NCBI GenBank assembly: GCA_934692455.1
Contig: CAKUTY010000001.1
Span: forward strand, 1 to 40,867
DNA length: 40,867 bases
From: an uncultured Erysipelotrichaceae bacterium
Lineage (GTDB): Bacteria > Bacillota_I > Bacilli_A > Erysipelotrichales > Erysipelotrichaceae
Direction: 5' to 3'
In this document: piece by piece, positions 1-40,867 of the stretch
How the letters are laid out: every line of letters begins with the position of its first letter
Numbering within the stretch: the first letter of the stretch is position 1
Notes under the pieces: model-generated
Seen by the model: only the letters and a program-made list of their open reading frames with translations
Told to the model about the DNA's origin: nothing
Database searches by the model: none
Program-made: the position numbers and the translations under genes

Positions 1-678
1 ATGGCTGAAAAGATGTTATTAGCTATTGGTGATAAAGATATCTGTATGTCTAATTTTACTTGGGTATATGAAGATGGAAGCAGAAAAGAAGCTAAGGATG
101 TAGGCTATAAAGATAAGCATGAAATCATTGAAAAGATGTTTTCTACCTTGTGGAATAAGATTTATAGAACTAAATGGTTTTTAGATACAGGCATTAAGTT
201 CCCTACTGGTTTTAGATATGAAGATACTTCAGTATTAATTAGACTTGCATATTATATGGATAAGGTGGCTTATGTGGATGAATCTTTTGTAGATTATTAT
301 CAAATAAAGGGTTCTATTACTCATACTTTTAATATCAATATCAATGATATGATTGAAGTTTTTAAAGGCTTAAAAGAATTCTATGTTGAGAAAAACGCTT
401 ATGAAGAATATAAGCCAGAACTAGAATATTTAACTATCAGATTTTTCTTAGGTAGTTCATATTTAAGAGCTTGTCGTATTCTAAATAAACAAGTTAAGAA
501 AGAAACTTTGGATAAGGGTTGGGATTATTTAACTAGTACTTACCCTACTTTTAAAGATAATAAATATTTAAAAAATGGTGGTAAAAAGAATAAGTATTTT
601 AGTTTGGTAACTAAGACTACTTATTATATGAATGCAAATATTTTTGGATTGTTGTATAAGATGGGCTTGATGAAATGA
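1..678 (+). CDS. Glycosyltransferase family 2, C-terminal portion (5' end cut by window edge)
   Basis: The ORF is open to position 1. It aligns by eye with the C-terminal halves of the complete GT2 paralogs at 18315-19286 and 20268-21212 (WNKIYR / WNKMYR; F/WYED; YYQIKGSITH vs YYVQREGSITH). The N-terminal DxD half is missing, so the ATG at 1 is probably internal. ATGA stop/start overlap with the next gene at 675-678. Confidence 0.65.
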   Translation: MAEKMLLAIGDKDICMSNFTWVYEDGSRKEAKDVGYKDKHEIIEKMFSTLWNKIYRTKWFLDTGIKFPTGFRYEDTSVLIRLAYYMDKVAYVDESFVDYYQIKGSITHTFNININDMIEVFKGLKEFYVEKNAYEEYKPELEYLTIRFFLGSSYLRACRILNKQVKKETLDKGWDYLTSTYPTFKDNKYLKNGGKKNKYFSLVTKTTYYMNANIFGLLYKMGLMK

Positions 679-2330
679 AAAAAGAAACAATTATAGACAT
701 TTTAATATGTGTATTAATGACATGCATATGCCTGTTTAGTTTTTTTGATTCTAAGATTATTGTTAATATTTCTCAAGATATAACCTTCCATCTAAATAGA
801 TTTGTAGGTTTAGCTAATGCGTTTGAAGAAGGACAAATATTACCAAAGATTTACCCATACGCAAATAATGGTTTTGGTTATGCAACTCCCCTGTTTTATT
901 GCGATTTGTTTCTATATCCATTCGCTATCTTATATCATTTTGGTTTAAGTGTTGTGTGGTGTTATAAACTATGCGTACTTTTTTATACAACTCTTGGTAA
1001 TATTTTTATCTATTTAATATTTAAAAAAGAAACTAATAATAGAAAGTTATCTTTATTAGCTTCTTTCTTGTATTTAACATGTAGCTATCACTTATTAAAT
1101 ATATTCATAAGAGGTGCTTTAGGTGAAATTTTAGCAATGACTTTTGTGCCTCTTGTCTTATATGCATTATATAGGATTTTAGTTAAACATGAAGATTGTT
1201 TTATATTCCTAGGTATTTCATTTTCATTATTGGTACAAAGCCATTTGATAAGTTCGTTATTATACGGAATCTTCTTCTTTTGTATGATTGTTGTTTTCTT
1301 GATTATGAATAGAAAAGATTTTTCATTAATTAAGAAAACCATAATTACGATTATTAAAGGTACAATAATAGCCTTATTATTATGTGTGTGGTACTTATTA
1401 CCAATGTTTGAACAGATGCATAGTCAAACATTCTGGCTAAGTGTTAATAGCCAATACAATAATATTAATACAACAATTCAACCTGTAAGTGATCTTATTA
1501 GAAGTTCGTCTTATAAGTTTATTCCTGGTGTTGGCATTGTGCTTGTGCTATTTAATATCTTGTATTTAATGGTTAAGAAAAACAGATATATAACTATAAT
1601 TATTATTTATATATTGTTCATGTATTTGATTATTTTTGGTTTAATACCAGGAACAATATTAAATGTAGTTCAATTCTACTTTAGATTTTATATAGTTATT
1701 TTTCCTTTATCTATAATCGTTATGTTGTATGTTTTGAGCAAATTAAAATATCAAAATGTATTGATTGTCTTTTCTATATTAATACTGTTTACCAATGCTG
1801 TGGTTACAAACATAAAAATGATGAATGATGGAGAATATTATCTAAATAACAACGCAACAATTAACGAAGTAAATTCAATTACTAGCTATAAATATAATTT
1901 AGACTATAATCATGATGAACTAGGTGGTGCTGAGTATCTACCTTATACCGAGTACATGGACTACAATAACGATTTATTAGCTATTAAATACATAGATAAA
2001 AACAAGCAAATGATTGATTATATCTATGAATATGATAGACATTTCTCAAGTATTGAATTTATTTGCGATAATGAAGATGAATTAGAATTGTTGTTACCTC
2101 TTTCTTACTACAAGGGATATAAGGCTTACGAAATGATTGATGGAGTATATAAAAATATAGATATTTCAATAAATGAAAAGTATAAGTTGATTGTCGTTAG
2201 TTCAACTTCTGGTCGGCATAAATACAAAGTAATTTATGAAAACACAACAATACAACAAGTAAGTTTAATTGCTTCTTTTATAGCCTTGGGAACTATAATC
2301 TTATATCAAAATAAAATAAGAAATTTATAG
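675..2330 (+). CDS. Polytopic membrane protein, YfhO-like GT-C-fold glycosyltransferase candidate (paralog A)
   Basis: 551-aa ORF with many hydrophobic segments. N-terminal loop motifs DITFHLNRF...YPYANNGFGYATPLFYCDLFLYP and RGALGE. C-terminal beta-rich segment YYKGYKAYEMIDG... followed by a terminal TM helix. Clear paralog of the ORF at 23463-25223. The pattern recalls YfhO/COG5617-type GT-C enzymes (memory, not searched). Confidence 0.55.
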   Translation: MKKETIIDILICVLMTCICLFSFFDSKIIVNISQDITFHLNRFVGLANAFEEGQILPKIYPYANNGFGYATPLFYCDLFLYPFAILYHFGLSVVWCYKLCVLFYTTLGNIFIYLIFKKETNNRKLSLLASFLYLTCSYHLLNIFIRGALGEILAMTFVPLVLYALYRILVKHEDCFIFLGISFSLLVQSHLISSLLYGIFFFCMIVVFLIMNRKDFSLIKKTIITIIKGTIIALLLCVWYLLPMFEQMHSQTFWLSVNSQYNNINTTIQPVSDLIRSSSYKFIPGVGIVLVLFNILYLMVKKNRYITIIIIYILFMYLIIFGLIPGTILNVVQFYFRFYIVIFPLSIIVMLYVLSKLKYQNVLIVFSILILFTNAVVTNIKMMNDGEYYLNNNATINEVNSITSYKYNLDYNHDELGGAEYLPYTEYMDYNNDLLAIKYIDKNKQMIDYIYEYDRHFSSIEFICDNEDELELLLPLSYYKGYKAYEMIDGVYKNIDISINEKYKLIVVSSTSGRHKYKVIYENTTIQQVSLIASFIALGTIILYQNKIRNL

Positions 2331-4294
2331 TACAACTTAGGGTTACAAATTTCTAATGATTGGTAATCTAGGGCAAAAAGCCTTAAAACACTAAATAGTA
2401 ATGAGCATAGTGCGAAAAAGAATAATAGTTTTAAGACATTTTGATTGTCATGACTATTTATATAGGCTAATACTACGATAATACTTGAAATTATAAAGTA
2501 AATCGAAATGTCAGAGAAGTATCTTTCGACTAGCCCTGCCATTTGAGTGTCTAATAAGACGACTAAAAAGCCAAATACCAAAGATAATATAGCTGTGTAA
2601 TACAGCTTTTTGTTTGTTAAGCGTTTTTTAATCTTGATTACAAATAAAGATAATATAGTAATTGGATTAATAAAGAATAAACCACCAAATGAGAATTCGT
2701 GAATTAACATTCCTACATATTTGGTCACAAAAGTAACTTGAGTGATATACGGGAATAAGGCGGTCAAAGATGCCGGTTGCAGTAAGTAGAAGAATAAACC
2801 ATCTCCAACTCTTGATATTTTCATTCCTCTTTTAGTCATGTCGTTGAATGTTAAATTATAATTTGCGCCTAAATCAAACGGTGATTCAAACCTAGTATAG
2901 TTATAATACATCATTAGACTTCCAACAATGATAAAGGGAATGATTGCACATATGAACGGTTTTATATTATGTTTGATATCTTTAATTTGATCAAAGAAAA
3001 TGATTAATGCAAAAAAAACAAATAGACCAAATTGAGGTCTTGAGCCTATTGCAACTCCTATACCAAGCGAACCTAAGAAAGCTAATATGCAATTAATTGA
3101 TTTATCTTTTTTAATTGAATAAATCCACAAACATAAGCCTAGTAAAGAGTAAGCTAAAGCACATAATATTGGAATAGTATATATTAATGGTTCAGCTAAT
3201 AGAGTAAGAGCACCACAAGTATCTATCGCAAATAACGATAGTAATCCAAAGAATAGTATTGGCGTTTTTGTAAAATTATCTTTGATTATCTTATATAACA
3301 TTAAAATTATAGATACAGATAATATTGTGAAATTAATTGTGTTGATAATAGAGTCGTTAAGATAAGTGCCGGTTAATAATTTGAAAGGAAGGTAATACAA
3401 AACCACTGGGGCAGCGCCAAAATAAATATAATATTCTCCATTATAATAGGCGGTGTCAAACGCAAAAGAAACATTTTGATTTAATCTTTGACTATAGTCA
3501 TATGGATTTGATAATTGTTTTAATTTATCATCAACAGATATATCAACGTCAAATCTACCCTCAATTAAACTATCAGTTAGAAGCTTATATTGTTTATTTG
3601 TTTTTACTTCATCAACAAGATAAGTGTTAATACTAGAGATTGAGAATGCGGTTAATAATTGAATTATTATTAAAATGCCAATGGTAATGTACTTAATATT
3701 TTTAGAAGTGTTCTCAAATGTATAAGATAAATAATTATATTTTCCAATAAATAAGGATATTATAAAAAATAATGTTGTAAATATTAATAGCCTAATTTTA
3801 GAAATAAAGAACGGCTTCACTTCATTTAAAGAAATATTGTTGATCGTTAGAGTTTCACCTTTTTCTTTAAATATTTTTATTAATAATGTTCGAGCATTGC
3901 CATAAGCATTGATTGTAGTATATTTGGTGCTTTGTGCGTTTTGATTCCAATATAATGGTGAGCCATCATTTCCCAAGTATAAATCAGCATTACCATCATC
4001 ACTAATATAATATTCGACTCTTGCGATTTGAGTTTCACCTTGGATATCAAAATCAACATAAAGATTATTTACAACATCATTAATATTGTAAATTTCGATA
4101 GTTGAAAAAGTTTCGTTTTCTTTTAAGATGTATGAACCATCATTTTCTACAAAATTTGTTTCATAATATAAGTCGGGCTGTTTATTTAATGGTTTATAAT
4201 ATTTTGATCTAATTGAATCAAAATTAAAGAAGCATAACTCCAAAAGAATGCTTAAAATAACAGCAATTAATATGTTTTTGTAAATCTTTTTCAT
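2306..4294 (-). CDS. Polytopic membrane protein, ArnT/PMT-like GT-C-fold glycosyltransferase candidate with an N-terminal extracytoplasmic domain
   Basis: 662-aa ORF: N-terminal TM, a ~150-aa non-hydrophobic beta-rich segment, then more than 10 TM segments. Loop motif NPYDYSQR...FDTAYYNGEYYIYFGAAPVVLYYLPF resembles first-loop regions of ArnT/PMT-type enzymes. Divergent from the Und-P GT2 at 4366. No obvious SD before the ATG. Confidence 0.5.
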   Translation of the reverse strand: MKKIYKNILIAVILSILLELCFFNFDSIRSKYYKPLNKQPDLYYETNFVENDGSYILKENETFSTIEIYNINDVVNNLYVDFDIQGETQIARVEYYISDDGNADLYLGNDGSPLYWNQNAQSTKYTTINAYGNARTLLIKIFKEKGETLTINNISLNEVKPFFISKIRLLIFTTLFFIISLFIGKYNYLSYTFENTSKNIKYITIGILIIIQLLTAFSISSINTYLVDEVKTNKQYKLLTDSLIEGRFDVDISVDDKLKQLSNPYDYSQRLNQNVSFAFDTAYYNGEYYIYFGAAPVVLYYLPFKLLTGTYLNDSIINTINFTILSVSIILMLYKIIKDNFTKTPILFFGLLSLFAIDTCGALTLLAEPLIYTIPILCALAYSLLGLCLWIYSIKKDKSINCILAFLGSLGIGVAIGSRPQFGLFVFFALIIFFDQIKDIKHNIKPFICAIIPFIIVGSLMMYYNYTRFESPFDLGANYNLTFNDMTKRGMKISRVGDGLFFYLLQPASLTALFPYITQVTFVTKYVGMLIHEFSFGGLFFINPITILSLFVIKIKKRLTNKKLYYTAILSLVFGFLVVLLDTQMAGLVERYFSDISIYFIISSIIVVLAYINSHDNQNVLKLLFFFALCSLLFSVLRLFALDYQSLEICNPKLYYKFLILF

Positions 4295-4365
4295 AACGAA
4301 ACCATTATAACATTTATAGTAATTAGCTTTTTAGTTATAATATTAACAGTAAACGGAGAGTAGAT
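4295..4365. promoter_or_regulatory. Divergent promoter region between the GT-C gene (-) and the GtrB-like GT2 gene (+)
   Basis: The flanking genes diverge, so both need promoters here. TATAAT at 4336-4341 on the + strand with a weak -35 (TTTATA, 4313-4318). GGAGAG RBS at 4353-4358 before the ATG at 4366. Confidence 0.5.
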
Positions 4366-5304
4366 ATGAAAGATAAGAAAATAGCTGTATTAATACCTTG
4401 TTATAATGAGGAACTAACTGTAGAAAAGACAGTTAGTGATTTTAAACGTGTATTACCTAATGCAGATATCTATGTATACAACAATAATTCAAAGGATAGA
4501 ACTAAGGAACTTGCTCTTAAGGCTGGGGCTATTGTAAAAGATGAATATAGACAAGGCAAGGGCGCAGTAGTTCGTTCAATGTTTAGAGATATTGATGCTG
4601 ATGTGTATGTTATGGTAGATGGTGATGATACATATCCTGCTGATGAAGTTGAGGGATTAATTGCTCCAGTATTAGAAGGCAAGGCTGATATGGTCATTGG
4701 TGATCGCTTATCATCTACTTACTATACAGAAAATAAGAGACCTTTCCATAATTTTGGTAATAGTTTGGTTAAAGGTTTAATTAACTTCTTATTTAAATCT
4801 GATTTGAATGATATTATGACAGGCTATAGATCATTCTCTAAGAAGTTTGTTAAGTGTATGCCGGTTATGTCTGATGGTTTCCAAATTGAAACTGAAATGA
4901 CTATTTTTGCGTTAACTAATAATATGCAAGTAGTTAACGTACCTATTACATATAGAGATAGACCAGAAGGGTCTGAATCTAAATTAAATACCTTCTCTGA
5001 TGGCTTTAAAGTATTATTAACCTTATTTAATTTATTTAAAGATAATAGACCTTTCTTGTTCTTTGGTTCTATATCAATTGTTATCTTTATCATCGGATTA
5101 TTAATCGGTATTCCTGTAATCAATGAATTTATTAAGACTGCTTATATCACTAAAGTACCTAGTGCAGTTTTGGCTGCTGCTTTGATGTTAAATGCTTTCT
5201 TGATGTTCAGTATTGGCATTATCTTGGATGCAATTAAGAATGAGAAGAGATATCTATTTGAATGTCATATGAATGATGTGATGTCTAAATATAAGGAAGA
5301 TTAA
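4366..5304 (+). CDS. GT2 polyprenyl-phosphate glycosyltransferase (GtrB/CsbB/DPM1-like), copy 1
   Basis: N-terminal GT-A motifs (KIAVLIPCYNEE, VYNNNSKDRT, MVDGDDTYPA). Two C-terminal TM helices (FLFFGSISIVIFIIGLLIG..., SAVLAAALMLNAFLMFSIGIILD), the topology typical of Und-P-sugar synthases. Good RBS. Confidence 0.75.
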   Translation: MKDKKIAVLIPCYNEELTVEKTVSDFKRVLPNADIYVYNNNSKDRTKELALKAGAIVKDEYRQGKGAVVRSMFRDIDADVYVMVDGDDTYPADEVEGLIAPVLEGKADMVIGDRLSSTYYTENKRPFHNFGNSLVKGLINFLFKSDLNDIMTGYRSFSKKFVKCMPVMSDGFQIETEMTIFALTNNMQVVNVPITYRDRPEGSESKLNTFSDGFKVLLTLFNLFKDNRPFLFFGSISIVIFIIGLLIGIPVINEFIKTAYITKVPSAVLAAALMLNAFLMFSIGIILDAIKNEKRYLFECHMNDVMSKYKED

Positions 5305-7133
5305 TGTTTTATATTTTATCTTTATTTTGGTTACTTTCAATTAGTGGATTATTAACGCTTGTCTTTAATAGAAAATTTGAAATAGTCTTAACCCTTTCAA
5401 TGATTCTTGGGGCATTAATGTTGTATCCATTTGGCTATATAAATCATATTAGCTATGGATATTATTTGTCATGGCTTTTTGTGTTGTTGTTTTATGTTTT
5501 GCTGATTTATTTATTCATTAAGAAGAAAAATGATAAATTAGTAGAATTCAAGAACAATTATTTTACTTATGGATTACTATACTTTGTGATATTTAGTATC
5601 TATTGTTTCTTCTTATATAAATATACTGGTTTTGGCAATTGTGATGAGTTTACTCATTGGGGTCCTATGTTAAAAGAAACATTAAGACTAGATGGTTTCT
5701 ATACACAGGATGCATCAAGACTTATCATGCATAAGGATTATCCACCTTTCTTCACTTTATTAGAAGTATTATTCCAAGGCTTTAATGGTTTTAAGTTTCA
5801 TGAACCTTTTGCGTATATCGCTTTAGAAACTTTTATGTTTTCGATGTTACTTCCAGTGTTTAGTAACTTAAAGAAAAAGGACTGGTTGAAATCAATAATA
5901 ATTTTTATATCAATTGTCCTAGTTGGCTTAACATTAGATAAAACAGAGACAGCTAGTGATTATGCGTTTGTTTATAATTCAATATATGTAGACTGGTGTT
6001 TGGCTTTATTCTGTACATATGGTATCTATTTAACTTACAAAGAAGAAGGTTGGCGTTTGTTTAGATTTGTATATTTAACTTTAATATGTGTAACTTTCAT
6101 CTTAATGAAACAAATGGGATTAGTATTCTATTTGATTATCTTAATCTATGCATTCTTTAAAGTAACTTTTATTGATAAGCAATTAGATTTAAAGATGATG
6201 CTGAAGGGATTCTTCTTCTTGGTGGTTATTCCTATTTTGTTCTATATATCTTGGAGTTATGTAGTTAAGTTATATCAAATTGATGCTCAATTTAAGATAG
6301 GCGAATTAAGCATTAAAGATTGCATCAACATCATTAAAGGCAATGCACCAGAGGGTTTAGAGTGGAAGTATACAGCTTTTAGAAATTATTGTAGTAATTT
6401 ATTACATAGACCACTTGTGCTACATCCATTTAAAATGAGTTACTTTGTATATACTGGTCTAATGATGTTAATTATATTCATTGTGTTTAGATTTAGAAAA
6501 GACGGCTTTTTCTTAGCTGGCACATATTTAATTGGCGCTATTGGCTATTCGATAGCGATGATGATCTTATATACTTTAGCTTTCACAGTGGATGAGGCCC
6601 CGTATCTTGCATCATTTGATCGTTATATGGCTTCTTATTTATACTTTGGAACTACCTTAACATTAATGTTAGTAATAGATAAATTTAATAATTATATCTA
6701 TCAAAATATGATTATTTTAGGTCTTTTATGTTTATTTGTGGAGCCAAAAACATTGAATCATCTAGAGATAAAAACAGGTGTTGTGGATGAGGATAGGATG
6801 ACTATAGCTTGTATTGAACAGTTTAATTTCGGAGTTGATTTTAACAGGGAAAATCTTAATGGTTTTAGATTAAAATTTGATCGTTTGGGCTTCTTGGATG
6901 GCGGTGAAGAGGCCTATTTAAAGCTTGTTGACGCGTTGAATAGAGATGATGGTTTGTTCATTATCGGCTATGATGATTATATTTATGAATACTGGAAAAG
7001 AATGGGAATTGAAGATTATATCTTTAATGAACAGTATTATAAATTGGATAAAGAAAGTGGCGATTTGAAGGTGTCTTGGGATGCTTATTCCTTCGTCCAC
7101 TACGTTATTCTTTATTATATGTTAGGTGTATAA
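5304..7133 (+). CDS. Polytopic membrane protein, GT-C-like glycosyltransferase candidate
   Basis: 609-aa ORF with more than 10 TM segments. Acidic first-loop motif CDEFTHWGP followed by HKDYPPFF, like the KPPL-type motif of ArnT/PMT enzymes. ~130-aa soluble C-terminal domain. TAATG stop/start overlap with the upstream GT2 at 5302-5306. Confidence 0.45.
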   Translation: MFYILSLFWLLSISGLLTLVFNRKFEIVLTLSMILGALMLYPFGYINHISYGYYLSWLFVLLFYVLLIYLFIKKKNDKLVEFKNNYFTYGLLYFVIFSIYCFFLYKYTGFGNCDEFTHWGPMLKETLRLDGFYTQDASRLIMHKDYPPFFTLLEVLFQGFNGFKFHEPFAYIALETFMFSMLLPVFSNLKKKDWLKSIIIFISIVLVGLTLDKTETASDYAFVYNSIYVDWCLALFCTYGIYLTYKEEGWRLFRFVYLTLICVTFILMKQMGLVFYLIILIYAFFKVTFIDKQLDLKMMLKGFFFLVVIPILFYISWSYVVKLYQIDAQFKIGELSIKDCINIIKGNAPEGLEWKYTAFRNYCSNLLHRPLVLHPFKMSYFVYTGLMMLIIFIVFRFRKDGFFLAGTYLIGAIGYSIAMMILYTLAFTVDEAPYLASFDRYMASYLYFGTTLTLMLVIDKFNNYIYQNMIILGLLCLFVEPKTLNHLEIKTGVVDEDRMTIACIEQFNFGVDFNRENLNGFRLKFDRLGFLDGGEEAYLKLVDALNRDDGLFIIGYDDYIYEYWKRMGIEDYIFNEQYYKLDKESGDLKVSWDAYSFVHYVILYYMLGV

Positions 7134-7157
7134 TACACAAGAAGAAAAGAGGTTACT

Positions 7158-8288
7158 ATGATTAAGTTTAATGTTCCACCTTATATTGAAGGTACTGACA
7201 AATATGTTTTAGAAGTAATGCGATCAGGTGAGATTGCAGGCGATAATAAATTTACAAAGTTAGATGAAGAAATCTTGGCTAAGAAGTTTGGTTCACTCAA
7301 GGTTCATTTAACAACTTCTGGTACAAGTGCTTTGGAAATGGCTTGTATGCTTGTAGATATCGGCCCAGGAGATGAAGTAATTGTTCCATCTTATACTTTC
7401 TCAAGTACAGCTAATGCGATTGTAATCTTTGGTGGTGTTCCAGTGTTTGTAGATATTGATCCTAGAACTATGAATATTAATGCTGATTTAATTGAAGCAG
7501 CTATTACTGATAAGACAAAGGCTATCATGGTTGTTCATTATGCTGGTGTTGGATGTGATATGGAAAAGATTTGTGATATCGCAAAAAGACATAACTTATA
7601 CTTATTAGAAGATGCTGCTCAAGTAGCTAATGCGACTTATCATGGTAAGTATTTAGGAACATTTGGTGATGTTGGCTGTTACTCTTTCCATGAGACAAAG
7701 AATTATTCTATGGGTGAGGGTGGTGCCGTTTCTATTAATAATCCTGATTTATTAGATAGATGTGACATCATTAGAGAAAAAGGTACAAACAGAACTCAAT
7801 TCTTTAATGGCCAAGTAGATAAATATACATGGGTTGATAAGGGTTCCAGTTACTTGCCTAGCGATATCTTAGCTGCTTATTTATATCCACAATTGTTGAT
7901 TATGGATGAAATGAGACAAGATAGAATTGATAGCTTTAATTACTACTATGAATTGTTAACTCCGCTTAAGGAAGCTGGTAAGATTGATTTACCATATGTT
8001 CCTGAAGGTGTAGTCCATAATGGACATATGTTCTATATTAAGACTAAAAATCTTGAAGAAAGATGTGCTTTACAATCTTTCTTAAGAGAAAAGGGTGTTG
8101 GCAGTGCTTTCCACTATGTTCCATTGCATAGTGCACCAGAAGGTTTAAGAGCAGGTAGATTATCTGGTGAAGATAAATATACAACTAAGGAATTTGAAAG
8201 ATTATTAAGACTTCCTATGTATTACAAACTAGGCAAAGAAAACATTGAGTATGTTTGTGATATGATTAAGGATTTCTATAAAGACTAA
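7158..8288 (+). CDS. wecE: DegT/DnrJ/EryC1-family PLP aminotransferase, WecE/RffA-type (dTDP-4-keto-6-deoxyhexose 4-aminotransferase)
   Basis: 376 aa, colinear with my recollection of E. coli WecE along the whole length: FNVPPY start, PSYTFSSTANA, VHYAGVGCDM, FHETKN (PLP lysine), IREKGTNRTQFFNGQVDKYTWVDKGSSYLPSD, HMFYIK, FHYVPLH, RLLRLPMYY. AAGAGG RBS. Confidence 0.85.
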   Translation: MIKFNVPPYIEGTDKYVLEVMRSGEIAGDNKFTKLDEEILAKKFGSLKVHLTTSGTSALEMACMLVDIGPGDEVIVPSYTFSSTANAIVIFGGVPVFVDIDPRTMNINADLIEAAITDKTKAIMVVHYAGVGCDMEKICDIAKRHNLYLLEDAAQVANATYHGKYLGTFGDVGCYSFHETKNYSMGEGGAVSINNPDLLDRCDIIREKGTNRTQFFNGQVDKYTWVDKGSSYLPSDILAAYLYPQLLIMDEMRQDRIDSFNYYYELLTPLKEAGKIDLPYVPEGVVHNGHMFYIKTKNLEERCALQSFLREKGVGSAFHYVPLHSAPEGLRAGRLSGEDKYTTKEFERLLRLPMYYKLGKENIEYVCDMIKDFYKD

Positions 8289-8350
8289 ATTTTTAATAAA
8301 GTTAATAGGCTAAAAGCTTAAATTAAGATATTATTGTATTGGAGATTTAT

Positions 8351-9718
8351 ATGAGCTTTACCTCTATTAACTTTATTTTTTATTTTTTGCCAATAACATT
8401 TATCTTATATTATTTTGTAAATTATTTTAAAAATGATAGATTATCAAATGTTTATTTATTGATAGTTTCAATACTGTTTTATCTATGGAATGATCTTAGA
8501 ATTGGTATCTTCTTTATAATTTCATGCTTTTTAGTGTTTTTAATAGGAAAACTAATAACAAAATCCAAATCTAAATGCTTATTAACTATTTCGATATTAT
8601 TATTAGTTGGAGTCTTGGTTTATTATAAATATCTTGATTTTGCGTTAGGAATTATCAATAGGGTTTTACATAAAGAAATTGATTTAATATATCTAACGAT
8701 ACCACTTGGCTTATCTTTTGCGTGTTTTGAAGCTATATCTTATTTAGTTGATGTGTATAGGGGAGAAAATGGTGGCTCTTTAGTAGATGTTTTATTGTTT
8801 TTGATGTTCTTTCCAAAAATTAGTTCTGGACCTATAGTTACATGGAATAAATTTAATAAACAATTAGTAAACAGACAGTTAAATATCAATAATACTGTAA
8901 ATGGTGTTGAACGCATTATATATGGCGTCGCTAAGAAGGTGATTGTTGCGGATGTACTAGGCAATTTTTGTGGAGAAGTGATTTCGAATTACCAACAAAT
9001 GGATTCTCTAACAGTGGCTATTGGTGCTTTTTGTTTTATGTTGGAAATATATTTAGATTTTTCAGCATACTCTGATATTGCGATAGGCATCTCATTGTTG
9101 TTTGGCTTTAAATTTGATGAGAACTTCAATTATCCATATTGCAGTAAATCAATGGGTGAATTTTGGCGAAGATGGCATATTTCTTTAGGAAACTTCTTTA
9201 AAAACTATCTATATATACCTCTTGGTGGCAATAGAAAACATGTATATTTAAATCTATTTATTGTTTTTTTTGTATCTGGATTATGGCATGGCAATGGCCT
9301 TGCTTATATTGTCTGGGGAATATTTATTGGTTTGATTATTTGTTTAGAGAGATATATTAGAGATAAAGAGTTTTACAAAAATACACCTAATTTTGTTAAG
9401 TGGTTATTATTAATGATAATGATTTATTTCTCGTGGATATTATTTATGATGCCTAGTTTATCTCAAAGTATAGCTCTTATTAAGAGAATGTTTGCAGGTG
9501 TTGGGCTAGGTGATGTTGTACTAAATGTTAGATATTATTTAAACAATCGATTAATCTTTACTATAGTTATAGGTGTAATTGTTTCGTTTGTTGATGTTAG
9601 AAAAATAATTGAAAAGAATGAACTATTGAAATATATTGTTCTTATTCTATTATTTGTAATTTCTTTTGTTTATATTGTGAATTCTTTATATTCGCCATTC
9701 TTATATTTCAGGTTTTAA
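8351..9718 (+). CDS. MBOAT-family membrane O-acyltransferase (AlgI/DltB/PatA-like), copy 1
   Basis: Polytopic. MBOAT signature FWRRWHISLGNFFKNYLYIPLGGNRKH...SGLWHG. The track ORF begins at a TTG (8339). I prefer the ATG at 8351, which is preceded by GGAG at 8341-8344. Confidence 0.9.
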   Translation: MSFTSINFIFYFLPITFILYYFVNYFKNDRLSNVYLLIVSILFYLWNDLRIGIFFIISCFLVFLIGKLITKSKSKCLLTISILLLVGVLVYYKYLDFALGIINRVLHKEIDLIYLTIPLGLSFACFEAISYLVDVYRGENGGSLVDVLLFLMFFPKISSGPIVTWNKFNKQLVNRQLNINNTVNGVERIIYGVAKKVIVADVLGNFCGEVISNYQQMDSLTVAIGAFCFMLEIYLDFSAYSDIAIGISLLFGFKFDENFNYPYCSKSMGEFWRRWHISLGNFFKNYLYIPLGGNRKHVYLNLFIVFFVSGLWHGNGLAYIVWGIFIGLIICLERYIRDKEFYKNTPNFVKWLLLMIMIYFSWILFMMPSLSQSIALIKRMFAGVGLGDVVLNVRYYLNNRLIFTIVIGVIVSFVDVRKIIEKNELLKYIVLILLFVISFVYIVNSLYSPFLYFRF

Positions 9719-9719
9719 T

Positions 9720-11030
9720 ATGCTTAAAAAATGTTTCTTAGTTGTTATTTTTATTTTAATAATAGTTCCTATTATTTGTTTTAATCACGATAAAGATGTT
9801 GCTTCTAATATAGATAATAGAATGCTAACTGAACTGACTGATTTTAAGTTAGAAACCGTTAATAATTATGTAAATGATCGTATTGGATTTAGAGAAGAGG
9901 CTATAAATATCTATAACGCAATAAATGAAAAGATTTTTAATGTATCTACTAATCCGCAATTAATGATTGGGAAGGATAATAATATTTATCCTACAGTAAA
10001 CTCAATACCTGAATTTAATGATTATCATGAGTGTTTTTTAAATACTATTAAAAATATGCAAAATTATTGTGAAGAAAGAGGTGTTAAATTTTATTACATG
10101 ATTGATCCATCCAAGGCAACAATCATGACAGATAAATTGCCTAATGGAATAAATTATAATTCTTATTGGTTAGATGAATTTATCTCTAAAGCAAAAGATA
10201 TGGGTATTAATTTGGTTGATAATTATAATTATTTTAAAGAAATAGACGTCGAAATTCCTTTATATAACAAGAGATATGATAGTTATCATTGGAATGATGA
10301 TGGTGCATTTTATGGTATAAATAATCTTTTGAACAGTATTGGTGTTGAAGAAAACAATTTAGAAGATTTTACCAGAGAAAAATATCCAGGAGCGAAAGAT
10401 GAAGACGTCTATGATTTGACCACTGATTTAAAACCTGAAGATTACACTGATAAATATAAAGAAGGCCTAATGATGGCTGATGACTTTAAAGAATTTTTAT
10501 ACTATAAACAAAATAATAATGGACCTAAATTGTTATCGTTTGAAGGAAGCTATTTGTTAACAAATGATAGGACTGAAAAGTTCATTGCGAATCATTTTTC
10601 AGAAACCATTGTTGTACATGATTATCAAAATGTATTTAACATTAACTATTATTTAAATATCTTTAAACCTGATATTGTTCTTTTTGAAATGGCGGACTAT
10701 ACTTTCCAAGAATATTACTTTGCAAAATATTATATGGAAACAATGCAACTTCAACCGGTATTAAATGTTGATAACATCATTCAAAAGGGTGAATTACAGT
10801 ATTCCAAAGAAGTAAACAGCGAGTATGTAACTTATATAATTAAAAATCATGATGAAGCATTTGATTGTAAATATTTGATAGCTGATGACGATGTTTATGA
10901 TTTGTATAAATATGATAACGAAAATATTGCGTTAACTATTCTTCTAGAAAATGATTTTGATATTAATAATGTTTCAGTTATAACCAAAGATAAAGACAAT
11001 AATGTCGGCTACTCTTATAAATTGAAATAA
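9720..11030 (+). CDS. Membrane-anchored AlgJ/AlgX-like (DHHW-type) acyltransferase partner of MBOAT copy 1
   Basis: N-terminal signal anchor. Ordered motifs IDPSKA, then YDSYHWNDDG, then ~90 aa later SFEGSY. This is the D/H-then-S order of AlgX/AlgJ-type esterase-fold proteins. Starts 2 nt after the MBOAT stop. Confidence 0.55.
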   Translation: MLKKCFLVVIFILIIVPIICFNHDKDVASNIDNRMLTELTDFKLETVNNYVNDRIGFREEAINIYNAINEKIFNVSTNPQLMIGKDNNIYPTVNSIPEFNDYHECFLNTIKNMQNYCEERGVKFYYMIDPSKATIMTDKLPNGINYNSYWLDEFISKAKDMGINLVDNYNYFKEIDVEIPLYNKRYDSYHWNDDGAFYGINNLLNSIGVEENNLEDFTREKYPGAKDEDVYDLTTDLKPEDYTDKYKEGLMMADDFKEFLYYKQNNNGPKLLSFEGSYLLTNDRTEKFIANHFSETIVVHDYQNVFNINYYLNIFKPDIVLFEMADYTFQEYYFAKYYMETMQLQPVLNVDNIIQKGELQYSKEVNSEYVTYIIKNHDEAFDCKYLIADDDVYDLYKYDNENIALTILLENDFDINNVSVITKDKDNNVGYSYKLK

Positions 11031-11048
11031 TGTTGCTAAAAACAACAT
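11030..11048 (+). terminator. Weak hairpin after the AlgJ-like gene (possible partial terminator)
   Basis: ATGTTG-ctaaaaa-CAACAT (6-bp stem, only 2 G:C pairs) followed by TTATAATT. Weak. Confidence 0.25.
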
Positions 11049-11072
11049 TTATAATTAATTATAATAAATCAC

Positions 11073-11101
11073 TTGCATAAATATGTTATCTAAAATATCA
11101 T
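11073..11101 (+). promoter_or_regulatory. Candidate sigma-A-type promoter upstream of the HTH-ugd gene
   Basis: TTGCAT (11073-11078), a 17-nt spacer, then TATCAT (11096-11101). It lies in the only gap larger than 60 nt inside the 19-kb + strand block. Confidence 0.45.
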
Positions 11102-11119
11102 AAGTATGAGGTGAATAAA

Positions 11120-12589
11120 ATGAAAAAGATATCTAAAGAATTATTGGCTAAGATTGTTAGGAAAAAAAGAAGTGAATTAAATATTACACAAAATAGATTA
11201 AGTGAATTAAGTGAAATCAATAGAGCTATGTTGTCTCGTATAGAGAATGGTGATTATTTGCCTACTATTGATCAATTAGAAAAGTTGGGAGAAATTCTAA
11301 ACTTTGATTTTGATGACTTGTTTGTAAAAGAAGAAGTTAAAAAAGAAAGATTGGTTAAAGAACCTTGTAAGATAGCTGTAGCTGGCACTGGTTATGTTGG
11401 TTTGTCATTGGCTGTATTGTTAGCTCAACATAATGAAGTGAAGGCTGTTGATATTATTCCTGAGAAAGTAGATATGATCAATAATAAGAAGTCTCCAATT
11501 CAAGATGATTATATTGAAGAATATTTAGCTACTAAGGAATTAAATTTGAAGGCAACATTAGATGCTAAGGAAGCATATAGTGATGCTGAATTTGTAATTG
11601 TTGCAGCTCCAACAAATTATGATCCTAAACAAAATTATTTTGACACAAGTGCAGTAGAAAAAGTAATTGATTTGGTAATGGAATATAATCCAAATGCTTA
11701 TATCATTATTAAATCAACTGTTCCAGTAGGCTATGCAGAGCGTATTAGAAAAGAAAAGAATAATAATCATATTATGTTCTCTCCTGAATTTTTAAGAGAA
11801 TCAAAGGCTTTATATGATAATTTATATCCAAGTAGAATCATTGTAGGTTGCGATGATAAGACTAAGGATGCAGCTGTTAAGTTTTCTAGTTTATTAAAAG
11901 ATGCGGCTTTAAAAGATAATATTGATACTTTATTCATGGGCTTTACTGAAGCTGAAGCAGTTAAATTATTCTCTAATACTTATCTAGCATTAAGAGTATC
12001 TTACTTTAATGAATTAGATACTTATGCAGAGACAAAGGGTTTAAATACTAAGGAAATTATCGATGGTGTATGTTTAGATCCTAGAATTGGTTCTCATTAT
12101 AATAATCCATCATTTGGTTATGGTGGTTATTGTTTACCGAAGGATACTAAACAATTATTAGCTAACTTCAAGGATGTACCTGAAAATTTAATTGAAGCTA
12201 TTGTTGAATCAAATAGAACAAGAAAAGATTTCATAGCTGATAGAGTATTAGATAAGGCTGGTGCTTATGGTAATAGTGAAGAATATAATGTTAATAAGGA
12301 ACACAAAGTAGTAGTTGGTGTTTATCGTTTAACTATGAAGTCTAATTCAGATAACTTTAGACAATCTTCAATTCAAGGCGTTATGAAAAGAATTAAGGCA
12401 AAGGGCGCTGAAGTTATTATTTATGAACCAACTTTAGAAGATGGTGAAACATTCTTTGGCTCTAAGGTTGTGAATAATTTGAAGAAGTTTAAGAAACAAT
12501 CTAACGCAATCATCGCAAACAGATATGATTCTTGTTTAGATGATGTGGCTGAAAAGGTATATACAAGAGATTTATATAAGAGAGACTAA
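11120..12589 (+). CDS. ugd: UDP-glucose 6-dehydrogenase with an N-terminal XRE (Cro/C1) helix-turn-helix domain
   Basis: N-terminal ~70 aa are a canonical HTH_3 ([41 protein letters not shown]). A K/E-rich linker follows, then a full Ugd colinear with streptococcal HasB/Cps3D as I recall them ([71 protein letters not shown]). The track start is a GTG at 11111. I prefer the ATG at 11120 after GAGGTG. Confidence 0.85.
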
Positions 12590-12625
12590 TAGCTTTTATT
12601 GGTCTCTTATTTTATAATTTATTAG

Positions 12626-14107
12626 ATGAGTAACTTATTTAAAAAGAAAAATTTCTACATACTAGCATCAATATTCGTATTGATGCTTTTCGCATATATT
12701 ACATGTAAGACACCGTTGGCTGGTGATGATTGGGGCTATGCTCTTAATGGAAGTGCTGGCACTCCGATTAAAACAGCTTTGGAATTCTATAATTCTTGGT
12801 CAGGACGATTCTTTAGTGAATTATGGGGAATGATAGTACCTTGTCATAAATGGATATGGAATATTGTAAATCCTTTGTTGTTTATGGGTATCTTTCTTTG
12901 TATCTATAAATTAGCTTATATTCAAAACAAGCCAATCATGTGTAGTCTATTAATATTAGCTATCATGTTAAGTGTTGATGATAATTTAAGAATGGAAACG
13001 TATTCTTGGATTATGGGTACTACTTATATAATACCTTTGTTTTTATCATTATTATATTTTGTGATAGTTGATAATTTATTAAAGAATGAAGTATATGATT
13101 GGAAACTAATCACCTTTGCAATCGTTGATAATTTATTCTTATTTATTATTGGCCTAATGATGGAAAACATTGCGGCTACTATGATAGTTGGAATTGTATT
13201 CGTACTTGGATATGCTTTCTTTAATAAAAGAAAAGCGCTTAAGTATTTAATACCAAATCTATTATTTAGTATTTTAAGTTTTGCGATTATGAGAATGTCG
13301 CCTGGCAGTGCAAGTCGTTTAAACGGTGAGCATGCTGCTTGGGTTAAACTAACCTTATTTAAGAAACTATCTAATGGATATCCTAATTTTTTAAATATGA
13401 CTTTTATTCAAAATAATTATGCGATTGCGTTGTTTTCTATTTGTTTAATTCTTTTGATTTGTTTCTCAAGGAAAAAAAACAAATTAGATAAAGTATTACC
13501 TATATTGATATTGATTACTGGTATTATAACTATATTCTCTTTCGTGTTTACAGATGCATTGGTTAATCCTAATTCAATCTATTCATTTATCTTCTGGCCA
13601 ATATATATTATTAATGCCTTTTATGTGTTGTTTACATATTTAGATAATGACTATAGAAAGTATAAAGCATTATTTATGTTGATGTTTGCAGGGTGTAACG
13701 CATTAGTAATGTTATATTCACCAATCTATGGCTCAAGAAGTGCTATTTATACTGTTTATTATTTAATTGTTGTTTCTATTCTTATATTAGATTTTGTTCG
13801 TATAAATAAGCATCATATAATTACAATTTTCTTAATTGTATTAGTTTTAATTATTGGTGATAGAACAAGAGAATATATTCATAAATATTGTTTAGTTGGT
13901 ATTAAACAAAATGAAAGATTAGAAATTATTAAGTATTATCAACAACATCCAGAAGTTGAGGAAGCTTGGATTCCTAGATTCCCTGTTTATACAGTACATG
14001 GGGCTGATATTGAAATTGGTGATACTTATCATTTCGAAACATTTAAGGATTATTATAAATTGCCACAAAGTGCAGATAAAATAATATTTTATTACGAAGG
14101 AGAATAG
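12626..14107 (+). CDS. Polytopic membrane protein, GT-C-like (DUF6056-like) glycosyltransferase or polymerase candidate
   Basis: 493 aa with ~12 TM segments. First-loop acidic motif [13 protein letters not shown]...WSGRFFSE. No SD visible. Family assignment is from memory only. Confidence 0.4.
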
Positions 14108-14111
14108 AAAT

Positions 14112-15008
14112 ATGAAGGGTATTATTCTTGCAGGAGGAAGTGGGACTAGACTTTATCCGCTAACTAAAGTTACAAGTAAACAATTGTTGCCTATTTATGA
14201 TAAGCCAATGATTTACTATCCACTAAGTACTTTGATGTTAGCAGGTATTAGAGATATTTTAATTATCTCTACACCTGTTGATACACCTCGTTTTAAATCT
14301 TTATTAGGCGATGGCAAGGACTTTGGATTAAGTTTAAAGTATGCCGTTCAAGAAAGTCCCGATGGCTTGGCTCAAGCGTTTTTGATTGGCGAGGAATTCA
14401 TTGGTGATGATAGCTGTGCTATGGTTCTTGGTGATAATATCTTCTATGGTAATGGTTTCTCTAATTTGTTAGTTGGTGCAAGAGAAAAAGCTGATAAGGG
14501 TTTGGCTACTGTCTTCGGTTATTATGTTAATGATCCTGAAAGATTTGGTGTTGTTGAATTTGATGAAAATGGTAAAGCCTTATCTATTGAAGAAAAACCA
14601 AGTAATCCTAAATCTAATTATGCGGTAACTGGTTTATATTTCTATCCTAAGGGTGTTAGTGAGATGGCTAAAGAAGTAAAGCCGTCTTCTAGAGGCGAAT
14701 TAGAAATTACCACATTGAATCAAATGTATTTAGATAAAGACGAATTAAATGTTGAAATCTTTGGCAGAGGATACACATGGTTAGATACTGGTACAATGGA
14801 TTCTTTAGCTGAAGCATGTAACTTTGTAAGAACAATCCAAAACTTACAAGGTGTAGGCATTAGTGTGATTGAAGAGATCGCCTATAAGAATGGCTGGATT
14901 AGTAAGGAACAATTACTGAAGTCAGCTGATAGCTATGGCAAATCTGAATATGGAAAACATTTAAGAAAAGTTGCTGATGATAAGAGATATTCTGATAGAA
15001 AGAAGTAA
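14112..15008 (+). CDS. rfbA: Glucose-1-phosphate thymidylyltransferase
   Basis: [79 protein letters not shown]: textbook RmlA. AAGGAG RBS. Confidence 0.95.
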
Positions 15009-15017
15009 TACAGTTAA

Positions 15018-16730
15018 ATGCTGAGTATTTTTAAACATATCTATCATTATGTAATTGTGACTTTATTTTTGCTGATAATATCATATCTTTGTTATTTGAG
15101 CTATCTTCAAACATGTTATGTAAGCATACAATACGCAACTGATGTAAGCTTTTTTCTAAAAGATAATTTATTGAGAAATATTGCTTTTACTGTGCTTTTT
15201 ATCTCAGCTATCTATTTATTTTCAAAAAACAAGTTTATTAATAAAATAATTAAAAAAATTAATACAAACAACAAAGTATTTATAATAATTAAATGGATAA
15301 TGTTATTGCTGATTGGCGCTTTTTCTTTCTTGTGGATTTATTTGGGGCAAATATTGCCGGAAGGTGATCAAGCACTTATTTTAGAGGGTGTTTATGCATT
15401 GCATAACGGCAACTTCGTACCATTTGAAAGAGGCGCATATCTAGAAAGATTTCCTAACCAATGGGGAATTATGTTGATTTATTATCTTGTTTCTTTCGTA
15501 TCTAAGAATAATTTTATATTTTCACTACAAATATTAAATGTAATATCAGTGGTTTTGATATATAAAAATTTATCTGAAATCGCAAAGTTTCTTAAGGCGT
15601 CTAATTTTATACAATTGTTGATAATATTTACTGCATTTACTTTTCCAATATTATTGATTTACTGTTGGTTTATTTATGGAAATTTGTTATCGGAGGCTTT
15701 CATCTTATGTTCAATTAAATATGAACTGTATTATTTTGATGATTATAAAATTAAAAATGCGATTATATCATCTTTATTTCTATTAATTGCTTTGTTATCT
15801 AAGAGTTTTGCAATGATTTATCTTATCGCAATGATTATATATGTGATATTTAAATCTATTGATAATAAAAATATTAAAACATTGTGCATTGTTTTATTGT
15901 ATATATTAACTTTTGTATTTCAAAATGCTTTCCCTAAATTATTTCTTCAAAATAGAACGGGTTATCCTTTTGATGAAGGAGTTTCATATATTTCATATAT
16001 AGCTATGGGGATGCAAGAAGGACCTAGAGCAGAAGGCTGGCATAATAAGTACAATATAAATACTTATTATGAAGTTGACATGAAAACTACTGCACAGAAA
16101 GAATTGGTTATTTGTGATATTAAACAAAGTATGGAAAATTTTGTTAATAATCCTTCTTTTGCGTATAAATTTTATAGTAGAAAAACGGCGTCACAATGGA
16201 ATAATCCAACGTTTGAAGCGTTCTATGGTATGGATATTGAAGATGATCAGGGATATCATTATCGCTATGAAAGTGATTATTCACTAAATCATTACCTTGA
16301 TGGTGTATTAAATTTGAAATTCGAGACTAAAATTCAAAAATTTTTAAATATTGAACAATCTATAATTTTATTTGGCTGTTTGCTTTATATAGTTTTAAAA
16401 GGAAATAAAACTTTTGAAGATTTGTTATTACCTTTGGCCTTTGTGGGTGGTTTCCTATTTTTGTTACTTTGGGAAGCAAAGAGTCAATATACTTTATACT
16501 TTTACCCCGCATTACTTATATATTCTATTTTGGGATATAAAGAATTACTGTATATGGATAGAAACAGATTTAAAGTATTGATATTTTATTTGGTAATTAC
16601 TTTTTCATTATTTGCGCTTACAATGGAAAAATCTTTAGTTATAGATAATACAAAATACAACGAATATGTTTCTTATGGAAACAGTTATGAATGGTTTAAG
16701 AACAATAAATGGTTTGTTTGGGAAAGATAG
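15018..16730 (+). CDS. Polytopic membrane protein, ArnT/PMT-like GT-C glycosyltransferase candidate
   Basis: 570 aa with more than 10 TM segments. First-loop motif LPEGDQALILEG...ERFPNQWG. Large later loop (residues ~310-430). Confidence 0.5.
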   Translation: MLSIFKHIYHYVIVTLFLLIISYLCYLSYLQTCYVSIQYATDVSFFLKDNLLRNIAFTVLFISAIYLFSKNKFINKIIKKINTNNKVFIIIKWIMLLLIGAFSFLWIYLGQILPEGDQALILEGVYALHNGNFVPFERGAYLERFPNQWGIMLIYYLVSFVSKNNFIFSLQILNVISVVLIYKNLSEIAKFLKASNFIQLLIIFTAFTFPILLIYCWFIYGNLLSEAFILCSIKYELYYFDDYKIKNAIISSLFLLIALLSKSFAMIYLIAMIIYVIFKSIDNKNIKTLCIVLLYILTFVFQNAFPKLFLQNRTGYPFDEGVSYISYIAMGMQEGPRAEGWHNKYNINTYYEVDMKTTAQKELVICDIKQSMENFVNNPSFAYKFYSRKTASQWNNPTFEAFYGMDIEDDQGYHYRYESDYSLNHYLDGVLNLKFETKIQKFLNIEQSIILFGCLLYIVLKGNKTFEDLLLPLAFVGGFLFLLLWEAKSQYTLYFYPALLIYSILGYKELLYMDRNRFKVLIFYLVITFSLFALTMEKSLVIDNTKYNEYVSYGNSYEWFKNNKWFVWER

Positions 16731-16738
16731 GAGCTACA

Positions 16739-18292
16739 ATGAATAAAATTAAACAATTCTTTAAAATTAATGATGATTATAAGATAGCTAAGTATTCTTT
16801 GATAAGCATATTTATTTGTGCATTGTTAGCATACAACTTAATACTTATATATGGCTTTACAAATCCTGATGGAATTAATGAGGGATTTTACTATTATAGT
16901 GCTGCTGATTGGGCTAGCATGGGTTGTGGTAGATGGCTAATTAGATATTTCAACTACGCTCACGCAAATATCGTAATGCCTTTCATTACTTTAATAGAGT
17001 ATTGCTTATTTACGTGGTTAACGTTATTAACTATTTTTAAAGTGTTAAATATGAAAAATATTTTTAATGCAACCGTTACATCAATTTTATTTATTCTATT
17101 ACCAGGTGTAATTACTCAAATGACATATGTGTATACTGCTGCTGCTTATTGTTTATCAGGTTTGTTTACGGCTCTATTTGTATATTTTAATACATTAGAA
17201 GATAAAAGATTTTCGCTATTATCATCAATATGTTTAGCTTTTGCGATGGGCTTGTACCAAAGCTATATTGGCTTAGCTGTTGCCTTGAGTTTGATGTATA
17301 TCATTATAAGAATAGTTGATGGTGAGCACATTAAAGAATTATTACCTTTTATATTTAAGAGTATCCTATCGGCGCTTGTAGCCTTGGCTTTATACTTTTT
17401 GTTCTATAAAGTTGATTTAATGTTATTTGGTTTAGATACTGTAGAACGTATGCAACAATTTAGCATTAAAGAAATAATTGGTAGCTTTGGTTTTAAGTTT
17501 ATTGAAATGTATAAAGTTTTCTTTAATAACTTTATCGATGATATTTTAAAGAGAAATTATTTAATATATTTATTTGTGATTGTTACTTTATGTATTTTAG
17601 TTGTTTCTTTGATTAATATATTTAAAGAAAAGAGATATTTAGATTTTGTTGTTGTGTTACTTGGTTGTATTTTAATACCACCATCCTCATGTATTATTGG
17701 AATTTTAATTCCTTTTAATAATGTTAATTTGATGATGTCTAATCAAAATTATTTGATTGTGCCTTTTGTGTTTGCGTTACTAGAAAGAAATGGTATTAAA
17801 TTTAAAAAATATGTTAATGCTTTTGGTTTGTTAGTTTTAATAGCGTTAAGTTGGACGTATATACTAAGCGCTAACGCAACATATAGATGTTATATCTTGT
17901 CATATAATCATATAAATTCTGAGGTTCAAATGGCATTAAAGGACGTTTATGTTTTAGATGATTATGTAAAAGATGAAACACCTATTATTTTTGCTGGTTT
18001 TCCAAACGACTATACTTTAAGAGAAAATATGCCGCTTTATAAATATGCAATCGAGTTGTATCCAAATGTTATATTTTGGCAAGATATGACAGGTGTTGTA
18101 AGTAACCGTTACAATTATTTGATAAATTGTTTTGGAGTTGATGCAGGTGGCATAAGCGATGAGGATTATTTGAGACTTATGGAAAGTCAAGAATTTTATG
18201 AGATGAATGTTTGGCCAAAGAAGAATTCGGTTAGAATGATTGATGGTTATGCAGTGATTAAATATTCAAATAGCCCACTGTTACCTTACTGA
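16739..18292 (+). CDS. Polytopic membrane protein, GtrII-type glucosyltransferase-like candidate
   Basis: ~517 aa from the ATG at 16739, which is preceded by AGGAG at 16729-16733. The track start at 16709 would overlap the upstream gene. N-terminal TM then loop FTNPDGINEGFYYY...GCGRWLIRY, multiple TMs, and a soluble C-terminal ~130 aa. Confidence 0.4.
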   Translation: MNKIKQFFKINDDYKIAKYSLISIFICALLAYNLILIYGFTNPDGINEGFYYYSAADWASMGCGRWLIRYFNYAHANIVMPFITLIEYCLFTWLTLLTIFKVLNMKNIFNATVTSILFILLPGVITQMTYVYTAAAYCLSGLFTALFVYFNTLEDKRFSLLSSICLAFAMGLYQSYIGLAVALSLMYIIIRIVDGEHIKELLPFIFKSILSALVALALYFLFYKVDLMLFGLDTVERMQQFSIKEIIGSFGFKFIEMYKVFFNNFIDDILKRNYLIYLFVIVTLCILVVSLINIFKEKRYLDFVVVLLGCILIPPSSCIIGILIPFNNVNLMMSNQNYLIVPFVFALLERNGIKFKKYVNAFGLLVLIALSWTYILSANATYRCYILSYNHINSEVQMALKDVYVLDDYVKDETPIIFAGFPNDYTLRENMPLYKYAIELYPNVIFWQDMTGVVSNRYNYLINCFGVDAGGISDEDYLRLMESQEFYEMNVWPKKNSVRMIDGYAVIKYSNSPLLPY

Positions 18293-18314
18293 TAAATGTC
18301 ACCGTGTTATAATT

Positions 18315-19286
18315 ATGAATATGTCAAAAAAACTTTCTGTTGTAGTTCCTGTATATAATGTTGAAAAGTATCTAGATAAGTGTCTAGATTCTTTAGTTAA
18401 CCAAGAAATAGATGACTATGAAGTAATAGTAGTAAATGATGGAACTAAAGATAATAGCCAATTTATAATTGATAAATATGTTAAGGATTATCCTTTAATT
18501 GTTAAGTCATATATTAAGGACAATGGCGGTTTAAGTGATGCTAGAAACTATGGCATTAAATACGCTAGTGGTGAATATATAACATTCTTAGATAGTGATG
18601 ATTATGTTGAATATGATACTTATAAGAATATGTTGGATATAGCTTATAAGGGTAATCATGATTTGGTGGTCGCTGATCTTGAATATGTTTGGGAAGATAA
18701 TTCAAAAGAGCCTTTTTTAAAAGAAGGATTAAATAGGGTAAGTGATAATGATATTAAAAGTTTATTCTTATCGCCATTGTTTTCTTGGAATAAGATGTAT
18801 CGAAAATCATTGTTTGATAAATTAGAATGTAAGTACCCAGAGGGGTTATGGTATGAGGATATACCGGTTACTCTTAAGTTCTTTTCTAGTATTAATAGTG
18901 TTGGTTACTATAACAGTGTGGGTTATCACTACCTACAGAGAAATACTTCAATACTTGGTTCTTCATATAATGACAAGATGTATGATATCTTCACAATATT
19001 TGAGGGTGTAATCAAAGATTTTAAAGAAAGAAATAAGTATGAAGAGTTCTATGATGAACTTGAATATTTGTTTGTAGAACACTTCTTGGTCTATGGTGCC
19101 TTTAGGTTCTTGAGAACAGAACATTATAAGGAACTTATGGAAAAAGCATTTAGATTTGTGAAAGAATATTTCCCAGACTATATGCACAATAAATATATAA
19201 AGACTTTAGGTAAGAAGAACATTATCTTCTTAAGAACCAACAATAAAGTCACAATGTCTTTTTGGCACAGGTATCTAACAAAATGA
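18315..19286 (+). CDS. Glycosyltransferase family 2 (GGLSDARN type)
   Basis: LSVVVPVYNVEKYLDKCLDSL, VVNDGTKDNS, NGGLSDARNYGI, FLDSDDY. No TM segments. Confidence 0.85.
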   Translation: MNMSKKLSVVVPVYNVEKYLDKCLDSLVNQEIDDYEVIVVNDGTKDNSQFIIDKYVKDYPLIVKSYIKDNGGLSDARNYGIKYASGEYITFLDSDDYVEYDTYKNMLDIAYKGNHDLVVADLEYVWEDNSKEPFLKEGLNRVSDNDIKSLFLSPLFSWNKMYRKSLFDKLECKYPEGLWYEDIPVTLKFFSSINSVGYYNSVGYHYLQRNTSILGSSYNDKMYDIFTIFEGVIKDFKERNKYEEFYDELEYLFVEHFLVYGAFRFLRTEHYKELMEKAFRFVKEYFPDYMHNKYIKTLGKKNIIFLRTNNKVTMSFWHRYLTK

Positions 19287-20266
19287 GTAAAGTAAGTATT
19301 ATTGTCCCTATCTACAATGTAGAAAAATATGTAAGTAAGTGTCTTGATTCTCTTATAAGACAAACTTTTTCTGATATCGAAATTTTAGCTGTTTCTGATG
19401 GTTCGCCAGATAATAGTAGAGAAATTGTTTTGAAGTATGCTGAAAAAGATAAGAGAGTTAAGTTTATCGAAAAAGAAAATGGTGGTTATGGTAGTGTTTT
19501 AGAAACAGCTATAGCTCGTATTGAATCAGAATATTTCATGGTATGCGATCCAGATGATTGGTTAAGTGATGATGCAGTAGAAGTATTGGTAAATACTTTA
19601 ACTAAGAATGATGTTGATGTGGTTGTTGGTTGTAAGTACCTTGTTTATAACGACAATGAAGAAAAGATTTATACTGATTCAGTAATTCATTCGGTAAATA
19701 TCAATACTGAATTTGATAAAGTATATGATGATTTAACTAGTTTCTATTATCTAGATCCAAGTCCCCATGCTAAACTATATAAGACAAGTATTTGTAAGGG
19801 TATTAAGTTGCCTCATAAGGTAAGTTTTACTGATTTACTTTTATATACTTATGCATTGGAGAATGCAAGTAGTGCAATCTATATCAAGGATGCCTTGTCT
19901 TATTATCTAATTGATAGACCAGGTAACAGTATGTCTACTTTTAAAGATAAGACTTTCTATGATCACTATGTAATTATGAGTGAATTATTTAATTATGCTC
20001 ATGATGGTAATAATAAGATGTTATATGCAAGAACATATATTCAATTTAGATATGCCTTGAGTCAACTTGTTGAACATGGTGCTGATAGTGCTAAGTTAAA
20101 GTATTTTAATGAATATTGGAATATCTATAAGACTTTAATTAGACATAAGAAAGATGTTATGGATAATTATCCAAAGGATGGCACTTTATCTAAACTAAAG
20201 TGTGCTTTCTTATTAAGTGGTTTATTTGAAAAAACAATGTTGAAAGATTTGATGGGGGCTAAATAA
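19283..20266 (+). CDS. Glycosyltransferase family 2 (GGYGS type)
   Basis: VSIIVPIYNVEKYVSKCLDSL, VSDGSPDNS, ENGGYGSVL, VCDPDDW. The ATG at 19283 forms an ATGA overlap with the upstream stop. The track start at 19262 is less likely. Paralog of the N-terminal half of 35360-37582. Confidence 0.8.
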   Translation: MSKVSIIVPIYNVEKYVSKCLDSLIRQTFSDIEILAVSDGSPDNSREIVLKYAEKDKRVKFIEKENGGYGSVLETAIARIESEYFMVCDPDDWLSDDAVEVLVNTLTKNDVDVVVGCKYLVYNDNEEKIYTDSVIHSVNINTEFDKVYDDLTSFYYLDPSPHAKLYKTSICKGIKLPHKVSFTDLLLYTYALENASSAIYIKDALSYYLIDRPGNSMSTFKDKTFYDHYVIMSELFNYAHDGNNKMLYARTYIQFRYALSQLVEHGADSAKLKYFNEYWNIYKTLIRHKKDVMDNYPKDGTLSKLKCAFLLSGLFEKTMLKDLMGAK

Positions 20267-20267
20267 G

Positions 20268-21212
20268 ATGAAAGTAAGTGTAATAGTTCCTGTATATAAT
20301 GTTGAGAAATATATTGAGAAGTGTCTTTTATCAATTCAGAATCAAACTTTTACTGATTTTGAATGTTTGGTAATCAATGATGGCACTAAGGACAAATCAA
20401 TCGAAGTAGCTAAGAAGGTTGTTGGTAATGATCCACGTTTTAGATTTTTTGATAAGGAAAATGGTGGTCTTAGTGATGCTAGAAACTTTGGTATTGAAAA
20501 AGCTAGTGGTGAGTATCTATGTTTCATCGATAGTGATGATTATATTCATGAAGAACTATTAGAACTAACATATATGATGGGTAAAGAATATGATAGTGAT
20601 ATCGTATGTTTTGACATGTATTATGTTTATGATAATGGTTCATTAGAATATTCTTGGGGCTCTAACTATAAGGGTATTTCTAATTATAGAGATAATAAAG
20701 AGATTATTTTCTCTAATAATAGTGCCAATAACAAACTGTATAAAGCATCTTTTATGAAAGACAAGAGATTCTTTAAGGGAATGTGGTATGAAGATTTAGC
20801 TGTTATTCCAACTTGGATTGCCCAGGCAAATAATATGGCTCATGTTTATAAGCCTTTGTATTATTATGTTCAAAGAGAAGGCTCCATTACTCATAAGGCA
20901 GATATTAGAATCTTTGATATTTATAAGGCTATTTCTATGGTTAAGGATAAGTTACAATTAGGTGCTTATGAGGTAAGAGGTTTATACTTTGAGAACTGCT
21001 TAGTAATGACTACTTTGCGTATTAAAGAGATTAATGATAAGGCAACTAGAATTGATTATTATAAGAAGAATATTGAACATTTGGAGGAACAATATCCTAA
21101 TTGGTATAGTGATGTTAAGAAGGAAAAGGATTTTAATTTTAAACAAAGATTAATCTTCTTCTTACTTCATCTGAAATTGTTTGGTTTAGTAGAAAGAGCA
21201 TATAACAAATGA
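20268..21212 (+). CDS. Glycosyltransferase family 2 (GGLSDARN type)
   Basis: VSVIVPVYNVEKYIEKCLLSI, VINDGTKDKS, NGGLSDARNFGI, FIDSDDY. Confidence 0.85.
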   Translation: MKVSVIVPVYNVEKYIEKCLLSIQNQTFTDFECLVINDGTKDKSIEVAKKVVGNDPRFRFFDKENGGLSDARNFGIEKASGEYLCFIDSDDYIHEELLELTYMMGKEYDSDIVCFDMYYVYDNGSLEYSWGSNYKGISNYRDNKEIIFSNNSANNKLYKASFMKDKRFFKGMWYEDLAVIPTWIAQANNMAHVYKPLYYYVQREGSITHKADIRIFDIYKAISMVKDKLQLGAYEVRGLYFENCLVMTTLRIKEINDKATRIDYYKKNIEHLEEQYPNWYSDVKKEKDFNFKQRLIFFLLHLKLFGLVERAYNK

Positions 21213-22345
21213 AAAAGAAAATCTTGTTTGTGAATGATGAAATGACAATGGGTGGTGTTGCACGTATTTTGAACACTTTTCTAAAAATGATTGATAGAGA
21301 TCAATATGATGTTGATCTTTTGGTGCTTCATAAAAGAGGTGAACTATTAGATGAGATTCCTAGTGACATAAATATTATTGAGGGTTCTAAGTTCTTTTCT
21401 TGTATTGATAGGCCAATAAGCGAATGTAAAGGAAAAGAATTATTTTATAAGTTAAGACTATTATTCTATATGAAAACTGGTCTTATTAAGAATAAGATTG
21501 TAAGTGAAAGAAAAAAGATTTTAAATAAACACTATGACATTGAATTTTCTGCTAAGGAAGGATTCTGTACTATTTTTACTGGTTATGGTGATTCCAATTT
21601 AAAGGTTAACTGGGTTCAAGTGGATTATAAGGAATCTAATTATTCTAGTCATCATATGGGTTTAGTAAGGGATGCGTTAACGCATATTGATATGAATATT
21701 GCGTGTTCTAATCAAGTTAAAGAGTCTTATCAAGAATTGTTTGGTGTAAATAGAATTTGTGTTGTTCATAATATTGTTGATGAAGATAGAATTAGAAACA
21801 TGTCTCTAGAGCCTTGTGATTTAAAGCTAGATGATAAGAAGATTAATATTATTACAGTAGCTCGTTTCCATCCTCAGAAGGCTGTAGATCGACTTATTAG
21901 AGCTTATAGTAAGTTAAAGGATTACTATAATCTAATCATTATTGGTGATGGTGGTTTAAGAGAAGAATTATATAATTTAGCTAAGGAACTTAAATGTTTT
22001 GATGATATTTCTTGGTTAGGATTAAAGTCTAACCCTTATCCTTATGTAAGAAAGTGTGACTTGTTTGTGATGTCAAGCTTATATGAGGGCTATCCAACGA
22101 TGACTGTTGAATCTTTATTAAGTGATACACCTGTTTTAACTACTTTAGTAGCTGGTGTTAGCGAACAAATTGATGATTCTAATGGTTGGATTGTAGAGAA
22201 TAGTGAAGATGGTTTATTTAGTAAGTTAGATGAAATCAAAAATGACAAGGCTAATTTATTAAAATTAAAGAAAAATCTAGAGAATTATCATTATGATAAT
22301 GAGAGTATTTTAAATAGATATTACGAAATATTTAAAGGGGAATAG
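21209..22345 (+). CDS. Glycosyltransferase family 4 (GT-B, Glycos_transf_1-type)
   Basis: ITVARFHPQKAVDRLI, IIIGDGGLREEL, and an E-x7-E motif (EGYPTMTVE). ATGA overlap with the upstream gene. Confidence 0.8.
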   Translation: MKKKILFVNDEMTMGGVARILNTFLKMIDRDQYDVDLLVLHKRGELLDEIPSDINIIEGSKFFSCIDRPISECKGKELFYKLRLLFYMKTGLIKNKIVSERKKILNKHYDIEFSAKEGFCTIFTGYGDSNLKVNWVQVDYKESNYSSHHMGLVRDALTHIDMNIACSNQVKESYQELFGVNRICVVHNIVDEDRIRNMSLEPCDLKLDDKKINIITVARFHPQKAVDRLIRAYSKLKDYYNLIIIGDGGLREELYNLAKELKCFDDISWLGLKSNPYPYVRKCDLFVMSSLYEGYPTMTVESLLSDTPVLTTLVAGVSEQIDDSNGWIVENSEDGLFSKLDEIKNDKANLLKLKKNLENYHYDNESILNRYYEIFKGE

Positions 22346-22346
22346 T

Positions 22347-23480
22347 ATGAAGGATGTAATTATTATTGGAGCTGGTTTTGCGGGTGCTACCGTTGCGAAT
22401 GTATTAGCTAATAAGGGCAAGAATGTTTTGATAATTGATAAGAGAAATCATATTGGTGGTAATGCCTATGATTATATGGAAGAAGATATCTTGATTCATA
22501 AATATGGTCCACATATTTTCCATACCAATTCTAAGGAAGTGTTTGATTACTTAAGTAATTTTACTGAATGGTATAAGTATGAACATAAGGTATTAGGGCA
22601 TGTTGATAATAAGTTAGTGCCTATTCCTTTTAACTTTAAATCAATTGAAGAATGTCTACCTGAAAAGGCAGAGAAGTTAATTGAATTATTAAAGAAGGAT
22701 TATGGTGAGGGTAAGAAAGTACCTATCATGGAATTATTGTCTAATGAAAATGAAGATATTCGTTATTTAGCTAATTACATTTATGAACATGTTTTTAAGT
22801 ATTACACAATGAAACAATGGGATATGAAGGTTGAAGAACTTGATAGTGCGGTTAGTGCTAGAGTCCCTGTTAATACTTCTTATGATGATAGATATTTCAA
22901 TGATGCTTATCAATATATGCCAAAAGAAGGCTATACGAAATTGATTGAGAAGATGTTGGACAATGAACATATTGAAGTGTTATTAAATACTAATGTTACA
23001 GATATCTTAAAACTAGAAGATGGTACCATCTACTACAATAATCTTCCTTTTGATGGGGATGTTTACTATACCGGTGCTCTTGATGAGCTGTTTGAATATA
23101 AAAATGGTGAATTGCCGTATCGTTCTCTAGATTTAATTCTAGAAAGATTAAATAAAACATTCCAAGATGCAGCTACTGAAAACTATCCTGAGAATGATGT
23201 TAAGTTTACAAGAATTACTGAGTATAAACATTTTATGGAAAATGAACCAAGCGATGTGACTTATATTCATACTGAATATCCTTTCCCATATAGAAGAGAT
23301 GCTGATGTTGGTAATGTTCCTTATTATCCAATTATTAAGGACGAGAACCAAGCTCTATATGAAACATATGTGAAAGAAGCTGGCAAGTATCCTAAGTTGC
23401 ATTTAATTGGAAGACTAGCTGAATATAAGTATTACAATATGGATGCGATTGTCTTAAAAGCTTTAGAAATGACTAAATAG
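22347..23480 (+). CDS. glf: UDP-galactopyranose mutase
   Basis: VIIIGAGFAGATVA (FAD GxGxxG), IDKRNHIGGNAYD, HKYGPHIFHT, RITEYKHF, GRLAEYKYYNMD: textbook Glf. Confidence 0.95.
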   Translation: MKDVIIIGAGFAGATVANVLANKGKNVLIIDKRNHIGGNAYDYMEEDILIHKYGPHIFHTNSKEVFDYLSNFTEWYKYEHKVLGHVDNKLVPIPFNFKSIEECLPEKAEKLIELLKKDYGEGKKVPIMELLSNENEDIRYLANYIYEHVFKYYTMKQWDMKVEELDSAVSARVPVNTSYDDRYFNDAYQYMPKEGYTKLIEKMLDNEHIEVLLNTNVTDILKLEDGTIYYNNLPFDGDVYYTGALDELFEYKNGELPYRSLDLILERLNKTFQDAATENYPENDVKFTRITEYKHFMENEPSDVTYIHTEYPFPYRRDADVGNVPYYPIIKDENQALYETYVKEAGKYPKLHLIGRLAEYKYYNMDAIVLKALEMTK

Positions 23481-25223
23481 TTTCTTTATAAAAATTTGAT
23501 AAAGACAAACGATTATAAATACAATCAATGAAATTTTAGATACAAACATTGAATATGTTTGTATCTTTGTTTCTTGATAATAAACATCATAAGTTATTGT
23601 TTCGTCTGATTTATAAACGTTAAATTTAACATTTCCACTAATTTTGTCTTGAACCGGATTAATTGTTTCTATGATTGATCCATTTTTTATTATGTCTACT
23701 TTGTATCCATTGTAGTAAGTTTTAGGAACAATGACATAAGCGTTATAATGCGAATTTGATAAGATATTGAATTTGTAGTGGTAGTACTCATACATTTCAA
23801 AACCATTAGGATCTATTTCCATTTCTTCACTTGTATCGATTATTGAGTGGCTTTTTGAGAAAGCCGGTGTTTCATAAGGATAATTAATATAATTTGTTTT
23901 TGCGACAGGTAAATAGTCACCACTGCTTAAGGCTTGTGAGTCATAATAAGTTTCATTTTCATATGGCTTGTATAAAACCTCATAAGCTTCGTCTAATGAC
24001 ATGTTGTCGGTATAACCATAGACACCTGTAAGATTTGGTGATAATGCAAATGCAGTAAATACTATGATTATTAAACATGTAACTGAAAGAATGAAGTATT
24101 TTAAAAAGCTATTTTTAAAATTAGCAATAAATATAGAAGTATAGTAAGCTCCAGATATAGCTAATAGTGGGATGATTATTACTAATAATCTGTTTGTGAA
24201 TTGCATAAAATTCATAAATTTAAACAACTGCCATGGAAAGTATTCGGTCATTATAAATAGTGTTACATAGCCAATTATTAAACAAACAAAAATGAATTTA
24301 TTATCCCTTTTCTTATTTTTTATAAATAAAGATGTTAATGGTAAAAATAATAAGAATGGTCCAATTGATGAACTTTGATAAAGAGAAAAGTCTGCCGAAA
24401 AGTTAAATAGTTCAACAATTTTTAAGCCTTGCATAATTGAGACGCTATTAAAAGAATCGTTTACTTGTAGGTTGTTGTTAAACATCGCTTCTAACATTGG
24501 CAGTAAGAAAAAAGCACTTAATAAGAAGGCGAATAGAATACCTTTGATGATTGAGATAATTCTCTTTTTATTAATACTTTTGATGTTTATTAGAAAGAAT
24601 ATACCAAATAAGATACACATTAGGTAAAAAGAAATATTGTGGCTTAATGCTAGTCCTGTATAGCCGATGGTTAAAACTATCCATTTATTTTCATCTTCAT
24701 ATAATGCGTAATAAATACCTAATATAGCGATTGGTATAAATACTAGGGCTGTTAATTCGCCTAGTGCGCTTCTTCTAAATATTGAAGTGATTTGGTGGAT
24801 GTTTGGAACATAAATTAGCATCGCAATAATTGCAGGAATTAGTTTCTTTTTTGAGACAACATATAAATTAATGCCTATAAAAAATGTGGCTGCAAATATT
24901 AATGCACAAATATAAATTTTATATGAAACAATTAAAGAAATGCCTTTACTTATTAAAAAAACACATGGATATAAAAATAGTTGGCAATAGAAAAGCGGAG
25001 TTGGGTAGCCGAAGTCAAAGTTCATGTGCCAATAAATATGCGGGTATTTAATTCCTTCAACTATTGCGTCCCTATATGCTTGTATACGACTTAAATGGAA
25101 ACCGGTATCTGCACCTTTGTGTAAGATTCCGTTTGAAAAGGGGTAACAAAATAAGATGGCTATTATAATTGATAAAAATAATATAGATGTAAAGCTTAAT
25201 ATATATTTTTTATTTCTTGTCAT
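23463..25223 (-). CDS. Polytopic membrane protein, YfhO-like GT-C-fold glycosyltransferase candidate (paralog B)
   Basis: 586 aa. Shares GADTGFHLSRI...FDFGYPTPLFYCQLFLYP, RSALGE, LLPMLEAM and the C-terminal YYNGYKVDIIKNG... plus terminal TM with the ORF at 675-2330. Divergent from the CsbB-like GT2 at 25331. Confidence 0.55.
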   Translation of the reverse strand: MTRNKKYILSFTSILFLSIIIAILFCYPFSNGILHKGADTGFHLSRIQAYRDAIVEGIKYPHIYWHMNFDFGYPTPLFYCQLFLYPCVFLISKGISLIVSYKIYICALIFAATFFIGINLYVVSKKKLIPAIIAMLIYVPNIHQITSIFRRSALGELTALVFIPIAILGIYYALYEDENKWIVLTIGYTGLALSHNISFYLMCILFGIFFLINIKSINKKRIISIIKGILFAFLLSAFFLLPMLEAMFNNNLQVNDSFNSVSIMQGLKIVELFNFSADFSLYQSSSIGPFLLFLPLTSLFIKNKKRDNKFIFVCLIIGYVTLFIMTEYFPWQLFKFMNFMQFTNRLLVIIIPLLAISGAYYTSIFIANFKNSFLKYFILSVTCLIIIVFTAFALSPNLTGVYGYTDNMSLDEAYEVLYKPYENETYYDSQALSSGDYLPVAKTNYINYPYETPAFSKSHSIIDTSEEMEIDPNGFEMYEYYHYKFNILSNSHYNAYVIVPKTYYNGYKVDIIKNGSIIETINPVQDKISGNVKFNVYKSDETITYDVYYQETKIQTYSMFVSKISLIVFIIVCLYQIFIKKLFSHF

Positions 25224-25330
25224 ATTTAAAATTATACATTATTAAAAATAGCTATAGTTTATAATAGTATTGGAATGTAAAGAATTTAGGACTTTGCATT
25301 ATTAAGATTATTAATAAATAGGGGTTTTAT
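25224..25330. promoter_or_regulatory. Divergent promoter region between the YfhO-like gene (-) and the CsbB/GtrB-like operon (+)
   Basis: The genes diverge, so promoters must lie here. TATAAT at 25260-25265 (+) without a good -35. TTGCAT at 25294-25299 has no well-spaced -10. GGGG RBS at 25321-25324. Confidence 0.5.
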
Positions 25331-26248
25331 ATGTTGAGTATTATTGTTCCGTGTAAAAATGAAGAAGAAGCTATTCCGTTGTTTTATCCAGTGTTAAAAG
25401 AAAACTTAGATAAGATGGATGTTGAATATGAATTGCTAATTGTTGATGATGGTTCAACTGATAAGACAGTTGAAGTTTCTTTGAAATTGAAAGAAAAAGA
25501 TCCTAATATCAAGGTAATCAGTTTTTCACGTAACTTTGGTAAAGAAGCTGGTATGTTAGCTGGTATGAAAGAGGCTAAGGGTGATTATGTGGTTATCATG
25601 GACGCTGACTTGCAAGATCCACCTGCTTTATTGTCTGAAATGTATAACTATGTAAGTAGTGGTGAATATGATAGTGCTGCTACTTATAGAGTTACTAGAA
25701 AGGGTGAACCACCTATTAGATCTTTCTTTGCACGTCAATTCTATAAGTTAATCAATAAGATGATTGATGTTGAGATTGTGGATGGAGCTAGAGATTATCG
25801 TTTGATGAATCGTAAGATGGTTGATGCGATTATTTCTTTACCTGAATATAATCGTTTTTCTAAGGGTATTTTCTCTTGGGTTGGTTTTAAGACCAAATAT
25901 ATCGAATTTGAAAATGTTGAAAGAGTAGCTGGTGAGACTAAGTGGAGTTTCTTTAAATTATTTAGTTATGCGATTGATGGCATCGTAGGATTTACTACAG
26001 CACCACTTCGTATTGCGACATATTCTGGTTTATTTGTATCTTTATTTGGCTTTATCTATATGCTTTATATCGTGATTAAAGCCTTAACCATCGGTGATCC
26101 GGTTGCTGGCTATCCTAGTATGATTGCGATTATTTGTTTACTTGGTGGTATTCAATTATTAGTGATTGGTATCATGGGTGAATATTTAGGTAAGACTTAT
26201 ATGGAGTCTAAGAAGAGACCTCAATATATCGTAAAGGAAATTAAATAA
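25331..26248 (+). CDS. GT2 polyprenyl-phosphate glycosyltransferase (GtrB/CsbB/ArnC-like), copy 2
   Basis: LSIIVPCKNEEEAI, LLIVDDGSTDKT, SRNFGKEAGMLAG, MDADLQDPP. Two C-terminal TM helices (IATYSGLFVSLFGFIYMLYIV, MIAIICLLGGIQLLVIGIMGEY). Confidence 0.85.
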   Translation: MLSIIVPCKNEEEAIPLFYPVLKENLDKMDVEYELLIVDDGSTDKTVEVSLKLKEKDPNIKVISFSRNFGKEAGMLAGMKEAKGDYVVIMDADLQDPPALLSEMYNYVSSGEYDSAATYRVTRKGEPPIRSFFARQFYKLINKMIDVEIVDGARDYRLMNRKMVDAIISLPEYNRFSKGIFSWVGFKTKYIEFENVERVAGETKWSFFKLFSYAIDGIVGFTTAPLRIATYSGLFVSLFGFIYMLYIVIKALTIGDPVAGYPSMIAIICLLGGIQLLVIGIMGEYLGKTYMESKKRPQYIVKEIK

Positions 26249-27651
26249 TGTTTATAGGGAATTATTATTATGAGCCAATCACATCACTTCCGGCGCTGAC
26301 TGTTACTAGTGCTTATTTTGTGATGTTTTGTTTCGTTGTATTTTGTTTATCTAGGCCTTTTAAGTCATTCTTAAGGCCTTTAATTTTGCTTATAGCTAAC
26401 TTTATTTTTGTTTATTCTTTTGGATTAAACAATTTATTATGGTTATTAGGCTTTTCTTTAATGGGTTATGTATTAGGTCTTATTAACGGAAAGTATCACA
26501 ATAAACATATAGTTATTGTTTCATCATTAATATATGGTGTTGCGTTATTAGGATATAAACTTATTAATTTAACAGATAGTAGTATTATTATTCCTTTAGG
26601 TTTATCTTTCTACTCATTTAAAATCATTTCCTATTTGTGTGATATTTATTCTGGAAAGATTAAGGCAGAAAAGAATATTATTTATTATTTAGATTATGTG
26701 ATGTTCTTTCCTTGTATTACAGCAGGACCTATTAATAGAGCTGATTTATTTTTAAAGGAAATTAGAAGTAAACATGAATTTGATTATCAAGATATTGCGA
26801 CAGGTTTCTTTTTAGTAGCTTGTGGTATTTTTGAGAAACTTGTATTTTGTGACTTTATTGGAAGTGTTGTAACTAAGAGTTTAAATGTTGAATTAAGTGG
26901 TTTGAATACATTACTTGGAGTTGTTTTATATTCATTTCAAATATATTTAGATTTTGATTCTATTTCTAATATCGCAATCGGTACAGCTAGAATGCTGGGC
27001 TTTAAGTTAGAAAGAAACTTCCATGTGCCTTATTTAGCTACTAGTATTAAAGACTTCTGGAATAGATGGCATATTTCTTTATCATCTTGGTTAAGAGATT
27101 ATATTTATTTCCCATTGGGTGGTGGAAGAAAAGACGATTTAAGAAAGTATTTGAATGTTCTAATTGTTTTCTTTGTATCATCTTTATGGCATGGTATTAC
27201 GTTAAACTTCTTAATTTGGGGTATGGGTCATGGTGTAATCAGAATTATTGAAGATTTAATTGCGAAGTTGTTTAAGAATAAGAAACCAAATTTCTTTGTG
27301 TCTTTATTGTTAATATTTATTAATTTTATAATAGTAACTACTTTGTGGATTTTCTTTAAATATGATTTTAGTGATGCGATAGCTACTATTCAAAGAATTT
27401 TTGTGAAATCACCTTTGAACTTTGAAACAATCGGTTTAACTCATAATGAAGTAATTTGGTTATGTATTGTCTTATCTACTGTAGTGATTACAGATATCCT
27501 ACGTTATTTCTTTGATTTAGGAGAATTCTTTGGCAAACATATCTTTATTATTAGATTTATATTATATGCGGCTATGATTTTATTGTTCCTTGTCTTTGGA
27601 ATGTATGGTGGCAGCTTTGATGCGAATGATTTTATTTATAGGTGGTTTTAG
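26248..27651 (+). CDS. MBOAT-family membrane O-acyltransferase, copy 2
   Basis: Polytopic. FWNRWHISLSSWLRDYIYFPLGGGRKD...SSLWHG. TAATG overlap with the upstream GT2 stop. Confidence 0.9.
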   Translation: MFIGNYYYEPITSLPALTVTSAYFVMFCFVVFCLSRPFKSFLRPLILLIANFIFVYSFGLNNLLWLLGFSLMGYVLGLINGKYHNKHIVIVSSLIYGVALLGYKLINLTDSSIIIPLGLSFYSFKIISYLCDIYSGKIKAEKNIIYYLDYVMFFPCITAGPINRADLFLKEIRSKHEFDYQDIATGFFLVACGIFEKLVFCDFIGSVVTKSLNVELSGLNTLLGVVLYSFQIYLDFDSISNIAIGTARMLGFKLERNFHVPYLATSIKDFWNRWHISLSSWLRDYIYFPLGGGRKDDLRKYLNVLIVFFVSSLWHGITLNFLIWGMGHGVIRIIEDLIAKLFKNKKPNFFVSLLLIFINFIIVTTLWIFFKYDFSDAIATIQRIFVKSPLNFETIGLTHNEVIWLCIVLSTVVITDILRYFFDLGEFFGKHIFIIRFILYAAMILLFLVFGMYGGSFDANDFIYRWF

Positions 27652-27653
27652 TT

Positions 27654-29084
27654 ATGAATAAAGTATTAAAAACGATTTGGAGCTTATTAAAAATAGTCAT
27701 GGGCGTATGTGTAATATGCGCCACTTTCTATTTTGGTTATAATTTTTTGAGTAGCAAATTCAGAAATCCTGATGTTTATTATAACGACTCGTTTCATAAT
27801 TTACCCGAAGATAGCATGGATGTTATTGTACTTGGCTCAAGTCATGCGCAATATTCTTTTTCTCCTACTTTCTTTTATGAAGATACAGGTTTGTACGCAT
27901 ATACATTAGGCAGTGCTTGTCAACCTTTAGAAGTTTCTTACCAAATGTTAAGAGAAGCTTTAAAGACACAAAGCCCAAAGCTTGTAATTTTAGAGGCTTA
28001 TACTGCTACACCACTAAGGAGTGCTTGTGAGACTGATACTTGTTATGTTACGGCTGAATATCAAATGCGGGGCATGGAAAAGATTAATACTATTAATTAT
28101 CTTTCTGAGGAAAAAGCCGCTACTTATCGCAATGACTTTATGAATTATCATAATGATTGGAGAACTAAAGAATCTTTTGATTTCTTATTTGAAGAAAATG
28201 ATAAAAGTATCGATTCATCTCTTGGCTATCTGCCATTAGAATCTGACTATGTTTATGAAAATTGGTGGTATGCTAGCGTTTACGATGATAAAAGTAGTGA
28301 TGTTAATCTTGATGAGTTAGATTTTGAATCTTTGAATAATATTTTGAATCTATGTAGAGAAAATGATATTGAACTCTTAATGTATTTTGTGCCTATGGAT
28401 ATGCTTGATGAATTAAATCAAAAGTATCGTTATAAGGTTTGGGACTTTTGTGAAGATAATGATATCAAATATGTTGATTTTGTGGATTTAAGTGAAGAGT
28501 TGGATTATCGTATTCCTATTCATAATGATGGATTCCATTCCAAAACAACAGGTGCAAGTGTCATTACTTCTTATTTGGCTAATTTTGTTAAAGAAAATGG
28601 ATATAAGTTTAGTCATAAAGACAACAACAAATTAAATGATATTTATAAATATTATGTTGATCATTATGATTATTTGGTATTTTGTGGGGAACACGATCCA
28701 AGCAAATATTTAGATAGGGTAGTGAAAAATCCTCGCCTAAAGTTAGTAAGATATCAAGGCAATCAATTAAATGATAGATTGAAAAAATTCTTTAATGATT
28801 TAAATTTAACTGAATTAGTAGAAGGTGATGATTATTACGCTATTATATATGATAATGAAATTTTGACATGTAGTAATAGCCCTGTTAGTTATGTTTTAGA
28901 TAGTCATGACATAGAACTAAACAAGGATGGAATTTATTTTGACGGCGAACAATTAACAACTGGAGATGAATTTGCCTTTGTTGTTTTCAATAGCGATTAT
29001 ACTGTTAAGCTGGTGAAAAAAATTACTTTTTCCAACGGATTGTTGTGGGATAGTGATTATGATTTTAACTATAATCATAAATAA
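27654..29084 (+). CDS. Membrane-anchored DltD-like/SGNH-type partner of MBOAT copy 2
   Basis: N-terminal signal anchor, VIVLGSSHAQYSF (candidate nucleophile Ser), a later IHNDGFHS (DxxH), and an extra ~130-aa C-terminal domain. I prefer the ATG at 27654 over the GTG at 27642. Confidence 0.55.
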   Translation: MNKVLKTIWSLLKIVMGVCVICATFYFGYNFLSSKFRNPDVYYNDSFHNLPEDSMDVIVLGSSHAQYSFSPTFFYEDTGLYAYTLGSACQPLEVSYQMLREALKTQSPKLVILEAYTATPLRSACETDTCYVTAEYQMRGMEKINTINYLSEEKAATYRNDFMNYHNDWRTKESFDFLFEENDKSIDSSLGYLPLESDYVYENWWYASVYDDKSSDVNLDELDFESLNNILNLCRENDIELLMYFVPMDMLDELNQKYRYKVWDFCEDNDIKYVDFVDLSEELDYRIPIHNDGFHSKTTGASVITSYLANFVKENGYKFSHKDNNKLNDIYKYYVDHYDYLVFCGEHDPSKYLDRVVKNPRLKLVRYQGNQLNDRLKKFFNDLNLTELVEGDDYYAIIYDNEILTCSNSPVSYVLDSHDIELNKDGIYFDGEQLTTGDEFAFVVFNSDYTVKLVKKITFSNGLLWDSDYDFNYNHK

Positions 29085-29127
29085 TTTTTTGTGATACAGA
29101 TAATACAGAGTTGTTATTAATTAAAGG

Positions 29128-29838
29128 ATGGTGTTACAATATCGAGGTATGAAAAATTTATTTAAGAACCCTAAGACAAGAAAGAGAAATTTAATTCTTG
29201 CGATTTTGCCCTTTGTTATAATTGCTAGCATATGTGGCTTTATAGCATTTAAGTCTGTTAATTCGATAAGTGGTAATGCTCAAGGAACTTCAAAAGAATC
29301 TTATAAAGATTCGATTGATTCCATGGATTACCATTTAAGAAGTAATGCGACTAAGTATCAAACAGAGCTTTTTAGAGAATTAACTAAAGCTATTGAAGAT
29401 GGAACTGATAAGTATAATATTGCAAGACTAGTTGCAGAAAACTATGTTGCAGATTTCTACACATGGTCTAATAAAGATGGTACTTATGATGTTGGTGGTA
29501 TGTATTATGTTTATTCACCACAAAAAACTACAATTTATACACAAGCTCGTAATACTTACTATAAATATGTAACTTACTATATTAACCAATTTGGTGCTAA
29601 AAACTTATTGGAAGTTGAAAATATAACTTCAACTTTAGGTGACAAGGTAGGCTCTTACGAATTTGAAGGTAAGAAATATGACTCTTATTTTGTAACTTGT
29701 GAATGGACATATAAGAATGAAGATACTTTCAAAGATATAAGTATGAAATCAGGTGATGACTTTGTTAAGAAAGAGTATTTCACAATTATTGAAAAAAATG
29801 GGCGTTTTGAAATTGTTCAAGCGTATGGTGATAACTAA
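29128..29838 (+). CDS. Hypothetical single-pass membrane protein with an extracytoplasmic domain, translationally coupled to the LCP gene
   Basis: A basic N-terminus plus one TM (LILAILPFVIIASICGFIAF), then a ~190-aa Tyr-rich soluble domain. The segment ARLVAENYVADFYTWSN recalls NTF2-like/TcpC-type domains (weak, memory only). The start is ambiguous (ATG at 29128 or 29149). TAATG overlap with the LCP start. Confidence 0.5.
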   Translation: MVLQYRGMKNLFKNPKTRKRNLILAILPFVIIASICGFIAFKSVNSISGNAQGTSKESYKDSIDSMDYHLRSNATKYQTELFRELTKAIEDGTDKYNIARLVAENYVADFYTWSNKDGTYDVGGMYYVYSPQKTTIYTQARNTYYKYVTYYINQFGAKNLLEVENITSTLGDKVGSYEFEGKKYDSYFVTCEWTYKNEDTFKDISMKSGDDFVKKEYFTIIEKNGRFEIVQAYGDN

Positions 29839-32267
29839 TGGCTAGAAAAAAGAAAAATAAGCTATCAGCTTTAAGTATTGGATCTTTAGTAACGGCAATA
29901 TTAGCTCATATTGCAGTTATTTTGTTTGTTGTTCTTGCAAGAGGTTATTTCAACTTAGAATTAAAAGTAATTATTTGTGCTTTAGTCGTTATTGTCTGTG
30001 TATTGGTTATTATCGATATTCTTCTCGTATATGGTGTTAATTTTAGAGACATTGCGTCTAGAATTATTATTATCGTGCTATCTATTCTTATGATGGTTGT
30101 TGGCTTTGGAGGTAGTTATTATGTTTCTAAAGTTAATAAGGCGGTTGATAATGCGATTGAAAATACAGGTACAGACCAATATGAAACAATTAGCGGTTCT
30201 TTTGTATATTACAGTGAGAATGGAACAGTTAAATATAAAGATTTAGATTCATTAAAGTCTGCATCTAATTTAAAAGTTGGTGTTGTTTTTGATGATGGTA
30301 TCGGTGTGGCTACCGCTGCTCAAAAGTTAATGGAAGATGAAGGAATCAAAGCTACTGTTACTACATATAGTAGTAGTGAAGAACTACTAGGTAATTTAAT
30401 TGGCAATGGTACTGATGAAATTGATGTTGCGGTTTTCCCTTCTTCATACAGACAAAGATGGTTGGCTGATGAGGAAGTCGACTATGCTCAATATCTAGAT
30501 CATGTTTATGATTTCCACAAGTTTGAAGATAAAGTAAAAACTGGTGAAAACAAGAATGCTAACAAGGATTTATATACAGAACCATTTAACATTCTATTGA
30601 TTGGTTTTGCTCCAGAAGATGAGGCAATGACTGTTGGCCTTGCTGACTCTATTATTGTGGCAACTGTTAATCCACAAACATTCACCGTATCTTTAACATC
30701 TATCGCAAGAGATACATATACAAAGTTAGCTTGTGCACCTAATAGTGAAAGACAAAAGATTAATGCAGCAAGAGCTTATAGTAGACAATGTTTAATGGAT
30801 ACTGTTGGTGAATTATTAGGTATAGATATTGATTACTATATGGAAGTTAACTTCTTGGGTGTAGTAGAAATTGTTGATGCTATTGGTGGTATTGTAGTTA
30901 ACAATCCAGTCGAATTTGTAGGTCAAACAGCTTCTGGTATTAGAGGCGAATTTACGGTTCTAGTTCCAGCTGGTGAAAATGTGCCTTGTGATGGTGAAAT
31001 GGCTTTAGCTTTCGCAAGAGAAAGACACGCTATGCCTAATGGTGATTTCGATCGTCAGAAGCACCAACAAGAAGTAATTGCTCGTATTGCCGAAAAATTA
31101 TTAGGCATGAATGATGTTAATAAGGCTTTAAAGGTTATGGAAGCCGCTGGAAAGAACTTTACAACTAATTTAAGTTTGAACCAATTAACTGGTATCTTCA
31201 GTTATATCATCAATCATAAGAACACAATTGGTATTCCAACGTTTAATATGATTGATATGCAAAGCATGAGAGTAACTGGTTATTCTTCTTGGTACTATAG
31301 TTATGTTATGAGACTTCCTCAATGGATTTATCGTTTGTATAATGGCTCAATTCAAGAATGTAAGGATCGTATCAATGATGTAATGAATAATTATTCCGTT
31401 AGCGATATAAAACAAGAAAGTTATATGAAATTCTTTGTTGAATATCCATATAGTCGTGGCAACTTATATAGCGATTACTTTAATGAAGAACAAGTTCATG
31501 AAAAGATGCCTGCTTGTTATCCATTGTTTGTTAATAAGGATTTAGCTACTGCAATTAGCTTAGCTCAAGAACAAGGCATTAACTTGGATATTACTTATAT
31601 TGAACCTGGTGATGCTGGATTTGAAGAAGGTTCAAGCGGTTTAGTTGTTGACCAATATCCTCGTCAAGGTGCATTGGTTGAAGAATATCCTACAGGAAAG
31701 ATTACTGTAATGGGCCCAAGCAATCCAGATGCTATTGAATACACAGTTGATAAGTGTGATGACGAGGCAAGTTGCATTGCGTTTGCTAATGCTAAGGGTA
31801 TTAGTTATAAGAAGGTAGCTGTTTATGATGCCATGAACGAACATAAGGAAGGCGAGTTCAACGGTACTAACTATAAGAATGGTGACAAGATTAAAAAGAG
31901 TGCGACTCTAGAAATCTATTTGTGGACTAAGAAAGTTACAGTTCCATCATTCACTGTTGGTACTAAGCTAGTGGATTACGAAGTTGCATTAACTAAGCTT
32001 GGATTAAAGTATACTGAGACAGCAAGTGCAGATGGTGCAACGGAGGCAAATAATGGTACTATTAAGAGCATAAGTCCAGGTGCAGGCACTGAAGCTAAGG
32101 CTGGTGACACTATCGCAATTACATACTTTAAGTACACTGCAACTACGCCTAAGCCAACTCCGAGCCCAGAGCCAAGTCCAGAGCCTACACCGGAACCGAG
32201 TCCTGAGCCTACACCGGAACCGAGTCCTGAGCCTACAGAGCCTAGTGAACCAGCTCCGGAAGCATAA
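29838..32267 (+). CDS. LytR-CpsA-Psr (LCP) family glycopolymer ligase with an N-terminal TM bundle, three PASTA-like repeats and a Pro-rich tail
   Basis: Three N-terminal TM helices. LCP core FNILLIGF...GLADSIIVATVNP...SIARDTY...INAA...VNFLGVVEIVDAIGGI...FARERH...GDFDRQKHQQEV. C-terminal repeats fit the PASTA consensus (e.g. VPSFTVGTKLVDYEVALTKLGLKY...GTIKSISPGAGTEAKAGDTIAITY). Tail is (S/T)PEP repeats. Confidence 0.85.
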   Translation: MARKKKNKLSALSIGSLVTAILAHIAVILFVVLARGYFNLELKVIICALVVIVCVLVIIDILLVYGVNFRDIASRIIIIVLSILMMVVGFGGSYYVSKVNKAVDNAIENTGTDQYETISGSFVYYSENGTVKYKDLDSLKSASNLKVGVVFDDGIGVATAAQKLMEDEGIKATVTTYSSSEELLGNLIGNGTDEIDVAVFPSSYRQRWLADEEVDYAQYLDHVYDFHKFEDKVKTGENKNANKDLYTEPFNILLIGFAPEDEAMTVGLADSIIVATVNPQTFTVSLTSIARDTYTKLACAPNSERQKINAARAYSRQCLMDTVGELLGIDIDYYMEVNFLGVVEIVDAIGGIVVNNPVEFVGQTASGIRGEFTVLVPAGENVPCDGEMALAFARERHAMPNGDFDRQKHQQEVIARIAEKLLGMNDVNKALKVMEAAGKNFTTNLSLNQLTGIFSYIINHKNTIGIPTFNMIDMQSMRVTGYSSWYYSYVMRLPQWIYRLYNGSIQECKDRINDVMNNYSVSDIKQESYMKFFVEYPYSRGNLYSDYFNEEQVHEKMPACYPLFVNKDLATAISLAQEQGINLDITYIEPGDAGFEEGSSGLVVDQYPRQGALVEEYPTGKITVMGPSNPDAIEYTVDKCDDEASCIAFANAKGISYKKVAVYDAMNEHKEGEFNGTNYKNGDKIKKSATLEIYLWTKKVTVPSFTVGTKLVDYEVALTKLGLKYTETASADGATEANNGTIKSISPGAGTEAKAGDTIAITYFKYTATTPKPTPSPEPSPEPTPEPSPEPTPEPSPEPTEPSEPAPEA
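32181..32237 (+). repeat. Exact 24-bp tandem repeat (2.4 copies) inside the Pro-rich tail of the LCP gene
   Basis: GAGCCTACACCGGAACCGAGTCCT occurs at 32181-32204 and identically at 32205-32228, followed by a partial GAGCCTACA at 32229-32237. Degenerate copies lie upstream from ~32157. This is a local G+C-rich island encoding EPTPEPSP units. Confidence 0.9.
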
Positions 32268-32283
32268 AATCTAAATATTATTT

Positions 32284-32312
32284 AAACTCGTTGAAAATAT
32301 CAACGAGTTTTC
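32284..32312 (+). terminator. Rho-independent terminator after the LCP gene
   Basis: AAACTCGTTGA (32284-32294), loop AAATA, TCAACGAGTTT (32300-32310), then T-rich. An 11-bp perfect stem 17 nt after the stop codon. Confidence 0.75.
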
Positions 32313-32332
32313 TAAAAGGAGAGTAGAGTAAA

Positions 32333-34384
32333 ATGAAGAAGATATTTTTACTTTTAATGATAATATTGTTATCTTCATGCAGTTTTGGCAATAAAGAAAA
32401 TGAGGATGACGATAAAAAGGAAGAGATTGTCAACGTAAACAACTATGACAATATTCCTGTAGAAGAATTTAAACCTTATAAAGAAACTTTTAACAATAAT
32501 TCCGCATGGAATTTAGAAGGTGACGGCAGTTTTGTATCTGAACTAAATAAAAAACAAATAGTTGTAAATAATGGTGAAGTTACATTGAAAAGTAGTCCCT
32601 TTATGATGAAAAATGGTAACTATAATGTTTCTTTCATCAGCTCCAATAGCGGACATATTAAGATTGCTTCAAATGACGATGTTTATTTAGATTCTGATTT
32701 TGAAATTGGTGATGTTTCTCTTGATTACCGATTATCAGATATAAATTATGAAGTTGTTGTTAGTTTATCTTTTGCTGGTAATAGTGAAGTTGATGATTTT
32801 AGTATTAGTTGTGACAATAAAACCTATGGTGCCTTATCTAATCAAATCGCTTATTTAGATAAATTGAACAAACAAGTAGTCTTTAATAATAACCCAGGAA
32901 ATTATTATGGCATTTATAACGCAAACGATGATTCGCTAGTATATGCAGAGAATGTTTCGGAGGCGATTTTTGAAAACGATACAAATCAATGGCTATATAA
33001 GGGATATTTCAAAGATTTAGAAACTGGTGGTGAATATTATATAAAAAGCGAATTTGGATACTATTCTAAAAACTTCTCTATAAACGATAGCTACAATGAA
33101 CTGTTAGAAAGTGTTTTAGAAGCTATTTATGTTCAAAGATGTGGACATGATACAGAAGGTGTTTTAGGTCACCCTGCGTGTCATACGGCGCCTAGCAAGG
33201 TGTTTAGTTATACAAAGGAAGAATTCATCGATACAACGGGTGGTTGGCATGATGCTGGTGATTATGGTAAGTATGGTGTTGTTGAAAATAAAGTAATTGC
33301 TGATTTACTATTTTCGTATTTATATGGCGCCAATAAAGACGAAAAGTTAATTGATGAAATTAAGTTTGGTTTAGATTACGTCTTAAAACTCCAAAATGAA
33401 TATGGAGGCGTTTATAACAAAGTTGTAAGTAAAAACTTTGCTGACTTTGTGTCTCCAGAATTAGATGAACAAGAAACATATTTATTAAATCCATGGACTT
33501 CAGTAACCGCATCTTTTGCGGGTATTACAGGATTAGCCTATGAAGCGTTTAAAAATGATGATAAAGAATTGGCGGATAAATGTTTAAATGCGCATAATAA
33601 GGCAATTGATTATTTACTAAATAATCAAAATCCATCTAATCCAAAAAACCCCGATGAGTTTAATGTTGGGACATATTATGTAGAAAACGAAACTGATGAG
33701 AGATTATTTGCCTATAGTGTGGCTTATAAGCTTACTAGAGATAATAAATATAAAGAATTATGTAAATCTTTATTAGATACTGGTGTTGATTCTGATAATA
33801 TGGTTGCCAATTGCAGAACCTACGCCTATATTGTTTTGTTAGATAGCTTGGAATATAACAGTAAAGAATATGTTCAAGCTAAAGAAAGATTAAAATCAGA
33901 TTGCGATGCGATATGTGATGGTGTATCTTCTAATGTTTATGCTTATCCGTATACCGCATATGCATGGGGATCTAACCAACACGTATGCGAAGCTATTAAC
34001 AAGTTATTATTGGCATCAAGATATTTTAAAGACGAAAGATATGTAGTAAAGGCAAGTGAAATGATTGATTATATTCTTGGTCTAAATGTATTAGATATGT
34101 CATTTATTTGGGGTTATGGATATAAATATCCTCAAACTATTCATTCTCGTTTAGCTTATGCCAAGGGTCAAAATATGATTAAGGGTGCTATGTGTAATGG
34201 TGTTGACCAATTACTAAGTGATGGCGAAATAGGTAAGTACTTTAGTGAAGATTCTCCAATCGCAACTAGATTTGTGGACAATAGTGATAGCTATTCTAAT
34301 GTAGAACCAGCTATAAACTACAACTCTGCCCTTTATTTATCATTAAGTTTACTAGAGTACGCCAATAGAAAGCCTATTCAATAG
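32333..34384 (+). CDS. Lipoprotein glycoside hydrolase family 9 (N-terminal CBM-like and Ig-like modules plus GH9 catalytic domain)
   Basis: Signal peptide with lipobox (MKKIFLLLMIILLSSC). GH9 catalytic Asp motif TTGGWHDAGDYGKY (33239-33274). FVDNSDSYSNVEPAINYNSA (34271-34330) fits the PROSITE GH9 signature-2 pattern as I recall it, including the catalytic Glu. Near match to signature 1 (GYKYPQTIHSR). AAAGGAGAG RBS. Confidence 0.85.
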   Translation: MKKIFLLLMIILLSSCSFGNKENEDDDKKEEIVNVNNYDNIPVEEFKPYKETFNNNSAWNLEGDGSFVSELNKKQIVVNNGEVTLKSSPFMMKNGNYNVSFISSNSGHIKIASNDDVYLDSDFEIGDVSLDYRLSDINYEVVVSLSFAGNSEVDDFSISCDNKTYGALSNQIAYLDKLNKQVVFNNNPGNYYGIYNANDDSLVYAENVSEAIFENDTNQWLYKGYFKDLETGGEYYIKSEFGYYSKNFSINDSYNELLESVLEAIYVQRCGHDTEGVLGHPACHTAPSKVFSYTKEEFIDTTGGWHDAGDYGKYGVVENKVIADLLFSYLYGANKDEKLIDEIKFGLDYVLKLQNEYGGVYNKVVSKNFADFVSPELDEQETYLLNPWTSVTASFAGITGLAYEAFKNDDKELADKCLNAHNKAIDYLLNNQNPSNPKNPDEFNVGTYYVENETDERLFAYSVAYKLTRDNKYKELCKSLLDTGVDSDNMVANCRTYAYIVLLDSLEYNSKEYVQAKERLKSDCDAICDGVSSNVYAYPYTAYAWGSNQHVCEAINKLLLASRYFKDERYVVKASEMIDYILGLNVLDMSFIWGYGYKYPQTIHSRLAYAKGQNMIKGAMCNGVDQLLSDGEIGKYFSEDSPIATRFVDNSDSYSNVEPAINYNSALYLSLSLLEYANRKPIQ

Positions 34385-34398
34385 TATAATTATTAAGT

Positions 34399-35370
34399 AT
34401 GTATAAATTAACAATCGTAGTAGCTATATATAACGTTGAAAACTATCTAAAGAAATGCTTAGATTCTTTAGTTGACCAAACATGTGGTGATTATCAAGTG
34501 TTTTGTGTCAATGATGGTTCTACTGATAAAAGTAGAGATATCATCTTGGATTACTTAAATAATGATAAATTCAAATTATTAGATAAAACTAATGGTGGTT
34601 TAAGTGATGCGAGAAACTATGGAATAGAGAGATGTGAGAGTGAATATATTTCTTTTATCGATGGCGATGACTTTGTAGAAAACAATTATGTAGAAACAAT
34701 CATTAACACACTAGATAAAGACAAGAGTGCTATGATGGTCTTTTCGTACAATCAGTATTATCTAGCTAATGGTAGTAAAGAACTCGTAAGTTTAAAAGTT
34801 GAAAATGGTATCTATAACTTAAAAGATAAAAAAGAATTATTAGCTTATACACCAAATGCTGCTTGGAATAAGGCTTATAAGACATCATTATTTAAAGATA
34901 ATAAGATACTTTATCCTTATGGATATCGTCATCAAGATATGGGAACAACTCCTAAGTTATTATTAAAGGCTAATAGCATTTCTTATGTTGATAAACCTTT
35001 ATATAACTATCTAATTGATAGACCAAATAATATAACAGCTCAAATCGATAAGAAACTATATCACATCATTGATATGGCTAAAGAAGTTATGGACTACTAT
35101 ATATCAGAAAACTGTTTTGATGAATATGTTGATGAATTTGCATATTTGATTAAAAGAAACTTCATTCAATCATTAAGAAAATCAATGAAGTTACAAGATA
35201 AGAAATTTGTCTATCAATTCATAGATGATATCTTCGATGTAGAAGATAAGTACTTCAAAAATAGTAAAGACATCTATCGTGTTAATGAAGAAAAGGGTGA
35301 TGATGTTTATTTGTCACGTATTAAATGTAAGTTATATTATGCACTAAAGAGGTTGAAAAATGGAAAATAA
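34399..35370 (+). CDS. Glycosyltransferase family 2 (GGLSDARN type)
   Basis: LTIVVAIYNVENYLKKCLDSL, CVNDGSTDKS, NGGLSDARNYGI, FIDGDDF. 323 aa, the same length and type as 18315-19286. Confidence 0.85.
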   Translation: MYKLTIVVAIYNVENYLKKCLDSLVDQTCGDYQVFCVNDGSTDKSRDIILDYLNNDKFKLLDKTNGGLSDARNYGIERCESEYISFIDGDDFVENNYVETIINTLDKDKSAMMVFSYNQYYLANGSKELVSLKVENGIYNLKDKKELLAYTPNAAWNKAYKTSLFKDNKILYPYGYRHQDMGTTPKLLLKANSISYVDKPLYNYLIDRPNNITAQIDKKLYHIIDMAKEVMDYYISENCFDEYVDEFAYLIKRNFIQSLRKSMKLQDKKFVYQFIDDIFDVEDKYFKNSKDIYRVNEEKGDDVYLSRIKCKLYYALKRLKNGK

Positions 35371-37582
35371 GATAAGTATCATTGTCCCTGTATATAATGT
35401 TGAAAAATATATTGGCAAGTGTTTAGAATCACTTGTTAAACAAGACTATAGTAACTACGATATTTTGGTAGTTAATGATGGTTCACCTTTTAATGAACAA
35501 GCAATCATTGATGAATATGTTAAGAAATATCCAAGTATCATTAAGAGTATTGTGAAGGAAAATGGCGGCTATGGTAGTGTTTTACAATTGGCCTTCAACA
35601 AAAGCGATGCGGACTATGTTTTAGTATGCGATCCGGATGATTACCTATCTAATGATGCCCTAAGTACCTTAATCGCTTATCAAAAGAAAGATAATGTTGA
35701 TCTGGTTGTTGGTGCTAAGAATTTGGTATATGAAGATAGTGATGAAGAAACATATGACGCTTCTTATAATGCTGAATTTGGAAAACTTGTTGATGGCAAG
35801 AAATATACAAGAGGAAACAAAGACTTTGATGTGTTATTCTTCCTAGAACCATCACCACATGCCAAGTTATATAAAAGATCAATTGTAAAGGATATCGTTT
35901 TCACAACTAAAGTTAGTTATACTGACAACCTTTTGTATTTCTATACTTTAAATAATGTTAAGAGTGTAACATATTGTGGAAAAGCCTTAAGCTATTATTT
36001 GATTAATAGAAGTGGTAATACTAGAACTGATTTAAAACCTACTATTATTGATAGTTGGGTTAAGGTATTTAATTCAATCATGGATCAAGTATCTAATCCT
36101 TGTGATATCTTCTATTATCGTATGTTTGAATCTTTTTATTCTATTTACTATAAGATTGATAATATAGGTGGAGACAAGGATGTTAAGTTTTCTAAGTATG
36201 AATTATTATATAGTTTCTTAGAAAAGTTAATTAAGCATAAGGATTTAATCTTAAAATATAATGACTTATACCAAGAAGAATCTCCTAAAATGAGAAGACA
36301 AAAGGAAGCTTTGTTAAGTAGTGATACATCACTTAAAACCTACAACAAGCTGGTAAATGATAGAGTAAATGGTTCTTTTAAGACTAAAATTAAAAATAGA
36401 ATTCTTGATACTAAGTTATATTCTATTTATCATTTCCATGCCAAATATTACAAGACTCGTAATGATGAGAAGATGTATTTAGCCAAGGACGTTAAGGGTG
36501 ATTTAGTATTCAATGATGACAAGGTGCATTTCTTTGGTTATTATGTAAGACCATGTGTTTATAATGGCAAGGTTTTATCTCATCGTTTAAATGAAGATAA
36601 TTTTAACTATAAACAAGAAATTGATATTTTAGTTGATGATGAAAAGATATCTTCATCAAAAGCATGGAACTTTCAACAGGGTTCTATGGCTACTTGGACC
36701 AGTGATAAGCACATTATTCATAATGACTTTGATGGTACTAAATATATCAGTAAGCTTATTAATATCGAAACTAAGGAAGTTAAGATAATTGATTATCCTA
36801 TCTATTCTGTAAGCAATGATGGAAGTTTTTCTTTGAGCTTAAACTTCTCAAGGCTTGCTAAATTAAGAAAAGACTATGGTTACTTTAATCTTCCTTACAA
36901 TAATTTAGAAGATGAATCAAATGATGGTATTTATTATGTTGATATTAAAAATAATACTTATTCATTATGGCTATCACTAAAAGACATTAAAGACTTTAAG
37001 ACAAGTGATACGATGATTGATGCCGTTCACAAGGTTAATCACATCGACCTATCACCAGATAATACTAAGGCTATATTCTTACATCGTTGGTTTAAAGAAG
37101 GCATTAAGTATACAAGATTATTGTGTGTTGATTTAAAGACTAAAGAGCTAAAAGTATTAGCTGATAATAAAATGGTTTCACATATGTGCTGGTACAATAA
37201 TGAAACATTATTTGGCTATTTAAGAGGGAACAATAATCAAGATGGCTATTTCTTTGTTGATTTAGATGGAAACCAAAAACACTTTAAACATGAATTATTA
37301 GTAGATGATGGTCATCCTACTGTTTTAAACAAGCGTTATATCGTTACCGATGCTTATCCTGACTATACTTGTAAGTCTAAATTGATGTTGATTGATTTAA
37401 AGAAGAACACAGTTAAGATTCTTGGAAAGTTCTATTCATATAAAAAGTATCAAGACGATAGAAGATGTGACCTTCATCCTCGTTTCGATGATAAGGGTAA
37501 CATGTTAACACTTGATACTGTATGTAGTGGCAAAAGAAATATCTGTCACTTAGATATTAGTGCTTTGATTGAGAAACAATAA
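35360..37582 (+). CDS. Bifunctional-looking protein: N-terminal GT2 (GGYGS type) fused to a C-terminal PD40/TolB-like beta-propeller-type domain
   Basis: N-terminal ISIIVPVYNVEKYIGKCLESL, VVNDGSP, ENGGYGSVL, VCDPDDY (paralog of 19283-20266). The C-terminal ~350 aa have repeated PD40-like motifs (TWTSDKHIIHNDF, SVSNDGSFSLSL, IDLSPDNTKAIFLHRW, FVDLDGNQKHF, DLHPRFDDKGNMLTLDT). No TM or signal peptide. AGAGG RBS. 11-nt overlap with the upstream gene. Confidence 0.7.
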   Translation: MENKISIIVPVYNVEKYIGKCLESLVKQDYSNYDILVVNDGSPFNEQAIIDEYVKKYPSIIKSIVKENGGYGSVLQLAFNKSDADYVLVCDPDDYLSNDALSTLIAYQKKDNVDLVVGAKNLVYEDSDEETYDASYNAEFGKLVDGKKYTRGNKDFDVLFFLEPSPHAKLYKRSIVKDIVFTTKVSYTDNLLYFYTLNNVKSVTYCGKALSYYLINRSGNTRTDLKPTIIDSWVKVFNSIMDQVSNPCDIFYYRMFESFYSIYYKIDNIGGDKDVKFSKYELLYSFLEKLIKHKDLILKYNDLYQEESPKMRRQKEALLSSDTSLKTYNKLVNDRVNGSFKTKIKNRILDTKLYSIYHFHAKYYKTRNDEKMYLAKDVKGDLVFNDDKVHFFGYYVRPCVYNGKVLSHRLNEDNFNYKQEIDILVDDEKISSSKAWNFQQGSMATWTSDKHIIHNDFDGTKYISKLINIETKEVKIIDYPIYSVSNDGSFSLSLNFSRLAKLRKDYGYFNLPYNNLEDESNDGIYYVDIKNNTYSLWLSLKDIKDFKTSDTMIDAVHKVNHIDLSPDNTKAIFLHRWFKEGIKYTRLLCVDLKTKELKVLADNKMVSHMCWYNNETLFGYLRGNNNQDGYFFVDLDGNQKHFKHELLVDDGHPTVLNKRYIVTDAYPDYTCKSKLMLIDLKKNTVKILGKFYSYKKYQDDRRCDLHPRFDDKGNMLTLDTVCSGKRNICHLDISALIEKQ

Positions 37583-38549
37583 AGTCATCGATATTGTCTT
37601 TATTCAACCAATAGCCAAAGCCTTGTTCATATAGGTTTCCATAATAGGCATGGAAGGCAATACATTCAAGAACCATATCACTGACTTCGGCGTTGTAATG
37701 AGAATTATCAATCCAATAAGCAGAATTTGTAGTAATATCGTTATAACCTGAGAAGTTGCAAAATTCAGTTATATTAGCTAATTCTTTTAAGAATTTTAAA
37801 TAGTTTTGATCTAGTGCAGCTTCATAAGTTACATAATACATAGGATTTGTGAACACCACAAACTTAATGTTGTTGGCATCACATAATTCCTTCAATTCTT
37901 TGATTTCAGCTATCGTTTCCTTAAGACGATAGCTTTTTCCTATACTTGGTTCTGCATTATCAAAGTCATAATTACTTGTAGCTCCATAGTCAGAATTCCA
38001 ACCAAATTCATAGAAACGATAGGCATAAGAATCATCAACTTTATGTTTGTAGATGACAGTGGTTAATGATTTAAAAGCCATGGCTGGATCTAGATAATAT
38101 GAATAGAACTTAATAGGGTTTGTCTTTGATAATTCATATGAGGCATTAGAAGAACTATTATGGCTTAATGGATCAATAGTATATGACAAATTATCAACGC
38201 CTAGATAAATAGCCTTAACATAAACACCATTATCGATTAAAGTTTTCACATTGTTTAAAGCTTCTACCGGTAATCCTTCTGAATAGGTCATATTATAAGC
38301 CTTTTCTCCCCATAGATTATTGGCGTGGATATTACCAACTCTACTAGAACCAAAGATAAAAGTATCAAACTTATCAGGATTATCTAAAATATATGTCATC
38401 TTTATAAAGTTCTTATTTGGCTCTACACCATTGTCTTTAATATCTAGAGGATGAAACACATTAAAAGGATCAATATATATCGATAATGATACAGATATTA
38501 ACGCTAGAATCAAAATAAAGAATAATGTTTTTTTAATAAATCTTTTCAT
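37557..38549 (-). CDS. Membrane-anchored DltD-like/SGNH-type partner of MBOAT copy 3
   Basis: N-terminal signal anchor (TLFFILILALISVSLSIYI), TFIFGSSRVGNI (candidate nucleophile Ser), C-terminal IDNSHYN (DxxH). Starts 2 nt after the MBOAT stop. Confidence 0.55.
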   Translation of the reverse strand: MKRFIKKTLFFILILALISVSLSIYIDPFNVFHPLDIKDNGVEPNKNFIKMTYILDNPDKFDTFIFGSSRVGNIHANNLWGEKAYNMTYSEGLPVEALNNVKTLIDNGVYVKAIYLGVDNLSYTIDPLSHNSSSNASYELSKTNPIKFYSYYLDPAMAFKSLTTVIYKHKVDDSYAYRFYEFGWNSDYGATSNYDFDNAEPSIGKSYRLKETIAEIKELKELCDANNIKFVVFTNPMYYVTYEAALDQNYLKFLKELANITEFCNFSGYNDITTNSAYWIDNSHYNAEVSDMVLECIAFHAYYGNLYEQGFGYWLNKDNIDDFIVSQSKH

Positions 38550-38551
38550 AA

Positions 38552-39976
38552 TTAGAATTGGAAATAAATAAAGTTAACTTCACCTACATAATGTAGTAAT
38601 AGAATCATCAATAATAAGATGAAGTAAGCTAAGTATCTAATTGCCTTTGGCTTGTTATTTAAGATAGTTAGGGCATCATATTTAACATTTATATAATCGA
38701 TGATAAATAGTGGAATTAGATAAATTGCTAACATCGTCAATAGATATGGGGCTTTTACACCAAAGCTATATAAACCAGAGACGATATATGATTTAGGACT
38801 AGTAATACCTTCAAAGATATGTTTAAAGATATATAGGGCATCATGTAGATTGGAAGCTCTAAAGAAGACCCAAGTAATTGACATTAAGATAAAGATTAGA
38901 GAGACTTTAATAAACCATGTGAATGAATAGGTTTTAGTGTTCTTCTTAATATGAAATATATCTTCAAGGATTTGTAATAAACCATGAATACCACCCCAAA
39001 TCACAAAAGTGATATTAGCGCCATGCCATAAGCCACTTACTAGAAATGTTGCGAGTAAATTAAAGTAATGTCTAAGTCTACTACAACGATTACCACCTAG
39101 CGGAATATAGACATAGTCTTTAAACCATGATGATAAGGAGATGTGCCATCTAGACCAGAATTCTTTAATAGTTGTAGAGAAATATGGAGTCTTGAAGTTG
39201 TCCATCAAATCGATATTTAATAGTTTGGCAGAGCCTTTGGCGATATCAGAATAGCCTGAGAAGTCACAATAGATTTGGATTGTGAAAAAGAAGGCTGCTA
39301 ATACTAGGGCAAAACCTTGGTAATAAGATAAATCGTTATAAACCATATCAACATAGTAAGCTAAATTATCGGCTACAACTATTTTCTTAAAGAAACCAAC
39401 GGTCATTAACTTTAATCCATATACAGCCTTGTTGTAGTCAAATTCTTTTTCTTTTCTAAGTTGCGGTAATAGATTATCAGGTCTTTCAATGGGACCGGCA
39501 ACAAGTTGTGGAAAGAAGGATACAAATGTTGCGTAGTAGCCAAAATGTTTCTCAGCCTTAATATTTCCTCTGTAGACATCTATGCAATAACTTAATGTTT
39601 GGAAGGTATAGAAGGAAATGCCTACTGGTAATAATAAATTTAATGAAATGCTATGTAGTTTATTGCCTAGTAGGTAGTTAATTGTTTCAAAGAAAAAGTT
39701 GAAATATTTAAACACAAAAAGAATCCCTAAACAAACAAGAAGGGTAATGATTAATATTAGTTTCTTATGTTCTATATTCTTTTCTATTAAGATTGCACAT
39801 AAATAGGAAGTAAAAGTAGTGATAAATATTAGAAACACATACTTGGCGTTCCATGACATATAGAAGTAATATGAGGCAATCAACAATAAGATCCAACGGT
39901 ATTTGTTTGGTAGTAGCCAATAGATGATAAATACCAAGGGTAAAAAAATGGCATAGCTTAAAGAATTAAATAACAT
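38552..39976 (-). CDS. MBOAT-family membrane O-acyltransferase, copy 3
   Basis: Polytopic. FWSRWHISLSSWFKDYVYIPLGGNRCS...SGLWHG. TAATG overlap (minus strand) with the upstream lipid kinase gene. Confidence 0.9.
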   Translation of the reverse strand: MLFNSLSYAIFLPLVFIIYWLLPNKYRWILLLIASYYFYMSWNAKYVFLIFITTFTSYLCAILIEKNIEHKKLILIITLLVCLGILFVFKYFNFFFETINYLLGNKLHSISLNLLLPVGISFYTFQTLSYCIDVYRGNIKAEKHFGYYATFVSFFPQLVAGPIERPDNLLPQLRKEKEFDYNKAVYGLKLMTVGFFKKIVVADNLAYYVDMVYNDLSYYQGFALVLAAFFFTIQIYCDFSGYSDIAKGSAKLLNIDLMDNFKTPYFSTTIKEFWSRWHISLSSWFKDYVYIPLGGNRCSRLRHYFNLLATFLVSGLWHGANITFVIWGGIHGLLQILEDIFHIKKNTKTYSFTWFIKVSLIFILMSITWVFFRASNLHDALYIFKHIFEGITSPKSYIVSGLYSFGVKAPYLLTMLAIYLIPLFIIDYINVKYDALTILNNKPKAIRYLAYFILLLMILLLHYVGEVNFIYFQF

Positions 39977-40860
39977 TACTTACAAATCATCCTTATAGCT
40001 TTATGCATATTATCGATTGTTACATCAGTTGGACTATCTCCATACTCACCATCTAAGGTCCAAGGAATAGCTTCCTCAGTTTTAAATGTAATGTGGTTTG
40101 TCTTAAATGAATAGATTAAATCTGATTCATCAGTATTCTTTAATAAATAAGAAGTAATATCATTTAAATCTAAAATATCTTTTGGTTCTTTGATTAATAA
40201 GACCTCAAATTGACCATCATCTAATTTAACAGACTTCTTGTCCATTTTATAAAGTCCACCAACATAGTAAGTATTAGTTACCATGCCATAGATAAAATTT
40301 TCTTTGGTATGAAGTTGTTGGCAATCTACTTCAACAGCATAGGCTTTAATAGATGATAAAGACTTAATTCCTTCAATTACATAGGCTGCATGTCCAATGA
40401 TATTTTTAATGTCTTGTGGTGTTGCGTATGAAACACTTGTAAAAGCTCCAAAGGCTGCAACATAGACAAAGTACTTATCATTGTATTTGCCCATGTCTAC
40501 ATCTTTATAATTACCATAAGGAATAAGTTCAGCAGCTTTAGCCATATCACGAGGAATCTTTAGTGAATGAGCGAAGTCATTAGTGCTGCCTGATGGAATA
40601 TAACCAAGTGGCGGTATTTCATTAGGATTATTTAATAAACCATTGACTACTTCATTAAGAGTACCATCTCCTCCTGAACAGATTACTAAATCAAAAAGAT
40701 GGCCTTTATTTTTAACATATTCACTAGCCTCATCTCTTCTAGTAGTTGGGACAACAGTTAGTTCATATTTTGCGTTGGCAAAGACGTTTAGAATATCGTA
40801 TAGACGATTTTTAATTTGAGTTTTCCCTGAAAAAGGGTTATATACAAATAATACTTTCAT
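39976..40860 (-). CDS. DagK/YegS/BmrU-family lipid kinase (diacylglycerol-kinase catalytic domain)
   Basis: KVLFVYNPFSGK, VICSGGDGTLNEVVNGL, IPSGSTNDFA, DGEYG: the soluble DAGK_cat family pattern. The start codon is 7 nt from the window edge, so the promoter is not visible. Confidence 0.85.
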   Translation of the reverse strand: MKVLFVYNPFSGKTQIKNRLYDILNVFANAKYELTVVPTTRRDEASEYVKNKGHLFDLVICSGGDGTLNEVVNGLLNNPNEIPPLGYIPSGSTNDFAHSLKIPRDMAKAAELIPYGNYKDVDMGKYNDKYFVYVAAFGAFTSVSYATPQDIKNIIGHAAYVIEGIKSLSSIKAYAVEVDCQQLHTKENFIYGMVTNTYYVGGLYKMDKKSVKLDDGQFEVLLIKEPKDILDLNDITSYLLKNTDESDLIYSFKTNHITFKTEEAIPWTLDGEYGDSPTDVTIDNMHKAIRMICK

Positions 40861-40867
40861 ACTTAAA

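Follow-up and report, generated by a model that had tools for sequence, protein, structure and literature searches.

Phage sensitivity, recognition by the immune system and adaptation to a niche are all decided by surface polysaccharides, and the gene clusters for their synthesis contain many genes with products of no known role. Among described proteins, the oligogalacturonate lyases (OGLs) of family PL22, such as YeOGL (3PE7) and Vibrio VPA0088 (3C5M), are cytoplasmic propellers of PD40-type blades serving pectin catabolism, and true OGLs adjoin kduI, kduD, kdgM or cupin genes (kduI, kduD and kdgM in the loci L011 and L013). We take the OGL structures to be seven-bladed and their Mn2+ site to consist of His287, Gln350, His353 and His355. 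Abbott et al. (2010) reportedly assigned the residue roles, with His242 as Bronsted base and Arg217 as charge-neutralising residue. PD40-type blade repeats also occur in TolB and other propellers (tricorn, N-domains of S9 peptidases), TolB itself being periplasmic, with its own N-terminal alpha/beta domain and a Tol-Pal operon. Propellers of the PD40/TolB type are typically binding platforms. In polysaccharide assembly, consecutive cytoplasmic steps are tethered in GT2-GT2 and GT2-GT4 enzymes, the second domain of which has a GT-A or GT-B fold; we know of no glycan-biosynthetic enzyme with a propeller fold.

In this study, we analyzed a 740-aa open reading frame (ORF) of an Erysipelotrichaceae contig, which joins a GT2 glycosyltransferase, a helical hairpin and a beta-propeller. 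The window, i.e. the whole stretch of DNA analyzed, comprises 40,867 nucleotides. According to the ORF list, the reading frame extends from ATG to TAA at exactly 35360-37582 on the plus strand, on which all features described below are located unless stated otherwise. Its start is preceded by the Shine-Dalgarno-like sequence AGAGG and overlaps by 11 nt with a GT2 gene of the same operon (323 aa; 34399-35370). Its end overlaps by 26 nt with a convergent 330-aa gene on the minus strand (37557-38549), past which MBOAT and DAGK-like genes follow. The same flank is found in the loci L001, L094 and L096; being conserved, it delimits the locus at its variable 3′ end.

The GT2 module covers residues 1-338 (35360-36373) and consists of a GT-A catalytic core and a helical C-terminal region typical of stand-alone relatives of about 339 aa. 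Residues 6-179 match PF00535 with an E-value of 4e-30 (105.4 bits; cut-off 23.3), and stand-alone GT2 genes of 338-339 aa can be aligned end to end at 59-79% identity, ending at the position of G338. Both the upstream Asp D40 (VNDGS; 35477-35479) and the DxD metal/nucleotide-sugar motif DPDD (residues 91-94; 35630-35641) are intact, and GGYGS is located at residues 69-73 (35564-35578). No NCBIfam equivalog was reached by the GT2, the best match (74.6 bits) lying below its cut-off of 423. The paralogue pointed out in the first-pass annotation is real and was located at 19262-20266 (43% identity over 302 aa, E 2e-70). The GT2 half thus appears as an intact, ordinary GT2, which is predicted to use a nucleotide sugar as donor.

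Such a protein could be mimicked if two genes were merged by mis-assembly, by an error in sequencing or by a frameshift, as was also considered in the first-pass annotation, and in the locus L007 the GT2 and the propeller are indeed separate neighbours with a gap of 5 nt, which one error could in principle join. Against this, the 90% cluster with the exact 740-aa protein has 657 members, and all 15 listed members are 739-740 aa long and come from many contigs and sources. Also, the same GT2-propeller architecture with a conserved junction is present in related proteins at 71% (P0121) and 48% identity (P0122) as well as in P0023, L014, L015, L018 and L020. At the junction of the 740-aa ORF, an in-frame Met is absent and the remaining two frames are crowded with stops. 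By a reasonable standard, cluster, related fusions and junction frames rule out an artefact, which we regard as practically inconceivable.

The C-terminal 410 aa were predicted by AF2 as an all-beta propeller with a mean pLDDT of 95.3 and a pTM of 0.91, and AF2, Foldseek and hhalign place the propeller at residues 372-735 (36473-37564). Together with the PF00535 match and the missing TM segment and signal peptide, this bears out the first-pass description of a cytoplasmic GT2 and a propeller-type domain in one ORF. The motifs listed there are likewise all present, i.e., besides GGYGS, WTSD at 446, SNDGSFSL at 485, DLSPDNTKAIF at 563, DLDG at 634 and HPRFDDKGNMLTLDT at 706. Residue 338, at about nt 36371, begins the non-GT2 part, a little before the approximately 36500 originally proposed. 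In the PDB, Foldseek ranked the two PL22 lyases 3c5m and 3pe7 highest (TM 0.59-0.66, E 3e-12 to 7e-10, about 405 aligned columns). Strand counting and the near-full-length superposition on OGL structures indicate that the propeller probably has seven blades.

At the sequence level, the relationship to PL22 is distant, with an identity of about 13% and the family remaining below PF14583 (Pectate_lyase22), which is not matched by the 740-aa protein and by only one of 114 homologues (E 0.005). Residues 331-740 gave no match in Pfam (even at E 10), NCBIfam or PDB sequence searches. A profile of the full family yielded marginal matches only in the PDB, and the two OGLs ranked first once the profile was limited to the C-terminal half; hhalign of the family versus four OGLs resulted in a probability of 91% (E 1e-6, 311 columns). 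Viral structures in BFVD matched generic propellers only. The propeller family is unnamed and without Pfam or NCBIfam model, and no curated family, solved structure or characterised member was found in databases and literature, in line with the initial remark that no characterised example was known.

A non-catalytic propeller would be in keeping with the likeness to TolB; it could serve as a docking platform for glycosyltransferases (GTs) and flippase, or as a domain binding the Und-PP-glycan or the acceptor of the adjacent GT. The TolB propeller-repeat model TIGR02800 is matched by 43 of the 114 homologues and PD40 (PF07676) by 39, and the last blade of the homologue P0039 aligns with TolB blades. 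Foldseek gave a probability of 1.0 to OGL, TolB, tricorn and S9 propellers alike, with a TM of about 0.42 for TolB, behind the PL22 lyases. The PD40/TolB type assigned in the first-pass annotation is borne out by the fold, which is nearer to PL22 than to TolB; of the models proposed there for verification, PD40 is recognized in homologues, and neither the PD40 nor the OGL model matches the protein itself. Blade starts also differ, aligned TolB sequences having e.g. Glu-Pro or Ser-Pro and the family an invariant His. TolB identity of the protein was rejected on account of the lack of signal peptide and TM segment, the helical-hairpin N-terminus and the polysaccharide-biosynthesis context; neither the N-terminal alpha/beta domain nor the Tol-Pal operon of TolB is found here.

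GT2 and propeller are linked by a basic, amphipathic two-helix hairpin (residues 338-366; 36371-36457) identified by DSSP, charge count and alignment A1. In the 410-aa model, DSSP assigns helices to positions 8-19 and 22-36, and residues 336-380 contain 11 K+R versus 4 D+E. The hairpin is the counterpart of the N-terminus of stand-alone propeller proteins, which is equally basic and has a high hydrophobic moment; PL22 OGLs, in contrast, do not have it. It is a candidate membrane-interface element, and the membrane tethering it suggests would suit a scaffold as well. Neither a signal peptide nor a TM segment is present in the 740-aa protein, in which the highest Kyte-Doolittle 19-residue window reaches 0.69.

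Comparison with the PL22 active site revealed conserved polar residues in the propeller. The WNFQQG loop (residues 436-441; 36665-36682), which opens a blade, is invariant in the alignments A1 and A2, and its Q440 is kept in 102 of 105 independent 50%-cluster representatives, to which the following counts also refer. In HKVNH (residues 557-561; 37028-37042), H561 (105/105) corresponds to OGL His192 in hhalign, by which also H575 and R586 of the segment from HRW (575-577) to R586 (37082-37117) are paired with His207 and Arg217; H575, R576 and R586 are present in 98, 101 and 94 representatives, respectively. S607-H608 (37178-37183) mark the start of a blade's innermost strand, and H608 (105/105) takes the His242 position both in the HMMER profile comparison with 3c5m and in hhalign. 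For H652 of DGHP (residues 650-653; 37307-37318), kept in 104 representatives, the match with His287 depends on the alignment, as it is obtained with HMMER and the PD40 motif register and placed elsewhere by hhalign. In RCDLHP (residues 702-707; 37463-37480), HMMER and hhalign align R702 with Arg349, C703 with Gln350, D704 with His353 and H706-P707 with His355-Pro356, with R702, D704 and H706 in 104 representatives each. The C-terminal H-P-x-F motif had been likened to OGLs at the outset, which agrees with this alignment and with PL22 as best structural match.

The OGL residues His242, Arg217, His355, His353, Arg349 and His287, with which these residues are aligned, are all invariant in the alignment A4. 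Common to both families are the positions His242, Arg217, Arg349 and His355-Pro356, and probably His287; judged from the alignments, the positions of the PL22 base His and of the neutralising Arg are retained (H608, R586). The PL22 metal site is incomplete, with Cys or a variable residue at Gln350 and Asp (D704) at His353, so that the Mn2+ site as such appears not to be kept and a different metal site is possible. Invariant in the family only are the motifs FFGYY, WNxQQG, RxDYGY, HRW and DxYPD. A constellation of 12 polar residues (Q440, H561, H575, R576, R586, H608, H652, D664, R702, D704, H706 and R726) is kept in 94-105 of the 105 representatives and hardly varies between Bacillota and Archaea, although overall identity is about 30%; it is also found in 16 of the 19 individually listed fused representatives, a set of 19 in which every fusion architecture seen is represented. 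DSSP places these residues at innermost-strand starts and B-strand ends, i.e. at the top face and central channel, and the strand topology suggests that they cluster in space. The family is distantly related to the PL22 OGLs and has a putative metal/His/Arg active site in the central channel on the top face. The near-invariance of the constellation and its coincidence with PL22 base, Arg and metal-ligand positions argue against a non-catalytic propeller, while the loss of one PL22 metal ligand is a point in its favour.

Since most PL22 active-site residues are kept, the propeller probably represents an enzyme of polysaccharide assembly that has not yet been described. We assign a probability of roughly 0.6 to the reading that the propeller forms a second catalytic domain, metal-dependent and with PL22-like residues, which would act on a lipid-linked repeat unit at the cytoplasmic face. 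The ORF product would then be bifunctional, a soluble enzyme peripheral to the membrane that takes part in assembling a cell-wall or capsular polysaccharide. Its GT2 half, an inverting GT-A enzyme, may transfer one sugar onto the undecaprenyl-diphosphate-linked repeat unit. The propeller would follow with a single additional reaction on this intermediate, which could be a modification or another transfer and would precede flipping of the unit by Wzx, and the fusion would simply tether two consecutive strain-variable steps.

At least 583 species genomes, both bacterial and archaeal, contain the propeller family, including gut Bacillota, Bacteroidota, Saccharibacteria and several archaeal lineages. 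All family loci examined are Wzx/Wzy-type polysaccharide biosynthesis loci, and none has a context of pectin or oligogalacturonide catabolism as for PL22 OGLs. Within 76 loci, the propeller gene is co-directional with its upstream neighbour in 66 of 72 cases and with its downstream neighbour in 63 of 73, often with gaps of 20 nt or less. Neighbouring genes encode GT2, GT4, SDR, DegT, Wzx and Wzy proteins, of which only the GT genes are near-universal. As asked for at the beginning, both stand-alone and fused propellers were surveyed and found, INE86_02237 of Parabacteroides distasonis and P0001 being examples of the stand-alone form. About 20% are fused (16/76 loci, 21/105 representatives), with the architectures GT2-propeller, propeller-GT2, GT4-propeller, propeller-GT4, Wzx-propeller and GT2-GT2-propeller. 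Because of the Wzx fusions and the lack of signal peptide and TM segment, the propeller domain is expected at the cytoplasmic membrane face. The partners GT2, GT4 and Wzx are the machinery a scaffold would bind and are thus equally expected of a docking platform. A dedicated partner GT2 subfamily was rejected, as adjacent GT2s outside Erysipelotrichaceae score no better than non-adjacent ones against the GT2 of the ORF. The constellation is kept though the partner GTs do not form one subfamily, which points to catalysis rather than to a partner-specific interface.

Close relatives differ in the presence of the propeller. In L094, L095 and L096, a 339-aa GT2 is directly followed by the convergent gene; the fused state is found for the 740-aa ORF, L014, L015, L018 and L097, the split state with adjacent genes in L007 (GT2 59% identical end to end) and the propeller-only state in L001. 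In L094-L096, which are close and otherwise syntenic, the segment corresponding to approximately 36375-37555 is absent, and downstream of the GT2 stop codon in L094 the DNA shows homology with the 3′ end of the 740-aa ORF. The propeller segment is therefore a clean insertion/deletion cassette, and the four states characterize it as an independent, strain-variable module. Since relatives carry GT2 or propeller alone, the propeller is not an obligatory accessory of the GT2 of the ORF. Of the three roles originally offered, an obligatory acceptor-binding or chain-length module is thus unlikely, and the second catalytic domain is favoured. A dispensable, strain-variable module is also unlike a core scaffold, and we consider a non-catalytic propeller rather unlikely overall.

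The catalytic reading includes the sub-case of a uronic-acid enzyme with PL22 chemistry, which would abstract the C5 proton from a hexuronate of the growing repeat unit, working either as C5-epimerase (e.g. GlcA to IdoA) or as lyase trimming or terminating the glycan. It would fit the retained base His and neutralising Arg, and UDP-sugar 6-dehydrogenase genes occur in the window (11111-12589) as well as in L004, L008 and L097. To our knowledge, a resemblance to lyase folds is common to all known classes of uronate C5-epimerases. However, just 20 of 80 loci have a UDP-sugar dehydrogenase gene within 10 kb, in no case next to the propeller, so that this count does not support a link to uronic acids, although the test is weak, as loci may exceed 20 kb and ugd is often located elsewhere. 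A share of 20/80 is about what is expected for polysaccharide loci in general. The near-universal neighbourhood of GT genes alone rather suggests a substrate of housekeeping sugars, and carboxylate coordination may differ from PL22 because Gln350 is lost and His353 replaced by Asp. A uronic-acid enzyme therefore appears quite doubtful.

For the favoured second catalytic domain, we tentatively consider, with a low probability, a new class of glycan-biosynthetic enzyme based on a lyase-type propeller. It could be a glycosyl- or phosphoglycosyl-transferase outside the GT-A, GT-B and GT-C folds or a lyase-derived C5-epimerase acting on lipid-linked units. In the transferase form, a metal would be bound to the donor diphosphate, H608 would be the base, and the contacts to phosphate would come from the numerous invariant Arg residues. 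This form would explain why the propeller occupies the place of the second GT, as in the GT2-GT2 protein P0124 or the L097 gene at 11232-13271, and why GT genes are the only near-universal neighbours, with no particular sugar-precursor genes.

The family is widespread, yet without name, model or structure. Its lyase-like active site is very strongly selected, and it has been fused to glycosyltransferases and flippases repeatedly. The natural variants with and without the propeller in close relatives provide a ready-made experiment on its contribution. If the propeller is an enzyme, it would represent a missing reaction for the rules by which glycan structures are derived from sequence, and glycan assembly might gain a new catalytic fold.

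The fusion ORF (35360-37582, + strand) runs from ATG to TAA, encodes 740 aa and has an AGAGG site upstream of its start, which overlaps the preceding GT2 gene (34399-35370) by 11 nt; its 3′ end overlaps a convergent 330-aa gene by 26 nt. The motifs quoted in the first-pass annotation were all found, at one position each: GGYGS (69-73), WTSD (446), SNDGSFSL (485), DLSPDNTKAIF (563), DLDG (634), and HPRFDDKGNMLTLDT (706). The GT2 half matches Pfam GT2 (PF00535) at residues 6-179 (E 4e-30) with intact Asp40 and DPDD (91-94) motifs, and its paralogy to the stand-alone gene at 19262-20266 was borne out (43% identity, E 2e-70). Also, the absence of transmembrane segments and signal peptide held over the whole fusion protein, which has no hydrophobic segments (maximum 19-residue hydropathy 0.69).

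The fusion is genuine and not an artefact joining two genes, as seen from its sequence cluster, its relatives and the closed alternative frames at the junction. The identical protein sits in a 90%-identity cluster of 657 sequences, of which all 15 members listed have 739-740 aa and come from many contigs of NCBI, ENA, and Logan assemblies. By exhaustive HMMER search, the full-length relatives P0121 (745 aa, 71% identity) and P0122 (749 aa, 48% identity) were obtained, and the junction sequence is shared by a truncated copy from another run (P0023). Versions of 742-765 aa occur in four Erysipelotrichaceae genomes of a species-level collection. No in-frame Met is present at the GT2/propeller junction, and the remaining two frames are closed.

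The C-terminal part alone gave no sequence match in Pfam, NCBIfam or the PDB, while a search with it returned 308 homologues, nearly all stand-alone proteins of 390-430 aa annotated as 'hypothetical protein'. An AlphaFold2 model built on an alignment of 114 homologues (mean pLDDT 95.3, pTM 0.91) has a hairpin of two helices ahead of an all-beta domain, for which seven blades were counted from strands and PD40-like blade starts. This is consistent with the near-complete superposition on oligogalacturonate lyase (OGL), whose propeller is seven-bladed. The best Foldseek matches were the two solved PL22 OGL structures (3c5m, E 3e-12; 3pe7, TM 0.61/0.66), with TolB (TM about 0.42), tricorn and S9-peptidase propellers ranking below. 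Among the 114 family members, 39 reached the PD40 and 43 the TolB repeat model, and none reached a more specific model. Thereby, the initial description as a PD40/TolB-type propeller with an OGL-like terminal HP motif proved correct. Its statement that no characterised example is known likewise stood, as neither a curated family nor a solved structure or paper was found in Pfam, NCBIfam, the PDB or the literature; public databases label the gene 'hypothetical protein' or 'glycosyltransferase'. Every propeller is preceded by a strongly basic, amphipathic hairpin, which from its sequence would fit an interfacial anchor.

Conservation was analysed in an independent set of 105 sequences, each representing one 50%-identity cluster. 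Twelve polar residues (Q440, H561, H575, R576, R586, H608, H652, D664, R702, D704, H706, and R726) were each present in 94-105 of the 105, and the complete set was intact in 16 of 19 individually printed fused representatives spanning every fusion architecture seen. According to the DSSP strand topology of the model, from which positions were read instead of from coordinates, these residues lie at innermost-strand starts or B-strand ends and would thus surround the central channel on the top face. Active sites of propeller enzymes, including OGL, are located there.

For comparison, four full-length OGL genes were recovered from plasmids, where they adjoin kduI, kduD, kdgM or cupin genes, in keeping with a role in pectin catabolism. 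Arg217, His242, His287, Arg349, Gln350, His353, and His355 are invariant in their alignment; reportedly, Arg217 neutralises charge, His242 is the Brønsted base, and His287, Gln350, His353, and His355 are Mn2+ ligands. Searched against the PDB, a profile limited to the C-terminal half of the propeller family ranked the two OGL structures first (E 0.027 and 0.06), and the whole-family profile aligned with that of the OGLs at 91% probability (E 1e-6, 311 columns). The HMMER and hhalign alignments agree in pairing the base His242 with H608 and His355-Pro356, containing an Mn ligand, with H706-P707. By hhalign, Arg217 corresponds to R586 and Arg349, which has no assigned role, to R702, which HMMER pairs with Gln350 instead. 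His287 corresponds to H652 by HMMER and the H-x-x-S-x-x-D-G blade motif, hhalign shifting this gap-rich region. The ligand His353 is replaced by the invariant Asp D704, and the counterpart of Gln350, C703, is not conserved. Since a Pfam model match, a complete Mn site and a catabolic gene context are all lacking, the family is a sister of PL22 and not a member. By analogy, PL22 chemistry, i.e. proton abstraction next to a carboxylate, suggests that the propeller could be a C5-epimerase or lyase; a UDP-sugar dehydrogenase was encoded within 10 kb in just 20 of 80 loci and adjacent in none, a weak test that gave no support.

When 185,579 species genomes were scanned by pattern, at least 583 propeller loci were confirmed, in Bacillota, Bacteroidota, Pseudomonadota, Actinomycetota, Saccharibacteria, Bathyarchaeia, Thermoproteales, Woesearchaeota, and others; the homologue search added a Promethearchaeota member. 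A propeller gene call was possible in 76 loci; there the gene runs in the same direction as its upstream (66/72) and downstream (63/73) neighbours, often with gaps within 20 nt. GT2 genes occur in 51 loci (50 GT2 genes directly adjacent), followed by SDR epimerase/dehydratase (36), GT4 (24), DegT (16), and UDP-sugar dehydrogenase genes (14), and Wzx, Wzy, and acetyltransferases also recur. Individually inspected loci of Parabacteroides, a spirochaete, a Promethearchaeon, and Erysipelotrichaceae have the same neighbourhood. In the related loci L007 (5000-5986) and L097 (7043-8008), both of Erysipelotrichaceae type, an SDR gene immediately precedes the GT2/propeller unit in the conserved order GT2, SDR, GT2/propeller; no SDR gene was among the ORFs scanned in the window.

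About one fifth of the members are fused (16/76 loci, 21/105 representatives), in the architectures GT2-propeller, propeller-GT2, GT4-propeller, propeller-GT4, GT2-GT2-propeller, and Wzx flippase-propeller, and the partner GT2s do not form one subfamily. In the Wzx-type flippases P0171 (887 aa) and P0194 (833 aa; Polysacc_synt) the propeller is a C-terminal extension, and in locus L001 its gene starts 1 nt after a flippase gene. The C-terminus of MOP-type flippases is cytoplasmic, which together with the missing signal peptide agrees with a propeller on the cytoplasmic side of the membrane. It is also conceivable that the propeller is a transferase drawing on a housekeeping nucleotide sugar, because GT genes alone are near-universal neighbours, the propeller fills the second-GT slot in fusions and many Arg residues of the site are invariant. 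A non-catalytic binding or docking role is unlikely, as it would poorly explain why the polar constellation is invariant and the fusion partners so varied.

Four GT2/propeller states occur among relatives. The window and its relatives are fused; in L007, the gene of a 338-aa GT2 (59% identical end to end to the GT2 half) and a separate propeller gene downstream of it are 5 nt apart; L094, L095, and L096 have the closest GT2 relatives (66-79% identity), stand-alone and without propeller; and L001 has a propeller (71% identity) after the flippase gene and no orthologous GT2. The upstream order GH9-GT2-GT2 is common to the window, L094, and L095, and the downstream flank to the window and all three GT2-only loci. 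The propeller segment of about 1.2 kb is a clean insertion/deletion, since homology to the final 30 nt of the fusion ORF resumes directly past the L094 GT2 stop codon. The four states indicate that each half can work without the other and that the propeller is a dispensable, strain-variable addition, behaviour resembling that of serotype-determining transferases and decorating enzymes. Such behaviour does not fit an obligatory acceptor-binding domain of the GT2 or a core scaffold.

The window (G+C about 29%, closest relatives labelled Erysipelotrichaceae) constitutes a single long locus for a cell-wall or capsule polysaccharide. Encoded in it are seven GT2 including the fusion, a GT4, UDP-galactopyranose mutase, a sugar nucleotidyltransferase, a DegT aminotransferase, a UDP-sugar dehydrogenase, three MBOAT acyltransferases, an LCP-PASTA ligase, a GH9 lipoprotein, and several large membrane proteins. 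The UDP-glucose/GDP-mannose dehydrogenase family protein (11111-12589, +; GTG start) bears an N-terminal Cro/C1-type HTH (residues 16-70), so that a sugar-nucleotide enzyme is, unusually, joined to a DNA-binding domain. The MBOAT paralogues (35-38% identical mutually) are encoded with partners at 8339-11030 (+), 26248-29084 (+), and 37557-39976 (-); each has a different partner of 330-480 aa, with a weak AlgX/SGNH match in one only and no BLAST similarity among them, which suggests three separate O-acylation systems. The GH9 glycoside hydrolase within this biosynthetic locus (32333-34384, +; signal peptide, lipobox-like LLSSC) is in syntenic position in L094 and L095 and may have a processing role like the hydrolases of cellulose or alginate operons. 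The LCP (LytR-CpsA-Psr) ligase (29838-32267, +) is fused to a PASTA domain and also has a low-complexity tail; L001 encodes similar LCP-PASTA proteins. Two large paralogous proteins (675-2330, + and 23463-25223, -; 30% identical over 590 aa), one matching PF10131 (PTPS_related membrane protein), may be extracytoplasmic glycosyltransferases of GT-C type. Related loci carry defence or toxin-antitoxin-like genes at their variable edge: in L096 (585-1393), a nucleotidyltransferase/HepT-like (MNT-HEPN type) pair immediately upstream of the genes for polysaccharide synthesis, and in L003 (1105-2391), a SLFN_AlbA_2/HATPase_c_4 gene overlapping the fusion gene start.

We consider it probable (roughly 60%) that the fusion ORF encodes a bifunctional enzyme whose two halves act on one intermediate. 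The GT2 half would add a sugar to the Und-PP-linked repeat unit; before this intermediate is flipped, the propeller would carry out a further step on it, at a metal/His/Arg site that would descend from a PL22-like ancestor. The family represents a PL22/PD40-type propeller recruited to polysaccharide biosynthesis, with a real chance that it is something more unusual; if it is a transferase, its catalytic fold would be new to glycan assembly.
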